Origin: Candidatus Neptunichlamydia sp.
GTDB taxonomy: Bacteria; Chlamydiota; Chlamydiia; Chlamydiales; Simkaniaceae
DNA: 64,000 bases
Assembly: GCA_965233865.1 (NCBI GenBank)
Contig: OZ247587.1
Coordinates: 1,344,001 to 1,408,000 of the forward strand
Direction: 5' to 3'
Shown: positions 1 through 64,000 of the stretch, piece by piece
Position numbering within the stretch: position 1 is the stretch's first letter
How the letters are laid out: each line of letters opens with the position of its first letter
Made by a program: the position numbers and the translations under genes
Notes under the pieces: model-generated
What the model saw: the letters and a program-made list of their open reading frames with translations, nothing else
The model's database searches: none
Told to the model about the DNA's origin: nothing

Positions 1-615
1 GGGCAACCAGCATTTGGAATCATATCCCCCTGCTTTGAACTTCAGAACCCTCCTCAGTTCGAAGATCAAGACGTTCCTTTAGCTCGAAAGCTTTTTGCTG
101 AAGCTTTAGATGAGATGGGCTTAACAACTGAAACGTTTCCTGTTGTAAGCCTCAAATATGTTGCAGGAGCTGAAAACTTAAGCCGTACTGTTCAAATTAC
201 GCAACAAAATTGGCAAGAAGCATTCGGTATTAAAGTCGAGCTTCAGCAGGCCGATTGGCCCTGCCATTTCTCTGCCATTCAAAAAGGAGATTATCAAATA
301 GGGGTAATGCGTTGGCTTTCTTATTTGTTTGATCCAATCTATATGCTAAAAACGTTCCAATATAAACATGATCTTGTCAATATGAGTAATTGGGAGGATA
401 AGAACTATCAGACTCTTCTTAAAAAGTCCAATTTTCAAGCGAATCCAAAGGAAAGGAATGCAACATTAGTCGAAGCTGAAAGAGCTCTTATGGATGAGAT
501 GCCTCTCATCCCTATATGTTTTCTCAATATCCAGTTTACAAAATCGGAGGAGCTTGCTGGTGTGATGATACCTCCGTCGGGTGAAATCGATTTTAAGTAT
601 GTTACCTTCCAATAG
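1..615 (+). CDS. oppA: Oligopeptide ABC transporter substrate-binding protein, C-terminal part (runs off the window start)
   Basis: Frame is open from base 1. Family-5 solute-binding C-terminal motifs: QQNWQEAFGIKVEL, GDYQIG..W, NMSNW, AERALMDEMPLIP. Confidence 0.85.
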   Translation, partial: GQPAFGIISPCFELQNPPQFEDQDVPLARKLFAEALDEMGLTTETFPVVSLKYVAGAENLSRTVQITQQNWQEAFGIKVELQQADWPCHFSAIQKGDYQIGVMRWLSYLFDPIYMLKTFQYKHDLVNMSNWEDKNYQTLLKKSNFQANPKERNATLVEAERALMDEMPLIPICFLNIQFTKSEELAGVMIPPSGEIDFKYVTFQ

Positions 616-1027
616 AGGAAATAGCTTCTTCTGTGTCGATCACTTCTGACAAATAATACTTCAATAATTTTAATATAAACTTGGGAGTATTATAGACGCC
701 TTTAGTTGAGAACACAATTTCAAGGTGTGGTCTGCTATTTGTGATTAGAGAAATTATCACAATAGTTGTGGGGTTTTCATCAACAATTTTAGGGACGATC
801 CAAATTGCAAATTGATGATTGAAAAGTGTGACTTTATCGGGTGTTTCAATCACATGAAAATAGTGAGGGAGTTGCTCTTGGTTATTATCTTCTTCAAACG
901 AGACATTAGTTAATAGACCCGTTTCTTCCAATAGCGACATGTCCACTTCAATAATACCTTCAGGAATCCATCTTGATAGGCTCGAAACAAACTCATTATA
1001 GGCTTGGTCTAGTTGTATGGGGTTCAT
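602..1027 (-). CDS. Conserved chlamydial hypothetical protein (resembles the CT550-type gene found beside dacC)
   Basis: 141-aa ORF with FHVIETPDKVTLFNHQFAIWIVP, divergent from dacC. Family assignment is from recollection. Confidence 0.7.
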   Translation of the reverse strand: MNPIQLDQAYNEFVSSLSRWIPEGIIEVDMSLLEETGLLTNVSFEEDNNQEQLPHYFHVIETPDKVTLFNHQFAIWIVPKIVDENPTTIVIISLITNSRPHLEIVFSTKGVYNTPKFILKLLKYYLSEVIDTEEAISSIGR

Positions 1028-1217
1028 TGATACTGCCCGTTAGCTCCTTTGTTACCACTCTCTTTTTTTTCATAGTGATGCGCATGTTTTTTTTAAAGAA
1101 TTGTTTCATTTATTAATTTTATTTAACTTTAAAGGTGCTAATTTTGAATTATTTAGATGATTAATGTTTCTTGAAAATTCATAATTTGTTACAAAGGATA
1201 GAAAATAAGGAATTCAA

Positions 1218-2495
1218 ATGCGGATCATTATTCTCCTTCTTTTCACGACAGCGCTTGCAGCAGAACCTCTAAATGTGAAAGTTTCTGCAAAATCAGCAAT
1301 CTTGATGAACGCTGAAACAGGTGCGATTCTTTATGAGAAAAAGGCAGATGAAAGAGCCTATCCCGCAAGCTTGACGAAGATTGCTACGGTCCTGTATGCA
1401 CTAAAACAGAATAAAAAAGATCTCGAAGAAATCGTTTCTTGTCCGCAACATTGTCTACGGCGGATGAACAAAAGTGTTAAAATTGCGCATAGCTATAAAG
1501 ATCCAGCCTATTTGTTGGAACCGGATGGAACGCATTTTTGGCTCAAGAAAGGCGAAGAAATACCCTTTCTAGATCTTCTCTATGGCACCTTACTTTCATC
1601 CGGAAATGATGCTTCAAACACCGTAGCAAACTATATTGGAGGAACGATTCCAAAATTCATGAATGGGATGAATACATTTCTAAAAGAGCTAGGATGTGAA
1701 GATACCCAGTTTATGAATCCCCATGGGTTGCATCATCCAAGTCATTGGTCAACAGCACGAGACATTGCGATTATTACAAAACATGCCCTTAAAGAAGATT
1801 TGATAAAGACAATTGCATCAACAAAGGAATATGAGCGGAGTCAAACAAATCTTCAAACAACAAAGAAAGTCACAAATCATGATCTACTGATCCTTCCAGG
1901 AAAGTTCTTTTACGCGCGTGCAATTGGAATGAAAACGGGATACCACTCTGATGCAGGCTATACCTATGCAAGTGTAGCTAGGGATGGAGATAGGACGTTA
2001 ATCACTGTTCTTTTAGGATGCGATGATCCTCATAAACGGTTTCGGGATGCGATTAGACTTTTTGAAGCTGCTTTTGATGAAGAAAAAGAAGAGCGCTTAT
2101 TATTTCGAAAAGAAGAAAATACCTTTAGCCGCGATTTAAAGGGAGCTAGGCAGGCCATGAAAGCAACCCTTACAGAGAATATTTTAATTTCCTATTTCCC
2201 TTCAGAAGAGCCTGATGTTACCATTGAATTGAACTGGGAACACATCAATCTTCCCATAAAACAGGGCAATTGTGTTGGAGCGATCAAAATTTTTAATCAG
2301 CAAGGACGAGAACTTTCAAGCTCTCCACTAGTTGCAACGATTGATGTTGAGCGTTCTCTTCCAGCTCTAATCAGTGCTGCCGCTCGGGGAGAGTGGACCT
2401 GTCCCTTAGAGTTCCAAAAACTTCTGATTCTTTTTTTAGGAATTGGGGTTATGGTAACTTTATTCGGACTCAGTCGGATTCAAAGCAAAGAATAG
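1218..2495 (+). CDS. dacC: D-alanyl-D-alanine carboxypeptidase (peptidase S11)
   Basis: Signal peptide, SxxK (PASLTK), SxN (SGND), NPHGL, KTG, and a C-terminal membrane anchor. Confidence 0.92.
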   Translation: MRIIILLLFTTALAAEPLNVKVSAKSAILMNAETGAILYEKKADERAYPASLTKIATVLYALKQNKKDLEEIVSCPQHCLRRMNKSVKIAHSYKDPAYLLEPDGTHFWLKKGEEIPFLDLLYGTLLSSGNDASNTVANYIGGTIPKFMNGMNTFLKELGCEDTQFMNPHGLHHPSHWSTARDIAIITKHALKEDLIKTIASTKEYERSQTNLQTTKKVTNHDLLILPGKFFYARAIGMKTGYHSDAGYTYASVARDGDRTLITVLLGCDDPHKRFRDAIRLFEAAFDEEKEERLLFRKEENTFSRDLKGARQAMKATLTENILISYFPSEEPDVTIELNWEHINLPIKQGNCVGAIKIFNQQGRELSSSPLVATIDVERSLPALISAAARGEWTCPLEFQKLLILFLGIGVMVTLFGLSRIQSKE

Positions 2496-3296
2496 AGATG
2501 AAAATTCCTCTAACCCTAATTCTTGGGGGCGCGTTGTTTTTGGAAGACCTAAAGATTCTAAAGCAGTTTCCACTTGATTTGATGGAAAAAGGGTTTTAAG
2601 GGAAGCACGCAGCATTTTCCGCCTTTGCTGAAAAGCCATTCGGATCAACTGAAAGAATGGATTGTATGGAGCCTTCACCGGTGGGGGATTCAACTTTAGC
2701 TCTAAGACCGCAGAGTCTACTTTTGGAGGAGGGTAAAAACAGGAGCGCGCAACGGTAAATAAGAGTTTTGGGTCTGCGTGGTATCTTGTAAAAAGAGAAA
2801 ATGAACTGTAGTCTTTTGACCCTTTCTCAGCAACGCACCTCTCTGCTACTTCCCTTTGAACCATTAAATGGACCGATTCAATCAGATGCGTTTTTGGTAA
2901 AAGCTTTTGAAGGATGATCCCAGTAATATTATAGGGGATGTTAGCAATGATTTTGACTTTCCCCCTGTCCTTCAAAAGAGAGTCTATTTGAACGTTTCTG
3001 AAATCGTCGATTAAGATTTCTAGCCTCCCGTTTTGCAAACGCTTTAAGTGCTTAGCAAGTTTCTCATCTTTTTCGATGACAATCACATGAGCTCTTGAAT
3101 CTAGAAGCGCTTCTGTAAGGACTCCAGGACCAGGACCGATCTCTAGAACTGTATCTTCATTTTTAAGCTGTGCAGCTGAAATCAACTTACGCAAGATATT
3201 GCCGTCGATAAGAAAGTTCTGAGAAAGTCCTTTTTTAGGCTCGATTCCTATCTCTTGTAAAAACTGGCGAAGTTCTGAAGGTTTATATAATGACAA
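2460..3296 (-). CDS. rsmA: 16S rRNA adenine dimethyltransferase
   Basis: KKGLSQNFL, EIGPGPG, ANIPYNIT, MVQREVAER, FYPPPKVDS. Start moved to the TTG at 3296 (LSLYKPSEL). Confidence 0.95.
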   Translation of the reverse strand: MSLYKPSELRQFLQEIGIEPKKGLSQNFLIDGNILRKLISAAQLKNEDTVLEIGPGPGVLTEALLDSRAHVIVIEKDEKLAKHLKRLQNGRLEILIDDFRNVQIDSLLKDRGKVKIIANIPYNITGIILQKLLPKTHLIESVHLMVQREVAERCVAEKGSKDYSSFSLFTRYHADPKLLFTVARSCFYPPPKVDSAVLELKLNPPPVKAPYNPFFQLIRMAFQQRRKMLRASLKTLFPSNQVETALESLGLPKTTRPQELGLEEFSSLFFALNPTESE

Positions 3297-4350
3297 AGGG
3301 GCGATAATCCTCAGGAAGTTCAAACTTCGGATCATCCATCTCATATCCAAAGCGGACTTTCAAAGCTTTGATATAGGACGTTTTTTCCTTATCTGACATT
3401 TCGAAAAGAAGCTCATTTTTCAATTTGTCGTGCATCTCATCGAAACCTTCTGGAAGGTTTCTAACCATATCCTTCAAATAAAAAATTCTGACCACATTAC
3501 TATTATCGAAACGGCTAACCTGACTTACTGGTGGGCTATAGGTATCAGGGGTAAGGGCTTTAATCACATCAAAATGCAGTTTTGAGATTTGGGGGGTTGC
3601 ACCTGAATAATTATCAGAAACACTAACGGAAATCCCTTCTCCATCAAGTTCTTCAACAACAGACTCTAGTGATCGGCTATGATCTTCTAAAAGGGTGTAG
3701 GCGTTCTTTGCTATCGTTTCGCAGATTTCCTTATCCTTTCCTCTAATTGATAGGACTTGATATTTCCATTCGTCTTCTGGGGGATTTCTTTCTAGGTAGT
3801 CGTCATAAGCTGCTTTGATGACTTGAGGAGTAATAACTTGAAAAGTTTTTGCATGGACCTTCATTCCAATTAGCTGTTGAGTAGTCAGTTCATTCCGAAT
3901 AATCTCACGTGCTTCTTCATACTGAAGATTAACCTTATCAAGGTTGGACATGATGTTAGGTCCAAAGCGTTCTTCTAAACCCTCTCGCACTTCGCCATCG
4001 CTAACTTTGATTTCTTTTTGTTCCGCATCTAGAAGAACCAACTCGTCTGCAACCATATCGTCAAGAGTAGCTTGCCAACGGGACATATAAAACTGGTATT
4101 TTTCTGGTGTAGAAGGAGTGTAGTCGGGGTAATAGTCGTAGAGAAAAAGATCCATCCGTTTGACAACATCATAAAGAGAAATAACTTTTCTATTGATCTT
4201 TGCTAGGGGGCGATTGTTGATCATTAGGCGTGGTTCTTTAGAAGCAGCACTTGTCTGATCGATAAATGAAGGAGCATCAATTGCCATTTCCGCACAAAGG
4301 GGAGAGAGAAGAGTTATAGAGAAAAAAATTAAACCGTAAGCTATTCGCAT
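3283..4350 (-). CDS. SurA N-terminal-domain periplasmic chaperone-like protein
   Basis: Signal peptide, NNRPLAKIN..VISLYDV and LVLLDAEQKEIKVSDGEV (SurA_N-like), degenerate parvulin-like C-terminal half. Confidence 0.7.
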   Translation of the reverse strand: MRIAYGLIFFSITLLSPLCAEMAIDAPSFIDQTSAASKEPRLMINNRPLAKINRKVISLYDVVKRMDLFLYDYYPDYTPSTPEKYQFYMSRWQATLDDMVADELVLLDAEQKEIKVSDGEVREGLEERFGPNIMSNLDKVNLQYEEAREIIRNELTTQQLIGMKVHAKTFQVITPQVIKAAYDDYLERNPPEDEWKYQVLSIRGKDKEICETIAKNAYTLLEDHSRSLESVVEELDGEGISVSVSDNYSGATPQISKLHFDVIKALTPDTYSPPVSQVSRFDNSNVVRIFYLKDMVRNLPEGFDEMHDKLKNELLFEMSDKEKTSYIKALKVRFGYEMDDPKFELPEDYRPFVII

Positions 4351-4364
4351 CTTAATCCTTGGAA

Positions 4365-5489
4365 TTATCTCTGCATTCTACTCAAAACCGCACAAAAAAA
4401 GCCATCCATCTCTCCATCTTTTGGAAAACTTTGGAATAATGGGCCCTCAAGTTTGAGATGATAGTTCTTCATAAAATGCTCAATTTGTCTTTCATTCTCC
4501 TCAGGAAGAATGCTGCATGTTGCATAAACGATCTTTCCATTCGGGCGCAAAAATTTCAAGGATTGATGAAAGATTTTTTGTTGCTCATCAACAAGTCGGA
4601 GCGTTGTTTCAGGTTTTAACTTCCATTTCATGTCTGGATTTCTACGGAGAGTTCCCGTTCCAGAGCAAGGAACATCGAGGAGGATCCAATCCATTTTTTC
4701 TAGCATGCCTTTTTTCTTTAGCTTTTGTTCATCTAGGATTTGTGCATTTTGGATGCCTGCCCGTTTCAGCCGTTTTTTTGCCTCTATGAGAGCGCGAGGA
4801 CGGATGTCATACAGATAAATTTGTCCTTTGTTCCCCATTTTTGGGGCAAAAGCTAACGTTTTTCCTCCCGAGCCAGCGCAATAATCGAGAATATGATCAT
4901 TTGGAGACACATTCAGGTGAGCAGCCACCAGTTGACTTCCCTCATCTTGGATTTCAAAGAGTCCCGCTTTAAACTCAGGAAGGGCAAAGAAATTGATTTT
5001 CTTATGGAAAATGATCCCTGCCTCAGAGTGTTTACACAGCGAGACGTCATATTCAGCTTCCCATTTATGAAATAAGTCTTCTCTGGACCCTTTAAGCAAG
5101 TTGACTCGTACCATTGTTGGCGCTTGCTTATTGGAGTTTAAACAAAATATTCGTGCTTTTGCGTCTCCGTAAGTTTCGACAAGATGGTCATAGAAAAACT
5201 TTGGAAAACTCACTTGAATATGGGGTGGAAGGTTTTCGATATTCTTTACTGGAAATTGCAAAAAAGCCTCTAGGCGATCTTCCCATGAGATAGGTTTCGA
5301 GCACTGAGCATCGACAAGTCCTCGCCAACGGACAATTCCATAGAGATTTTCGCAAATCTCCTGACGATCCTTTGAACCAACGCTCTTATTTGCCCGAAAA
5401 TAATCGCGTAAAAAAGCATCCAGAGGGAGGGTGGAATTTCCCCCGTCTTCTAATATTTTTAATAAATGGTGCTTTCGAAATAGCTTCAT
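4365..5489 (-). CDS. rsmB: RsmB/NOP (Fmu) family rRNA cytosine-C5 methyltransferase
   Basis: FEIQDEGSQ, DYCAGSGGK, DVPCSGTG, YATCS. Confidence 0.88.
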   Translation of the reverse strand: MKLFRKHHLLKILEDGGNSTLPLDAFLRDYFRANKSVGSKDRQEICENLYGIVRWRGLVDAQCSKPISWEDRLEAFLQFPVKNIENLPPHIQVSFPKFFYDHLVETYGDAKARIFCLNSNKQAPTMVRVNLLKGSREDLFHKWEAEYDVSLCKHSEAGIIFHKKINFFALPEFKAGLFEIQDEGSQLVAAHLNVSPNDHILDYCAGSGGKTLAFAPKMGNKGQIYLYDIRPRALIEAKKRLKRAGIQNAQILDEQKLKKKGMLEKMDWILLDVPCSGTGTLRRNPDMKWKLKPETTLRLVDEQQKIFHQSLKFLRPNGKIVYATCSILPEENERQIEHFMKNYHLKLEGPLFQSFPKDGEMDGFFCAVLSRMQR

Positions 5490-5644
5490 CCCCAGAAGCA
5501 TAACATAACGCTCTCTTTCTTGGCTAAAAGGGAGTTGAGAGTGTGCATTTATAAAGAACCCGTATTAAATTCTTAAATCATTTGTTATCAAATATATATC
5601 GGTGTCTTTTAAAAAAATCAGAATCTCTGCCTGAGCTAGTAATA

Positions 5645-5854
5645 TTACCAAAGGATCAAAACATGATGTGCGTTAACACAGCCTAAATTTTTTTCCGAGT
5701 ACCAGAACACCTTTTTATCGGATTTGGTCAACTGTTTTTTTATAAAGGAGACAGAATAAGAAAAATTCCCTTCCCCAACAAACAGCCTACTCTTACTGGT
5801 CTCTCCATTTTTATGGTGAGAACAAGGATTGTTGAAGCCCCTAACTTCCATCAT
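5645..5854 (-). pseudogene. Truncated DUF2431/BMT5-like methyltransferase-domain remnant
   Basis: RLFVGEGNFSYS matches the N-terminal signature of DUF2431 (LLVGEGNFSFS). The ORF is only 69 aa. Confidence 0.5.
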
Positions 5855-6004
5855 AACATTTTATTAATCAATTTCTTAACAGTCATCTTATAAAAAGAAA
5901 AGCATTAAGGATGCTCCTAAAAATTTCAAGGAAAATCTAGGCTTTTTCAGCGGTTCTGGTGCAAACTTCTTCTTGAAGAAGTTCCTGCTGCTTAAAAAAC
6001 ATAA

Positions 6005-6691
6005 TTATTTTTTTCTAGCCTTTAAAACTCCAGATAGTTTCTTTTGAAGCCTAGCTTTATCTATATCGTTTTTAGCTTCACATGGAGAAAGAGGACCATA
6101 TTTTTTCAGAATTTTTTTAGTGCCATCTCTTCTCTTCTTGGAAGGGGGTTTTGTGTGCGCTGTATATTTATTTGAGAGGCCTCCTCTCTTTATGGAGTTG
6201 CTTCCCAGCACGGGCTCTCTATCAATTCGGAAATCTACAGATTTTTTTGACTGATCCATCCATGGAGAATTTGCTTCTCTTTTTGGATTAATTAGTTCGA
6301 AGCCAAAGAACGAAGCAACAGTATTATAAATTCTCTGAAAAAAAGTAAGATTTTTATAACTATATGTTAAGTTTGTTTTTTTAAGAGGGATTTCAGTAGA
6401 TTGTATCCAATTAGATACCCGATCTTTAAGGGATTCTGTATTTACAAGAGTTTTTTCTTTGAGAGAAAATAACTGCATAACGCCTTTTTGATCAGGTGAA
6501 TCATAGCTTGACAAAGTAGATACCCTGGAAGCAGTTGCACTTAAAGAAGAGTTTTCGATTTCAGAGCTCGAATATGTTACTAAATCCATTTTACTATACT
6601 TATTATCAAGATCTTTTAAGTTTTGATAAGAAGGCGGCTTGACCGCATTTGCTTGTCCTAAAGTAGAGCTTAAATTTTTAATTCCGCACAT
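6005..6691 (-). CDS. Orphan Ser/Lys-rich hypothetical protein (possible secreted effector)
   Basis: 228-aa ORF in an AT-rich gap, Ser-rich N-terminus, basic clusters PPSKKRR and KARKK. Confidence 0.6.
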   Translation of the reverse strand: MCGIKNLSSTLGQANAVKPPSYQNLKDLDNKYSKMDLVTYSSSEIENSSLSATASRVSTLSSYDSPDQKGVMQLFSLKEKTLVNTESLKDRVSNWIQSTEIPLKKTNLTYSYKNLTFFQRIYNTVASFFGFELINPKREANSPWMDQSKKSVDFRIDREPVLGSNSIKRGGLSNKYTAHTKPPSKKRRDGTKKILKKYGPLSPCEAKNDIDKARLQKKLSGVLKARKK

Positions 6692-7021
6692 TTTAAAAAC
6701 CTCATTATAATAATATTTATTATAACATAATCTATATTAAAAATCTTTTTATTTTATTTAAAACATAAAATGTTAATTATAAAATAGATATGCATTCGAT
6801 ATAGTTATATGAGATCAAAACTTTGGAAGGGGCTTATCTACTGAATTTCAGCAAGCTATTGATAATGAAGTGGAAGGCTTCACAAGCGCGATCTTATTAA
6901 TTATTAAATAAGTCTATTTATGTTAAGATTCAATTAATGAGTATTGTAACTTAGATCAGGACCTATTTTGGGTTCTGTTGCAAAAACCTTGGTTCTCGAA
7001 TAGGAGACTTCATTTTTCTTC

Positions 7022-9949
7022 CTAATTGATTGGACCGTTTGGGAGGAAGAGCCCAGAATCGGGATCTTTTTTATAAGGATCACGGCGTTTCTTTCTTAAG
7101 TTTTGAAGAGGATTTTGCTCTTGTGGTGGCATCATCTCAAACTTAAAGAGAGCGTGGCCGATCTGGAGTTTAAGATCGCTGCTAAAGGAATCAAATAGAG
7201 CAAAGGCTTCATGTTTGAACTCAAGAAGAGGATCTTTCTGCCCAACAACCCGCATGTTCACCTCTGTGCGGAGGTGATCAATTGATAGGAGGTGGTCTTG
7301 CCATAGTTTATCAATGTTGTGCAGAAGGATACTTCGGATGACTTCATAAAGAACGGGATAGGCATTCACCTCTTTTCCTGCAGTTTCTTGAAGTGAAGCG
7401 ATTGTATGTGCTTCATGATCGAGTTTAGCTTTGAAGCTTTCGACAACCTGCTCAGAGGCTTTCTTTTCAATATCTTCAATTGTGAGATAGTCATCATCTA
7501 GCGCTCGCTCATCAATCGTGACAGGAAAATGGGTCATCAGCCAATCGGCGTATCCATGAGGATCCCAGCCTCCTTCTTCGGTTCGAGAGGTGAAGAATTG
7601 CCCTGCTACCTGAGAGCAGACTTCTTCGAGGACCTCTTCAGCAAGGTCAATAGAGGATTCTTGTTTTAAGATGTCGTTGCGGAATGCGTACACTTCTTTC
7701 CGCTGCTTATTCATCACGTCGTCATATTGCAGCGTATGTTTACGGATTGAGTAGTTTCGTTGTTCTACCCGTTTTTGTGCTGTTTCGATTGAGTGGTTAA
7801 GGATTTTTGCGGTGATCGGCTCCCCTTCAGGAGGGCGGAATCGCTGCAAGAAAGAGGTGAGTTTTGGAGAAGTGAAAAGCCTCAGAAGTTGGTCTTCAAA
7901 CGAGACATAAAATTTCGAAGTCCCGGGGTCTCCTTGACGGGCACAACGTCCACGAAGCTGTCGATCAATGCGTCTAGATTGGTGGCGAGTTGTCCCGATG
8001 ACATGAAGTCCACCGGTCTTAGCAACTTCGTCGCCCAGTTTAATATCAGTTCCTCGTCCCGCCATGTTTGTGGCAACGGTAATCGCTCCAGGCTGCCCCG
8101 CTTGCGCGATGATCTCTGCTTCCTTAGAGTGATTCTTTGCGTTGAGGATGGTGTAAGTCAGCTTGTTTTGTTTTAGGATCCGAGCAAGTTTCTCAGAAAC
8201 TTCAACCGATTCTGTTCCGATTAAGATGGGGCGCCCATTTTCATTGACTTCGATAATGTCTTTGATAATTGCGTTATATTTTTCCCGTTCTGACATGTAG
8301 ATTTCATCGTCAAAATCTTTTCTAACACATTTTTTATGAGTGGGGATATCCAAGACATCGATCTTATAAATTTCTTTCAGTTCGTTGGCTTCAGTCATTG
8401 CTGTACCAGTCATTCCAGCAAGCTTGTCATACATTCTGAAATAGTTTTGCAGGGTTATCGTGGCATAGGTCTGTGTCTCTTGCTGGATCGAAACCGATTC
8501 TTTTGCTTCAATAGATTGGTGCAAACCATCTGAAAAGCGACGTCCAGGTTGCGGACGTCCAGTATTCTCGTCGATGATGACGATTTTTTTCTCTTGAACG
8601 ATGTAATCGACATCTTTCTCCATTAGAAGATGAGCACGGAAGAGCTGACGCAAGTTATGAGAACGTTCTTTTCTTCTGCTATCTTCTTCCCGAAGAGCAA
8701 CTTTTTTCTGCATTCTTTCTTGGTCGGAAAGAGCAGGATTTCCATCTATATTTGCATACTCATGACCCAGGTCAAGCATCACAAAGTCATTTTTAGCTTC
8801 TTCGTTATCTCCTGTCCATGAGGCGATTCCCTTATCGGTCAATTCATGCTCGTTAGCTCGTTCGTCAACGATAATGTATAGATTTGCAAGCATTTCGTGA
8901 CGTTCTTCTTTATTCGCTTCTGAGTGAAAATAGGTTTCCCATTTTTCCATTATAGCTCGGAGCTCAGAATTTTCTTTGAGTCTTTTAAGGATCTTATTTT
9001 GAGGGGTTCCTTTCCCTACAAGCCATAGACTGCGGAATGCCTCTTCTTCTTCCTTGCCTTCTTGTTTAGAGAGTTTTTCTTGCTCTTCGACTTCTTTGAG
9101 ACGCCCCAATTTTTCAAGCGTCTTACGGGCATCGGAGGCAAGTTTATTACAATGGTCTCTTTGCAGACGGACAATACGCGAGACTTCATTTTTTAGTTCA
9201 TCGTACATCTGTCTAGATTGAGCAGCAGGCCCGGAGATAATGAGGGGAGTTCGTGCTTCGTCGATTAAGATAGAGTCGACTTCATCAATAATAGCAAAGT
9301 GGTAGCCCCGTTGACACTGCTCATCAATTGAATGGGCCATAGAGTTATCGCGCAGGTAGTCGAATCCAAACTCAGAAGCCGTCCCATATACGATATCTGA
9401 TTGATAAATCTCTTTTCTCTCATGGGGAGGAACACTATTTGTTAGAAATTTAACCGTTAGGCCAAGCCATCGGAAAATTTCCCCGACCCATTCACAGTCA
9501 CGGCTTGCTAAGTAATCATTAACGGTGACCAAGTGAACGGGTGCGCCCGTCAGGGTGTTAAGAAATAAAGGCATGGATGCGGTCAACGTTTTCCCTTCAC
9601 CCGTTTGCATCTCAGAGATACATCCGTTGTGCATGGCGATACCGCCGATTAGTTGCACATCATAGGGAACCATGTCCCACTTTTGATCATAGCCTGAAAC
9701 GTGAATGTCAGTTCCGACCAAGCGGCGGCACACATTTTTAACAAGAGCATAGGCTTCTGGAAGGAGGTCATCAACCGTCTCGCTTCCCTTTAGCCTTTCG
9801 CGAAACTCTGAAACCTTTTCCTTTGCTTGTGCATCAGACAAGGATTGGTACTCTTCTTCAAGCGCGTTAATCTTTTTAACAATTTTCTGAAACCGGTTCA
9901 CCTGACGACTCTGAGCCGTACCAAAGATTTTTTTGATCAAACCAAACAT
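7022..9949 (-). CDS. secA: Preprotein translocase subunit SecA
   Basis: EMQTGEGKT, IIDEVDSILIDEARTPLIIS, NMAGRGTDI, QLRGRCARQGDPG. Confidence 0.99.
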   Translation of the reverse strand: MFGLIKKIFGTAQSRQVNRFQKIVKKINALEEEYQSLSDAQAKEKVSEFRERLKGSETVDDLLPEAYALVKNVCRRLVGTDIHVSGYDQKWDMVPYDVQLIGGIAMHNGCISEMQTGEGKTLTASMPLFLNTLTGAPVHLVTVNDYLASRDCEWVGEIFRWLGLTVKFLTNSVPPHERKEIYQSDIVYGTASEFGFDYLRDNSMAHSIDEQCQRGYHFAIIDEVDSILIDEARTPLIISGPAAQSRQMYDELKNEVSRIVRLQRDHCNKLASDARKTLEKLGRLKEVEEQEKLSKQEGKEEEEAFRSLWLVGKGTPQNKILKRLKENSELRAIMEKWETYFHSEANKEERHEMLANLYIIVDERANEHELTDKGIASWTGDNEEAKNDFVMLDLGHEYANIDGNPALSDQERMQKKVALREEDSRRKERSHNLRQLFRAHLLMEKDVDYIVQEKKIVIIDENTGRPQPGRRFSDGLHQSIEAKESVSIQQETQTYATITLQNYFRMYDKLAGMTGTAMTEANELKEIYKIDVLDIPTHKKCVRKDFDDEIYMSEREKYNAIIKDIIEVNENGRPILIGTESVEVSEKLARILKQNKLTYTILNAKNHSKEAEIIAQAGQPGAITVATNMAGRGTDIKLGDEVAKTGGLHVIGTTRHQSRRIDRQLRGRCARQGDPGTSKFYVSFEDQLLRLFTSPKLTSFLQRFRPPEGEPITAKILNHSIETAQKRVEQRNYSIRKHTLQYDDVMNKQRKEVYAFRNDILKQESSIDLAEEVLEEVCSQVAGQFFTSRTEEGGWDPHGYADWLMTHFPVTIDERALDDDYLTIEDIEKKASEQVVESFKAKLDHEAHTIASLQETAGKEVNAYPVLYEVIRSILLHNIDKLWQDHLLSIDHLRTEVNMRVVGQKDPLLEFKHEAFALFDSFSSDLKLQIGHALFKFEMMPPQEQNPLQNLRKKRRDPYKKDPDSGLFLPNGPIN

Positions 9950-10051
9950 CGTTACCTAATTTTTGTTTAACTGGTCAGCATAGCGCAAAAACTGATTTTA
10001 TACCATCCATCAAAAATATAGTGGTGAATGAAGTTTCATTTTTTATAAAAC

Positions 10052-10144
10052 AACCTAGGTTTTGAGTGTGTTTTTGCTTATTTTTATAGGAAATTTAAGC
10101 GAAAGATACCTGAGAATGAGCGAAATACACTCAAAACTTAGGTT
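10052..10144. repeat. 93-bp imperfect inverted repeat (long hairpin) in the secA-psd divergent intergenic region
   Basis: aacctaggttttgagtgtgtttttgcttattt pairs with gaatgagcgaaatacactcaaaacttaggtt. Apart from a 1-nt bulge, the mismatches are G-U compatible on the + strand. Confidence 0.8.
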
Positions 10145-10174
10145 AAAATAGAATGTCGTGTTACTGTTAAATCT

Positions 10175-11083
10175 ATGGCAGAGATTACCTACAGGGATCG
10201 AAGGACAGGAGAGCTAAGAAAAGAAAAAGTTTATGGTAAGTTTTTTCTTGAAGCTCTCTATGGTAGTAACCTCTTGGCAGAACTTTTTTCGATGCTTTTC
10301 CTCCCCATTATTAGTGCCATTCCATCTTTTTCAAACTTTTATGGAAGAAAGCAAAAATCAAAAAAAAGTCGGCTAAAGATCCTTCCGTTTATTCGAGATT
10401 TTAAAGTGGATGTTAGTGAATTTGCTGATTCTGTTGAAAGCTATGACTCTTTTAATGATTTTTTTATCAGAAAACTCAAACCTGAAGCGCGCCCCATTGA
10501 AAAAGGAGAGAAGGTTGCAGCCCTTCCAGCGGATGGGCGCTACCTTGTTTTTCAAGATGTTTCTAAGGTCGAGGGGTTCTACGTAAAAGATAAGAAGTTT
10601 GACCTGCGCAAGCTTGTTGATGATGAGCTTGTGTTTGAGCTTTATAAACAGGGAAGTATGATGATTGCGCGTTTGTGCCCAACTGACTACCATAGGTTTC
10701 ACTTTCCTTGCGCATGTATTCCGGGTAAATCAAAGTTGATTAAAGGCCCTCTTTTTTCAGTGAACCCTATTGCTCTTTGCAAGCACGTCTCGATCCTCAA
10801 TGAAAATAAAAGAGTGATGACACTGCTTGATGGAGGCTCTTTTGGGCAGATTGCGTACATTGAGGTGGGAGCCACTTGCGTGGGATCCATAAAGCAAACG
10901 TATCAGCCAAGCGATCTATGCGCGAAGGGATCGGAAAAGGGGTACTTTGAGTTCGGGGGATCTTGCTTGATCCTGTTGTTCCAACCGGAAAAAATCCAAT
11001 TTGAGCAAGACCTAATTGATGCTTCAAAAGAGCATGTCGAAACCTACGCTAAGATGGGAGAGTCTTTAGGGCATTGCAAATAG
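10175..11083 (+). CDS. psd: Phosphatidylserine decarboxylase proenzyme
   Basis: SFNDFFIRKLK, RLCPTDYHRFHFP, EVGATCVGSI, and the FEFGGS self-cleavage motif. Confidence 0.96.
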   Translation: MAEITYRDRRTGELRKEKVYGKFFLEALYGSNLLAELFSMLFLPIISAIPSFSNFYGRKQKSKKSRLKILPFIRDFKVDVSEFADSVESYDSFNDFFIRKLKPEARPIEKGEKVAALPADGRYLVFQDVSKVEGFYVKDKKFDLRKLVDDELVFELYKQGSMMIARLCPTDYHRFHFPCACIPGKSKLIKGPLFSVNPIALCKHVSILNENKRVMTLLDGGSFGQIAYIEVGATCVGSIKQTYQPSDLCAKGSEKGYFEFGGSCLILLFQPEKIQFEQDLIDASKEHVETYAKMGESLGHCK

Positions 11084-11678
11084 GGCACTCTTCAACGTGG
11101 TGTCCTTTGGCTGGGCAATACTGCCTTGCATAATAGATGATTTGGAGATGGAGTTTTTCCCAGGTTGTTTTTGGAAAAACTGTTTTAAGATCTTTTTCAG
11201 TTTGTTTCACATTTTTTCCTGAGCTGAGTCCCCAACGCTTCGCACATCGATGGATGTGGGTGTCAACAGGAAATGCAGGTTTTTTTAGGGCTTGAATGGT
11301 GACGACTGATGCGGTTTTATGGCCGACACCGGGAAGCGTTTCAAGTGCTTCTAATGTACGAGGAATCTTCCCCTTATATTCATCGATTAATATTTCAGAT
11401 AGCCTATGAATTGCACGTGCTTTTGTAGGAGCAAGTCCGCAAGGGCGAATAATGGATTCAATCTGTTTGACGGTAAGCTCAACCATTTCATACGGATCGC
11501 TAGCTTTTGCAAACAGTTTCGGGGTAATTTCGTTTACCTTTTTGTCGGTGCATTGTGCAGAAAGGAGAACGGCGATCAAGAGGGTGTAATGATCCTTGTG
11601 TTTAAGGGGAATGGGGGGGCTTGGAAAGAGTTTGTTAAGAATATAGAGGGCAATAGTCGCTCGTTTTTTTTTTATCAT
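11049..11678 (-). CDS. nth: Endonuclease III
   Basis: LLSAQCTD, HhH motif LPGVGHKTA, VDTHIHR, C-terminal Cys cluster. The ATG at 11678 overlaps the mnmE stop. Confidence 0.96.
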   Translation of the reverse strand: MIKKKRATIALYILNKLFPSPPIPLKHKDHYTLLIAVLLSAQCTDKKVNEITPKLFAKASDPYEMVELTVKQIESIIRPCGLAPTKARAIHRLSEILIDEYKGKIPRTLEALETLPGVGHKTASVVTIQALKKPAFPVDTHIHRCAKRWGLSSGKNVKQTEKDLKTVFPKTTWEKLHLQIIYYARQYCPAKGHHVEECPICNALKTLPS

Positions 11679-13036
11679 TTGCCTACACAAAACTTAGAAA
11701 AGATGGCACTGAGCACCTCTTCGGTAATATTCATTCCAATGATAGTTCCAAGTTCTTTTAATGCCAAGCGAATATCGGAGATGAGGAACTCGGGTGAGAG
11801 TTCTGTTTGTAGCCCGCTGAGGACAATTTTTAGTGCTTTAATGGATTCTCCAAGTGCTTGGTGGTGACGCTCACTTGAAATAATGAGTTCTTCTTTAGAA
11901 GGGGGGCTCCCTTGCCAAATTACTTTATGAATCTCTTGTTTGAGGAGTTCAATCCCTGTCCCTTCTTTGGCAGAAACGTCTACTTGGTGGGAATAAGGGA
12001 GACTGAGTTTATTTCCTTCGGCCAAATCAATCTTGTTCCAAATCACGATTGTTCTCTTCTCTGGAAGGGTCATCTCAATATGGGTAGGATGATTGTGATC
12101 ATAAACAAGAAGAATTAAATCGGCCTCCTGAGCAGCTTTTTCAGAGCGGCGCACACCTTCCTTTTCGATCGCTTCGTCGGTGATTCGAATCCCAGCTGTG
12201 TCAATTAGTCTAAAGTGGAGGCCGGCAAGTTGGATCTCTTCTTCCAAAATATCACGTGTTGTGCCGGGGATATTGGTGACAATCGCCCGTTCTTTCCCGC
12301 AAAGAGCATTCATCAAGGATGATTTCCCCACATTGGGAGCCCCAATCAGGCAAAGTGAAAATCCAGATTTTAGGGACTGCCCTTCATGGAACGTGTCATG
12401 TAAAACTGTCATACTTTCGACCAGCCCCTCTAACTGAGAACAAAGCTCTTCCTTCGAAGTAAATTCTAGCCCTTCTTCAGGAAAATCGACCCACGCTTCA
12501 AGGATTGCAGCGATTTCTATAAGCTCTTTTTGATAGATTGAAATTTTCTTGCAAAGCTTACCTTCTAAGTGGTTTTCAGCTGCTTGCCACGCAAGCTCAC
12601 TCTTAGAAGCAATGACCTGTTGCACTGCTTCTGCTTTTGTGAGGTCGATCTTTCCATTTTGAAAGGCTTTGAATGTAAATTCTCCGGGAAGAGCTGCTCG
12701 GGCTCCAGCTTTTAGCGTGGCATCTAAAACCTTGCGCGTAATCAGCGTTCCTCCGTGGCAATGAATTTCCACTGTATCTTCCCCTGTGTAGGAGCGGGGA
12801 TTTTTCATCACAATGGCAAGACCTTCATCAACAATCTCTCCATCCACCCCAATAATCTTTCCACAATGGACGGTGTGACTTTTATACTTATGAATCGGGC
12901 CAGAGAAAATCTGATCTGCAACCGCTAAGGCGTTATCGCCCGCAATGCGAATGACAGCAATGCCTCCTACTCCTGGTGGGGTTGCAACAGCGGCAACGGT
13001 TTGCCCCTTCTCATAACTGCGATGGTTAAATTCCAT
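11675..13036 (-). CDS. mnmE: tRNA modification GTPase MnmE/TrmE
   Basis: ATPPG.GGIAVIR, GAPNVGKSS, PGTTRD, DTAG, NKID, C-terminal FCVGK. Confidence 0.98.
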   Translation of the reverse strand: MEFNHRSYEKGQTVAAVATPPGVGGIAVIRIAGDNALAVADQIFSGPIHKYKSHTVHCGKIIGVDGEIVDEGLAIVMKNPRSYTGEDTVEIHCHGGTLITRKVLDATLKAGARAALPGEFTFKAFQNGKIDLTKAEAVQQVIASKSELAWQAAENHLEGKLCKKISIYQKELIEIAAILEAWVDFPEEGLEFTSKEELCSQLEGLVESMTVLHDTFHEGQSLKSGFSLCLIGAPNVGKSSLMNALCGKERAIVTNIPGTTRDILEEEIQLAGLHFRLIDTAGIRITDEAIEKEGVRRSEKAAQEADLILLVYDHNHPTHIEMTLPEKRTIVIWNKIDLAEGNKLSLPYSHQVDVSAKEGTGIELLKQEIHKVIWQGSPPSKEELIISSERHHQALGESIKALKIVLSGLQTELSPEFLISDIRLALKELGTIIGMNITEEVLSAIFSKFCVGK

Positions 13037-13366
13037 TTTCAAATTAATCCTCAATCTAAGGGAAAGGTTCTATCATAACAAAGGAGCAGCAAAATTTGAA
13101 TATAAATGAAGAATACCCCGCAGGAAGCTGCGTAGCATCTTTATAACCAGCACTGACGTTGTTGCATAAATTCCTCAGAAATCCAATGAATTGAAGAAAT
13201 ATCTTGTGTTAACCTGAGAGTGAATGAAAAGAAGGTGAATGATATAAATTCCTTAGCGGAACTTAGCTTGTAGGAGTAAAGTCATGGCTGTTTTACGTAA
13301 CCGATTCTCCCTTTATCATTTAACTTTTTTCTTTGCAATTTCTCAAAAATCCAAGGGGAATACTGC

Positions 13367-14155
13367 GTGATCAATACAGAACACTTTCCAACAATTGGTA
13401 TGTTTGCTGCTTTAAATTTGACCATAGGGCAAATTCATTTGTATGAAAAGGAAGAGTTGCCTAATTTTCAAGGTTTGAAGGTAGATTTTGGCCATTATGG
13501 GCTCTATTATGAATCTAATCATGGTCCAAATTGGTGGGGCTACTTCTTTGAGCCAATTTCTTTTGGAACCACAACTTTTTCTCCTTTCTATATGTCTTGG
13601 GAGGAGGGATGCGATGCTTTTCGTGCAAAAAGCGCTTTGCCTCGCGAGAAAGCTCTTGCCTTGGTCAAAAAATATATTCGAATTCAACAACATATTCGAA
13701 AAAAGGTAGATTGCTTTGTGAAAGATTATTTTCATGGAGCTTATACAATTGGTGTTCATTACTGAGGCACTGATAAGCACTCGGAAGCACCTCGCGTTGA
13801 TTACAATGTTGTCATTGCTGCCGTAAGGAATCAAATACCTAAAGAGAGGGTATATCAAATTTTTGTTGCTAGTGATGAAAATTCATTTGTAGAAACGATG
13901 CAACAAGAATTTCCTTCTCGAATCGTATCAAGGGATGTACACCGGACTACAGGAGCAGAGGGGGTTCATTTTTCTGAACAAATAGGTGGCTATCAACTAG
14001 GAGAAGAAGCTTTGATTGACTCACTCTTACTTTCAAAATGCAATCTCTTGATTCGTACGAGCTCAAATCTTAGCTTATGGTCTACCTATTTTCAACCTGA
14101 TATTCCTGTCATTTTATTGAGTGAACGTTATCAAAAATGTGCAGAACCCGAATAA
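13367..14155 (+). pseudogene. NodZ/GT23-like fucosyltransferase, disrupted
   Basis: ORFs 13367-13765 and 13898-14155 share a frame. Read through, they give IGVHY*GTDK...IFVASDE...EALIDSLLLSKCNLLIRTSSNLS, so the TGA at 13763 replaces the Arg of the VHxRGTDK motif. Confidence 0.8.
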
Positions 14156-14166
14156 ACAGGATCGGT

Positions 14167-15786
14167 TCATTGAATATGCAATTGATGATCCATCAAAGCG
14201 GCAATTTTCTTTTGATGGGTAATGACAAGGATGGCACGTTCTTTTGCAACAGTAAGGATGTTTTGAATGGTCGCAATTCCCGTTTCTTCATCTAAGCTAG
14301 CTGTTGGTTCATCAAGGATAAGAATAGGACTTTGTTTTAGAAGGACTCTTGCAATGGCTATTCTTTGCTTCTGTCCTCCAGAGAGTTTATCTCCTCTGTC
14401 TCCTACAATTGTATTTAGTCCTAAAGGAAGAGACTGAATAAAGGAATAACAATTAGCAACTTTAAGTGCTTTTAGAACGTCTTCTTCAGAGGCTGAAAGA
14501 TTTCCATACAGCATATTGTCTCTAATAGATCTGTGAAATAGAGAAGGGTTTTGGGGGACAACGGCAAACACATTTCTAACGTCTATCGGAGATAGGGTGT
14601 CGATTGAAGTTCCATCAATCTCTATACTTCCTGCTTTTGCTTGAATATGGGACAATAGAAGATGCATTAAGGTAGTTTTTCCAGAACCTGAAAGTCCTGC
14701 TAATAGCAAGGCTTTTCCCAGGGATTAAGGAAAGCGATAGGTCTTTAATTAAAGGAGTATCGTAATCAAATGACACCTTCTTTAGTGAGAGATACCCTTT
14801 AGGAGTAAAAAATGGTTTTTCGTTTTTTCCTCAGGAGTTCCTGAGAACACTACCTCGAGGTTTTCCTTTGTCCTCCCAAACTCTTCCTTAAAACGGATCA
14901 TCTCCATGCTTAAATACCATAGGAAGCTTGTGAGATTTAATAAAAGCATAATCACAAGAGTCATGGATCTTAAAGAGAGAGCTTCTTTTTTCCATTCTAC
15001 GTAGCTAAAGGTAAGGGTAGTTATGAGCGTTGCAAGACTAGATCCCCCTAAAACCCACCGCACTTTTTCTAGGTAATGTTGGGCTTTCTGGTTTGCCTTT
15101 AGCTCTTTACAAAGATATTTCTTTAAGTAGGTTGATTCATGGGTTTCTCTTGAGAAAGTTTTTACAGCAAAAATATTGAAAAAACTGTCCAAAATGCGTG
15201 CTTGAAGGTTTGAGCGAGCTTCTGCAGAGATTTTGGTTTTTTCTAATGAGTTAATTCCCATTTTCCATGTGACCCAAAGGTGAAAAATCATCCAAAAAAG
15301 AAAGACTCCCCTCAACTTGAGGCTTACAGATGTGATTAGAATTAGGGAAAAAAGGAGATGGGAAAGAATAGGAATAAAAGAAGAGAGGCAGATTGATAAA
15401 AGGGATTCACTTCCCAGAGCAGCCCCTTGGATTTTATCCGCTAGATTTCCCGAAAGGTGACTTTTGAAGAACGAGAGAGAATACCCTTTGACATGATCCG
15501 TAAGCTTTTCATAAAGAGATATCCGAATCGGAGACAAGGTGCGGACAACTAGTGCCCCCTGGATGCGCATACAAATTTCCATGATCCCCCAAAAAATAGC
15601 AATGAGAGCCACAGACTCAAGGATGACTTTAGGAAGGAGGTCTGAAGAGTGGGATGTGTCGATCATTTTTTTGACAAGATAAGGGGTCAAGATATCTCGT
15701 AGGGACAAAAAAAAACCCATGAAGGTAATTAAGAGCAGTCGAGCTTTAAATGGTTTGATTACCGATAAGATAGTAGATTTGAGCAT
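14167..15786 (-). pseudogene. ABC exporter (fused TMD + NBD), two frameshifts
   Basis: TMD ORF 14782-15786 and NBD ORF 14167-14709 (GLSGSGKTT, LSGGQKQR, ILDEPT). The linker GYLSLKKVSFDYDTPLIKDLSLSLIPGK lies in a different frame, implying shifts near 14818 and 14712. Confidence 0.85.
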
Positions 15787-15867
15787 CTGCGCAAGAGATT
15801 TGTTTTGAATAAGAACAGAATAATCATTCTTTCATTTTAAGTACAACCCATTCTATTTTCATATGGC

Positions 15868-16680
15868 ATGAGGTTTATATTTCTAATCACAGGAAAAAAA
15901 GCTCTCCCTTTTGCAAAAAGATGCATCGATTCAATTCTAGGGCAACAAGGAGATTACGCCTTTGATTGGCTCTATGTAGATGATGCTTCCGAGTATTCTG
16001 GGACTGAAAAAGAGTTCTTACTTTCGTTGATGGAAGAGAAAGTCCTATTTTTAACAAAACGTCATTATCAGATCGGTGCGATTCATCAAGGCATCAAAAA
16101 AATACAAGATTCTTATAGCATTGTCTGTTTGGTTGATGGAGATGACTATCTCTTGGGAGATGCATTGAATCATGTTGCAGAGGCTTATAAAAATCCTGAT
16201 GTTGCTATGACATACGGAAATGTTCTCCTAGACTTTCGCCCTTATCAAGATCCTATGTCCCAGTATTTTTCTGACAAAGGAACCATCAATACACAGTATT
16301 CTGATACAACCTGGAGAAGCCAAACATTTCGTGAGGATGGTTTTCGGTGTTTTCATCTTCGCACTTTTCGCCGGTGGCTTTGGGACCTTATTGATCCTAA
16401 GGTTTTTTTTCGAAGAGATGGAACTCCAATCCGCGCATCTGGTGATAGCGCTTTTGTGTATCCCATGTTAGAACTTCTAGGGGATCCAAAACATGTAGCA
16501 TTTATCGACACGCCTCTTTATATCTACCGTATTCATTCGGGGAATGTTCATAATCATGATAAGAAAAGTCAGACCGAAGACTTAGAATATATTCGCTTTG
16601 AACTCCCTTCCTATTCTCCAATGAATCGCTTGAAATTACAGGGGAGACTGAAGCAGAGTGAAGGTCTCATCAAAGGGTAA
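15868..16680 (+). CDS. Glycosyltransferase family 2 (GT-A)
   Basis: RCIDSILGQ, YVDDAS, LVDGDD (DxD), HLRTFR, LYIYRIH. Confidence 0.88.
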   Translation: MRFIFLITGKKALPFAKRCIDSILGQQGDYAFDWLYVDDASEYSGTEKEFLLSLMEEKVLFLTKRHYQIGAIHQGIKKIQDSYSIVCLVDGDDYLLGDALNHVAEAYKNPDVAMTYGNVLLDFRPYQDPMSQYFSDKGTINTQYSDTTWRSQTFREDGFRCFHLRTFRRWLWDLIDPKVFFRRDGTPIRASGDSAFVYPMLELLGDPKHVAFIDTPLYIYRIHSGNVHNHDKKSQTEDLEYIRFELPSYSPMNRLKLQGRLKQSEGLIKG

Positions 16681-16684
16681 AAGC

Positions 16685-18424
16685 ATGTGTGGGATTGGTG
16701 GATTTGTTGGTCAGGAATTTTCTAACAGAGAATTAGCCTCTACCATGCGTCATGTCTGCGAAAAGCTCTCTCTTAGGGGACCTGATGAAAGGGGAGTTTG
16801 CATCAAGCCAGGGGTTGCTCTGGCTTCTACACGCCTAGCAATTCGGGATCCTGAAAAAGGACAGCAACCCCTTCAAAAAGAGGGAATAGTTCTTGTTTTC
16901 AACGGAGAGATTTACAATACCGATGAGCTGCGCAATCGGTGTCAACAGACCTCTTGGAAAACTGAAAGTGACACAGAAGTTGTTTTAGAGATCTATCGAC
17001 ACTTCGGAGAGAACGGATTCCAAATGTTATCGGGGATGTTTTCGTTTGCGATTTGAGACGAAAAGAAAAAACACCTTTACCTTGTTCGAGATCGTTGGGG
17101 TGAGAAACCTCTATATTATACTGACACCAGAGAGAGAATTGCTTTTGCTTCTGAAATAGGAGGATTGATTCCGTGGAAGCATATAAATTGGGAATGGGAT
17201 GAAAAAGACTTATGGACTTTTTTAAAATATAGCTACATCCCTAGCCCCTTTTGTGGATGGAAAAATATTCAAAAGCTCCAACCTGGTTATTATTTGAGGT
17301 GGACACAAGGAGTGACAGAGCTAAGAAGATATTATTTTCCTAAGATTGATTTGAAGCAGCAATCCCCGAAGATTTTATTACAAGCCCTTCGAAACGCAGT
17401 GCGTCAATGCTCTGTATCAGATAAGCCAATTGGAGTGTTTTTAAGTGGAGGTTTGGATTCTTCTACAATTGTTGCACTACTAAAAGAAGTTAAGGAAACT
17501 TTTCCTGTATATTCTATCGATTGGAGGGAAAAAGATTATTCTGAAGGCTTTTACCATCAGGCTTTATGCCAAAGTCTCGATCTTCCTCAAAAAGTCGTTT
17601 ATTGTACGCCTGAGTTCATGGCTCAACACTTTGATCATATCGTTTCCTTGTATGGAGAACCTTTTGGTGATGAATCTATGATTCCTACTCATTGCATTGC
17701 TCGTCAGGCAAAAGAAGAGGTGGATGTTGTCTTAACGGGAGATGGTGCAGATGAATTTTTTCATGGGTATGAGCGCTATTTTTCTAATCATCCTACAGCA
17801 GACTATTCCGATATTTTTGCCCCTATTGATCGCTCTACGTGGGCGCTTATCTTTAAAAAAGAATTCCATTACCAAACGTTTCGATCTTCACCCGATTACT
17901 CGAAAGAATGGGGAATGGAAATGGATAACACACGAAGAGATCGTTCATTAATAGATATTCTTTCTTATTTACCAGACGATATCTTAATGAAAGTAGACCG
18001 TGCTACTATGGGAGTAGGGCTTGAAGCTAGAGCCCCCTTTCTTTTAACAGAGGTTACTGATATCGCTCTTAGTTCTTCTCTGGATCAGTTACAAGAGTTT
18101 TCAAAAGCACGTGGAAAAAAACTTCTAAGAGAAGCAGTAAGCAAGATTATTCCAGAAAGCATTCTTCTACGTAAGAAGCAGGGGTTCGGAGTTCCACTAG
18201 GTAAATGGTTTCAAGATGATCTCCATCTCTGGATGAAAGAACGTCTAATGTACGGGTCGTTAAATCAACTGGGATGGTTTTCAAAAAAAGGGTTAGAGGT
18301 TCTTTGTCAATTCCCTCAAAGATACTCACGTGCTCTTTTTAATCTTTTAGTCTTAGAGTGCTGGATGTGCAGAAATAATCATTTGCAAAATAATCTTTAT
18401 GAGTCCAACATTTCTATGTATTGA
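16685..18424 (+). pseudogene. asnB: AsnB-like glutamine-dependent amidotransferase with an in-frame nonsense codon
   Basis: Ntn start MCGIGG, RGPD, FNGEIYN, then GMFSFAI*DEK (TGA at 17054 where Trp is conserved), RDRWGEKPLYY, LSGGLDSS, TGDGADE, KVDRATM, RKKQGF, all in one frame. Confidence 0.9.
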
Positions 18425-18442
18425 AACCTAAAGGAAATCTCT

Positions 18443-19369
18443 ATGAAAATATTGATTACTGGCTCTGAGGGACTGATCGGGTCTTCCCTGGCTATAGCTC
18501 TTGATCGTTTAGGAATTACCGCTCTCGGGCTTGATAATAAATTAGAGCCGCACCATCCCTGCTATGGGGATATTTTGAATTATGAGCAAGTTTCCGAATC
18601 TATGAATGGCGTTGAAGGGGTTGTTCATCTTGCTGCTGTCTCTCGTGTCATATTTGGAGAAAAAAACCCCAAATTGTGTTGGGATACGAATGTCGAAGGG
18701 ACAAAACATATTCTAGAAGCTGCCCTAGCCTCTCCCAAAAAACCTTGGGTTCTTTATGCGAGTAGTCGAGAGGTCTATGGACAGCAAGAAGAACTTCCTG
18801 TTAAAGAAACAGCTCCCCTTATCCCAGTCAACATTTATGGAGAATCAAAAATAGCTGCGGAGCAAGCTGTAGAAAACGCAGTTAAAGAAGGGACCAAAGC
18901 CTCTGTTGTTCGTTTTTCAAATGTTTTTGGAAGTGTTAACGATCATCATGATCGAGTCATCCCAGCCTTTTGCTTAGCTGCAGCCAATGGGACAAGAATA
19001 AGGATTGATGGAAAAGATAATCTCTTTGATTTCACATATATCGATGACGTAGTACAAGGAATTTTATCCTTTGTGTATCACTTAACTCAGAGAGATGAGC
19101 CTCTTCCTCCCATCCACTTTACTATGGGTCAAGCCACAAGTCTGGGAGAAGCTGCCTTTTATGCACAGCAAGCCAGTAGGCATCCAATAGAAATCATTGA
19201 AGCTCCTTCAAGAAGCTATGATGTAGCCCGTTTTTATGGAGACTCTTCCCGTGCAGAAACCCTTTTGGGTTGGAGACCTTGTGTGGGTGTTCAAGAGGGG
19301 ATACGACGTCTTATTCATCAATACCAACTTGTTTCTCAGGTCGCTCAGATGGAATATGCACACATTTGA
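18443..19369 (+). CDS. NAD-dependent nucleotide-sugar epimerase/dehydratase (extended SDR)
   Basis: ITGSEGLIG, HLAAVS, ASSREVYG, YGESK, RFSNVFG, FDFTYIDD. Confidence 0.92.
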   Translation: MKILITGSEGLIGSSLAIALDRLGITALGLDNKLEPHHPCYGDILNYEQVSESMNGVEGVVHLAAVSRVIFGEKNPKLCWDTNVEGTKHILEAALASPKKPWVLYASSREVYGQQEELPVKETAPLIPVNIYGESKIAAEQAVENAVKEGTKASVVRFSNVFGSVNDHHDRVIPAFCLAAANGTRIRIDGKDNLFDFTYIDDVVQGILSFVYHLTQRDEPLPPIHFTMGQATSLGEAAFYAQQASRHPIEIIEAPSRSYDVARFYGDSSRAETLLGWRPCVGVQEGIRRLIHQYQLVSQVAQMEYAHI

Positions 19370-19994
19370 CCATCTTTTTTTAAGGCATGCGGATCGCCCA
19401 TTGTTTAAGCTAAACTCTTGGGGGCATAACGTTTCCATTACCCACAAAGGAGAACAAGCTTCTCAATCAATGGGGCAGGAGCTAAGGTTCAAAAAATCTA
19501 GCTATTATCTTTGGAGCAGTCCAATCAAAAGGTGTTTGCAAACAGCTGAAGCCATCTGCAGCGGATTGGACTCCAATAAAGATATCAGACAAAGTTCTCT
19601 TCTGGGAGCCCCTGGATTTTTTATTCAAAACCCAGAACAAGCCGCTATTTTCTTTAAAGATTACCGGCTTCCTGAATTGGTTGATCTTTATCTTCAAGAG
19701 AAAAGTCTCCCAGGTTTTTTTTCTTTCAAAGAGGGGGGGGAAAGGATGCTCTTGGCTCTAATAGAGAAAAATGAGGTTCCTTCTATCTGGGTGACCCATG
19801 ATATCTGTGTCGCAATTTTAGCATGTTTTTTGTTTAAGAGGGTATCTTGTGAGGGATTTATTCCTGACTTTTTAGAAGGAATCGTTATTAAAAAAGATGG
19901 CGATAGCTGGTTCGCATCCTATAAAGGTTGCAGTACAAGAATTGAAGAGACTTTATTTAAGGGAAAGGTAGTCTCCAGCCTAAATCCCTCCTGA
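19356..19994 (+). CDS. Histidine phosphatase family protein
   Basis: LRHA, SSPIKRCLQTA, VTHD. Start set at ATG 19356, overlapping the epimerase end. Confidence 0.85.
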   Translation: MHTFDHLFLRHADRPLFKLNSWGHNVSITHKGEQASQSMGQELRFKKSSYYLWSSPIKRCLQTAEAICSGLDSNKDIRQSSLLGAPGFFIQNPEQAAIFFKDYRLPELVDLYLQEKSLPGFFSFKEGGERMLLALIEKNEVPSIWVTHDICVAILACFLFKRVSCEGFIPDFLEGIVIKKDGDSWFASYKGCSTRIEETLFKGKVVSSLNPS

Positions 19995-21598
19995 GAGTAG
20001 AGATTTTTAAACTCCTCTAATGTCCTTTCTTTCCCACCTGTCATGACCCACATATTGAGGTTGAGTAAAGCCCCGCTTCCCGTGTTTTTATCTAAAAGAT
20101 TTTCAATGACATAAAGGCGCCCAGTATCTTGAATGATCTTTCGCACTTTCTTTAGGATGTGAAGGGCCTTGTCATCGTCCCAGTCATGCAATACTCTTGA
20201 GAGAATGACCCCATCGAATGAGCATTTTGGCCATTTTTCAAAAAAGTCTAAGGGAACAAGGGTTAAACGAGGTTGGGGTGTGCACTTTTCTAAAACTGAA
20301 GGGAGATCTAAAACTGTTCCTTCTATGTGGGGATATTTCTTGAGAAGGATTTTTATAAAAGTCCCTGTCGATCCTCCAATATCCGCTATCGATTGATGGA
20401 TCGTACAATCGATCACCTCCCCAAAAGTTTGATAATCATTGTGTGCATAATGAGAAAGTGCCTGATGATAAAGAGTTTCTTTTTGGGGATGATTTTTAAT
20501 GTAATCAAACCAGTTTTGGTGATACAAACTCTCGAAAGAAGGTTTTTCTTGTTGCAGGGCTGTTGCGACTTTTTTCCAAGCCTGGAGATGCTCCTCCATC
20601 CAAAGGGTTTGGGCATGAGTAAGAGAAAACGGGTGCTGAGATGTGAGAAATTTTCCTTTCTCTGATAGTTGCCATAGATTTTGAGTTTTCTCCACATACC
20701 CTATTTCCATTAAAGCAAGGAGAATTTTTTCAATCATTAAGGGCTTTAAGGTTGTTTTATGAGAGAGGGTGTTAAGTGTTCCAGGAAGAGCTTCGAAAAT
20801 CTGAAGTCTTTTTGCTCCTTCCAAGGCGTACAACTTCCAGTAAGAAACTAAATCCCCTGAGACTTTGTGAAAAGCGTCTTTTCTTTTCGAGTAAAGTTCT
20901 TGAATCACATTTCCTTCTTCATCGATCAGCAGAAGAGATCCTTCCTCATTTTCCACCCTTGCGTGTCCATTATAAAACGGTTCAATCATGGCATACCTGG
21001 TTGAATAAAGAGGATTCCCTTTGTGGTCCACATGAAACCAGCCTAATTCATTTTTTGCTCTTGCAAACCCTTTATGAAAAATATCTAAATCTAAAAATCC
21101 TTTCGGATGAACTTTATTTCCACTGGTATCGATATGATAATGGAGTCCATCTGCAGCTTGAACCACGGCAACACCATCATGAAAGTCTCCAGTATAGGAG
21201 TAGGTTGTTAAATAAAGAGTTTCCCCCTCTGTATTGATATGAAAATAGTTCCTATTGAAGTCTTTAACAGTGCAGAGGTTTTCTTGAAAGTTTCCACACC
21301 ATGCATAACGTTTTTTATAAAGAGGGGATCCATCTGAAAGAATATGAAACCAGCCTTTTTTGTCGACAACCGCTGCACGATCACAATAATAACCAAATGT
21401 TTTGTGGTAGCGTTTGGAATATAGGGGGTCTCCAAAAAGATTGATATGATAGGCGCCCGAAAGATCTCTTACAGGCGCAAGTCCAGGGGAGTGAAATTTG
21501 AGAATATGAAGAAAGCGATGAGAATATACGGGTTTGTTTTCAAAAGTATGGTGGGTCTCATCTTGAGAAACTTCATATTTTTGCCAGTTCGGCTTCAT
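19919..21598 (-). CDS. WG/KWG-repeat protein fused to a class II SAM-dependent O-methyltransferase
   Basis: About six ~35-aa repeats (FHI...G..LY..RY....F..G.A.V), then a dimerisation helix region, DIGGSTG, LDLP, DFF, SRVLHDWDD, GGKERT. Confidence 0.88.
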   Translation of the reverse strand: MKPNWQKYEVSQDETHHTFENKPVYSHRFLHILKFHSPGLAPVRDLSGAYHINLFGDPLYSKRYHKTFGYYCDRAAVVDKKGWFHILSDGSPLYKKRYAWCGNFQENLCTVKDFNRNYFHINTEGETLYLTTYSYTGDFHDGVAVVQAADGLHYHIDTSGNKVHPKGFLDLDIFHKGFARAKNELGWFHVDHKGNPLYSTRYAMIEPFYNGHARVENEEGSLLLIDEEGNVIQELYSKRKDAFHKVSGDLVSYWKLYALEGAKRLQIFEALPGTLNTLSHKTTLKPLMIEKILLALMEIGYVEKTQNLWQLSEKGKFLTSQHPFSLTHAQTLWMEEHLQAWKKVATALQQEKPSFESLYHQNWFDYIKNHPQKETLYHQALSHYAHNDYQTFGEVIDCTIHQSIADIGGSTGTFIKILLKKYPHIEGTVLDLPSVLEKCTPQPRLTLVPLDFFEKWPKCSFDGVILSRVLHDWDDDKALHILKKVRKIIQDTGRLYVIENLLDKNTGSGALLNLNMWVMTGGKERTLEEFKNLYSQEGFRLETTFPLNKVSSILVLQPL

Positions 21599-22646
21599 TG
21601 CGAGGTGTTCCTAGGTTGTTTATTTTTTTACGCATGTTACATCTTTTACACACTTCATTTTGAAGGTAATTTTTTTGAAGGTTATTATAAGATCTATTCG
21701 TCCAAACATCTTCGATGGATTGGTTTTCGAGGGTTCCAAAATCTCCTAGCTTTCTTCGGTCTTTGTCCGGAGCGCAGCAGGGGTTAAACCGCCCTTCTGC
21801 TGAAACCCAGGCCTCTTGGCCTAGGAAAGGACAAACTCCTTCAGAAAGGAGCTCTTCTATTGCACATCCATCCAGTTCATAAATGTTTTCAAGGAAGACC
21901 TTTTCTCCATCTGGGAGTCGGTATTTTTCTGCAGCTTCTTGGGCAAGACGTGCAATACCATTCCATTTTTGAATTGCTTGAGGGTCTCTTCGCATTGACT
22001 CATTTTCCATTTCTTTCGTAAAAACCCATAAATGGTGCCCTTTAACCCGGTTCACTCCAAGAGAAGCTGCAAGTTTTACAACTTCTGGAATTTCTTCAGC
22101 TCCTGTCTCAGTAAAGGTGAGTTGAAATGTGACTCGACAAAAGTTGCCTTCGGTTCGCGCAATGGTATCTCGCACTTGAATAAAGTCTTTGACGTTTTGT
22201 ACGCGTTGCTCAAAATTGGAGCCAATCATGATAAGCTCAGAAGTTTTTTTAGTCGCTCCATTCCAAGAGATTTTGACGTCCGAGCCAATAGGAACAATCT
22301 TTTCAGCCCATTTCTTTGCTCCATATTTTGGAAAAGTTCCGTTTGTAGTAAGGTTCATTTTGACATCAAATTCATGACACAAATCGATAATAGATTCAAA
22401 ATGACGATACAGCAGCGGTTCCCCCATTGTTGATGGGATAATTTCTCGGAGGGGAGTATCCTTTGCCTCTTCTAATATCTTCCGCATCAATTGAATATCC
22501 ATCCGCCGCCTAGGCCTCCCTTCCGCTTTGCGCTGACTTTGGCAAGTACTGTAGATCGAATGCTCTTCACACATGACACAGCGCAAGTTGCAGTCGTCAG
22601 GGTTGGTGTCAAATGTGATCCGCCAGGGACCGGGTCTTTGGGTCAT
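21573..22646 (-). CDS. Radical SAM enzyme with C-terminal SPASM/twitch domain
   Basis: CNLRCVMC (CX3CX2C), GEPL, TTNG, C-terminal CPF...PCC...CKRC. AGGAGG Shine-Dalgarno just upstream of the ATG. Confidence 0.92.
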   Translation of the reverse strand: MTQRPGPWRITFDTNPDDCNLRCVMCEEHSIYSTCQSQRKAEGRPRRRMDIQLMRKILEEAKDTPLREIIPSTMGEPLLYRHFESIIDLCHEFDVKMNLTTNGTFPKYGAKKWAEKIVPIGSDVKISWNGATKKTSELIMIGSNFEQRVQNVKDFIQVRDTIARTEGNFCRVTFQLTFTETGAEEIPEVVKLAASLGVNRVKGHHLWVFTKEMENESMRRDPQAIQKWNGIARLAQEAAEKYRLPDGEKVFLENIYELDGCAIEELLSEGVCPFLGQEAWVSAEGRFNPCCAPDKDRRKLGDFGTLENQSIEDVWTNRSYNNLQKNYLQNEVCKRCNMRKKINNLGTPRNEAELAKI

Positions 22647-23955
22647 AAGCCCTCCTATTCTCTAGAGATTGTTGATAGAGTGAAACAACTTGTTCAGCAT
22701 GTTCTTCAATGTTTGGAATATGACCGGTTTCTGATTGGATATAACCTTTAGATTGAATGCGTGACAAGAGTTGAGGGGCCTTTATAAGGCGATTCATTTG
22801 CTCTGCAAGTTTTCTAGGGGAACGATGTTCAAACAATAAACCATTGACATCATGGTGGATATATTCTCGCATTCCTCCGTAACCTGCTGTAATCACAGCA
22901 ACCTTGGATTCAAGGGCTTCATGGATAACAAGAGGGGAGTTCTCTCCCCAAATCGAGGGAACAACAATGGCATCAATGTGGTTAAAAACATCCGACACAA
23001 TTTCTGTATTGGAATATCCTCCCATCCAATGGATCTTTTCCTGTAGAGATGTGGCCATTTTCGAAACATATGCTTTTAGGGAATTTGTGAAAGGTTGAAT
23101 AGGGGAACCCCAAATTTTTAGCTCTGCTTGGGGATGGTTCAGTTTATGGAAGGCTTGAAGTAAATGAAGAATGCCTTTTGCTTGTTTGTGAGTTCCAATA
23201 TATCCAAAAGTGAAAGGTGTATTCTTCTTTCTTTTTCTTCCATGGAGCTTTTTTCGATGAAATCCATAGTCTAGGTAAACCATCTTTGAAGAAGGAATGG
23301 GAAGTCCATCCAAGAAACGGTCCATCAAGTAGCGAGAAGGAGCGTGGAACAGATCGATGTGTGGTAGCAGATCGTTTCGAACATGATCCATGCGACGTTG
23401 AACCCATCCCGTCCAATAAGTAATGTCTTCTAGGTTGTCTTGAGAGCTAAAGTACCTCCAGTAACAGTTGCGGGCACACTTTTCATTTTCTTGAGATTCA
23501 CAAACGGGGTAGAGGTCTTCTGCCTTGGAGTTAATAGCTTGCAGAAACTGTCCCCTTGGGCACATAAGCCAAAAATCATGCAGAGTGAAGACTATAGGAA
23601 TCCCTAGCTGATATGCTTCATTGACAATAGAGGTAGATAGGTGATTAAGATGGCCAATATGGATAATATCTGGGTTGAATTCAGTTGCGACCTTTTGAAA
23701 TGCTTTATCAACAGCTGCATGTCGGTACCCATCTTTACTGTGAGCCATGTTAATCATGGCGATTTTTATTTCTGGACAGAGGGGATCAGAGCTCCATTCA
23801 ACAGAATATTCTTGTGCATAGGCATTTTCTTGCCTTGTAAAAACAAGGATCTCATGCCCTTGATTCACCAGCTCATTGCAAAGCGTTTGAGAGTAGACTT
23901 CTGATCCTGCAGAATAGAGAGGTGGATACCCATGTATAACTTTTAAGATCTTCAA
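22609..23955 (-). CDS. Glycosyltransferase family 4 (GT-B)
   Basis: HGYPPLYSAGSE, PDIIHIGH, TLHDFWLMC, KGI, PSIWGENSPLVIHEA, NGLLF. TTG start. Confidence 0.92.
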   Translation of the reverse strand: MKILKVIHGYPPLYSAGSEVYSQTLCNELVNQGHEILVFTRQENAYAQEYSVEWSSDPLCPEIKIAMINMAHSKDGYRHAAVDKAFQKVATEFNPDIIHIGHLNHLSTSIVNEAYQLGIPIVFTLHDFWLMCPRGQFLQAINSKAEDLYPVCESQENEKCARNCYWRYFSSQDNLEDITYWTGWVQRRMDHVRNDLLPHIDLFHAPSRYLMDRFLDGLPIPSSKMVYLDYGFHRKKLHGRKRKKNTPFTFGYIGTHKQAKGILHLLQAFHKLNHPQAELKIWGSPIQPFTNSLKAYVSKMATSLQEKIHWMGGYSNTEIVSDVFNHIDAIVVPSIWGENSPLVIHEALESKVAVITAGYGGMREYIHHDVNGLLFEHRSPRKLAEQMNRLIKAPQLLSRIQSKGYIQSETGHIPNIEEHAEQVVSLYQQSLENRRAYDPKTRSLADHI

Positions 23956-24062
23956 AATGCTTCCCTGATAGGAAATCCTTAGGTGAAGGGTGCTTGAGGG
24001 TCAAATTTATATCAATAGAAAATATTAGAATATTCTATAGTTAAGTTTGTGTGATGGAGGTT

Positions 24063-24665
24063 TTATATTCCAGAAAGGGCGGCCCGAATGAGTGTGCTAA
24101 GATCGGAAGGAGTCTCGCTTGCCAGGGCTTTTTTAAGTGCTTGTTGCGCCTGAAGAGAATTATATCCAAGGTTCATGAGCGCAGAGAGAGCGTCATTCAC
24201 CATTTGATCTTCTTCGGTAATTTCATGCTTTGAAGTGTGAGGAAGGGGAGTTTTTTTGAATCCTTTGAGGACTTTATCCCGGAGCTCTACAATCAGACGT
24301 TCAGCTGTTTTTTTTCCAATACCTGGAATTTTTGAAAGGATCGTCGTATTCGCAGTCGTGATGGCGGATTCGAGAGAAGAACTATCGAGATGTCCAATAA
24401 GGGCAAGGGCAGTTTTAGGTCCAATGCCAGATACGGTGCTAATTTTTTCAAAAAGGTCGCGCTCTTCAAAGGTAAGAAAACCAAAGTTTTTGTAAGAATC
24501 TTCACGGATCACTGAGGAGATATAAAAGAGAGCATCTTTCCCGATAAGAGGCGCCCCGGAAAAAGCACTGAGGGGGGTGTAAAGCAGATAGCCCACGCCG
24601 TTGACATCTACAACAGCATTGTGGGGAGTGATTGAGACAAGAGTTCCTTTGATATATTCAAACAT
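24063..24665 (-). CDS. ruvA: Holliday junction branch migration protein RuvA
   Basis: MFEYIKG, VNGVGY, VSGIGPK, IPGIGKKTAERLIVEL, ALMNLGY. Confidence 0.98.
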   Translation of the reverse strand: MFEYIKGTLVSITPHNAVVDVNGVGYLLYTPLSAFSGAPLIGKDALFYISSVIREDSYKNFGFLTFEERDLFEKISTVSGIGPKTALALIGHLDSSSLESAITTANTTILSKIPGIGKKTAERLIVELRDKVLKGFKKTPLPHTSKHEITEEDQMVNDALSALMNLGYNSLQAQQALKKALASETPSDLSTLIRAALSGI

Positions 24666-25161
24666 AGACGCCTATGGGTTTAATGTGATTGGCATGAGTA
24701 ATCGCAAGGGCGAGGGCATCGGCAGCATCTTCAGGGGTGGGGATTTCCTTAAGATTTAGAAGCAGTTGCATCATTTTTTGGATTTGTTTCTTGGTTGCTG
24801 ATCCAGATCCTACAACAGCAAGTTTTGCCTTTGTTGGGGCATATTCGAAGATAGGGATTTTGCGCTTGGTGGCAGCAACGAGGGCAACCGCTTTTGCCAT
24901 CCCAAGTTTTAGAGCACTTTGAACATTGCAGCCGACAAACTGAGTTTCAATAGAAACAGCTTCAATAGGATAGGAATCAAGGATATGCTCGATCCCTTCA
25001 TGAATGATGCCGTATCTTTCGTGGAGGGAGAGTTTGAGCGAGGGACGGATACATCCAAAATCAAGGGGGGTAAATGAGCGGAGATCTGTTTCGATAATTC
25101 CATATCCAGTGATACGGGTTCCTGGATCAATCCCTAAAATAATATGTTTTTTTCGACTCAT
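24658..25161 (-). CDS. ruvC: Crossover junction endodeoxyribonuclease RuvC
   Basis: ILGIDPG, TGYGII, EYAPTKAK, DAADALALA. Start trimmed to MSRKKH. Confidence 0.97.
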   Translation of the reverse strand: MSRKKHIILGIDPGTRITGYGIIETDLRSFTPLDFGCIRPSLKLSLHERYGIIHEGIEHILDSYPIEAVSIETQFVGCNVQSALKLGMAKAVALVAATKRKIPIFEYAPTKAKLAVVGSGSATKKQIQKMMQLLLNLKEIPTPEDAADALALAITHANHIKPIGVYV

Positions 25162-25207
25162 ATTTTTCATTATGGAACGAAAAGGATTTTCTGTTAATCT
25201 TAAAGCA

Positions 25208-26272
25208 ATGAAAAGTCTAGAAAACTTAGATCCTAGCTCCATTATTGTTCGGATGCCTAATTGGTTGGGTGACTTGGTGATGGCAACCTCTGTTTTAGCA
25301 GATTTACGGGAGAGATATCCTCATGCTGAAATTACAGTAATGTGTCAGGCCAATGTCGCTCCCTTGCTAGAAAATGACCCTGTTGTAGACGAGGTTTTCT
25401 GTGTGAGTCGTGGAGAGAGCTTTATCCGTCGGATTGGAGGGCGAAACATTGTTGCGAAACTGAAGAGCGGAACATATGATCTTGGAATTTTATTGACCAA
25501 TTCATTTTCATCAGCCTGGAGATTTTGGCAAGGGAGTGTCAAAAACACACTGGGATACTGCGCAGATGGTCGAAGCTTTTTAATGACGCATCCGGTTTCT
25601 TTCTCTGAGAAGAAAAAAGAGCAACACCTAGTGATTACTTATAAGGAGCTCCTAAAGCCTCTCGGAATTCCAGTTTCCGAGACAAAGCCCAGATTGGTTG
25701 TAACGGATCAGGAGACTAAAGAGGCGTGGGAGATTGTCAAACGGTTTGACATTGCCCCAGATTGCAATATTATTGGAGTGAATCCCGGAGCTGCTTACGG
25801 CACTGCAAAATGTTGGCTTCCTGAGCGATTTACGGAAGTGACTAAAAATATTATTGAGGGAGATCCCAAAAATGTTGTTCTCTTTTTTGGTGACCGCTCT
25901 CATAAGGAATTGATCGGAAAGATTTGCGTGGGACTTTCAAAGCGCGCAATAAACATGTCAGGTCAAACTAGCTTGAGGGAGCTGCTAGCACTTATAAAAA
26001 TTTGTAGTGTCTTTTTAACAAATGACAGCGGACCCATGCACATTGCGGATAGTTTAGATGTCCCCCTTGTCGCACTGTTTGGCTCAACAAGCCCAGTGGT
26101 GACGGGGCCTTACAGACAAAGTCAAAACATTATCCAGAAGAAAGTTCCTTGTTCCCCGTGTTTTAAACGGGTTTGTCCGATTGATTTTCCCTGCATGAAG
26201 GATATTGGAGTGGGTGAAGTAACAGCAGCAGTTCTTTCTAAACTTAAGCAAAGCCTCGCAGGGTGTATGTGA
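25208..26272 (+). CDS. waaF: Lipopolysaccharide heptosyltransferase II-like (GT9)
   Basis: PNWLGDLVM, NSFSSA, NPGAAYGTAKCW, NDSGPMH, ALFGST, CSPCFKRVCP. Start trimmed to ATG 25208. Confidence 0.88.
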   Translation: MKSLENLDPSSIIVRMPNWLGDLVMATSVLADLRERYPHAEITVMCQANVAPLLENDPVVDEVFCVSRGESFIRRIGGRNIVAKLKSGTYDLGILLTNSFSSAWRFWQGSVKNTLGYCADGRSFLMTHPVSFSEKKKEQHLVITYKELLKPLGIPVSETKPRLVVTDQETKEAWEIVKRFDIAPDCNIIGVNPGAAYGTAKCWLPERFTEVTKNIIEGDPKNVVLFFGDRSHKELIGKICVGLSKRAINMSGQTSLRELLALIKICSVFLTNDSGPMHIADSLDVPLVALFGSTSPVVTGPYRQSQNIIQKKVPCSPCFKRVCPIDFPCMKDIGVGEVTAAVLSKLKQSLAGCM

Positions 26273-27174
26273 AGAAGTTGATTGATGCAATGCGCCCAAA
26301 CCCCTTTGATAAACTTCTAAAAAAAATGGTAGAAGAAGAAAAAGGGCGTTTCCTCGTCATTTGGAGTCGAGGGCTAGGGGATATCCCTTTAGGTCTTTAT
26401 GCTTTGGTCTATCGTATCCGCAGCTATGTTCCCAACGCATCGATTACCTTTATGACGCGCAGAGACTTAGCTGAGGCGTTCACTATGCTTGAGGGTATTC
26501 AGGTGCTTATTGGGGAGTCATGGGAAAGAGGAAAACCCTTTGATATCGAAGAAACTTTAAAACAGCATTCTTTAAGCTCTAACATGTTTGATGTCATTCT
26601 CGAAAAACCTGATCCTACAAAGTGGCTAAAGTGGCAAATAGGAAACCTTATTCCAAGGCTGAAATGGCAAGAGAAGTGGGACAGTCTTGTTGACAAGTAT
26701 GAGCTCGATCTAAACGAGACTTACATTGGATGTCATGTTCAGACGGAGACGGGTGCGTATTATGGCTACGAAAAAAACTGGGATCTCCCTTCATGGCGGA
26801 ATCTTTTTAAGAAGATTCAGGAAAAAAGTAAAGGAAAAATTCTTCTGTTTGGAATGGAAAGAGAGCCCGCTTTTTTGATGGATAATGTCATTGATCTTCG
26901 TGGTGAAACAACCCTCTTTGAAATGCTATCTTTGATTAAAAATCGATGCCGTTGCCTTGTGGCTCCGGACTCTGGTGTTCTCTCTATTGCCTATTATGTC
27001 GATGCAAGTTACCCAGTTCGGGTTGTCTCTCTGTGGGCAGACCCTAGGCAAGGAGTTCTTAGACAAAAGGTAGACTCACCAAACCCTCAACTTGAACATA
27101 TCCCCCTCCATGGTAAAAATGATAATGTGGCTAATATTTCAGTTGATACTGTCTATGACTCTTTATTCGGGTGA
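26263..27174 (+). CDS. Second GT9 (heptosyltransferase-like) glycosyltransferase
   Basis: RGLGDI, KNW, DLRGETTL, APDSG. Confidence 0.8.
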   Translation: MYVKKLIDAMRPNPFDKLLKKMVEEEKGRFLVIWSRGLGDIPLGLYALVYRIRSYVPNASITFMTRRDLAEAFTMLEGIQVLIGESWERGKPFDIEETLKQHSLSSNMFDVILEKPDPTKWLKWQIGNLIPRLKWQEKWDSLVDKYELDLNETYIGCHVQTETGAYYGYEKNWDLPSWRNLFKKIQEKSKGKILLFGMEREPAFLMDNVIDLRGETTLFEMLSLIKNRCRCLVAPDSGVLSIAYYVDASYPVRVVSLWADPRQGVLRQKVDSPNPQLEHIPLHGKNDNVANISVDTVYDSLFG

Positions 27175-27178
27175 GCTG

Positions 27179-28156
27179 ATGCAAGAACATCCTCTGATTG
27201 CGGTTTTTAAAGAGAAAAAAGAAATCACCAAACTTGATACGTTTGTTCCCCTCAATGAAGGTGCCATCTTGCAAGACGTTGTGTCTTCTTCAAACTTTAA
27301 GAAAATGGGTTGTTTAGTGCTGGCAGGGGGGCAAGGGACACGCCTCGGTGTCGATGGACCGAAAGGCTGCGTTCTTCTTCCTCTGCAAGAAAAAAAGACA
27401 CTCTTTCAACTGATCTTTGAAAAAGTGAAAGAAAAGGGAAAAGACCTTTTACTAGCAGTAATGACCTCTCCAATTAATCACGAAGCAACAATAAAATACT
27501 TCGAGGAGCACGACTATTTTGGGTTAACAAATGTTTCTGTCTTCTCTCAAGAGATGATACCGGTTTGCGACGAAGAGGGAAACCTGTATGGGGATATGGA
27601 GTCACCCGACGGAAATGGAAAGGCTCTGAAGAACCTTGTTGATTCAGGAGTCTGGGGAGTGTGGAAGGCAAATAGCGTTGAGGTGATCCAGGTAATTCCT
27701 GTAGATAACCCTAAAGCTGAACCGTTTGATGGGGAACTTCTGGCAACCCATGAAAAGGAGCAAGTAGACCTTGTCCTTAAATGCATTCGAAGAGATAGCC
27801 CAAAAGAGAAGCTGGGGGTCATTGAAGAGGACAGAGGCAGGCTCATGATCCGAGAGTATTCTGAGCTGACTGAAAGGATGCAAGGTTTAGAATTCCCACT
27901 AGGGAATACGGGGCTATTTTCATGTAGCATAGATTTTGTAGCGCAAGCAGCTAGAGTAGAGCTTCCCTGGCATCTTGCACACAAACAAGTCGGGGCCGTA
28001 TGGATTTGGAAGTTTGAAACATTTATTTTCGATCTATTTCCCTATGCAAATTCTTTTAAAGTCATCATTTCTGAGCGTAGAAATTGTTTTACTCCACTTA
28101 AAAACCGCTCAGGATCAGATAGTTTAGAAACCGTGGCAAGAGCCCTCATGACGTAA
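27179..28156 (+). CDS. UDPGP-family nucleotidyltransferase (eukaryote-type UDP-GlcNAc/UDP-glucose pyrophosphorylase)
   Basis: LAGGQGTRLG..GPKG, PDGNG, VDN, EYSE, KFETFIFD, PLKN. Lies directly upstream of gpsA. Confidence 0.88.
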   Translation: MQEHPLIAVFKEKKEITKLDTFVPLNEGAILQDVVSSSNFKKMGCLVLAGGQGTRLGVDGPKGCVLLPLQEKKTLFQLIFEKVKEKGKDLLLAVMTSPINHEATIKYFEEHDYFGLTNVSVFSQEMIPVCDEEGNLYGDMESPDGNGKALKNLVDSGVWGVWKANSVEVIQVIPVDNPKAEPFDGELLATHEKEQVDLVLKCIRRDSPKEKLGVIEEDRGRLMIREYSELTERMQGLEFPLGNTGLFSCSIDFVAQAARVELPWHLAHKQVGAVWIWKFETFIFDLFPYANSFKVIISERRNCFTPLKNRSGSDSLETVARALMT

Positions 28157-28176
28157 AACTTGCCATCATGTATAAT
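28148..28176 (+). promoter_or_regulatory. Possible sigma66/sigma70 promoter for gpsA
   Basis: ATGACG-17 bp-TATAAT, 23 bp upstream of the gpsA start. Confidence 0.35.
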
Positions 28177-28199
28177 TAATAAAAAAAAATATTTAGGAA

Positions 28200-29204
28200 G
28201 TGATGATGAGAATCGGATATTTAGGGGCCGGAGCCTGGGGCTTTTGTCTTGCAAATCTTTTGGCTGAAAAAGGATATGAAGTGAAGTTATGGACAGGAAA
28301 CATGTCCTTGGCAGAAGTTCTCAAAAGAGGGGAAGCTCACCCCAAACTCAGCGGTCATCAGGCAGAAGAAAATCTTGTTCTCACTACAGACCTTAAAGAA
28401 GCAATTGCCGATGTTGATATGATTGTTGAATCGGTGACTTCAAAAGGGCTGCGACCTGTTCTTGAGCAGCTCAAAGAAATCGGCATGAAGGGAACTCCTA
28501 TCGTTCTCACTTCTAAAGGCATTGAGCAAGGCACGGGTCTTCTCATGTCTGAAGTCGCGATGGAAGTTCTAGGTGAAGATTATAAATCTAAAATTGGGTG
28601 CCTTAGCGGTCCAAGTCTAGCTGGAGAAGTCATGCGCAAGCTCCCAACCTCTGTTGTTGCCTCAAGCTACGGTAACGATCTCATGATGCAAATCTGCGAG
28701 GCATTTACCACCTCGTACTTCAGGGTTTACCCTAATGGGGATATGAGAGGGGTGTCATTTGGAGGAGCGATGAAGAATATCATCGCGATCGCCTGCGCAA
28801 TCTCCAATGGTCTTGGGTATGGTGAAAATACGAAGGCAGCTCTGATGACTCGTGGTCTTCACGAGATACGAAAGCTTGGGGAGACAATTGGTTGCCAAGC
28901 TGATACTCTTAATGGGCTCTCAGGACTAGGGGATCTCTGTGCTACCTGTCTATCGACCCTTAGCCGGAACTATATCTTTGGGACTCTTTTAGCAGAGGGG
29001 TTTTCTCCTGATGAGGCTAGAAAGAAGATCGGAATGGTTGTTGAAGGAGCTTATACCTGTCTATCTGCTTTAGAGCTTAGCGCGAAGAAAGGAATAGATA
29101 TGCCGATTACTGAAGCAGTTTATTCCATTATATATGAAGGAGCTAACCCCAGAGAGGCTGTTGAGGCGCTCCTTACTCGAACTGTCAAGCAAGAGCACCT
29201 TTAA
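28200..29204 (+). CDS. gpsA: NAD(P)H-dependent glycerol-3-phosphate dehydrogenase
   Basis: GAGAWG, SKGIE, LSGPS, GAMKN, GLSGLGDL, SRN, VEG. Confidence 0.97.
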   Translation: MMMRIGYLGAGAWGFCLANLLAEKGYEVKLWTGNMSLAEVLKRGEAHPKLSGHQAEENLVLTTDLKEAIADVDMIVESVTSKGLRPVLEQLKEIGMKGTPIVLTSKGIEQGTGLLMSEVAMEVLGEDYKSKIGCLSGPSLAGEVMRKLPTSVVASSYGNDLMMQICEAFTTSYFRVYPNGDMRGVSFGGAMKNIIAIACAISNGLGYGENTKAALMTRGLHEIRKLGETIGCQADTLNGLSGLGDLCATCLSTLSRNYIFGTLLAEGFSPDEARKKIGMVVEGAYTCLSALELSAKKGIDMPITEAVYSIIYEGANPREAVEALLTRTVKQEHL

Positions 29205-29524
29205 TTTAAATCGATAAAATCCAGTGTATTAAATAATTTATTTTTCAGAAAGTAAAGAGTGTATGAGAGTGGATCTGTAATATATTTGTGGTTTACGCGG
29301 CCTCTTGTGTCGTTGCTTTCAAAACATATTGGGAACTAAAACGGTATTGTTGCTAAAACTTTCTTCTCCGAGTAGGATCTTTCTCTTTTCCAGAGCTTTT
29401 TGCTAGGCAGCTAAACCTCTAACTTCGAAGAGACCTTCAATAAATAGCTTTACATCTTTGGCGTTTGCATCCAGGTTATAAACGAATTCTTTTAAAGTTG
29501 CTATAGGTGTGGTAGATTGAGTAT

Positions 29525-30991
29525 ATGGACAGTAAGCTTGAAGGCATGAAAGTGGTGCGCTCTGATGAGATGGAGCGGATCGAAAAGGTTAGCATGGAAG
29601 CTGGGGCTTCTGATGAAGCGTATATGCTGAAAGCTGGGGAGGGAATTGCTAATCGTGTTGAAGAATTTGTCAAGGAAGGGGGCCTGGACAAAAAGGCTAC
29701 ATTGCTCATTGGGAAAGGGAACAACGGAGGCGATGCCTATGTTGCAGGGATTCTTTTGATCAATCGGGGCTTTAATGTTGAGGCTTTTCACGTCGTGAAA
29801 ATGGGGGAGGCAAGTCCTCTTTGTCAGAAATATGGGAAGAGGTTCGAAGGGAAGCAGCAAGATAAGCTGGAGCTTAGCGGGGTTATTCTCGACGGTCTTT
29901 TGGGTACGGGGTTTCAAGGGGAAGTTCAAGGGAAAATCAAAGAAGTCATCAAAAAAGTCAATGAGTCAGAGCTCTCTGTTTTAGCAATTGATATTCCTTC
30001 AGGTGTGAATGGAAACACAGGAGAGGCTAAACGCGCAATTCATGCCGATGAGACGCTCTATTTAGGGATGGCAAAGCATGGTTTTTTTGTAGGAGAGGGG
30101 TATAACCACACCGGAAAGCTCCATGCAATCGACTTTGGAATGGAGAGGAAATACATTGAAGAGGCGCAAGGAGAAGGATTTCTGCTCAATGAGAAAGTTC
30201 TTCCAGGACTTTTGCCACCACTGAAACGAGACCGTCATAAGTATGAGGCAGGATATGTCATCGCAGTTGCGGGATCTCCTGGGATGCCAGGGGCGGCTAT
30301 GCTGTCGTGTTTAGCTGCACTTCGCACAGGCGCGGGAATCGTGAGACTGTTTCACCCTGAAGGAATAGAGAAAGAACTGGCTTCTTCAGCATATGAACTC
30401 ATTCGGACGCCTTACAGATGGGGCGATGATAGTGCGATCTTGGAAGAGGGAAAACGCGCAAAAGCGTGTTTGATCGGTCCTGGTGTGGGAAAGGGCGAAG
30501 AAATGCACACCTTTTTGCAAGGTCTCCTTGACAAGTTGAATGTTTCTATGGTTATAGATGCCGATGCCCTTTACCATATTAAGGTTTTCCCCAAAGGGTC
30601 CATATTGACTCCACATCACAAAGAGATGATGCATCTTCTTGGGAGCAGTTCGGTAGATAATCAGGTGTGCCAAGCTTTTGCTGATCAAGCGGAAGTGACA
30701 GTCATCTTAAAGGGAGCGCCGACATGGATTTTTCATCCTAAGTTATTGCCGCTCATTATTACAAAGGGAGATCCTGGAATGGCCACTGCGGGAACAGGGG
30801 ATGTTTTGACAGGAATGATAACATCTCTTCTTGCGCAAGGGGTAAAGGGGCGAGAAGCTGCCGCTTTGGGAGTTTATCTGCACGGGGAAGCAGGAGAGAT
30901 TGCCGCAAAAGAGAGGACTTCATACAACATGATTGCAAGTGATCTTATTGAAGCCTTGCCCAGAGCGTTTCAGACACTTGTGAAGCAATAA
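29525..30991 (+). CDS. nnr: Bifunctional NAD(P)H-hydrate epimerase/dehydratase (YjeF)
   Basis: GKGNNGGD, DGLLGTG, AIDIPSG, GMPGAA, IDADAL, LTPH, ATAGTGDVLTG. Confidence 0.95.
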   Translation: MDSKLEGMKVVRSDEMERIEKVSMEAGASDEAYMLKAGEGIANRVEEFVKEGGLDKKATLLIGKGNNGGDAYVAGILLINRGFNVEAFHVVKMGEASPLCQKYGKRFEGKQQDKLELSGVILDGLLGTGFQGEVQGKIKEVIKKVNESELSVLAIDIPSGVNGNTGEAKRAIHADETLYLGMAKHGFFVGEGYNHTGKLHAIDFGMERKYIEEAQGEGFLLNEKVLPGLLPPLKRDRHKYEAGYVIAVAGSPGMPGAAMLSCLAALRTGAGIVRLFHPEGIEKELASSAYELIRTPYRWGDDSAILEEGKRAKACLIGPGVGKGEEMHTFLQGLLDKLNVSMVIDADALYHIKVFPKGSILTPHHKEMMHLLGSSSVDNQVCQAFADQAEVTVILKGAPTWIFHPKLLPLIITKGDPGMATAGTGDVLTGMITSLLAQGVKGREAAALGVYLHGEAGEIAAKERTSYNMIASDLIEALPRAFQTLVKQ

Positions 30992-31008
30992 TTTATAGTG
31001 GGTTAAAT

Positions 31009-31974
31009 TTAAGAGGAATTTGCAAAAGACTCTTTTTGTGTCAGAAACCAGTCAGAGAATTTTGCGATTCCGACGTCAAGAGAAGTAGCCGGTGAAAAGC
31101 CAAGATCTCTTTCAGCTTTTTGGATATCCGCATAAGTGGTCTTAACATCCCCCATTTGCATAGGTTGAAAATCGATCTGTGCCTTTTTCCCAAGATGTTT
31201 TTCAAGAAGTTCAATGAGGTGCATAAGAGGCTCTGGCTTGTTATTACCAAGATTATAGATTTCATATCCGTTGCAATGATCAAGTGCCCGGATCGTTCCT
31301 TGGACAATATCATCAACGTAGGTAAAGTCGCGCTCCACTTTTCCATGGTTGAAAGCAGGAATGGGTTCCTCTCTTTGAATTTTTTCTGCAAACGAGTAGT
31401 AAGCCATATCTGGGCGCCCCCAGGGACCATAAACTGTAAAGAACCGGAGCCCCACCATGGGGATACCGTAGAGGTGATGGTAACTTTTAGCCATCAGCTC
31501 CCCTGATTTTTTTGTAGCTGCATAGAGACTAACAGGAGAATCTGTAGAGTCGGTTTCGGAAAAAGGAATCTTGGTATTTCCGCCGTAAACGGAAGAGGAA
31601 GATGCAAAGACGAGTTTTACGTTGGGGGTGTTGCGGCAAAGTTCTAGAATTTTTAAAAAACCATCAAGATTAGAGTCGCTATAGGGCTGTGGGTGCGTTA
31701 TAGAATAACGGACCCCTGCCTGAGCTGCTAAGTGCACAATGTGCGTAATATTTTGTTTTAAGGAGCGGATGTTTTGGATATCATCTTCGATAACATGAGC
31801 TCCGAGGCTGCGCAACTGATCGGCGCGCACCCTTTTGAGATCGGGTGAATAATAATTATTGAAATTATCACACCCAATCACATAATCTCCATTTTTGATT
31901 AGTGAAGAAGCAAGATGGAAGCCAATAAAGCCTGCAATTCCAGTAATAAACACAAACTTTTTTTGATCACTCAT
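31009..31974 (-). CDS. UDP-glucuronate 4-epimerase (CapI/Uge-like)
   Basis: TGIAGFIG, HLAAQAGVRYS, ASSSSVYG, YAATKK, RFFTVYGPWGRPDMA. Confidence 0.92.
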   Translation of the reverse strand: MSDQKKFVFITGIAGFIGFHLASSLIKNGDYVIGCDNFNNYYSPDLKRVRADQLRSLGAHVIEDDIQNIRSLKQNITHIVHLAAQAGVRYSITHPQPYSDSNLDGFLKILELCRNTPNVKLVFASSSSVYGGNTKIPFSETDSTDSPVSLYAATKKSGELMAKSYHHLYGIPMVGLRFFTVYGPWGRPDMAYYSFAEKIQREEPIPAFNHGKVERDFTYVDDIVQGTIRALDHCNGYEIYNLGNNKPEPLMHLIELLEKHLGKKAQIDFQPMQMGDVKTTYADIQKAERDLGFSPATSLDVGIAKFSDWFLTQKESFANSS

Positions 31975-32001
31975 GTATTTAGAGTACCAAATCTATTGAT
32001 T

Positions 32002-33033
32002 ATGGTTCTATCACTTTTCCTTGCAGCATGTTCGAACACTCCGTATAAGGGCTCAGAGGCCGTCGGTGCAGATGAATTTGTCATCGATTCTTATAAAATT
32101 AAGGAGGGGAAGTTTTCGATCTTGGAGATGGAGGGTCAACCTCTAGTGACCCTTAATCCAGAACTTCTTGAAGAATATACCAATACGGTTGAAGACGGAG
32201 ACTCCCTAAAGGTCGCTTTATTTCACCCTTCGCGCAGCGATTTGGTAAATGCTGTCCGATCAATCGGAGAAGAGATTGGCTATCCGGTCTCAGGAGGAAA
32301 AATTACCCTTCCCGAATTAATGCCGATCAAAATTATAGGGCTAAAGCTCGGAGAGGCGCGAGATAAAATTCAAGAAGCCTACGACCAAGAAATCGATGAG
32401 ATAGAAGTTTTTCTCTCCTTTGCTAAAAGGAAGCAAAAGAAGGTGGAATTAGCTGGGATGGTGAGTCAGTCAACCCTCCCTGTTAATGGGAAGCTCCGCT
32501 TATTTGAGGTGCTTGCTGAGGCCAAAGTTCCCTCTAATGCAAACTTTTTTAAAAGTTATTTGGTGCGAGGTGGCCAACCTCTTCCTGTTGATATGAATAG
32601 GCTTGTGAAAGAGGGGGACATGAGCCAGAATGTGGTGATGCACGGAGGTGATAAGCTCTATATTGCAGAGACTTCAGCTTCAACGCTGATGGTAATGGGA
32701 GAGGTGAGGCAGGAGCGCGTCATCGATGTTCCTAACGGATCTCTGCCTCTTCGATCTGCCCTTGCTATGGCAGGAGGGATCCCCTTCACAGGTGATAAGA
32801 GAGTGATTCAAGTCATTCGTGGAAATATTTTACGTCCTAAAGTCTATACACTAAACTGGAAGCATGTCATGCGTCTTTCTAGCTCAAGCATGCTTTTAAT
32901 ACCGGGTGATATTGTTTATGTTGCTGCAACGCCCATTACAGAATGGAACCGCTTTATTCAGCAAATCTTTCCCACACTTACTGGCATTGAACTTTTCCGC
33001 AAAGGGGTCGCAGGAGTTATAGCTATTCAATGA
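32002..33033 (+). CDS. wza: Polysaccharide export lipoprotein (Wza/OPX family)
   Basis: Lipobox LAAC, Poly_export domain (GDSLKV..., GKITLP), SLBB repeats, PGDIVYV...TEWNR. Start codon uncertain. Confidence 0.85.
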   Translation: MVLSLFLAACSNTPYKGSEAVGADEFVIDSYKIKEGKFSILEMEGQPLVTLNPELLEEYTNTVEDGDSLKVALFHPSRSDLVNAVRSIGEEIGYPVSGGKITLPELMPIKIIGLKLGEARDKIQEAYDQEIDEIEVFLSFAKRKQKKVELAGMVSQSTLPVNGKLRLFEVLAEAKVPSNANFFKSYLVRGGQPLPVDMNRLVKEGDMSQNVVMHGGDKLYIAETSASTLMVMGEVRQERVIDVPNGSLPLRSALAMAGGIPFTGDKRVIQVIRGNILRPKVYTLNWKHVMRLSSSSMLLIPGDIVYVAATPITEWNRFIQQIFPTLTGIELFRKGVAGVIAIQ

Positions 33034-35861
33034 ATCAATCTGAAGATTTCATCATTTTTTCTGACATCAAACGACTCGTATTCAAAACAAAATGGGTGAT
33101 TCTTGCTGGGGCTGTTTTTTTTGGGTTGTTTGGGTTTTTAAAAAGGTCTCAGGTTTCTGCCCGTCATGAAATAAAGGCGGTATTTAAAGAAGTGGGGCCC
33201 TCTCAAATGCCCTTTGGAGGGGGTGCGTTTGATTCATTCCTCCAGACATTAGGAATGGGTGGGGTGGCCAAAGAAGGGCATGTATTGCTTCTTTCATCAA
33301 TCATTTTAGAACCTGTGATTATGAAGCTTGGAATGCAAGCAGAGGTTCCCATTGAGACAAGTGTTGAAAAAAAGCGGCGTCTTTTTTTTGAATCTCTAGA
33401 TGCTGAAAGAGGAAGGCCGATTGCTGAGCCTTCTCGGTTTGTCTTTGAGGGTGTTTGTTACTTAGGAGAATATCCTCAAAAATTTCTCATTTTCTTCACT
33501 TCACAAAAATCTTTTGAAGTGCAGGATGGAAAAAATCACGTACTAGCAAAAGGGGTAGTAGGGGAAGAGGTAGCCTTTAATGAAATCACTTTTACATTAA
33601 AAGAAACTCCTAAAGGGATGAAACTTCGAAATAGTTATACCCTTTCATTGTCCCCTCTCTCAGAAATGGTTATCCAGGTGCGGAAGCTTTTTGAAGTCTT
33701 TCTTGTTCACGGGGACGCCTCACTGCTTAGCTTGGAAATGACTCATGCGGATCGCCACTTTGGAATGCGCCTGCTTAACGAAATCATGGAAACCTACAAA
33801 AAATATCTCGAAACAGAAAACTCCAGAGTGACAGAAGGGCAAATCGCCTATCTCCAAAAGCGGCGTAATAGTTACACAGAAAGCATGAATGAGCTTCTCA
33901 AAGAGCACGTTGCTTATTTAAAGGAGAACATCGAGTCCAAAGGGGCTTTGAATCTTGGGCAGCAGATTCCTCTCTTCCAAAGCCGCAAACAAGATCTTAT
34001 GAATGACTTAATGGAAATCGATCTTAAATTTGGGGAGCTGATAGACACCAATCCTTACCTGGCCATGGAACTGGGGAGTGAAGTTGTAGATCTTCAGAGA
34101 GAACTTCATAATATTGCAAAGGAAAGAGATGCTCTGACTTTGGCACTCATTGGGCAACCTAGCTATGAAAAAAACCTTACAGGACAAATGCGCCGCTTAG
34201 ATGCTATTGAGAGTGAAGAGCTCAAGGTGAAGACTGGAGTGGATTCTTTTTTCTCTGCAATGAGTCATGCCCTTCGCCAAAAAGATCAAGCACTTATCGA
34301 AGTAGGAGAATTTGGGAAAATCTTATCCCCCGATGCTAGCCAACTCAAAAAAGTGCAGCTGGAAAAGAAGAAGCTGATTCAACTCTCTTATAAAATATCT
34401 GGGACACAGTTATCCCACTCCTATCTCAAAAACCAACTGAGGCTTCTCTCACTGCAAGAAGGGACTTTAAAGCAGCGCCTTTTTCACGGGACAACTAGGG
34501 GAGAGGAATATCAAGGGATTGATCTGGAGACAGCGCGCAAGCTGCTCTTTACTTATTTGCATGGGCGCGATAATGCTCGGTCAAAAATCCGAGAGCTTAT
34601 CTTTGCAAAAGAACAGATCGAGAAGGAAGATGCTGAATGGGTTTCTCTATCCTTAATTTTCCCTGATCCTCTTAGTCAGGAAATGGTGCGAGAAATGGGA
34701 GGAATGAAGCAGAAACTTCGAAAAGAGCGAACCCTTACTGAAAAAGAGCAGGAACGATTAGAAAAACAGTTTTTCCAAATGAAAGATGATTTGGGGCGCC
34801 ATATAAAGCAAAGCATTTTACTTGCTCAGCTTGAGTGTGAGAGGAACGAAGATCGCATCGAATCTGTCCAGATGGCCATTCTTGACCTACTTGGTCAGGA
34901 GGTTTCTTTAATAGAAAAGCAGGTTGAAGATCGGATCGAAGAAAAATTGGCCCATTTAGGGAAGGAAAAATTCCTTGTTAAAGGACAATTGAAAGACATT
35001 AAAAAAGAGATGGAAGGGGTTCCCGATACTTGGCTTCGCGAGCATCGCCTAAAGTTTGCCTCAGATATGAATAAAGGGATGTTAGAGGCTCTGGTTCACT
35101 TAGTTGAGTCAAAAAGCATTGAGCAGAATCTGTCGATATTAGAATCTAGGCCTATTGATTATGCGCATGCTTCCTTGAACCCTAAGCCTCCTCTTTTAAA
35201 GGTTTTTGGGGTCATTGGTGCATTTTTAGGAGCCCTCGCTGCCTTTGCAGGCTGCTTTATTTATTATCTTTACCGTGGGTTTCCCCTAACCCTTCGAAAC
35301 ATGAGGGTTCGAGGAAAAAATGTGCTAGGCCCTTTGACTAAAAAAGATGATATTGAGGTGTTAAGACGGTTATCTCTCCTTCTAAAAAGGGAAACGTCTT
35401 CCATTGTAGCCTGTTTAGTGCTTGGAAATGGAGACGACTACGCACCTGCTGCTGCTGAGCTGCTTGCCAAAGAAGGAAAACGCGTTCTTGTAGTGGATCT
35501 TAACTTTAAAAAGAAGGTGAAGGACAGAAGCCTTCCCGGACTTATCCACTATTTAGAAGGAGATACAAAGGCTCCAAGTATTCATATGAAGCACTATGGT
35601 GATTACATCCCCATGGGAGGAAACACCTCGTTTGGGGATGAAATATTGCGTAACCACAAGTTTGAGACATTCCTAAATAAGATGAAAAAAGAGTACGAAG
35701 TGATTTTTTTGTCTCTTCCTTCTGGACTCGAAAGCTCACTTCCAAAATCTTTTTTTGGGAGCGCCGATGTTATTGCACTAAGACTAGAGGATCATCCTTT
35801 CTCCGCTCTTAAGCCCTATTTTGCGTGGGAAGGCGAAGGACGCTCTCTCGCCTTTGTGTAA
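33030..35861 (+). CDS. wzc: Wzc-like polysaccharide co-polymerase with a degenerate kinase domain
   Basis: Two TM segments flanking a long coiled-coil region, then LAKEGKRVLVVDLN and GLIHYL. Walker A GK[ST] is absent. Overlaps the wza stop (ATGA). Confidence 0.8.
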   Translation: MNQSEDFIIFSDIKRLVFKTKWVILAGAVFFGLFGFLKRSQVSARHEIKAVFKEVGPSQMPFGGGAFDSFLQTLGMGGVAKEGHVLLLSSIILEPVIMKLGMQAEVPIETSVEKKRRLFFESLDAERGRPIAEPSRFVFEGVCYLGEYPQKFLIFFTSQKSFEVQDGKNHVLAKGVVGEEVAFNEITFTLKETPKGMKLRNSYTLSLSPLSEMVIQVRKLFEVFLVHGDASLLSLEMTHADRHFGMRLLNEIMETYKKYLETENSRVTEGQIAYLQKRRNSYTESMNELLKEHVAYLKENIESKGALNLGQQIPLFQSRKQDLMNDLMEIDLKFGELIDTNPYLAMELGSEVVDLQRELHNIAKERDALTLALIGQPSYEKNLTGQMRRLDAIESEELKVKTGVDSFFSAMSHALRQKDQALIEVGEFGKILSPDASQLKKVQLEKKKLIQLSYKISGTQLSHSYLKNQLRLLSLQEGTLKQRLFHGTTRGEEYQGIDLETARKLLFTYLHGRDNARSKIRELIFAKEQIEKEDAEWVSLSLIFPDPLSQEMVREMGGMKQKLRKERTLTEKEQERLEKQFFQMKDDLGRHIKQSILLAQLECERNEDRIESVQMAILDLLGQEVSLIEKQVEDRIEEKLAHLGKEKFLVKGQLKDIKKEMEGVPDTWLREHRLKFASDMNKGMLEALVHLVESKSIEQNLSILESRPIDYAHASLNPKPPLLKVFGVIGAFLGALAAFAGCFIYYLYRGFPLTLRNMRVRGKNVLGPLTKKDDIEVLRRLSLLLKRETSSIVACLVLGNGDDYAPAAAELLAKEGKRVLVVDLNFKKKVKDRSLPGLIHYLEGDTKAPSIHMKHYGDYIPMGGNTSFGDEILRNHKFETFLNKMKKEYEVIFLSLPSGLESSLPKSFFGSADVIALRLEDHPFSALKPYFAWEGEGRSLAFV

Positions 35862-37243
35862 GCCGCAAGGAGGGCGCAAAAGATGAGAAGCATGAGTCTT
35901 CCTGAATTGTAGGCCCAGAGAAAATGATCCACAACTCCCATCAATAAAAGAGAAAAAAGAATTGTTATAAGCGTGAGAGAAAGAGGGGTAATCTTCTGCT
36001 TGAAGGCGGGAATCACAAGAGAAAAGATAAAGAGAGCAAGCATTCCGAGACCAATGACTCCTGTTTCAGAAGCCACTTGCAGGTAAATATTGTGGGCAAG
36101 AGCTCCTGTGGGATTTGCCCCAGCAAGGGCAGGGTCAACCGTTTCGTAAGGGAAAAGGGCAAAACCATTGTGTCCAATTCCTAGAAAAGGATAGTGGAGA
36201 AAAAGGGCCGAGGCCAACTTATAATAGAGAAAGCGTCCACTATCTGAGGCTTCTGACAAGGTATTATAATTTACAAATCCTCCTCGCGCGGCGAGTTGCT
36301 GAAATAGGAGAAGCATCGCGGTGAGAAAAGCTCCTCCAATCAGTGTTCCCAGCTTCAAAACCCTCTGCATTTTTTTGACGAGTCCCACACCAAAAAACAA
36401 AAATGTTCCAAGCATCCAAGCAAAGAATGGGCCACGAGCAAAGGTAAGCGTTAGTGTAAGGACAAGCAAAGGAATGAGAGCTAGAAGGAATCCTTTTTTG
36501 AGTCGGGTGTCAGTATAAATAAAGAGAAAATAAGACACAAAAAGCGCAATCACTAGATATCCCCCAAAGATATTAGGATGATCAAACGTGCCGTAAGCGC
36601 GAAGAATATTAAGATGCTCCTCGGCTATCCAAGGAAGCTTATCAAAAAGGGCACGATTCCCCTCAGTTAGAGGATAAACGGCAATGTTATTCATTGAAGG
36701 GTCAATATTTGCTTCAGAAAGAAAGGAAAGACCTAGGTTTTTTTGGAATAAGAATTGCCCCGTTCCAATCAAACATTCAAGGAAAGCAATCCCTATAAAA
36801 AACCAGAGTGCAATAGGGATCCATTCAGATCGCCTGCTCATAAGCAGATAAGTTAAGTGGAAGGCAGTGCAAGCGATCACTAGGTTTAGAAGAGTGACGT
36901 ACTGAAAAAAGTAGGAAGAAAATATTGAAAAGAGAATAGAAAAAACTGCAACAAAACAATAAAGAGTGAGGTAGCGAGAATGGCGGTTAAAAAAGAGCTC
37001 TTTCATTCTAACTTCCTTTAAGAGAAGTGCACCGATCAGGAGTCCTACAATCCAAAAGTCGGTAAGATAAAAGTGGATATACTTTTCAAAGAGAGGAGGG
37101 ATAGATACAGCAAAAGGGGCGGTTTTTTCAAAATGGTGGAAAAAGGAGACCGATACTCCACGAAAAACCTTGAAGAATAGACCGCCAAATGGAAAAGCAG
37201 CAATCAGGATGAGTGTGAAAATATAGAGAATTTTTGTTTTCAT
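35816..37243 (-). CDS. O-antigen ligase/polymerase family membrane protein (Wzy_C/WaaL-like)
   Basis: Multiple TM helices, RAYGTFDHPN, TFARG, PFLGIG, AHNIYLQ..ETGVIG. Confidence 0.88.
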   Translation of the reverse strand: MKTKILYIFTLILIAAFPFGGLFFKVFRGVSVSFFHHFEKTAPFAVSIPPLFEKYIHFYLTDFWIVGLLIGALLLKEVRMKELFFNRHSRYLTLYCFVAVFSILFSIFSSYFFQYVTLLNLVIACTAFHLTYLLMSRRSEWIPIALWFFIGIAFLECLIGTGQFLFQKNLGLSFLSEANIDPSMNNIAVYPLTEGNRALFDKLPWIAEEHLNILRAYGTFDHPNIFGGYLVIALFVSYFLFIYTDTRLKKGFLLALIPLLVLTLTLTFARGPFFAWMLGTFLFFGVGLVKKMQRVLKLGTLIGGAFLTAMLLLFQQLAARGGFVNYNTLSEASDSGRFLYYKLASALFLHYPFLGIGHNGFALFPYETVDPALAGANPTGALAHNIYLQVASETGVIGLGMLALFIFSLVIPAFKQKITPLSLTLITILFSLLLMGVVDHFLWAYNSGRLMLLIFCALLAAYTKARERPSPSHAK

Positions 37244-40200
37244 GGCTCGGTATGGTAATCCCTAGAATTAATTTCTCTCCACTTCTTAATTACTTGAGCT
37301 GCCAGTGGAGCTGCTTCTTTCCCGTAGTCCCCAAATTTCAGGTATACCACAACAGAGAGCTCCGGCATATCAATTCGGTAATCGTCTCCCTCTTTAAAAG
37401 AGAGTGTTCCAAACCAAATATCCTTACAAATCAGAGGCCCTCCCTCTCTGTCGAGGGTAGGGCGGTAGACAAATTCTGCCGTTGAAGTTTTCCCTATAAA
37501 CTGATCTTGCAGCGCCTTATATTCTGGAATCCACTTAGGATGTTCGTACAGAGCTCGGATCCGGTAGGGCTGAACAGGACCTTTTGCGCCCATAACCACT
37601 CGTCGCATTCCTTCCATAAGGTCCATCCTCACTTTCGTGGGCATATCGATGACCCGTCGGACCTCGCGCTCTGTTTCCTTGACCCCTTTTGGGCTTGCGC
37701 GCATCTTCACAATTTGGGGTTTTAAAATAGCGCCTCCATTTCCAATTGCGGTAAGCATTCCAGCAGTTTGAAGCGGGGTGACAACAAGCGAGTGTTGCCC
37801 AATTGCAAAAGAGTAGAGGCCTGTTCGATTATCTCGAAGGTCATCGGGGACATATCCTCCTGTTTCTCCATAAAGATCAATACCTGTAGGTTTCCCAAAT
37901 CCAAAATGTTCTGTCGTTTTTTGTAGTTCTGCAGGATGATTGATGACTTCACCTGCTAAGAGAGAGAAATAGATGTTGCTCGATCTTTCCATTGCGGTAC
38001 CAAAATCAACCCGTCCCAAGCTGGAATGGCTTCTTGGGAGTCTTCCCCCTTTATAGTGGCGGGTGATCAGAGATCCATCGAGATGACGCCCCAGAACGAT
38101 TCCATTTTCAGTTGTGATATTTGTATTTATTTCATCGAGAATTTCTAGGGAAGGGAGACCGCATTGATAAATTTGTTTGAGAGCCTCATATCCCGTGACG
38201 ACTTTGAAAAGAGAGCCAATAGGAGTTGATCTCCCGTAGGCATAGGACTTTCCATGTCCGAAGCCATTGCGTGGATAAAAGGATCCGGCAAGTCCCTGCA
38301 ATGTTTTACTTCGAAGAGCATAATAGCGTCCCCAAAGAGGATCAGAAAGCTCATTAAAAGAGCGAAACGTTGTCATCAATTTGAAGGGGACTTTTTTTGC
38401 TCGCACTAAATCTAAGCTTTCAAGAAGTTTGCCTTTAGCTTCTTTGCTCGTTAAGGCAAGGTGAAATAGAAAGGGCTGAAGATCCAAATCTTTTGAGACA
38501 TTGTCATAGATAAAAGCATCAAAAAACTTCCACTGATGTTTATCCCAAAATTCAGAGAACAACGTCTTTTCTGCTTCTGCTAGATAGTCTGTATACGGGT
38601 GAGGGTACGTTTTTCGCTTTTTTTCCTCCTCCCGTTTCTCTTTAAGGTAGGCTTTGAAGTGCTTCGTTCTCCATAAAGGAAACATTCGCTCATGATAGAG
38701 AGTTTCGACTCTCTCTTTAATCTCCTTTTTGAGCAAAACAAATGCTTGAGTGAGTTCTCGATACCGACTTAAAGAGAGATGCTTTACGAGTTCAAGATGA
38801 GGTTTTGAAAAATCCTTTCCATTTGCGATAAGTCTTAAAAGATCAAGAAAAAGGAGTTTGTCGAGATTATGTTTGATGGGTGTAAGGATAGGATCGATTT
38901 CTTTGCGCATTTCTTGGACGAGAGGAGGGACTTCTCCTCCATAAAGAGCATTGATGGTTTCTTCGACTGTTTCACTTCCCATAACTTTGTGGATAGCACC
39001 CAAGACATGTTGGAGGTGGACAGACTCATAGACGTTAGGGATTTTTTTGAGAGCCTTTTTTACCTGGCAAGTATTGGATAGAACATGATTCAGAAAGTGG
39101 TCCCAAGAAAGAAACTCCTTTTCTGAGTAAGTGACCCAATCCCGCTCCATTAGAGAAAGGCCGTCCCATATAGCTCCCACATGGCGAGGACTTTCTAGCC
39201 ACTTCAAGATCGCTTGTGTTTTTTCGTGGCGATCCTTGTCGGTTAAATTAAAGTCATTGGGATCGAAGCGAGGATACGAAGCAAGAGCAACCACCTCACC
39301 AGTTGAAGGAACCATTGCAACGATCGCTCCCCCCTTAATCCAAGGCGAGGGAATCTGGTCGTGGCCCTTCCCCGCTTGAGCAAAATGGCGCTCTCGATCT
39401 TGTTCATTAAGGGTGAGAAGTTCCTCTGCATAGGCTTGAAGCTCAGAGGAAATTGTCAAAAGGATTCTCTCTCCTGAATCTGCTTCTTTGCCTCCTGGCA
39501 AGTTGCGGATAAAACGCCCCCTTGCCCCGAGCTCCACTTCTCGTTTTCCGTAAGATCCTCGCAAGGCTTCATCAAACTTTCGCTCTATTCCTGTTTTTCC
39601 GACATGTGCATGAATTGTGTAAGCTTTTTCTCTGAGTTCTAAAAGGCGGAGTTCAACATCATGGCTGCTAAAGAACCCTTTTGGAAGAGGAATAGGTAGC
39701 CCTTCCTCCCTTTTTTCAAGGAAGAGCGAAAGCTCTTCTATCTCTTGAGCGATCGCGATGTATTGCCTTTGATTGATTGCCCCCATATACCCTAAAATAT
39801 CAGAACCCACCTTCCCTTGAGGATAATACCTTTTTGCAGCTCTTTGCATTGCCAAACCCGTCCAATCCTTTTCGAGCAATCTGAGACGATAATAAAGATT
39901 TTCAGAGAGATCTTCTTTGATAGTAAACGGAGTATTAGGAAAGATCGAAGCTTGACTATAGATCAGATCTTCAATTCCTACAGGGTCCATCTCAAGAGCC
40001 TTGCCAAGCATCTTCGCCAATTTTTCCACGTAGCGGCGCCTTTCGTAGATCTTAGCTTTCTTTCTCCCTTTTCTTTCCCAAGTGACAAGGGGGATTTCGC
40101 GAATACGGTCAAAACAAACCGCTGCATTGTACTGCACCTTGTTGATTACTAGGGGAGTGTTAAATCGGTCTCGAATCGTTCCACGCGCTGCAGGCTCCAT

Positions 40201-40353
40201 CACACTGCGCCGCTGAGGCCTGAGGGCTTTTTCCTGATATTCCTCATGCTTGATTGTAGCTAGATACCACACACGAAGCGTGATCATTAAGAACGCAATT
40301 AAAAGTAAATGCAAAACAGAATTAGCTTTGTGAGGAATATCGCGAGCACTCAT
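37240..40353 (-). CDS. pbp2: Penicillin-binding protein 2 (long chlamydial class B PBP)
   Basis: N-terminal TM, RGTIRDR, RYYPQG, GKTGIE, SxxK (GSLFK), SSN, AIGQ, GKTST. 1037 aa with large insertions. Confidence 0.93.
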   Translation of the reverse strand: MSARDIPHKANSVLHLLLIAFLMITLRVWYLATIKHEEYQEKALRPQRRSVMEPAARGTIRDRFNTPLVINKVQYNAAVCFDRIREIPLVTWERKGRKKAKIYERRRYVEKLAKMLGKALEMDPVGIEDLIYSQASIFPNTPFTIKEDLSENLYYRLRLLEKDWTGLAMQRAAKRYYPQGKVGSDILGYMGAINQRQYIAIAQEIEELSLFLEKREEGLPIPLPKGFFSSHDVELRLLELREKAYTIHAHVGKTGIERKFDEALRGSYGKREVELGARGRFIRNLPGGKEADSGERILLTISSELQAYAEELLTLNEQDRERHFAQAGKGHDQIPSPWIKGGAIVAMVPSTGEVVALASYPRFDPNDFNLTDKDRHEKTQAILKWLESPRHVGAIWDGLSLMERDWVTYSEKEFLSWDHFLNHVLSNTCQVKKALKKIPNVYESVHLQHVLGAIHKVMGSETVEETINALYGGEVPPLVQEMRKEIDPILTPIKHNLDKLLFLDLLRLIANGKDFSKPHLELVKHLSLSRYRELTQAFVLLKKEIKERVETLYHERMFPLWRTKHFKAYLKEKREEEKKRKTYPHPYTDYLAEAEKTLFSEFWDKHQWKFFDAFIYDNVSKDLDLQPFLFHLALTSKEAKGKLLESLDLVRAKKVPFKLMTTFRSFNELSDPLWGRYYALRSKTLQGLAGSFYPRNGFGHGKSYAYGRSTPIGSLFKVVTGYEALKQIYQCGLPSLEILDEINTNITTENGIVLGRHLDGSLITRHYKGGRLPRSHSSLGRVDFGTAMERSSNIYFSLLAGEVINHPAELQKTTEHFGFGKPTGIDLYGETGGYVPDDLRDNRTGLYSFAIGQHSLVVTPLQTAGMLTAIGNGGAILKPQIVKMRASPKGVKETEREVRRVIDMPTKVRMDLMEGMRRVVMGAKGPVQPYRIRALYEHPKWIPEYKALQDQFIGKTSTAEFVYRPTLDREGGPLICKDIWFGTLSFKEGDDYRIDMPELSVVVYLKFGDYGKEAAPLAAQVIKKWREINSRDYHTEP

Positions 40354-40587
40354 AACTCAACGATAGCAAATCCCTATTGATAGGATCAACCACTGATTAG
40401 ATAAGGATAAAAGCAGTTGTAATTAGCGATAAAAATACTCGATTGTTTCGTTCTTGTTTGAGTCCTGGTGCAACCTTTTTGCAACTCCCGATGTTCTCTT
40501 TGGAAGATGATTTAAGTGTATTCCACATACTAAAATAGACTAAGACAAGAAGCTAACGCAGCTGATATTAAGTTTCAGTGAACAGGC

Positions 40588-41148
40588 TTACTTGAAGATT
40601 AGCTCGTATCCGATATATTTATCATAATCAAAACCCTCGTGCATGTCTTTTGTAGGAATAAACCCAAGTGCCTCTAAAAAACATTAACTCGCCTTATTTA
40701 GTACACGAGTCACTGCTACTATTCTCTCTACATCAGGAAGGTTTTCAAGCACAATATTAGCTGCCATTCTTCCTATTTCTAACCGCATATAATCTGGAGA
40801 AATTGCCATCTGGCGCACATACACTTTAGGAAAATCTTTAAGTTCTAAAATAAGAAACTCAATTACCTCTTCACCATTTTTTATAATTAGCCAATGGATA
40901 CTTTTTTTTTCATTGTTCCAAAGTTTTTGTTCATCAGCAATAGCCTCTTGTAAAAATGTTTCAACACTCTCTAAACCCAGTTCATTAGGAGTAGAGTTGT
41001 TATATGCATACCTAAAGGTCTGAATAAAAAGATCATCTATCAGGTGAAAGTCTTCTTTGTGATCCCATTCAAGAGAATAGGTTCCAACCTGTTCGTCTTG
41101 AAAGTTCCAAGCTGATAGCACCGAGCATGTGAATAATAAATAAAACAT
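40588..41148 (-). pseudogene. Secreted GNAT-family acetyltransferase with an in-frame stop
   Basis: Signal-like N-terminus and motif A (VRQMAISPDYMRLEIG). TAA at 40684 falls inside motif B: NKAS*CFLEALGF. The frame continues to a TAA at 40588. Confidence 0.75.
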
Positions 41149-41197
41149 TCAATTCATATTAAAAATATTTTAAAAACTGCTTTAATATTAACCACCA

Positions 41198-42136
41198 TCA
41201 CTTTTTATACTTTCTCATCAATATTTTTGCTAGATCATTCCAAATATCTAAAACTTCACTTTCATAGAATTTTTCTATACAATCGATTTTATTAAAGCAC
41301 TCAACCTTATTGATAGCATTGCCCAACTGGGATTGCACTGTTCGATATGAGGTTGAAACAATTGTTGCAATTTGTTTTGCACTGAAACCGTATAGGTTAA
41401 GAGATAAACACTCTAACTCTCTTTTTGTTAATTTATTTGATATATTTTTTAATCTTTCAGTAATAAGCTGTTCACTATTGTATAATTTATATTCTTCTTT
41501 GTAACTTTCATTTTTAACAAAAACCCCAAGGTTTTGATAGATGTCTTGCATATCTATTGTTGAGCAATATGCTGACAGTTTCCTTTTAGCATTGTAACTT
41601 ATAAAAACATTAACATTATAATTAACTTTTTTAAATATAATGTTTGATTTTTCTAAAATATCTATATATTGATAGCTAAAAAAATCCGTAAAATTCTCTT
41701 TTTTTATATGTTTAGGTATTCCATTGTATACGGCTTCAAAATTCCAAACAGAAATATACTGAGTGTCTTGCTGTTTTAAGTCTAATAGATCGATTCTGAT
41801 ATCTTTGAACAAAGATCTATATAATTCATGCATTTTTTTTAATTTTTCTATTCCAATATAACTACCCGTAATAGGAGAGGAATAAAAAATTTCAGGAGAA
41901 ACATGATCTTTTATTAAAGTCTCGTTTAGATGTTTTTCAACCCAAAAAGCCTCTGATAATTCTAGGATATCTTTTGAAATAATAGGTCCGCTACGTGGTG
42001 CATTTTTTGGTTGACTTGCTGATCTTATTCGATTGCATCTTGACCACCCTTCTAATTCATTTTCCAACAATGCTATAACCTTGAAGGAAATTCTCAGCCT
42101 CAGTGATCGAGTAACATCAGATGTAAAGGAATCCAT
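41198..42136 (-). CDS. SnoaL/NTF2-like domain + LuxR C-terminal HTH regulator (true start probably near 41980; may be 5'-damaged)
   Basis: LTKRELECL...GFSAKQIA...SYRTVQSQL (GerE-type HTH). Upstream YSSPITG..GIEKLK...SLFKDI...WNFEA resembles an ester-cyclase fold. Very AT-rich. Confidence 0.75.
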   Translation of the reverse strand: MDSFTSDVTRSLRLRISFKVIALLENELEGWSRCNRIRSASQPKNAPRSGPIISKDILELSEAFWVEKHLNETLIKDHVSPEIFYSSPITGSYIGIEKLKKMHELYRSLFKDIRIDLLDLKQQDTQYISVWNFEAVYNGIPKHIKKENFTDFFSYQYIDILEKSNIIFKKVNYNVNVFISYNAKRKLSAYCSTIDMQDIYQNLGVFVKNESYKEEYKLYNSEQLITERLKNISNKLTKRELECLSLNLYGFSAKQIATIVSTSYRTVQSQLGNAINKVECFNKIDCIEKFYESEVLDIWNDLAKILMRKYKK

Positions 42137-42640
42137 TGGTAAAATAAGTTCAAGTCAATCATTGACTGTTGAGGATAAAGAAGGGATAGAAGAAGTCTCT
42201 CAAATAGTTCAAGAATTGCAGGACATGTGTCTTCAAGCTCTAAATCAAGTAATTAATATTAAATCGTTTATAGAATCTTAAAAGCTAGATGTTATAGATC
42301 GAAATTTGGCATTAATAGCTTCAATTAGGCTGGAGCAAGTAAGGGATGTAAAAGAAAAAATAGGTGTTTTACAAAAGCAATATACTAGCGAAATTAATTT
42401 GAGCCTTCAATTTCAAAAACAAGCTATGCAAAAAGATGCTGCGCAAATAGAAAGCATCATGAAGATGGATGACCTAGAAACGGCTAAGAGAGATCAGGAT
42501 CTTCATCATCAAGTTATAAAAATTGCACAAGAGATTCAGCAGAAAAATGTGCTTAGAAGGTTAAACGAAGAGAGGGAAACAAGACAGTGAGAGTTTCAAG
42601 CAGAGAAACATAGCCTTCTAGAGGAAATTGATTGAAGCCA
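42033..42640 (+). pseudogene. Coiled-coil protein remnant with nonsense codons, ending at the IS5 insertion
   Basis: ORFs 42033-42281 and 42306-42590 share a frame, separated by one TAA. After the TGA at 42588 the frame continues EFQAEKHSLLEEID. Confidence 0.6.
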
Positions 42641-42642
42641 TA

Positions 42643-43485
42643 GGTTGTGTTGAGAAATTTACTTTAACCATTGGAGAGCCGCGATAAAATGAAGGAATGC
42701 CTTGAACCTTGATGCTAACTTCTCGAACCGAGAAAACAATCGTCTATAATGTTTGAGGAAGCCAAATAAACATTCGATTTTGTGTCGTTCTTTATATATG
42801 TCTTTATCATGCTCTCGATGATCAATGCGATTTTTCTTTGAGGGAATGATGGCAACAGCTCCGATGCTCTTTACATGATCAATGATTGCATTGCTGTCGT
42901 AGCCTTTGTCAGCCAATAACCCTTTGTAATCCCTACCCTTGAGCAAAGGAATAGCTTGATGACAATCAGCTGCTTGACCACCTGTTAAAATAAAATCAAG
43001 TGGATTACCTAATGCATCACAGATACTATGAATTTTAGTCGTAAAACCTCCACAAGATCGACCTAAGGCCTGCTCGTTTTGACCTCCGGTTTTTTTTTAT
43101 TGGCTCCTGCGGCACAGGCATGAGCGCGGAGGACTGTACTGTCGATCATAATATATTCCATGTCTGGATCATTTGAAAAATAGTAGAGCATCTTGTACCA
43201 CACACCATGTTCAGCCCAGTCTGCAAAACGATGATAGACGGCATTCCAGTCTCCATATTCCTTTGGTAGCAAACGCCATTGTGCTCCGCTCTTGGCAATC
43301 CAAAATACAGCCTCTACAAAGCAACGAGTTTTCTCTTTGTTATTTGTGTGTATTTTGGGGTAATTACTCAGATATTCGTAAAGTTTCGACCAGGCGTGGT
43401 CATTTATTTTATGCGGGTATAGCATATAGACCTCCTTCTTCAGGAAGTCAGCTTGCACCACTCATGGAAATTTCTCAACACAACC
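42643..43485 (-). mobile_element. IS5-family (IS427-like) insertion sequence, 843 bp, apparently intact
   Basis: Perfect 18-bp terminal IRs ggttgtgttgagaaattt (42643-42660) and aaatttctcaacacaacc (43468-43485), flanked by TA on both sides. Confidence 0.95.
42659..43425 (-). CDS. IS5-family transposase, two ORFs joined by a -1 frameshift at an A9 run
   Basis: OrfA: GAQWRLLP.EYG.W, IDSTVLRAH. Sense-strand A9 at 43090-43098 shifts into ALGRSCGGFTTKIH...ADKGYD...YKERHKIEC.F..LK. Confidence 0.92.
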
Positions 43486-43530
43486 TATGCCTATGGCCTC
43501 TCAAAAGGGGTTTAGTAAAAAGGAGTAAAA

Positions 43531-45029
43531 ATGTTGTCATGTATTGGGGCTGTAGGAGGTTTGCTTACAGTCAAAAAATATCAAAATCTATGTGAAAAAG
43601 TAGGGGAAGAAGCAAGTGCAACTGTTCGAGTCGCAGGAAGAGAAGTCCGCTCTACGATGGAGAAAGGAGAGAAAATTGCTAATCGTCTTTTAAATGTTTG
43701 TGAACGCAACGTAGATACGTGCTTAGAAAAAATGAGAAAAAATGCTTCTGAAGTCATAGAATTAGGTGGTATTGAAGCAAGGTACACACTTGAGAATTCT
43801 CTTTTAGATGCAAGGCTGAAAACAGGGCAAGTTATAACCCAAACGGGAACAGAGGTTTGCAAAGCATCTTTTTTATTAAACCAGGATATTCAACAGACTG
43901 TAGATTCTACCGCGGACCAAATAAACCTTTTGATGCAAAACGGAGAGGCAAGAATAAAAAATATCTTGCAAGAAGGAGATCAACACGGAGAATCTTTAAT
44001 TAAGAGCATTGATCAGGTGATCGTCCAAAACATAGCAGAAGTAAAAAAGCATCTTCTTGATTTGGCAAATGAATGTAATCGGTTACTATGTGGAATTATT
44101 TTGAATATAGGAGCGGAAGGGCGATTACTTATTCGAGATACGGGTAAGGAAATATCTATATGTGCGGATCATGCTTTATCTAAGGCTTTTGAAGGGCAAC
44201 AAATGATTGTTGAGTGTTTTGGAGAAGAAGCTAGGTTTTCAATTGCTGCGTTTGGACAAGAGATGAGATCTACTTTGTACGAAATTCCCTACCTTGCAAA
44301 TGTAACGGCTGAACAGATAGGAAAAGGAATTATTTCTGGATTAAAAGAGGGCCTTTTAGGAGAATCTTTATTAGGTAATCTTAAGAAAGAGATGGGTAGA
44401 ATTTTCCAATCTTCAAATAAAATTTCTATTGATTTCATTCTGAAATTCCTTATTGAGCAAGATCAAAAAGAATTGACTCCTGTGAGCAAAGTTCAACTTT
44501 ATATAAACCTAATTCATACTTGCAATAGTCTTAATCGCTTTCCTAATGAGGAAATGAAAAAACATGCTTTTATATTGATTGTTCAAACAGCATTAAAAGA
44601 CCCTATTCTCAGCAGAAGCGCTCGTAGTTGGATTGGGTGGATGCAGCCTACAAACTATCCGCAGCAAGTTATTGATGCCATTCCTGGTGAAAATCTTCGA
44701 AAATCCCTAAAATCTAAAGACATATATATATATTATTTGAACGCCAAGTAAAAGTTGTAGAAGGAACAGAAAAAGATGATTTGATACAAGAAAATAAGGA
44801 TCTTAAAAGGGCTTTAAAAGATAAAGATTTGCAGCTTGCCCTTTCTGTTAACAAGTTTATGCAGGAAAGAGCCCGCTTGGAAAAGGTAGAAAAAGATTAT
44901 GATGAATTACAGCAATTGATGCAGAAACAAAGAATGAGAGAAGCTCAGCTAGCACAATCCCAGAGACAATTAAACATACCACAACCTATTAAAACTCGTA
45001 GAGAACTTTATAAATCTGTATATACTTAA
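43531..45029 (+). pseudogene. Helical-repeat/coiled-coil protein split by a frameshift in an (AT)6 tract
   Basis: AGGAG RBS and a 406-aa ORF with repeated GxEARxT/GxEVRS motifs. Removing one AT unit from 44722-44733 fuses it to the 44781-45029 ORF via LFERQVKVVEGTEKDD. Confidence 0.7.
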
Positions 45030-45270
45030 ATCTTTTGTAAACAAGGAGAAAATTACGTCTCTTTTATTTTAGAACAAGCCATCCATCCCAAATACAGTTC
45101 TACAGTGAAAAGCAATTCTAAGAAGCAAGATGAGCAAATAGCTGCAAAGGAAGGCTACGAAAACTTGCCCCTACTTTCACTCAGGTCTCTAAGGGCTTCT
45201 GAAAATGCAGCATAAGTTGCTCGTAACAAAGAGAGACAAGTGACTTCAACGGTACTGGGCTTACGTACAC

Positions 45271-45759
45271 CTAGTTTGAATAGGGGCTCTTAGAGGAGGA
45301 CGAATTGCCAGGGTAACTATAACTTTCACCATAAGGACTTTGTTGCTGTCCTTGCTGCGAGCTGTTTGATTGGTTTTGACGCGCATTCTTCATGATGACT
45401 TCCACTGCTGCATCAGGAGTAATCTGAGGTTGGCCACGCGTAGCTCCTTGGGCTCCAGAATTCACCAGAGTCATCGCTTCAATCCTTTGAGAGACGGAAA
45501 AGTGACGGCAAAACATGGTGCGATGCATATCGCTGAGCTGCATTGCAAATTGCTGTTCTTGTTGGGAAAGGTGAGAGCAGTCCGATGGAATAGCATTTTG
45601 CTGCTGAGGTATTTGCTGATTCTGCTGCCCTTGCTGCCCATATTGACTGTAGGAATCGTAAGAATTATTCGATGACCCGGGTGATGAATATGAGCCATAC
45701 TGAGCATAGGCTGTAGATATTCCTAATACAAGCAATAGGGATCCTAAAACTTTTTTCAT
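45271..45759 (-). CDS. Secreted Gln/Ser/Tyr-rich hypothetical protein
   Basis: Signal peptide ending AYA, low-complexity flanks around a two-Cys core (CSHLSQQEQQFA...MFCRHFS), upstream AGGAGG RBS. Confidence 0.8.
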   Translation of the reverse strand: MKKVLGSLLLVLGISTAYAQYGSYSSPGSSNNSYDSYSQYGQQGQQNQQIPQQQNAIPSDCSHLSQQEQQFAMQLSDMHRTMFCRHFSVSQRIEAMTLVNSGAQGATRGQPQITPDAAVEVIMKNARQNQSNSSQQGQQQSPYGESYSYPGNSSSSKSPYSN

Positions 45760-45839
45760 TGAGGTAACCTCCTAGTTATATTTTTGGAATAGCACAAGTA
45801 TATGGATTATAAAAGCAATTTTTTCTATATACCATTTGT

Positions 45840-46352
45840 ATGAGTGAACGACCCTTAGAATGCAGTCAGTGCAAACGGAACGCTGATGTCATTTATAGCG
45901 AGATGGTAGAAGATATTGTCACAACTACGGAAATGTGTCGTGATTGCCCCGTATTAAAGCTAAAACTCCAGGGGAAAATCCCTAATGAGGCAACTCCCAA
46001 AAAAGAGGAAGGATTTTGTTGTAGCAATTGCCATACTTTGCTTGAATCTGTTCTCATGGGAGAGCCTCTGGGATGCAAAGAATGTTACGCCATTTTTCAA
46101 GATGTGCTAGTTGATCAACTCCTTGAGACACAACTGATTTCTCCTCGATTAAAACCGAACCTTGCCAGCCCTGTTCCAACATTGCACATTGGCAGGACCC
46201 CTCATTTCGATGAAAAAACTCAAAATATAAGCCGCATTCGGGGCTTGAATGAATCACTCAGTGAAGCCCTAAGTGGAGAAAATTATGAAGAAGCAGCATG
46301 GCTTCGAGATCAAATCAATGCCCTCACGGAAATAAAAGATGACAGAGTCTAG
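45840..46352 (+). CDS. mcsA: McsA-like protein (UVR domain)
   Basis: Four CxxC motifs and C-terminal ENYEEAAWLRDQI. Upstream of mcsB. Confidence 0.9.
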   Translation: MSERPLECSQCKRNADVIYSEMVEDIVTTTEMCRDCPVLKLKLQGKIPNEATPKKEEGFCCSNCHTLLESVLMGEPLGCKECYAIFQDVLVDQLLETQLISPRLKPNLASPVPTLHIGRTPHFDEKTQNISRIRGLNESLSEALSGENYEEAAWLRDQINALTEIKDDRV

Positions 46353-47400
46353 TCCTTTTCAAACATTAAAAGAGCATAGCATTTGGGAGAAAAGTGATAC
46401 TCCCATCTGGATGGCTTCTAGCTTTTTCTTGCAGCGGAACCTTTCGTCTGCGCTGTTCCCTCAAAAAATGAAAGTGGCTGACTCCCTTCAGATCTTGACG
46501 ACTCTAAAGCAAGCTTTGCTCAGATCTCCTTCTTTAAGTGCTCCCTCATTTTTTCAAATGGAAGAGTTAAAGACTGCAGAACGAGAATTCATTCTAGAGC
46601 ATTTTCTTGCAACAAACGAGTTTCAAAATCCTGAATGCAAATCAGGTGTTGTTATTGACACTACGGGAACCTTTCTGGCAATGATCAATGGCGAAGATCA
46701 CCTCACTCTCCACTCTATTGAATTCCATTCAGCATGGAAAGAAGCATGGAAAAAACTCGCTGAAGTCGAAGCAGAACTTGCTGAAAACCATTCCTTTGCT
46801 TATTCACATAAATTTGGATATCTTACATCACACATTTCTAATTCAGGAACTGCCTTGACTGTTCAAGCCTTCCTCCATCTTCCCTGCCTGATAGGGCTTG
46901 ATCAAATCGACGACGTCCTAGTAGGCGAGCTTGATGAAGAGGTTCAAGCAAGTGGTCTAACAGGAACCGATGAATTTGTTGGTGATATCGTCATCATTCA
47001 AAACTGCTTTACATTAGGACTGACTGAAGACCACATCTTAGAAGGAATCCATAAGACCGCAACAAAGCTTGTGAGTCATGAGAAAGTCCTCCGTACTCAA
47101 CTTCTTGACACTCCTGATACCCTCATCGTTGATAAAATCAGTCGCGCCATTGGACTTCTCAAGCATTCCTTTCAAATAGAAACCAAAGAAGCCTTGAATG
47201 CTCTCAGCTTTATCAAGCTCGGGATTGATCTCAAATGGATTGATGGCCTCACTGATCAAGATCTCAATGGAATTTTCTTTGAAGTCCGGCGTGGTCATCT
47301 CTCCCTTTCCTTAAATGAGAAAATTTCTAAAGAAAAGCTCGCTCAAAAACGGGCAGAGTTTTTACAATCGGTTCTAAAACCCATATCGATTAAATTATGA
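46339..47400 (+). CDS. mcsB: Protein-arginine kinase McsB-like (ATP:guanido phosphotransferase fold)
   Basis: INGEDHL, FAYSHKFGYLTS, LHLPCL, TLGLTE, SRAIGLL, RAEFL. Confidence 0.88.
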   Translation: MTESSPFQTLKEHSIWEKSDTPIWMASSFFLQRNLSSALFPQKMKVADSLQILTTLKQALLRSPSLSAPSFFQMEELKTAEREFILEHFLATNEFQNPECKSGVVIDTTGTFLAMINGEDHLTLHSIEFHSAWKEAWKKLAEVEAELAENHSFAYSHKFGYLTSHISNSGTALTVQAFLHLPCLIGLDQIDDVLVGELDEEVQASGLTGTDEFVGDIVIIQNCFTLGLTEDHILEGIHKTATKLVSHEKVLRTQLLDTPDTLIVDKISRAIGLLKHSFQIETKEALNALSFIKLGIDLKWIDGLTDQDLNGIFFEVRRGHLSLSLNEKISKEKLAQKRAEFLQSVLKPISIKL

Positions 47401-48701
47401 TCACTGCAATTCTTTTAATGGGAGGGACAGGAGAGCGTTTTGGAAGCGAGACTCCGAAGCAATTCCTCAACCTTTCAGGCAAAAAAATTTATCTCCATAC
47501 GCTTGATGCTTTTATTGCTTTTTCAGAATTTCAGGCAATTCTACTCGTCTGCCACCCTGACCATATTGAAGCCGTGCAAGCCGAAGCCACAAACTCTCGG
47601 GTCCGCGTCATACCAGGGGGGTATTCTCGGCAAGATTCCACCTATCAAGGACTCCTAGCGTGCCCTATTGAAACAACCCATGTTGTGATCCATGATGCTA
47701 TCCGCCCCTTTATCTCCTCTGAAATCATCCAAGATAACCTGAATGCCCTCAAAAAACACGACGCTGTTGACACCTGCATTCCTTCTGCTGACACCATTGT
47801 TTATGCAGAAAATATTGAGACCATTACCTCTATTCCCAATCGCAATCACTATCTACGCGGCCAAACTCCTCAAAGCTTTGCCTACCCTCTCCTCCTTGAG
47901 GCTCACGAAAAGCATACCCACCATGAAGCCTCTGATGATTGCCGCCTCGTGCTTGACTTAGGAATCCCCGTACATATCGTCTCGGGTTCCGAAGATAATA
48001 TAAAAATTACCAACGAGATCGATCTCTTTCTAGCAGAACAACTCATGCAACGCAAAAAACGCTCCCTTCCGCAAACGCTCACCTCTTTAAAAGGTAAAAC
48101 GTTTGCTGTTGCTGGGGGGACAGGAGGTATTGGTTCAGCCCTTGTAACCCTTCTCAAAAAAGAGGGCGCTACCCCACTCATTCTATCTAAATCTTCCAAG
48201 TCGAACCCTATTGACCTCACGAACTTTGCTGCTACTGAGGTGCTCTTTAAATCCCTTGGCCCGATTGATGGTCTCATCAATTGTGTAGGCTATCTATCCA
48301 TCAAACCCTTCCACTCCCTTTCTTCAGAAGAAATCGATCATCTCATCTCCACCAACCTCCACTCCCTGCTTTACAGCTGCCGCTGCGCGCAGGTCAAACC
48401 AGGTGGCCATATTATCAATCTCTCCTCTTCCTCCTTCTCTCGCGGAAGAAAATCCTACACCCTTTATTCTTCAGCGAAAGCAGCTATTGTTAACTTTACT
48501 CAAGGACTGGCCGACGAGTGCCCTGATCTCCATATCAACGCGATCGTCCCACAACGAACTGCCACCCCCATGCGTTCCAAAAACTTCCCTAATGAAGACA
48601 ATGCGTCCCTTCTCTCTCCCTTAGAGGTTTCCCAAGAGATTCTCAACCTTCTCAAACATACCGGTACAACAGCAGCCCTTTTCGAAGTACGCAAAAACTA
48701 A
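47397..48701 (+). CDS. Bifunctional IspD/TarI-type cytidylyltransferase + SDR reductase (Bcs1/Acs1-like CDP-ribitol synthase)
   Basis: N-terminal LMGGTGERFG..PKQF, RQDS, HDAIRPF, QTPQ, NIKIT. C-terminal GGTGGIG, YSSAKAAIVNFTQ, RTATPMR. Confidence 0.85.
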   Translation: MITAILLMGGTGERFGSETPKQFLNLSGKKIYLHTLDAFIAFSEFQAILLVCHPDHIEAVQAEATNSRVRVIPGGYSRQDSTYQGLLACPIETTHVVIHDAIRPFISSEIIQDNLNALKKHDAVDTCIPSADTIVYAENIETITSIPNRNHYLRGQTPQSFAYPLLLEAHEKHTHHEASDDCRLVLDLGIPVHIVSGSEDNIKITNEIDLFLAEQLMQRKKRSLPQTLTSLKGKTFAVAGGTGGIGSALVTLLKKEGATPLILSKSSKSNPIDLTNFAATEVLFKSLGPIDGLINCVGYLSIKPFHSLSSEEIDHLISTNLHSLLYSCRCAQVKPGGHIINLSSSSFSRGRKSYTLYSSAKAAIVNFTQGLADECPDLHINAIVPQRTATPMRSKNFPNEDNASLLSPLEVSQEILNLLKHTGTTAALFEVRKN

Positions 48702-48857
48702 ACAACGCCTTGCCTACAAATCGAGGGGTCGATTTGAAATCGATGGAAGTGTAATAATGATCGGAGAAGGCAAGATTTGCTCTCAGGAGAAGATAGAGAT
48801 TAAGCCTGAGGAAACAATGGCTACAAAAGTGACAATTTTTGAATTTGAAGGTGTCAG

Positions 48858-49118
48858 ATGAAAAGCGCCTATCAGAGTAAATCTTGTCTATTACAAATTA
48901 TCGGACTGCTCTACATAGGGGTTACGCCACTATCTGCAAATGAGGCATTTTCCAAGATTCGTTTGACAGGTTTATATGATGAGTTCAATGGATCTGAACC
49001 ATTTGCTCCTCATAGGTATTGCGTAACTGCCAGACCAGACCGGTATGGAGCCAATACAATCACATGGGTTTCTGCTATGTTGATTGCAGAATACACAAAT
49101 ACACCCCTATATAGCTAA
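48858..49118 (+). pseudogene. Signal-peptide protein truncated by the IS630 insertion
   Basis: Signal-like N-terminus; the stop codon is supplied by the IS630 terminus at 49116-49118. Confidence 0.55.
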
Positions 49119-49997
49119 GTTGATATAATTTAGTTATAGGCAATATTCTTTAAAAAGTTCATCTATTCCACATTGATATTTTCTTCGTTTAGATTTTTCT
49201 TGTGCCCATTTACGCTCAATAGGATTTAAATCTGGGGAATATGGGGGAAGATATTCCAAGATGTGGCCTGCAGCTTCGATCTTTTCTTGCATAGATTTGC
49301 TTTTATGAAACGATGAATTATCCATAACCAAAACGCTTTCAGAAGGAAGTTTCGGCATCAAGTTTTACTCTGCCCAACTGCTAAAGGCATCTGTATTAAT
49401 ATTACAATCAAACAGTGCAAGAGTAAGAAGGTTTGTTCCAAGTAACGCCCCTATTGCATTTGTCCTCCCTTTTGCTACCCAGTCATGGGTGCTGAAGCAC
49501 CTCTCTCCTATTTTTGAGTAACCATGTGTTCGGGGCATATCATGGGCAAACCCACTTTCATCGATGTATACAATCGGTTTTCCCAAGCATTCATACCTTG
49601 CAATCTTTTCTCTGAAGAGAGATCTCTTCTTTTTACAAGCCTTGGGATGGTTAAGTGTGTTTTTTATAGCTAATTCTTAGCCGCTTCATGGCACAACGAA
49701 CACCTGAAGGGCTTACATTGAGACGATATGCTCGTTCATAGTTGAAGGCATCAGGGTATTTTTTGATATCCTCCATCAAGCGATCTCTTTCAATCTTTAT
49801 TGCAGGTCTATTTTTAGTGCGCTTTGCCTCTAGCCTCTTAGACCAAAGAAATATGCTATTTACACTTACACCAAAACGTTTTGCTGTCTTGGCAAAACTT
49901 AAATTTTCTGTGCTTCGGATCAACAGTACTTTTTTTCTAAAATCTAATGAATACGTCATTCAAAAGAGTATAACTAAAACGAAATATTTTAGCTATA
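49110..49997 (-). mobile_element. IS630-family element, defective (coordinates include the flanking TA dinucleotides)
   Basis: Bipartite IRs tatagctaa-N10-tttagttata at both ends. HTH ORF MTYSLDFRKKV; DDE region YIDESG, VMDNSSFH, LPPYSPDLNPIE. Frameshift near 49660 and in-frame TAA at 49365. Confidence 0.92.
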
Positions 49998-50080
49998 TAT
50001 GAGTCTTATGAAGTCAAAGGCTACAGGCAGTAAAATTTCATTAATTATTTTAAAACTCTTCAGAGGCATCTAGGAGATGG

Positions 50081-50320
50081 TTTAAAATAAAAAATTGCAT
50101 ATTTTACGCCGATAGCTGGAAGGATTTTGCCAAAGTGCTCCCGAAAAATCGTCATATTATTGGGAAGGAGGGAACAGTTACTACCGAGAAGGATAATAGC
50201 GATACACGTCACCATTTAGGTCGAATGACAAGACGGACTAAATTGGTTTCTAGAAGTGAGAAAATGATCTATGGCGCATTCAGAATATGGTGTGTGTTAA
50301 CAACCCCTAAACTCTTCTAA
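50081..50320 (+). mobile_element. IS1-family transposase (InsB-like) C-terminal remnant
   Basis: FYADSW..FAKVLP..RHIIGK..T..EKDNSDTRHHLGRMTRRTK.VSRS. Confidence 0.75.
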
Positions 50321-52250
50321 GTTTAAGGGCTATGTCGGAGAGGGCTGCTCCTGAGAGGTCGCTGGGGCGGGTGAGGACCCCCCAAGGAGCTGAGGTTGTC
50401 CCGTCTAGGTAAGGACGCCAGGAATTCATAGGGCAAGCACGAGTCCCATCGGTACTAACTCGATAAAGGTCTAGCTCTAAGGAACTTGGGTTGACAGCGA
50501 AGGCAAAGAAATAATCAGCCCAGTTGGTATCGGCAAAAAGAAGGGGTTTGGGGGGGTGCAGCGACTGGAAAAGAAGATTATCAATGTCATCTTCTTTTTT
50601 AGGAGAGATCTCTAGTAAATAGGCTCGAAAGTCTGAAACCGATAAGGATTCCCTGTGTGGATAGAACTCACCCTGAATGACTTTGGAAGCAAGAAGTGTC
50701 TGCATTTCGCAATCAAGGCGAATAGTGTTATAATAGCTCTTTCCAGGGTCTATGACATGATCACGGATCCATGTATAAGTAAACCCTTTGTCAAGCCACC
50801 CTTCTTTGAAGGGGGATAAGCCGGGCTTGAGAAGAAATGCATGCGTTGGGGAATACATCAAGAGACTTGCTAGGGAATCAATCTCAAATGGTTTCGTTAC
50901 ATTGTAGGGGAGTGCCTTTAGAAGGTCGAGAAGGAACGTGAGAAGATCCGTCGGGTTTTCAATGGGTCGTTTTTCTTCTGAAAGAGCTCCCTCAATGCAG
51001 TAGTATCCTTTGAGGAGAGAGTGCATATTCCCTCCAGAGGTATAGCTCCAGGGCTTTTTTTCTTTAAGAGCAAAAGTAAGAAACTCTTTGGTTTGAATAA
51101 AGTGGATTATTTGAGTTGTAAGTGACTCTATCTCAGTAGCCCCATCATTCCACTCGCATGCTGAACAAACTTGAGATTCAACCGCTAGAAAAAATTGCCG
51201 CAAGGCGTCTATAAAATCGCTCTCTGTTTGAATCATTGTCCAAGCAGAAGGATCGCTCCTTCCGTGTTTGTAACAGAGGCGAAATCCTGCAGGGCTGTCT
51301 TCATAAAGCAGCTCATTGGTATGCTCGATATCTGCATCATAAATCTCAAGAAAGTAATTTTGAAATTGTTGCCCATATTGTTCGATAACAAAGGGGAAAA
51401 ACTGCGATAAGGATTGTGCTTTTTTGTGAAATTTATCGAGATCGTCTTTGCACCCCTGCGCGTGATGGGCTCGCACTTCGAGCTCTCCTTTTCGCATCCT
51501 CATACGATTGGGAGAATCGGCTTGTCGAAGAAGGGCCTGCGAAACACGCGTTTCATCAATTGAGCGCACATATTCCGAGTAGAGTTTTTCTACCTCTTCA
51601 TTTGCATTATCGAGTTTTTCTTGCAATATTGAGTAGATAAGCGCTCCGATGCCCCCCTTGTTCTTAGGGTCAAGACCAAGCGATTTATAGAGATTCCAGC
51701 TGCTAAAGGTCGTTTTGTAATCGGAAAAGGAAGCAAGTGTATATTCCCAAACACGGAGAAGGGGATGGTCACTAGACCTCTCTCCCCACTTGGGGCTGAT
51801 GGGAACAGAAAATTCTTGTCCAACAAATGTCCTTTTGAGCTGCCCAAGCATCATCAGATCATGAAGATCACGTAGAAGCCGCTCGGGTTGTTCTCTTTGA
51901 ATAAAAATTGCGGGGGCTGTCGCAAAACATGAGCCAATAACCTGTCTCAGAGGACAAAGAAGAGCGGAAACAACGCTTTCTTGAAGATGGGTGTTTTCCA
52001 ACTTTTGTTTATCAGGAAGCCCCAAACTGCGGCGAATCAATGTCTCAATATAAGGGCTCGCCACAGGGAGAGTGAACCGCTTGAGATGATTTTTTGCCTC
52101 TTTAGATTCTAGATAATGAAGGGCTCTTTCAAAATGTTTGTCCCAAAATGAATGCGAGGTAAACTCAATGTCTTCCTGATGAACAATTCTGCGAGCGAAA
52201 TCCCTTGATTGCTCGAGATTATGGTCTAGAAGAGAACTGTCAAGGGGCAT
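50307..52250 (-). CDS. Conserved chlamydial hypothetical protein with a candidate papain-like catalytic triad
   Basis: PLRQVIGSCFATAPA, SPTHAF, LLFADTNW. Start set at ATG 52250, overlapping the upstream stop. Confidence 0.8.
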   Translation of the reverse strand: MPLDSSLLDHNLEQSRDFARRIVHQEDIEFTSHSFWDKHFERALHYLESKEAKNHLKRFTLPVASPYIETLIRRSLGLPDKQKLENTHLQESVVSALLCPLRQVIGSCFATAPAIFIQREQPERLLRDLHDLMMLGQLKRTFVGQEFSVPISPKWGERSSDHPLLRVWEYTLASFSDYKTTFSSWNLYKSLGLDPKNKGGIGALIYSILQEKLDNANEEVEKLYSEYVRSIDETRVSQALLRQADSPNRMRMRKGELEVRAHHAQGCKDDLDKFHKKAQSLSQFFPFVIEQYGQQFQNYFLEIYDADIEHTNELLYEDSPAGFRLCYKHGRSDPSAWTMIQTESDFIDALRQFFLAVESQVCSACEWNDGATEIESLTTQIIHFIQTKEFLTFALKEKKPWSYTSGGNMHSLLKGYYCIEGALSEEKRPIENPTDLLTFLLDLLKALPYNVTKPFEIDSLASLLMYSPTHAFLLKPGLSPFKEGWLDKGFTYTWIRDHVIDPGKSYYNTIRLDCEMQTLLASKVIQGEFYPHRESLSVSDFRAYLLEISPKKEDDIDNLLFQSLHPPKPLLFADTNWADYFFAFAVNPSSLELDLYRVSTDGTRACPMNSWRPYLDGTTSAPWGVLTRPSDLSGAALSDIALKLRRV

Positions 52251-53277
52251 AGCGCTTCCAGAGAGGGAGAACCTTTTTAATATAAAGCATAAACTTCCAA
52301 AGACCCACACTATATTCCTTGTTGCCAAAAGGATCTTCAACTTTTTCAGGATAGGCAATTCCAAAACCAAAAAGACCAGGAGCAATGATCCCGTTCCTAT
52401 GATTACATTTTAACTTATGGTATTGGGGCGTTTCCGGAGAAGTTCGACAATCGAATCCAACGGTGTAGACGACCTTTGTACAAGAAGATATATATTTTTG
52501 AAAATCAGGATCTGATGAATGGCACCTCTCAAGCCTGTCAGGCCATTTCCCATCGATATTTTTCCGAGCCCAGATTGCAGCCGCTCCTTTAAGCCCTGTA
52601 TTATCGAATAGAATCCAATCATCCATATAAAGGGCATATTTAAGAGGGGAAAGATAGAAATTAATGATTTTTTTTGCTCCAGCATTTAGCAAATTTTTGA
52701 GCGCAATCATGGAAGAGTGTGAGGCTCCAAATACCGCTACAGTATCGTTTCCCAAATCTTCTTGGGCAATCTTTTCGTCATCTAAAGCAACTTCAATGGG
52801 AATTTCCTCAAAGGCGGGGAAATTCAGTTTTTTAGGAGTTGCACCCGTAGAAAGAATTACATTCTTTGAAAGAATCGCCTCACCATCCATCTCTACCTCC
52901 CACAGTTGGTTTCTTAGATTGAGAGTGGCCACCCTTTTTTCATAAGCATGCACAGCAACTTTGAGGTGATTGCAGATCCATTGAAGTGGGTCTGCTATTT
53001 CCCCAAGAAGACAAGTCGTTTCAGGATCAAGATGTTTCAGCTTATGGTCGGGAGCCATCCGGTATCGGAAAACAGCACACTCTTCCAGAAATTTTGTGAA
53101 GAGCTTTACCTTTGTATTGCTCGAAACCCGTCGCCACTTCTCCCCGAGGTCACCTACTTTAAACTTGGGATCAATCCAAGCAATGTCAAGAGGTTTAACA
53201 CCGCTGTCTACAAGTTTCCCCACAGCGGCAATTCCAGCAGGGCCCGCCCCAACAACTGTCCATTCAAATGCTTTCAT
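52240..53277 (-). CDS. FAD-dependent (pyridine nucleotide-disulfide-like) oxidoreductase
   Basis: VVGAGPAG, ILSTGA, second Rossmann motif VFGASHS, YTVGF. AAGGAG precedes ATG 53277. Confidence 0.85.
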   Translation of the reverse strand: MKAFEWTVVGAGPAGIAAVGKLVDSGVKPLDIAWIDPKFKVGDLGEKWRRVSSNTKVKLFTKFLEECAVFRYRMAPDHKLKHLDPETTCLLGEIADPLQWICNHLKVAVHAYEKRVATLNLRNQLWEVEMDGEAILSKNVILSTGATPKKLNFPAFEEIPIEVALDDEKIAQEDLGNDTVAVFGASHSSMIALKNLLNAGAKKIINFYLSPLKYALYMDDWILFDNTGLKGAAAIWARKNIDGKWPDRLERCHSSDPDFQKYISSCTKVVYTVGFDCRTSPETPQYHKLKCNHRNGIIAPGLFGFGIAYPEKVEDPFGNKEYSVGLWKFMLYIKKVLPLWKRYAP

Positions 53278-53358
53278 CTCCTTAGTTGTAGCAATTTCTT
53301 TCCCTTTTTTACAATCTCTTGTAGACTCAGGAGGTAACATTAGTAAAAAAAGTTGTTC

Positions 53359-55278
53359 ATGAAAATGAAGTGCGATAACCAAGAACTCGAACTTCCCACA
53401 GGGAGTTCAGCCAAAGAATTGGCAGAAAAGATGAATCTTCGAGAACCTCACCAGGCTTTAGCGGTTTCTATAAACGGAAAACAGCTAGACCTAGATTCTC
53501 AGCTTTCTGACGGAGATGATGTCAAGCTGCTTGACTTTGAATCCGAGGAGGGAAAAGAGGTGTTTTGGCATACCTCTGCCCACGTGCTTGCCCAAGCTAT
53601 TCTGAGGATTTGGCCGAAAGCGGTGCCAACTATCGGTCCTCCAATTGAAAATGGATTTTACTACGACTTTGCAAATCTCGATGTTTCGGAGGGTGATTTT
53701 CCTCGAATTGAAAAAGAAATCAAAAAGATCCTGGGAGAAAACTTAAAGCCAAAGCGACACGAATTCCTCGGAAAAAAAGAAGCTTTTAAAGAATTTGATG
53801 ATAATCCTTACAAAAAAGAGCTGATCGAGGGATTTGAAGAGGGGAGTCTAATAACCGCATATAAGCAAGGCGAGTTTTTTGACCTTTGCCGCGGCCCTCA
53901 CCTTCCAAGCCTTGGAAAAATTAAAGCGTTTAAGCTTTTAAAAACCTCTGGTGCCTATTGGAGAGGCGACTCAAAAAACACCATGCTCACTCGGATTTAT
54001 GGAATCTCATTTCCTAGTCGAGAAGAGCTCAAGGCCTACATTAAAATGCTTGAAGAAGCAAAGAAGCGGGACCATCGCATACTTGGAGCGAAACTGGATC
54101 TCTTTTCATTCAAAGGAGAGGCTCCCGCAATGCCCTTTTTCCACAACCGCGGAGTGGCGGTATGGGATCATCTTGTGGATTATTGGAAAGAACTACATCT
54201 ACGCAATGGATACGAAATCATTAAAACACCTCAACTCATGACGCGCGAGCTATGGGAGCTTTCAGGACACTGGGAACATTACAAAGAGAACATGTTCACA
54301 GTAGAATTAGATAATGAGAGGGCCTACGCAATTAAACCGATGAACTGCCCTGGATGTATGCTTTACTTTAAAGGCCTCTCCCACAGTTATAGGGCACTCC
54401 CTTTGAGAATTGCTGAATTTGGTCATGTCCACCGCAGAGAACCCTCGGGCGCACTGAACGGCCTTTTTCGGGTGCAGAGCTTCCACCAAGACGATGCCCA
54501 TATTTTTATGCAACCAAGTCAAATTAAAGATGAGATCTTAGGTGTTCTCCATTTAGTGAAGGAGATCTATGAAACCTTTGACCTCCATTATACTTTCGAG
54601 CTCTCAACGCGCCCAGAAAAATCGATGGGAAGTGATGAAGATTGGAAGGTCACTACAGCAGGACTTCAAGAAGCTCTTGACGAGTGGGGTTCCGATTATA
54701 AAATTAATGAGGGGGATGGTGCTTTTTACGGACCAAAGATTGACCTCCATGTCCATGACGCCATTGGACGCCGTTGGCAGTGCGGAACCATTCAACTTGA
54801 CATGTCCCTCCCCGAAAAATTCAAACTGGAATACAAAGATAATGATGGAGAATTTAAGCGCCCTATCATGATTCACCGCGCAATTTTCGGATCGATTGAG
54901 CGGTTTTTAGGAATCCTTATCGAACACTTTGCTGGAAAGTTCCCCTTTTGGATGAGCCCTCTTCCTGTTCGCGTGATTCCGATTGCAGAGGCCCACACCG
55001 ATTATGCGCGGGATATCGCTCGGAAGATTCGAGAAGCTGGATTTCTTTGCGACTGCGACGAATCCTCGGAGTCATTGGGGAAAAGAGTCCGCAACGCTCA
55101 ACTTCTTAAGATAAACTACATGCTTACTGTTGGAGATCAAGAGGTCCAGAACAAATCCATTGCGCTCAGAACACGGGATAATGTTGTGCATAGAGAAATC
55201 AAGCTAGAAAATTTCCTAAAAAATTGCACAACCGAATATAAAGAGAGGAAACTGACCTCACCTTACCAGGAGGGCTAA
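53359..55278 (+). CDS. thrS: Threonine--tRNA ligase
   Basis: HTSAHVLA, DLCRGPH, KPMNCP, QDDAH, GAFYGPKID, QCGTIQLD, HRAIFGSIERF. Confidence 0.99.
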   Translation: MKMKCDNQELELPTGSSAKELAEKMNLREPHQALAVSINGKQLDLDSQLSDGDDVKLLDFESEEGKEVFWHTSAHVLAQAILRIWPKAVPTIGPPIENGFYYDFANLDVSEGDFPRIEKEIKKILGENLKPKRHEFLGKKEAFKEFDDNPYKKELIEGFEEGSLITAYKQGEFFDLCRGPHLPSLGKIKAFKLLKTSGAYWRGDSKNTMLTRIYGISFPSREELKAYIKMLEEAKKRDHRILGAKLDLFSFKGEAPAMPFFHNRGVAVWDHLVDYWKELHLRNGYEIIKTPQLMTRELWELSGHWEHYKENMFTVELDNERAYAIKPMNCPGCMLYFKGLSHSYRALPLRIAEFGHVHRREPSGALNGLFRVQSFHQDDAHIFMQPSQIKDEILGVLHLVKEIYETFDLHYTFELSTRPEKSMGSDEDWKVTTAGLQEALDEWGSDYKINEGDGAFYGPKIDLHVHDAIGRRWQCGTIQLDMSLPEKFKLEYKDNDGEFKRPIMIHRAIFGSIERFLGILIEHFAGKFPFWMSPLPVRVIPIAEAHTDYARDIARKIREAGFLCDCDESSESLGKRVRNAQLLKINYMLTVGDQEVQNKSIALRTRDNVVHREIKLENFLKNCTTEYKERKLTSPYQEG

Positions 55279-56078
55279 TGAAAATTATTTCTGTTTGTAG
55301 TTTCAAAGGAGGAACTGCAAAAACATCTATCTCCCTCAATCTGGGAGCCGCCATTGCCCGGTTTCATAATAAACGAGTCCTCATGATCGATTTTGATGCA
55401 CAAGCAAACCTCACAGCAGGCCTTGGTCTCGATCCTGATAGTCACGACAGTTTAGCAGCTGTTCTTCAAGATACCAAATCCATCCAAGAAATCATTGTTC
55501 ACACAGACCATCCTCAAGTAGATTTAATTCCTGCAGACACTTGGCTCGAAAGAGTGGAAGTCACAGGGGTTCTTTCTTCAGATCGCTATTCGCATGAGAA
55601 ACTGAAGAAAATTTTAGCTCCTCTTAAATACGACATTGCACTGATTGATACACCTCCCTCTCTTTGCTGGCTCACGGAGTCTTCTCTGATTGCTTGTGAC
55701 TTTGCTCTTGTTTGCGCAACGCCAGAATTTTACAGCATCAAAGGATTGCAACGCCTTTCATTCTTTATGCATTATATTTCCGAACGCCACCCCTTTGAAC
55801 TTTTAGGAGTTGCTCTTTCTTTTTGGAACATGCGTGGGAAAAACAACGAAGACTTTTTAAACGTTGTCGAAGATACATTCCCAGAAAAAGTGTTGCAGAC
55901 AAAAATTCGAAGAGATATCGCTGTTTCTGAGGCCTCAATTCATGGAAAGCCTGTTTTTGAGACCTCCCCAAAAAGTCGTGCAGCAGAAGATTACCGGAAG
56001 CTTACGCAAGAGTTATTAAACAAAATGGCCGCTTATGAAAACATGGAGCAGAAATGTCTAAATTCAACTCTCTCTTAA
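55278..56078 (+). CDS. parA: ParA-family ATPase (chromosomal pGP5-like)
   Basis: FKGGTAKT, IDFDAQANLT, IDTPPS. Confidence 0.93.
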   Translation: MKIISVCSFKGGTAKTSISLNLGAAIARFHNKRVLMIDFDAQANLTAGLGLDPDSHDSLAAVLQDTKSIQEIIVHTDHPQVDLIPADTWLERVEVTGVLSSDRYSHEKLKKILAPLKYDIALIDTPPSLCWLTESSLIACDFALVCATPEFYSIKGLQRLSFFMHYISERHPFELLGVALSFWNMRGKNNEDFLNVVEDTFPEKVLQTKIRRDIAVSEASIHGKPVFETSPKSRAAEDYRKLTQELLNKMAAYENMEQKCLNSTLS

Positions 56079-56791
56079 TGGGACGCTTTCGCAATCACCC
56101 TAAAAAAGAAAAAATGAACGAACTTGCTCAAAGAACCACTGAAAACGTCCCCGCAAATTTTGGTGGGGTATTTCAAGTTACGCCCATTAGCGAAACAGAA
56201 AAAATTTCCCTTCAAAATCTACTCGAAAAATATCAGACTGACGATACAGATGTCGCTGCTGATTTGCAATCACTCACAGATCTCACTTCAGAAGTCAAAG
56301 CAATCAGCAATCAGGCTGTTATTTTGCATGGTGAGCGCATAAAAAAAGCGCAGGTTCTTCTAAAGAAATATCGGGACGGCGCCTTTAGTAACTGGCTTCT
56401 CAAAACCTATGGCAACCGTCAAACACCTTATAACTTTATGCAATACTATGAGCTTTACAACTCTCTTCCTAAAAAATTGCAAGGGGTCGTAGATGAAATG
56501 CCTAGACAGGCAATTTACAGCCTTTCTAGCCGCTCTATTCCACACGAAAAGAAAGAAGCCTTCGTAGAAGAATATCAGGGCGAATCTAAAACTCAGCTTT
56601 TGGAGAAACTCAGAAGCTCTTATCCTCTAGCAAAAAAGGACAAGCGGGGGCCCAACAGAACAAAAGGTGTTTCAGAAAACCTGAGGCGTGCTGTCAAAGG
56701 GATCAAAGACGAACGGTTCATCCCAACAAAAGATGAAAGGCTGGAGATCAGTCACCTCATTGTTGAATTGACCGAACTGTTACTAAGATGA
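56054..56791 (+). CDS. CT583/pGP6-D family protein
   Basis: EVKAISNQAVILHGERIKKAQ, YGNRQTPYNFMQYYE, MPRQAIYSL. Directly follows parA, as in chlamydiae. Confidence 0.9.
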   Translation: MSKFNSLLMGRFRNHPKKEKMNELAQRTTENVPANFGGVFQVTPISETEKISLQNLLEKYQTDDTDVAADLQSLTDLTSEVKAISNQAVILHGERIKKAQVLLKKYRDGAFSNWLLKTYGNRQTPYNFMQYYELYNSLPKKLQGVVDEMPRQAIYSLSSRSIPHEKKEAFVEEYQGESKTQLLEKLRSSYPLAKKDKRGPNRTKGVSENLRRAVKGIKDERFIPTKDERLEISHLIVELTELLLR

Positions 56792-58212
56792 CCCTCTTTT
56801 ACGAATCCCCCCTTACTACTCGTTACGCCTCTTCAGAGATGAAAGAGACTTTCTCCTCTGCTTTTAAGTATCGAACGTGGAGAAAACTCTGGGTCGCCCT
56901 AGCGGAAGCTCAAAAGGAACTAGGCCTTCCAATTACCGACAGTCAAATCAACGAGATGCGCATTGCTGTAGACCAAATTGACTTTGCTAAAGTGCGTGTA
57001 TACGAAAAGCAGACGCGCCATGAAGTCATGGCACACATCTATGCATTTGGCGACACTTGTCCTCAAGCACGAGGCATTATACACATGGGAGCAACTAGCT
57101 CTTACGTTATGGATAACGGAGACCTTATTGCCCTAAAAACAGGGATGCAGCTACTCAAAGGAAAACTCATTCTTCTGATTGAAAGACTCAACCACCTCTC
57201 CCTTGAACAATCAAACACTCCATGTCTTGGCTATACTCACTTCCAACCCGCCCAAGCAACCACCTTTGGAAAACGCAGTAGCCTATGGCTTCAAGACTTT
57301 CTTGCAGACTTTAAAGACCTTCTTACCCTCATGGAAGATTTCCCTTTTCTTGGGTGCAAAGGGGCCATTGGAAGCCAAGGATCCTTTCTCTCTCTCTTTG
57401 AAGGAGACCACAAGAAAGTTATAAAACTCGATGATATGATCACCCAAAAAATGGGCTTTAACCGTTCTTTCATTATTTGTAGTCAAACCTTCCCTCGTAA
57501 GCAAGAACAGCGAATTCTTTCACTTTTGGCAAGCATTAGTGCAAGTGCACACAAATGTGCAACAGACCTCCGCCTTCTTTCCCACTTAGGGGAAGTCGAA
57601 GAACCCTTTAAAGAAACACAAGTCGGCTCAACAGCCATGCCCTACAAGCGAAACCCTATCTATTCTGAACGGGTATGCGGTCTTTCCCGCTTCGTGATGA
57701 ATATGTCTCACAATAGCATTGACAACGCTGCTCACCAATGGCTCGAACGCTCACTTGACGACTCATCCAATCGAAGACTGACAATTCCTGAAGCCTTCCT
57801 TGCCACAGATAGTGTGATCAACCTCCTTTACACAATTGTTTCTGGACTAAAAACCTTTCCAAAACTCATGGAAGCCCATTTAAATGAACACCTTCCCTAC
57901 ATCTCCATCGAAACCATCCTTGCTGCTGCTGTCTTAAAGGGAAGCAACAGACAAGAGGCCCACGAAACCCTCCGTAAACACACCTTTGAAGCCGCTAAAA
58001 AGAAAAAAGAAACCGGAGTGGCACCAGAGCTTCTCCCCTCCCTCTTAAAAGCTGTCAACCTCTCAGAAAAGGAAATGGAAGAGCTTCTTCAACTGAAAAA
58101 TCTCACGGGCCGTTCTCGTGAACAAGTTTTGGAGTTTTTAAAGCTCGAGGTAGAGCCCATCTTGGACAAATATCTTGATGTTGATACCCTAATCCCGAGC
58201 GTAGAGTTTTGA
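56788..58212 (+). CDS. purB: Adenylosuccinate lyase
   Basis: YESPLTTRYAS, RHEVMAH, IHMGATS, THFQPA, GSTAMPYKRNP, ERSLDDS. Confidence 0.96.
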   Translation: MTLFYESPLTTRYASSEMKETFSSAFKYRTWRKLWVALAEAQKELGLPITDSQINEMRIAVDQIDFAKVRVYEKQTRHEVMAHIYAFGDTCPQARGIIHMGATSSYVMDNGDLIALKTGMQLLKGKLILLIERLNHLSLEQSNTPCLGYTHFQPAQATTFGKRSSLWLQDFLADFKDLLTLMEDFPFLGCKGAIGSQGSFLSLFEGDHKKVIKLDDMITQKMGFNRSFIICSQTFPRKQEQRILSLLASISASAHKCATDLRLLSHLGEVEEPFKETQVGSTAMPYKRNPIYSERVCGLSRFVMNMSHNSIDNAAHQWLERSLDDSSNRRLTIPEAFLATDSVINLLYTIVSGLKTFPKLMEAHLNEHLPYISIETILAAAVLKGSNRQEAHETLRKHTFEAAKKKKETGVAPELLPSLLKAVNLSEKEMEELLQLKNLTGRSREQVLEFLKLEVEPILDKYLDVDTLIPSVEF

Positions 58213-58880
58213 GCTTCCCCACCATTGTTTGCTTTTATACCCCCAATACTGGGTACGAAAAAGAAGCCGAAGGTCTCATTGCCTCCTGCAAAAAATTTGA
58301 TCTTCCCTATTCTATCGATCCCATCCCTAACTTTGGAACGTGGGAGAAAAACTGTTGCTTCAAGCCCAAATATATCCTGAAAAAACTCATGGATTTGAAG
58401 CAACCGATTCTTTGGCTTGATGCCGACGCTCTCATCGTTCAAAAACCGACCCTTTTCGAAACGCTAGATGCCGACATCGCCCTCCGCATCGTTAGCGAGC
58501 TCCCCAATAACCATCAATCGAAAATGATCTCCGGCACCGTCTTTGTCAACAACACACCCGAGGCCCTCAAAATTCTTCAAGAGTGGGATCTGGAAACAGA
58601 AACTCTTCTCAAACAAGATCCTCACCTATGGGATCAGGTATCTCTCAGAAACGTTCTCCTTCGCTCTATCGCAAAAGTCTACCCGCTTGACAGTCGCTAC
58701 TACCAGATCTACAACAAAATTGAAGATGAAAAGACATTGCAAAAGGCGATCATCATCCACTTTCAAGCGTCCCGCACCCTCAAAAAAACGCTCAATCACG
58801 AGGTCGTCCCCTTCTGGGATGAAGCCACCTTCATTGCAGAAAAAAAACACCAAATTCTAACGACTCGATTGGGTGTATAA
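58209..58880 (+). CDS. Small GT-A (nucleotide-diphospho-sugar transferase-like) glycosyltransferase
   Basis: KPKYI, ILWLDADA (DxD), SGTVFV, WDQ, IIHFQASR. TTG start overlaps the purB stop. Confidence 0.8.
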   Translation: MSFPTIVCFYTPNTGYEKEAEGLIASCKKFDLPYSIDPIPNFGTWEKNCCFKPKYILKKLMDLKQPILWLDADALIVQKPTLFETLDADIALRIVSELPNNHQSKMISGTVFVNNTPEALKILQEWDLETETLLKQDPHLWDQVSLRNVLLRSIAKVYPLDSRYYQIYNKIEDEKTLQKAIIIHFQASRTLKKTLNHEVVPFWDEATFIAEKKHQILTTRLGV

Positions 58881-58966
58881 AAGAATTAAAAAACGGACAA
58901 CTCATTGCTAGTTTATTTTGCCACTAAATTGTATGAAACGCTTTATTTGATTGCAGATGGATTGTA

Positions 58967-59063
58967 TATAGCTAAAGCGACTTAAATTAGTTATTGTCAG
59001 TACTCCCTGAAAATCCTATCTATTCTATAGATGGTATAACTAAAACGAAATATTTTAGCTATA
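58967..59063. mobile_element. Miniature IS630-derived element (MITE), ~93 bp plus flanking TA
   Basis: 59034-59064 is identical to 49968-49998 over 31 bp. The other end, tatagctaa-N10-attagttat, mirrors the IS630 IR. No coding sequence. Confidence 0.85.
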
Positions 59064-59068
59064 TCAAC

Positions 59069-59776
59069 TGATCTTCCCCCGTTTCTGTAGACACTTTTAA
59101 CATAGATTATTCTCATGTTTTTCTTCAAATTTCACCGGGCTCAAATATCCCAATGTTGAATGCCTTCTCTTATTGTTATAGTAGCATTCTATATAGTTAA
59201 ATATTTCCTTTTCAGCAACTTCTGTATCTTTAAAAAACTTTAGCTCCTACGCATTCTCTCTTAAGAGAATTGAAAAAACTTTCCATTGAGGCATTGTCAT
59301 AGCAACTTCCTTTTCCACTCATGCTTCCAAGCATGTTGTTTTTCTTTAGGCTTTTATCTATTGCTTCAAAGCCGTATTGTGACCCTTGATCGCTATGAAA
59401 TATTATCCCTTCTACAGCTCCTCTTCTTGAGACGGCCTGCTCTAAAGCTTGTATGACCAGTTCTTTTCTCATATGCTTTTTGATGGAATGTCCAACGATT
59501 TTCCTAGAGTAAAAATCCTATTTTCTTTTTTCAGTCGCTTAATCTCTTCTTCTTCCCTTGCCTGCTTCTCAGTCTTAATCAATCGACTATGGTCATGCTT
59601 ACTGAGTCATACTTTTAGCGTAGAAACACCTATACCCAGATCATTTGCTACCTCTTCTCTCACTAACTTGATCGCATTCCCTTTAAATTCATCATTGAAT
59701 TTTTTCATTTGCTTTTACTCTTCTTTAAGTTCGAGAAGTTTATATCATAACTGTCCTATTTTTCGGGGGAAGATCA
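59069..59776 (-). mobile_element. IS3-family element, internally deleted and pseudogenised (708 bp)
   Basis: TG...CA ends with IRs tgatcttcccccg / cgggggaagatca. OrfA MKKFNDEFK..AIKLV has a stop; integrase core HSDQGSQY, CYDNASMESFF..LKRE, then frameshifted YYNNKRRHSTLGYLSP. Confidence 0.9.
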
Positions 59777-59833
59777 TTATATCCAGAGCCCTCTAAAACT
59801 TCTCGGTTCTAAACAGCTAGATTAGGCTTGTGA

Positions 59834-60703
59834 CTAGCCACTTTGGAAATGCTTTTTGACAAGAGCATCTTCTTTCTGAAGATAGATTGACATAATCGTT
59901 TGCATTTTCTTTTCCGCGTCGCATTTAGGAGCGACTTTATCGCGACCTAGAGCGGTAAGATATTGCCGTGTTGAAGCTGAAGCTTTAACTTTTGGCAAGA
60001 CTTCTGCTGCAGTATCAATGTAAGACTTAATTTTAGCATCGACAAGATCTCCTTGGCAAGCATCTTTCATCTGCTTCATTTTCTCTACTTGGAGAACGAG
60101 ATATTGTTTTTGAAATGTTTCCTGGTCGATTTGACCTCGAGAGAGTGCAACCCCTATAGAGAGCCCTTTGAGCCAGAGTTCTGTATCGATATTGATCAGA
60201 TTATTTTCTAGGGAGGTGACACCATCTCCTTTAAACTTATTGCTAAGCTGATGAACGTATTCAATGCTTTCTAGTTCGTGAGGATTTGGAGAAAAGAAGA
60301 CCATATCGCGGACTTCACTGCTAATCTTCTCGCAAGGATTATCGATACAAACTTCAACGAGCTCTCGGTTTTGAGCTTCATGAAGGGCAGCGATTTCCTT
60401 CTTGAAGGCATCCCCTTTTTCGCTTTGATAGTCAGTGACCATTTCTGAAAGTTTCTTTCGCTCTTCTAAGGCCGAATTAAACTCCCATTTCTTGCTTTTT
60501 GCTTTGTAGGAAGTGTCGATAGATTTCAAAAAATTATTATACTTCCCTTCACGATAATCGGATAGGACTTCTTCAATGAGCTTTTGTTGAGAAGCAACAC
60601 CCTGTTCAGATTTTATGCTTTCAATTTTAATCGTATCTTCTTTCGCTACAATAGGTAACATTAGTAATGCTGCAATAAAAGGAATAAGCAAAAATTTCTT
60701 CAT
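59834..60703 (-). CDS. Secreted helical hypothetical protein
   Basis: MKKFLLIPFIAALLMLPIVA signal peptide from ATG 60703; Lys/Glu-rich body. Confidence 0.8.
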   Translation of the reverse strand: MKKFLLIPFIAALLMLPIVAKEDTIKIESIKSEQGVASQQKLIEEVLSDYREGKYNNFLKSIDTSYKAKSKKWEFNSALEERKKLSEMVTDYQSEKGDAFKKEIAALHEAQNRELVEVCIDNPCEKISSEVRDMVFFSPNPHELESIEYVHQLSNKFKGDGVTSLENNLINIDTELWLKGLSIGVALSRGQIDQETFQKQYLVLQVEKMKQMKDACQGDLVDAKIKSYIDTAAEVLPKVKASASTRQYLTALGRDKVAPKCDAEKKMQTIMSIYLQKEDALVKKHFQSG

Positions 60704-60885
60704 GAGAAATGCTCCGTATTTATATCTAATGGAATATCTATTATACCTTATTCTGAATAAAAAATACATGTCTCATTATGTTAAAAATATTTTTAATTCA
60801 ATGCTTCCTCTTTAAGGAAATTTTGTTTCTATAAAAGATTTCACTTGGAAAAAATTAGTGAAATAGGATAAAAAAGATGGATCAT

Positions 60886-60956
60886 GCGCCTGTAGTTCAA
60901 CGGTAGAACAATAGCCTTCCAAGCTATTAGTATCAGTTCGATTCTGATCAGGCGCT
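60886..60956 (+). tRNA. tRNA-Gly(TCC)
   Basis: Acceptor stem GCGCCTG/CAGGCGC, anticodon arm ATAGC-CTTCCAA-GCTAT, T-loop TTCGATT. No encoded CCA. Confidence 0.95.
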
Positions 60957-61032
60957 TTTTTATCAATATTAACCAAGACCGAAATCCTAACCTGAGAGTT
61001 GGGATGCCGTCGTCAAACAAAAGGGACAAGGC

Positions 61033-61803
61033 TTGGCACAAGACCAGACTGTTACTATTTCCATTAAGGATCTACTCGAAGCTGGGGCGCATTTCGGCCA
61101 CCAGAAGCAACGATGGAATCCCAAGATGAAGCGCTTTATTTTCGAAGAGCGCAGTGGGATTTACATCATCGACCTCGCAAAAACCATGCAGCAAATTCGT
61201 ATCGCAATTGATATTGTGATCTCTACCGTTGAAAAGCACCAAAGCATCTTGTTTGTTGGAACCAAAAAACAAGCAAAAGATGTCATTAAAGAGTGCGCAG
61301 AACGATGTGGTGAATTTTATGTTGCAGAACGCTGGCTTGGTGGAATGCTTACTAACTTGAAAACCATCAGAGGTTCAGTGAAAACCTTAGAGCGTGTTGA
61401 AAAGCAAATCGCTACAGGGGGTGACGGATTCACCAAAAAAGAGATGTCGCTACTAAATAAAGACCGCGACAAGCTCGATCGAAACCTTTCAGGTATCCGA
61501 GCAATGCGTAAACCCCCGGGGCTGATTGTTGTTGTCGATCCAAGTAAAGAGCATATCGCTGTTGCTGAAGCAAACAAGCTAGGTATCCCTGTAATGGCTC
61601 TTGTTGATACCAACTGCGACCCGGATCCTATCGATTATGTGATTGCATGTAATGATGATGCACTCAAGAGCATCAAGTTAATTACTCAGGCTCTTTCAGA
61701 TGTCATCATTGATAAGAAAGGTGAGCTGAATATTGCGATTGGCAAGGAAGAAACTGCTAAGAAGGCGGAAGCAAAGATTGAACCAAAAGAGGTGAAAGAA
61801 TGA
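61033..61803 (+). CDS. rpsB: 30S ribosomal protein S2
   Basis: LLEAGAHFGH, WNPKM, RWLGGMLTN, DTNCDP, NDDA. TTG start. Confidence 0.99.
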   Translation: MAQDQTVTISIKDLLEAGAHFGHQKQRWNPKMKRFIFEERSGIYIIDLAKTMQQIRIAIDIVISTVEKHQSILFVGTKKQAKDVIKECAERCGEFYVAERWLGGMLTNLKTIRGSVKTLERVEKQIATGGDGFTKKEMSLLNKDRDKLDRNLSGIRAMRKPPGLIVVVDPSKEHIAVAEANKLGIPVMALVDTNCDPDPIDYVIACNDDALKSIKLITQALSDVIIDKKGELNIAIGKEETAKKAEAKIEPKEVKE

Positions 61804-62645
61804 CGGTTACAGCCCAGATGGTCATGGAACTTAGGAAAAGAACTGGCGTTGGAATGTCTAAGTGTAAAGATGCGCTTACTGAAGCTGCTGGCGATATGGA
61901 AGAAGCAATTCATATCCTTCGAAAGAAGGGAATGGCATCTGCTGTCAAGAAGGGAAGTCGTGAAACAAACGAAGGTGTTGTTGGTATTTCTGAAAATGAC
62001 GAGGCGGCATACTTTGTTGAGGTGAATGTAGAGACAGACTTTGTCCTCCAAAACGATCGTTTTAAAAAATTCCTGAAAAACATCTGTGATGACACGCTTA
62101 AAACAAAGCCGAAATCTGCTGAAGACTTCATTCATCAGAAATACAGTCAAAACGAAGCGCTTACGATTGATGAGTATCGCGCGGAGACTGTGCATAGTCT
62201 TGGAGAGAACATTCAGATTAAGCGGATTCTTAACTTTAAAAAATCTGTTGACAGCTCACTTGGGATTTACTCCCATATGGGTGGGAAAATTGCATGTGCT
62301 GTAGTAATTAAAGGTGCAGGAGACGTTGATTCTCTTGCGCGCGATGTTGCAATGCACGTCGCTGCGGAAGCACCTGACTTTTTGAAACCTGACAAAATTT
62401 CTGCTGATATTCTGGCAAAAGAAGAAGAGATTGCTCGCAGCCAGATTCAAAACAAACCGCCTGAGATTATGGATAAAATTATTCAAGGAAAAATTAAGGC
62501 TTTTTATGAGCAATCGTGCTTGTTAAATCAGAAGTTCGTCAAAGATCCTTCAATGAACGTAGCAGATTATGTTGCGCAAGAAGGAAAAAAAGCGGGTAAG
62601 ACTCTCGAAGTTGTAGAGTTTGTTCGTTGGCAAATAGGTGAATAA
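61800..62645 (+). CDS. tsf: Elongation factor Ts
   Basis: LRKRTGVGMSKCKDAL, EVNVETDFV, AMHVAA, LLNQKFVKD. Confidence 0.99.
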   Translation: MTVTAQMVMELRKRTGVGMSKCKDALTEAAGDMEEAIHILRKKGMASAVKKGSRETNEGVVGISENDEAAYFVEVNVETDFVLQNDRFKKFLKNICDDTLKTKPKSAEDFIHQKYSQNEALTIDEYRAETVHSLGENIQIKRILNFKKSVDSSLGIYSHMGGKIACAVVIKGAGDVDSLARDVAMHVAAEAPDFLKPDKISADILAKEEEIARSQIQNKPPEIMDKIIQGKIKAFYEQSCLLNQKFVKDPSMNVADYVAQEGKKAGKTLEVVEFVRWQIGE

Positions 62646-63365
62646 GTGACAAAACCCTCTTACAAGCGCGTTCTTCTAAAACTCTCTGGTGAATCCCTCA
62701 AAGGAGAAGCGCCTGGAGTGATCGATCATGTGGCATGCGATCAAATTGCGAATGCAATTTGTGAAGTGTATGAGCTTGGTGTTGAGATTGGAGTCGTTAT
62801 TGGAGGAGGGAATATTTTCCGAGGAAATATGGCAGAGCAATTTGGCTTTGCTCGAACCCCAGCAGATCATGTAGGGATGCTTGCAACAACCATCAATGGT
62901 CTAATCCTTGGACAAGTCCTCTCAACAAAGGGATGCAAAACTCGCGTAATGAGTGCCCTGAATTTTGATGGAATCGTCGAACCCTACAATTGGAATCATG
63001 CCCTACACTCTCTTGACAAAGGACACGTTGTGATCTTTGTTGGAGGGACAGGAAACCCCTATTTTACAACGGATACAACAGCTGCCATGCGAGCCAGTGA
63101 AATCGAGGCAGAGGTTCTTTTAAAAGCTACGAAGGTCGATGGGATTTATGATATGGATCCTATGAAGCACAAAGAGGCTATTAAAAGTGATCACCTGACT
63201 TATGGCGAGGTTTTGACAAAGGATCTCCACGTGATGGACGGTGCGGCGATTGCCCTTTGCCGAGAAAGTGATATTCCAATTCATGTATTCAATCTCTTTG
63301 AAAAGGGTGCAATGCTGAAGGCTGTTACTGATCGAAAGGGCGGAACACTTGTAACGAAAGATTAA
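62646..63365 (+). CDS. pyrH: Uridylate kinase
   Basis: LLKLSGE, GGGNIFRG, GMLAT, GTGNPYFTTDT, VDGIY, VMD. Confidence 0.99.
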   Translation: MTKPSYKRVLLKLSGESLKGEAPGVIDHVACDQIANAICEVYELGVEIGVVIGGGNIFRGNMAEQFGFARTPADHVGMLATTINGLILGQVLSTKGCKTRVMSALNFDGIVEPYNWNHALHSLDKGHVVIFVGGTGNPYFTTDTTAAMRASEIEAEVLLKATKVDGIYDMDPMKHKEAIKSDHLTYGEVLTKDLHVMDGAAIALCRESDIPIHVFNLFEKGAMLKAVTDRKGGTLVTKD

Positions 63366-63368
63366 CCC

Positions 63369-63920
63369 GTGAGTATTATGGACGAATGCAAAGAAAATAT
63401 GGTAAAGGCTCTTGACCATTATAAAGCAGAGTTAAAAGGGATGAGGACAAGTCGTCCGAGTTCTTCGATGTTAGATAATGTTCCATTAGAAATCTATGGA
63501 GCCCCGATGCGGATGCGGGACGTTGCAACAGTCTCTGTTGCTGATGGTAATCAGCTTGTTGTAACTCCTTTTGATCCAAGCACGGCAAACTCTATTGCCA
63601 AAGGGATTGGAAAAGCAAATTTGAATCTTCAGCCTGCCGTTGATGGGAACGTTGTTCGTGTCCCTATCCCTCCAATGAGTGAAGAAAGGCGGAAGGAAAT
63701 TGCCAAAGATGCTCGCGAAAAAGGAGAGATGACAAAAGTTACGATTCGTGATGTGCGTCGAAAAGCTAACGATCTGAAAAAAAAACAGAAGTCTGATGGT
63801 GACATTACCGAAGATGACCTTAAAAGAGATGAGAAGATTATTCAAGAGCTTACAGATAAATTTTGCAAACAAGTTGATGAGCTCTTTGTAGAAAAGGAAA
63901 AAGATATCCTCGCAGTTTGA
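63369..63920 (+). CDS. frr: Ribosome recycling factor
   Basis: MRTSRP, YGAPM, PFD, PPMSEERR, IRDVRR, IQELTD, KEKDIL. Confidence 0.98.
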   Translation: MSIMDECKENMVKALDHYKAELKGMRTSRPSSSMLDNVPLEIYGAPMRMRDVATVSVADGNQLVVTPFDPSTANSIAKGIGKANLNLQPAVDGNVVRVPIPPMSEERRKEIAKDAREKGEMTKVTIRDVRRKANDLKKKQKSDGDITEDDLKRDEKIIQELTDKFCKQVDELFVEKEKDILAV

Positions 63921-63922
63921 TC

Positions 63923-63952
63923 TTGATTTATTACTGCTTTAGGAATTATAAT
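63923..63952 (+). promoter_or_regulatory. Probable sigma66/sigma70 promoter for the downstream tRNA
   Basis: TTGATT-18 bp-TATAAT between the frr stop and the tRNA start. Confidence 0.55.
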
Positions 63953-63979
63953 TCTCCATTAGACGACAGACTTTTATCT

Positions 63980-64000
63980 GGCCCCATCGTCTAGTTAGGC
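63980..64000 (+). tRNA. 5' end of a tRNA, probably tRNA-Glu (truncated by the window end)
   Basis: GGCCCCATCGTCTAG is a typical tRNA-Glu/Asp 5' end and follows a promoter. The anticodon is not visible. Confidence 0.65.

Follow-up and report, generated by a model that had tools for sequence, protein, structure and literature searches.

The window, a 64,000-nucleotide stretch from Candidatus Neptunichlamydia sp. (contig OZ247587.1, positions 1,344,001 to 1,408,000, forward strand), carries an inserted accessory island of ~11.0 kb (13055..24062) with mnmE on one side and ruvA on the other, and the nine island genes span 13367–23955 (Table 1). A preliminary description had drawn nine genes between these two core genes, and this stands: Pfam finds the domains where they were placed, and five island-free genomes of the same genus bear out the insert. 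The ruvC-ruvA-mnmE-nth run is unbroken in relatives that lack the island, and the insert can be delimited to 13055–24062 because ruvA and mnmE are adjacent in the five same-genus genomes checked, with a gap of 70 bp in four (G003, G005, G006, G011) and of 612 bp in the fifth (G010). The GC content is 0.376–0.418 over positions 13000–18500, compared with 0.429–0.462 over 10500–12999. No tRNA was found near the island, nor any direct repeat of at least 9 nt common to both boundary spacers. The gene for the WG-repeat O-methyltransferase (WG-OMT) is present in 19 of 400 chlamydial genomes, and its relationships differ in order from those of mnmE: the mnmE identities to G014, G002 and G021 are 78%, 76% and 72–76%, whereas those of WG-OMT are 47%, 73% and 78%, so that island kinship conflicts with host kinship.

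Table 1. Genes of the island, its flanks and nearby envelope genes (window coordinates).
Feature	Position	Strand	Evidence or remark
mnmE	11675-13054	-	flank of island
NodZ-like (GT23-type) fucosyltransferase pseudogene	13367..14155	+	start uncertain; intact L009 orthologue matches NodZ
ABC exporter pseudogene, fused TMD + NBD	14167..15786	-	Pfam ABC_membrane and ABC_tran on two pieces
ABC pieces	NBD 14167-14709; TMD 14782-15786	-	Pfam
GT2 glycosyltransferase, 270 aa, open	15868..16680	+	Pfam Glycos_transf_2, E 5.8e-10
AsnB-type glutamine amidotransferase pseudogene	16685..18424	+	Pfam GATase_6/7; Asn_synthase E 7e-71
AsnB pieces	GATase 16658-17056; Asn_synthase 17165-18424	+	Pfam
Extended-SDR nucleotide-sugar epimerase/dehydratase, open	18443..19369	+	UC2 homologue; Pfam Epimerase E 3e-41
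Histidine phosphatase (branch 1), open	19356..19994	+	Pfam His_Phos_1 E 3.9e-6
WG-repeat domain fused to COMT-type O-methyltransferase (WG-OMT), open	19919..21598	-	UC4 homologue; Methyltransf_2 E 1e-35, WG_beta_rep
Radical SAM (rSAM), SPASM/twitch-type C-terminal domain, open	21573..22646	-	UC3 C-terminal half; Pfam Radical_SAM and SPASM
GT4 retaining glycosyltransferase, TTG start, open	22609..23955	-	UC3 N-terminal half; Pfam, UC3 match
ruvA	24063-24665	-	flank of island
GT9 (LPS/polysaccharide)	25004-27174		outside insert
Wza-like (LPS/polysaccharide)	31915-33033		outside insert
Wzy_C (LPS/polysaccharide)	35816-37243		outside insert

Six of the nine genes are open. The domains of the earlier gene calls hold, but three genes are pseudogenes with in-frame stops, and the most likely start of the histidine phosphatase is 19356 (M41 of the ORF beginning at 19236) rather than 19236. 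The NodZ-like gene has a TGA at 13763–13765, reading GVHY-stop-GTDK against GVHYRGTDK in the intact orthologue of L009 (17458-18807, minus strand); that orthologue matches Pfam NodZ (PF05830, E 4.3e-9, 36.1 bits, cut-off 28.3), and the fragments at 13367–14155 have no Pfam match of their own. The ABC exporter contains three in-frame TAA codons (first bases 14784, 14751 and 14727), each standing where the intact orthologues (539 aa) of L009 and L010 have Leu, and AsnB has a TGA at 17054–17056 in place of a conserved Trp (FAI-stop-DEKK, against FAIWDEKK in L009). All three genes are intact in the closest relative. In contigs from four runs of two studies no base differs; runs X1–X3 possibly represent the sample behind the genome assembly, and the only stop with independent support is that of AsnB, seen in X4 (the second study) at depth 2.

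The GT4, rSAM and WG-OMT genes overlap successively, by 38 nt and 26 nt, and the catalytic residues are kept in all four aligned families. In GT4 a four-Cys insert (C132, C152, C160, C164) and E338...E346 are invariant, and the top Foldseek matches of its predicted model (pLDDT 88.8) are MshA, glycogen synthase, BshA and sucrose-phosphate synthase. The CX3CX2C motif of the rSAM begins at residue 19, so that an N-terminal domain is lacking, and its alignment to SuiB begins only at SuiB residue 92; it matches prokaryotic viperin-type pVip weakly, over the core only (E 3.5e-8). WG-OMT has 1620 homologues, with H471, D472, W473 and the SAM-binding D406 and G412 invariant in alignment A1, and R50, H51, R54, R99 and H188 of the phosphatase are invariant across 23 aligned sequences. 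The epimerase has a readable GxxGxxG (residues 7–13) and Y132xxxK136, and the solved relative with the best sequence match is 3vps (E 2e-25), which we take to be TunA of tunicamycin biosynthesis. Among the island proteins TM-like segments occur in the ABC protein alone and in no enzyme, GT2 included, and from their sequences all of the enzymes look soluble.

The core is specifically related to the Undecim Cluster (WD0611-WD0621) of Wolbachia prophage WO (Bordenstein & Bordenstein 2022, PMC9203015), as had been proposed: UC2, both halves of UC3, and UC4 are matched at 36–54% identity near full length. GT4 aligns with UC3 residues 1–431, its N-terminal half (46% identity, E 1e-140), the rSAM with its C-terminal half (54%, E 3e-135), the epimerase with UC2 (41%, E 6e-80), and WG-OMT with UC4 (36%, across 98% of the WG-OMT length); phrog_21308 is matched by both GT4 (at phrog positions 1–406, E 1e-122) and the rSAM. 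The order GT4, rSAM, OMT is the same, and both systems are patchy in distribution and mobile, Undecim copies being found on Rickettsia plasmids (pREIS2, pREIP, pRhe) and Arsenophonus plasmids. GT4 and rSAM are fused in Undecim, whereas they are separate, overlapping genes in the island, which also has no phage association. The accessory enzymes differ as anticipated: of the two systems, the histidine phosphatase, GT2, AsnB and NodZ-like genes are found only in the island, and a GlmU-like protein, a PhyH dioxygenase, two threonine aldolases, and GlpT-type and DMT transporters only in Undecim. The similarity of the ABC exporter to UC6 is only generic (22% identity). The claim of an undescribed system also falls, as the core belongs to an already described, uncharacterised Undecim-type system.

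The genes also co-occur as a cluster in other genomes. WG-OMT relatives are encoded at 562 places (of 591 candidate stretches in contigs of 185,579 species genomes), and of the best 80 loci 77 carry an rSAM, 75 a GT4, 62 a histidine phosphatase and 57 an epimerase. Clustering of 84 loci gives 63 GT4 genes and 61 rSAM genes, together with 11 GT4-rSAM fusions, and 59 each of epimerase and phosphatase; no further broadly conserved family was found in these loci. The same five-gene core in tight order is spread over Chlamydiota, Dehalococcoidia/SAR202, myxobacteria, Hormoscilla, Desulfobacterales and insect and tick endosymbiont replicons, and syntenic WD0612-0614 homologues have been noted in free-living bacteria (Baldridge et al. 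2015, PMC4701759). The module is not peculiar to endosymbionts; in the tree the chlamydial proteins group in a separate clade, with Wolbachia and Rickettsia as a long branch outside it. The chlamydial branch is distinguished by the addition of GT2 beside AsnB (10 of the 15 chlamydial loci, none of the other 69), to which the Simkaniaceae version adds the NodZ-like transferase and the ABC exporter; the dioxygenase and aldolases of Undecim are missing from the chlamydial copies. UDP-glucose dehydrogenase adjoins the module in 21 of the 84 loci (the family is also found elsewhere in this genome), and the Dehalococcoidia branch pairs the core with it (20 loci), sometimes together with viperin.

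We favor, as the probable reading, that the island is a horizontally mobile accessory element in a Simkaniaceae chromosome and, jointly, that its five-gene cytoplasmic module makes a radical-tailored, O-methylated small soluble glycoside. The SDR would prepare a UDP-sugar, possibly a uronic acid; the retaining GT4 would move it onto a small phosphorylated acceptor; the phosphatase would take off the phosphate; the SPASM/twitch rSAM, with no peptide-recognition domain, would oxidize, decarboxylate or dehydrate the sugar by radical chemistry; and the OMT would methylate a hydroxyl. In the chlamydial versions GT2 may add a second sugar and AsnB convert a carboxylate to an amide. We lean towards a small molecule because the rSAM lacks an N-terminal domain, GT4 is nearest to MshA, BshA and sucrose-phosphate synthase, and UDP-glucose dehydrogenase is a neighbor, and towards a soluble pathway because no enzyme has a TM-like segment and Pfam finds no Wzx/Wzy-type flippase or polymerase, or priming phosphoglycosyltransferase, family in the island. 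MshA and sucrose-phosphate synthase use phosphorylated acceptors, followed by dedicated phosphatases, and the island may share with MshA/MshA2 (mycothiol) and sucrose-phosphate synthase/phosphatase a retaining GT4, a soluble acceptor and a dedicated phosphatase, but its GT4 is only 16–18% identical to these and carries the conserved four-Cys insert, and its phosphatase is a member of the histidine-phosphatase superfamily. In the three loci from endosymbionts or phage the histidine phosphatase is missing, and the phospho-acceptor step is therefore not universal. The rSAM is 12–18% identical to BlsE, DesII and BtrN, which act on sugars or sugar nucleosides, with peptide maturases scoring equally, and differs from them in its extra invariant cysteines (C90, C170, C291). 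The Simkaniaceae version, which combines three glycosyltransferases with an MsbA/PglK-like ABC protein, would also fit oligosaccharide assembly.

It is unlikely that the enzymes instead build or decorate LPS/LOS, a capsule or an exopolysaccharide unit that the ABC protein flips or exports, even though the island holds three glycosyltransferases (GT4, GT2, NodZ-like) and an AsnB-type amidotransferase, a class that amidates uronic acids in O-antigens, and the NBD of the ABC protein matches MsbA and PglK models. The adjoining GT9, Wza-like and Wzy_C genes all lie past ruvA/ruvC, outside the insert, and the island itself has no priming transferase, flippase or polymerase by Pfam, and no TM-like segment in any enzyme. 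The conserved core mostly travels without a transporter (6 of 84 loci include an ABC gene), and is kept in Wolbachia and Dehalococcoidia despite their envelopes; to our knowledge, Wolbachia lack LPS and Dehalococcoidia lack a typical envelope. In the Wolbachia literature, EPS/LPS roles are proposed for UC1-UC3 and UC10 (PMC9203015, section 16).

A nucleoside- or aminoglycoside-like antibiotic or antiviral would be one particular form of the small-molecule model, and we consider it improbable. It corresponds to the 'AGAB' reading of the Rickettsia plasmid copy, the R. buchneri array being termed 'aminoglycoside antibiotic synthesis/resistance' in PMC9111745. The epimerase match to 3vps fits this. 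So do some gene neighbors: in L065 a true pVip (E 3.5e-84) immediately precedes GT4, pVip-like genes occur in 8 of 84 loci, defense genes stand beside the copies of L061 (LmuA-like, E 6.6e-89) and L085 (BrxC/D), and an integrase is found alongside that of L080. However, the defense and pVip neighbors are a minority and may merely reflect genomic-island life, the island rSAM itself resembles pVip weakly, the structural ranks tie, and a classical aminoglycoside pathway is absent, since none of the nine genes matches an aminotransferase or cyclitol-synthase family by Pfam. Peptide modification of a RiPP-like kind, with the SPASM rSAM cross-linking a peptide that GT4 glycosylates and the OMT methylates, is highly improbable given an rSAM without a recognition domain, overlapping or abutting genes between which a conserved precursor gene would not fit, and no conserved small-ORF cluster among the 84 loci (ORFs of at least 100 aa).

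For the favored small glycoside, amidation and export are impossible in this genome because the AsnB and ABC genes are broken; judged by the reading frames, only the core and GT2 can still act here, and the elaborated, exported form could no longer be made. The Undecim Cluster represents a single branch within a far larger family.

Nine accessory genes occupy positions 13367–23955 of the window, as the preliminary description had it, and both this content and the overlapping arrangement claimed for the glycosyltransferase GT4, radical SAM (rSAM) and WG-repeat O-methyltransferase (WG-OMT) genes are borne out, the former by Pfam and NCBIfam matches and the latter by overlaps of 38 nt (GT4/rSAM) and 26 nt (rSAM/WG-OMT). 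Six of the genes are open (GT2, epimerase, phosphatase, WG-OMT, rSAM and GT4), and the NodZ-like fragments are themselves without a Pfam match. Transmembrane-like segments are found in the ABC protein and in none of the island enzymes. Promoter-like sites in 12900–24200 are at chance level (23, with 23.5 expected), as reckoned also for terminator-like sites (16, with 11.2 ± 3.2 expected), and neither gives operon boundaries.

Coordinates of the island genes, of other features in the window, and of features at related loci
Feature	Location	Strand	Support or remark
NodZ-like fragments	13367–14155		intact orthologue in the Simkaniaceae relative L009 matches NodZ, E 4.3e-9, 36.1 bits (curated cut-off 28.3)
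ABC exporter, split	NBD 14167–14709; TMD 14782–15786	minus	Pfam, NCBIfam
GT2	15868–16680		Pfam, NCBIfam
AsnB-type amidotransferase, split	16658–17056 and 17165–18424		Pfam, NCBIfam
Extended-SDR epimerase/dehydratase	18443–19369		Pfam, NCBIfam
Branch-1 histidine phosphatase	within ORF 19236–19994		Pfam, NCBIfam
WG-repeat::O-methyltransferase	19919–21598	minus	Pfam WG_beta_rep and Methyltransf_2
Radical SAM/SPASM	21573–22646	minus	Pfam Radical_SAM and SPASM, both over cut-off
GT4	22609–23955	minus	Pfam Glycos_transf_1 and Glyco_transf_4
Two GT9 heptosyltransferase-like genes	25004–26272, 26263–27174		
UDPGP-family uridylyltransferase	27092–28156		
Second SDR epimerase	31009–31974		
Wza-like exporter	31915–33033		
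943-aa protein	33030–35861		without Pfam match
Wzy_C/O-antigen-ligase-like gene	35816–37243		
ATP:guanido phosphotransferase (arginine-kinase-like)	46339–47400		adjoins the IspD-dehydrogenase fusion
IspD cytidylyltransferase fused to short-chain dehydrogenase domain	47397–48701		434 aa
ParA/MinD-like ATPase	55278–56078		
UPF0137 family protein	56054–56791		E 8e-75; adjoins the ParA/MinD-like ATPase
Bona fide pVip	L065:1647–2555	plus	PADLOC, E 3.5e-84; directly upstream of GT4, same orientation
LmuA-like NB-ARC/TPR protein	L061:11671–14988		E 6.6e-89; beside module
BREX BrxC/D with Lhr-type helicase	L085:8830–12306		beside module
Phage-type integrase	L080:17623–19056		beside module
Rearranged, far more divergent island copy	L091 (G014:C32:1–20000)		GT4-rSAM / ABC / GT2-AsnB-epimerase-phosphatase / WG-OMT

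The proposed insertion between the core genes mnmE and ruvA is confirmed by genomes of the same genus that have no WG-OMT gene. The order ruvC-ruvA-mnmE-nth is contiguous in all five of these, with 70 bp between the end of ruvA and mnmE in four (G003, G005, G006 and G011) and 612 bp in the fifth (G010), compared with about 11.0 kb (13055–24062) in the window. The GC content of the island is slightly below that of its flank (0.376–0.418 over 13000–18500 and 0.429–0.462 over 10500–12999). No tRNA lies close to the island, the Pfam matches around it include neither integrases nor transposases, and no direct repeat of at least 9 nt is common to both boundary spacers, which share only one 11-nt inverted match. 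The window's Pfam matches include no phage families, the island flanks being mnmE/nth and ruvA/ruvC, and the island does not lie in prophage WO (EAM) or a WO-like island. An envelope-glycan neighbourhood is located just past ruvA/ruvC (25004–37243).

Relatives of the module are widespread. WG-OMT has 1620 homologues in the protein collection at E ≤ 0.001, and across 185,579 species, each represented by a single genome, a WG-OMT relative is encoded in 562 of 591 candidate stretches. The best 80 of these 562 loci are from Chlamydiota, Dehalococcoidia/SAR202, Hormoscilla, Archangium/Cystobacter and other myxobacteria, Desulfobacterales, and unclassified Pseudomonadota. When the island and Undecim Cluster proteins were compared with these 80 by tblastn (at least 50% query coverage, E < 1e-8), rSAM was found in 77 and GT4 in 75, nearly always directly upstream of WG-OMT and co-directional, followed by the phosphatase (62), epimerase (57), UDP-glucose dehydrogenase (UGDH; 20), GT2 and AsnB (nine each) and the ABC TMD (four), with several of the misses being contigs that terminate inside the flank; two loci, L051 and L088, have WG-OMT alone despite full flanks. 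The genes co-occur as a cluster elsewhere, and the refutation that the preliminary description had named, a lack of both such co-occurrence and specific relatedness to Undecim-type genes, fails. The window carries all five core genes (epimerase, phosphatase, GT4, rSAM and WG-OMT).

Clustering of all ORFs of at least 100 aa around 84 loci (the best 80, the window and L006–L008) gives a similar picture, with GT4 in 63 and rSAM in 61 as separate genes and 11 GT4-rSAM fusions (in myxobacteria, Hormoscilla, Wolbachia and Rickettsia). The epimerase and the phosphatase each occur at 59 loci, the latter being missing from all three endosymbiont or phage loci; UGDH is present at 21, while eight loci have an additional rSAM of 300 aa and six an ABC gene. 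No further broadly conserved gene of this size was found around the 84 loci. AsnB and GT2 are each present in 10 of the 15 chlamydial loci and at none of the others, as the description of a chlamydial variant with different accessory enzymes had anticipated, and a hexapeptide acyltransferase is present at five chlamydial loci. Several chlamydial loci, including L013 and L018, are organized as a single co-directional string, GT2-AsnB-epimerase-phosphatase-GT4-rSAM-WG-OMT; L016 has GT2 and AsnB on the other strand, upstream of the remaining genes, which are co-directional, and in the window and its Simkaniaceae relatives L009 and L010 the first four genes of the string are flipped, so that they and the last three are transcribed towards each other.

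The suggested relationship to the Undecim Cluster of Wolbachia prophage WO (WD0611–WD0621) holds for four proteins (GT4, rSAM, the epimerase and WG-OMT); for the exporter the similarity is generic only. By tblastn WG-OMT matches one phage record, that of Wolbachia phage WO (36.2% identity over 98% of the query, E 1e-97), and among plasmids three from Arsenophonus of about 20 kb (38–39% identity) and two from Rickettsia (35–36%). GT4 and rSAM match consecutive parts of the fusion protein UC3 (residues 1–431, 46% identity, E 1e-140, and residues 435–778, 54%, E 3e-135), and likewise of phrog_21308 (positions 1–406, E 1e-122, and 406–706, E 1.3e-72). The epimerase is 41% identical to UC2 over 299 residues (E 6e-80); the ABC TMD, a pseudogene in the window, is 22% identical to UC6 (E 7e-12), and its intact relatives are 28% identical.

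The annotated order of the WO region is GlmU-like, epimerase, GT1/moaA-family fusion, WG-OMT, PhyH-like protein, ABC, two threonine aldolases, G3P-type transporter, UDP-glucose dehydrogenase and DMT permease. The window differs in that GT4 and rSAM are two overlapping ORFs, whereas UC3 is a single fused protein, and in that its island has no counterpart of the PhyH dioxygenase (UC5) or the threonine aldolases (UC7 and UC8). An Undecim-type set, in which PhyH and aldolase genes are each present twice together with an ABC gene and an adjoining integrase, is found in L080, a Pseudomonadota MAG; queries with the L080 PhyH and aldolase proteins found no UC5/UC7/UC8-type genes in the window's own genome. 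A Pfam PhyH search of that genome was silent, but uninformative because control genomes were silent too, and a Beta_elim_lyase search gave weak generic PLP matches only (best 27.2 bits).

PMC9203015 defines the Undecim Cluster, with roles in EPS/LPS, methylation, antibiotic export and metabolites predicted from annotation alone. PMC4701759 reports that its proteins are expressed and that syntenic WD0612–0614 homologues occur in Desulfovibrio hydrothermalis, Haliangium, Capnocytophaga and Saprospira. The Rickettsia buchneri copy is again labelled 'aminoglycoside antibiotic' in PMC9111745, and a 2025 preprint (10.1101/2025.04.16.649125) states that Undecim functions are unknown. The cluster is conserved and strongly expressed, and one obligate Wolbachia strain even has it in duplicate. 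In the library searched there is no paper joining 'Undecim Cluster' and chlamydia, and none joining WG repeat, radical SAM, O-methyltransferase and glycosyltransferase.

In a quick-mode tree of 83 WG-OMT rows, midpoint-rooted for drawing only and with skewed composition in many rows, the 15 rows from chlamydiae are monophyletic (SH-aLRT 97), and among them the window groups with L009 and L010 (support 100). Wolbachia and Rickettsia lie on a long branch (2.05) outside all others, and Arsenophonus pairs with L080. The chlamydial island is thus no recent offshoot of the Wolbachia cluster. WG-OMT (E ≤ 1e-60) is present in 19 of the 400 chlamydial genomes scored, representing 12 of 212 genera, and in two of 14 other genomes of the window's genus. 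In G014 and G002, both of that genus, mnmE identity to the window is similar (78% and 76%), and WG-OMT identity is 47% and 73%, respectively; G021, of a different genus, has 72–76% mnmE identity and 78% WG-OMT identity. Judged from these sequences, the kinship of the island conflicts with that of its host. The best matches of GT4 and WG-OMT in G014 are Parachlamydiales and Rhabdochlamydiaceae loci, the former suggesting that the genus acquired the island a second time independently. The L009 island is flanked differently, by UvrB and a protein of 1241 aa at one end and by pyruvate dehydrogenase E1 at the other. Taken together, the identity conflict, the G014 matches and the L009 flanks show that the module has moved more than once within Chlamydiota.

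All three split genes stay in frame across their breaks. AsnB is interrupted by a single TGA at 17054, at a conserved Trp ('FAI*DEKK', with 'FAIWDEKK' in relatives), the NodZ-like gene by a single TGA at 13763 (Arg in L009), and the ABC gene by three TAA codons (14784, 14751 and 14727) that replace Leu in a heavily diverged stretch. All three genes are open in L009, as is the ABC gene in L010. Reading the AsnB TGA as Trp was considered and rejected: AsnB itself and 13 of 31 long window ORFs terminate in TGA, which is therefore an ordinary stop here. Contigs from four public sequencing runs (X1–X4) of two studies have no differing bases over 13300–18500; one X1 contig (depth about 1559) covers all five stop codons, and X4, from the second study (depth 2), covers the AsnB stop, with independent support being thin because X1–X3 are possibly the source sample. 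The island is real, mobile and in partial decay.

In every alignment made the catalytic residues are retained. Ten cysteines of rSAM are invariant in 36 aligned sequences (C19/C23/C26 of the CX3CX2C motif, C90, C170, C272, C290, C291, C333 and C336), which provides, as in SPASM/twitch enzymes, both that motif and C-terminal auxiliary-cluster cysteines (C272, C290, C291, C333 and C336); the spacing C272-x17-C290 ... C333-x2-C336 we take to be like that of the single auxiliary cluster of BtrN. No useful match came from searching the rSAM sequence against solved structures (best E 0.29). Structure comparison ranks BlsE (23.7; 301 residues aligned, rmsd 3.2), SuiB (23.4, aligned from its residue 92 only), SkfB (22.4), DesII (20.9), PqqE (20.6), anSME (20.2), MoaA (20.1), viperins (about 19) and BtrN (17.4); because rows within 1 Z unit are ties, this ranking indicates a compact SPASM/twitch enzyme and no finer class. 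GT4 has the GT-B fold and E-x7-E motif of retaining enzymes (E338 and E346, invariant in 34 sequences), and the structures most like its model (pLDDT 88.8) are those of MshA, archaeal glycogen synthase, BshA and sucrose-phosphate synthase, with PglA, PimA and others ranking close behind. Four cysteines (C132/C152/C160/C164, invariant in 34 sequences) lie in an insert of its N-terminal GT-B domain that is modelled at low confidence (63–69); this insert, a possible metal site, is shared by sequences ranging from Chlamydiae to Wolbachia.

The phosphatase has the RHG-type motif, nucleophilic His and second His of histidine phosphatase branch 1, with R50-H51 ('LRHA'), R54, R99 and H188-D189 conserved in 23 aligned sequences. 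The methyltransferase domain belongs to the COMT/ASMT small-molecule class (PF00891, Pfam E 9.8e-36) and has its SAM-binding glycine motif and catalytic His, with D406, G412 and H471-D472 invariant in 14 aligned sequences and 93 solved relatives (best 6c5b, E 4e-34). The best solved relatives of the epimerase are 3vps (E 2e-25) and GalE-type enzymes, and the Dehalococcoidia SDR is similar. Querying the ESM Atlas with the WG domain yielded nothing but 'WG repeat-containing protein' clusters (0.88, under the 0.9 level), and complex prediction for rSAM and WG-OMT scored 0.00, which is evidence neither way.

The module most likely encodes a cytoplasmic pathway. The SDR would supply a UDP-sugar, GT4 would move the sugar onto a small phosphorylated acceptor and the histidine phosphatase would then strip the phosphate. 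MshA/MshA2 and sucrose-phosphate synthase/phosphatase work in this way, with glycosyl transfer to a phospho-acceptor followed by dephosphorylation. The rSAM would carry out a radical step on the sugar and the methyltransferase would methylate a hydroxyl. That the sugar is a uronic acid is hinted at by UGDH, which recurs as a neighbour and whose family has a member elsewhere in the window's genome, and also by the AsnB partner and the resemblance to BlsE. In Chlamydiae GT2 would add a sugar and AsnB an amide. The NodZ-like enzyme of Simkaniaceae would attach one more sugar, and their ABC protein would export the product. In the window's genome the core and GT2 alone could still act.

The product might instead be a surface glycan, or a nucleoside- or aminoglycoside-like bioactive compound. 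An antiviral or antibiotic role may be indicated by the true pVip of L065, pVip-like genes in eight of the 84 loci (seven Dehalococcoidia, one Desulfobacterales), the Lamassu-like and BREX neighbours of L061 and L085 and the L080 integrase, but pVip, defence and integrase neighbours are found at a minority of loci, and against an aminoglycoside ('AGAB') cluster none of the nine island genes matches a cyclitol synthase or aminotransferase in Pfam or NCBIfam. A RiPP is a third alternative, but the rSAM core begins at residue 9–19 and has no N-terminal RRE, and no conserved extra ORF of at least 100 aa adjoins the module at the 84 loci. For the favoured cytoplasmic pathway we tentatively propose, while thinking it rather unlikely in full, that the core product is a widespread new metabolite, a radical-modified O-methylated glycoside, possibly nucleoside- or uronic-acid-based, that is carried and exchanged repeatedly by eukaryote-associated bacteria and would serve interaction with the host or defence against viruses or bacteria, with GT2-AsnB giving a second, amidated form; its carriers, on the same doubtful footing, would be chlamydiae, Wolbachia, Rickettsia, Arsenophonus, and sponge-associated SAR202 and Hormoscilla.

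The preliminary description had put the island forward as the best candidate for an undescribed system, which it is not: the kind of module it carries is already known, though uncharacterised, and what is new is this chlamydial version. Its value is in what it reveals of the Undecim core, the enzymatic heart of which is a five-gene module found at 562 places in very different bacteria, with its own monophyletic chlamydial branch, and has carriers among myxobacteria in culture, for example Archangium gephyra (L061). The question of the Undecim product can therefore be tested beyond unculturable endosymbionts, as that of a broad bacterial pathway open to study in culturable hosts. For chlamydial biology, the island is a patchy accessory trait, present in 19 of 400 genomes, exchanged within the phylum, and in partial decay here.
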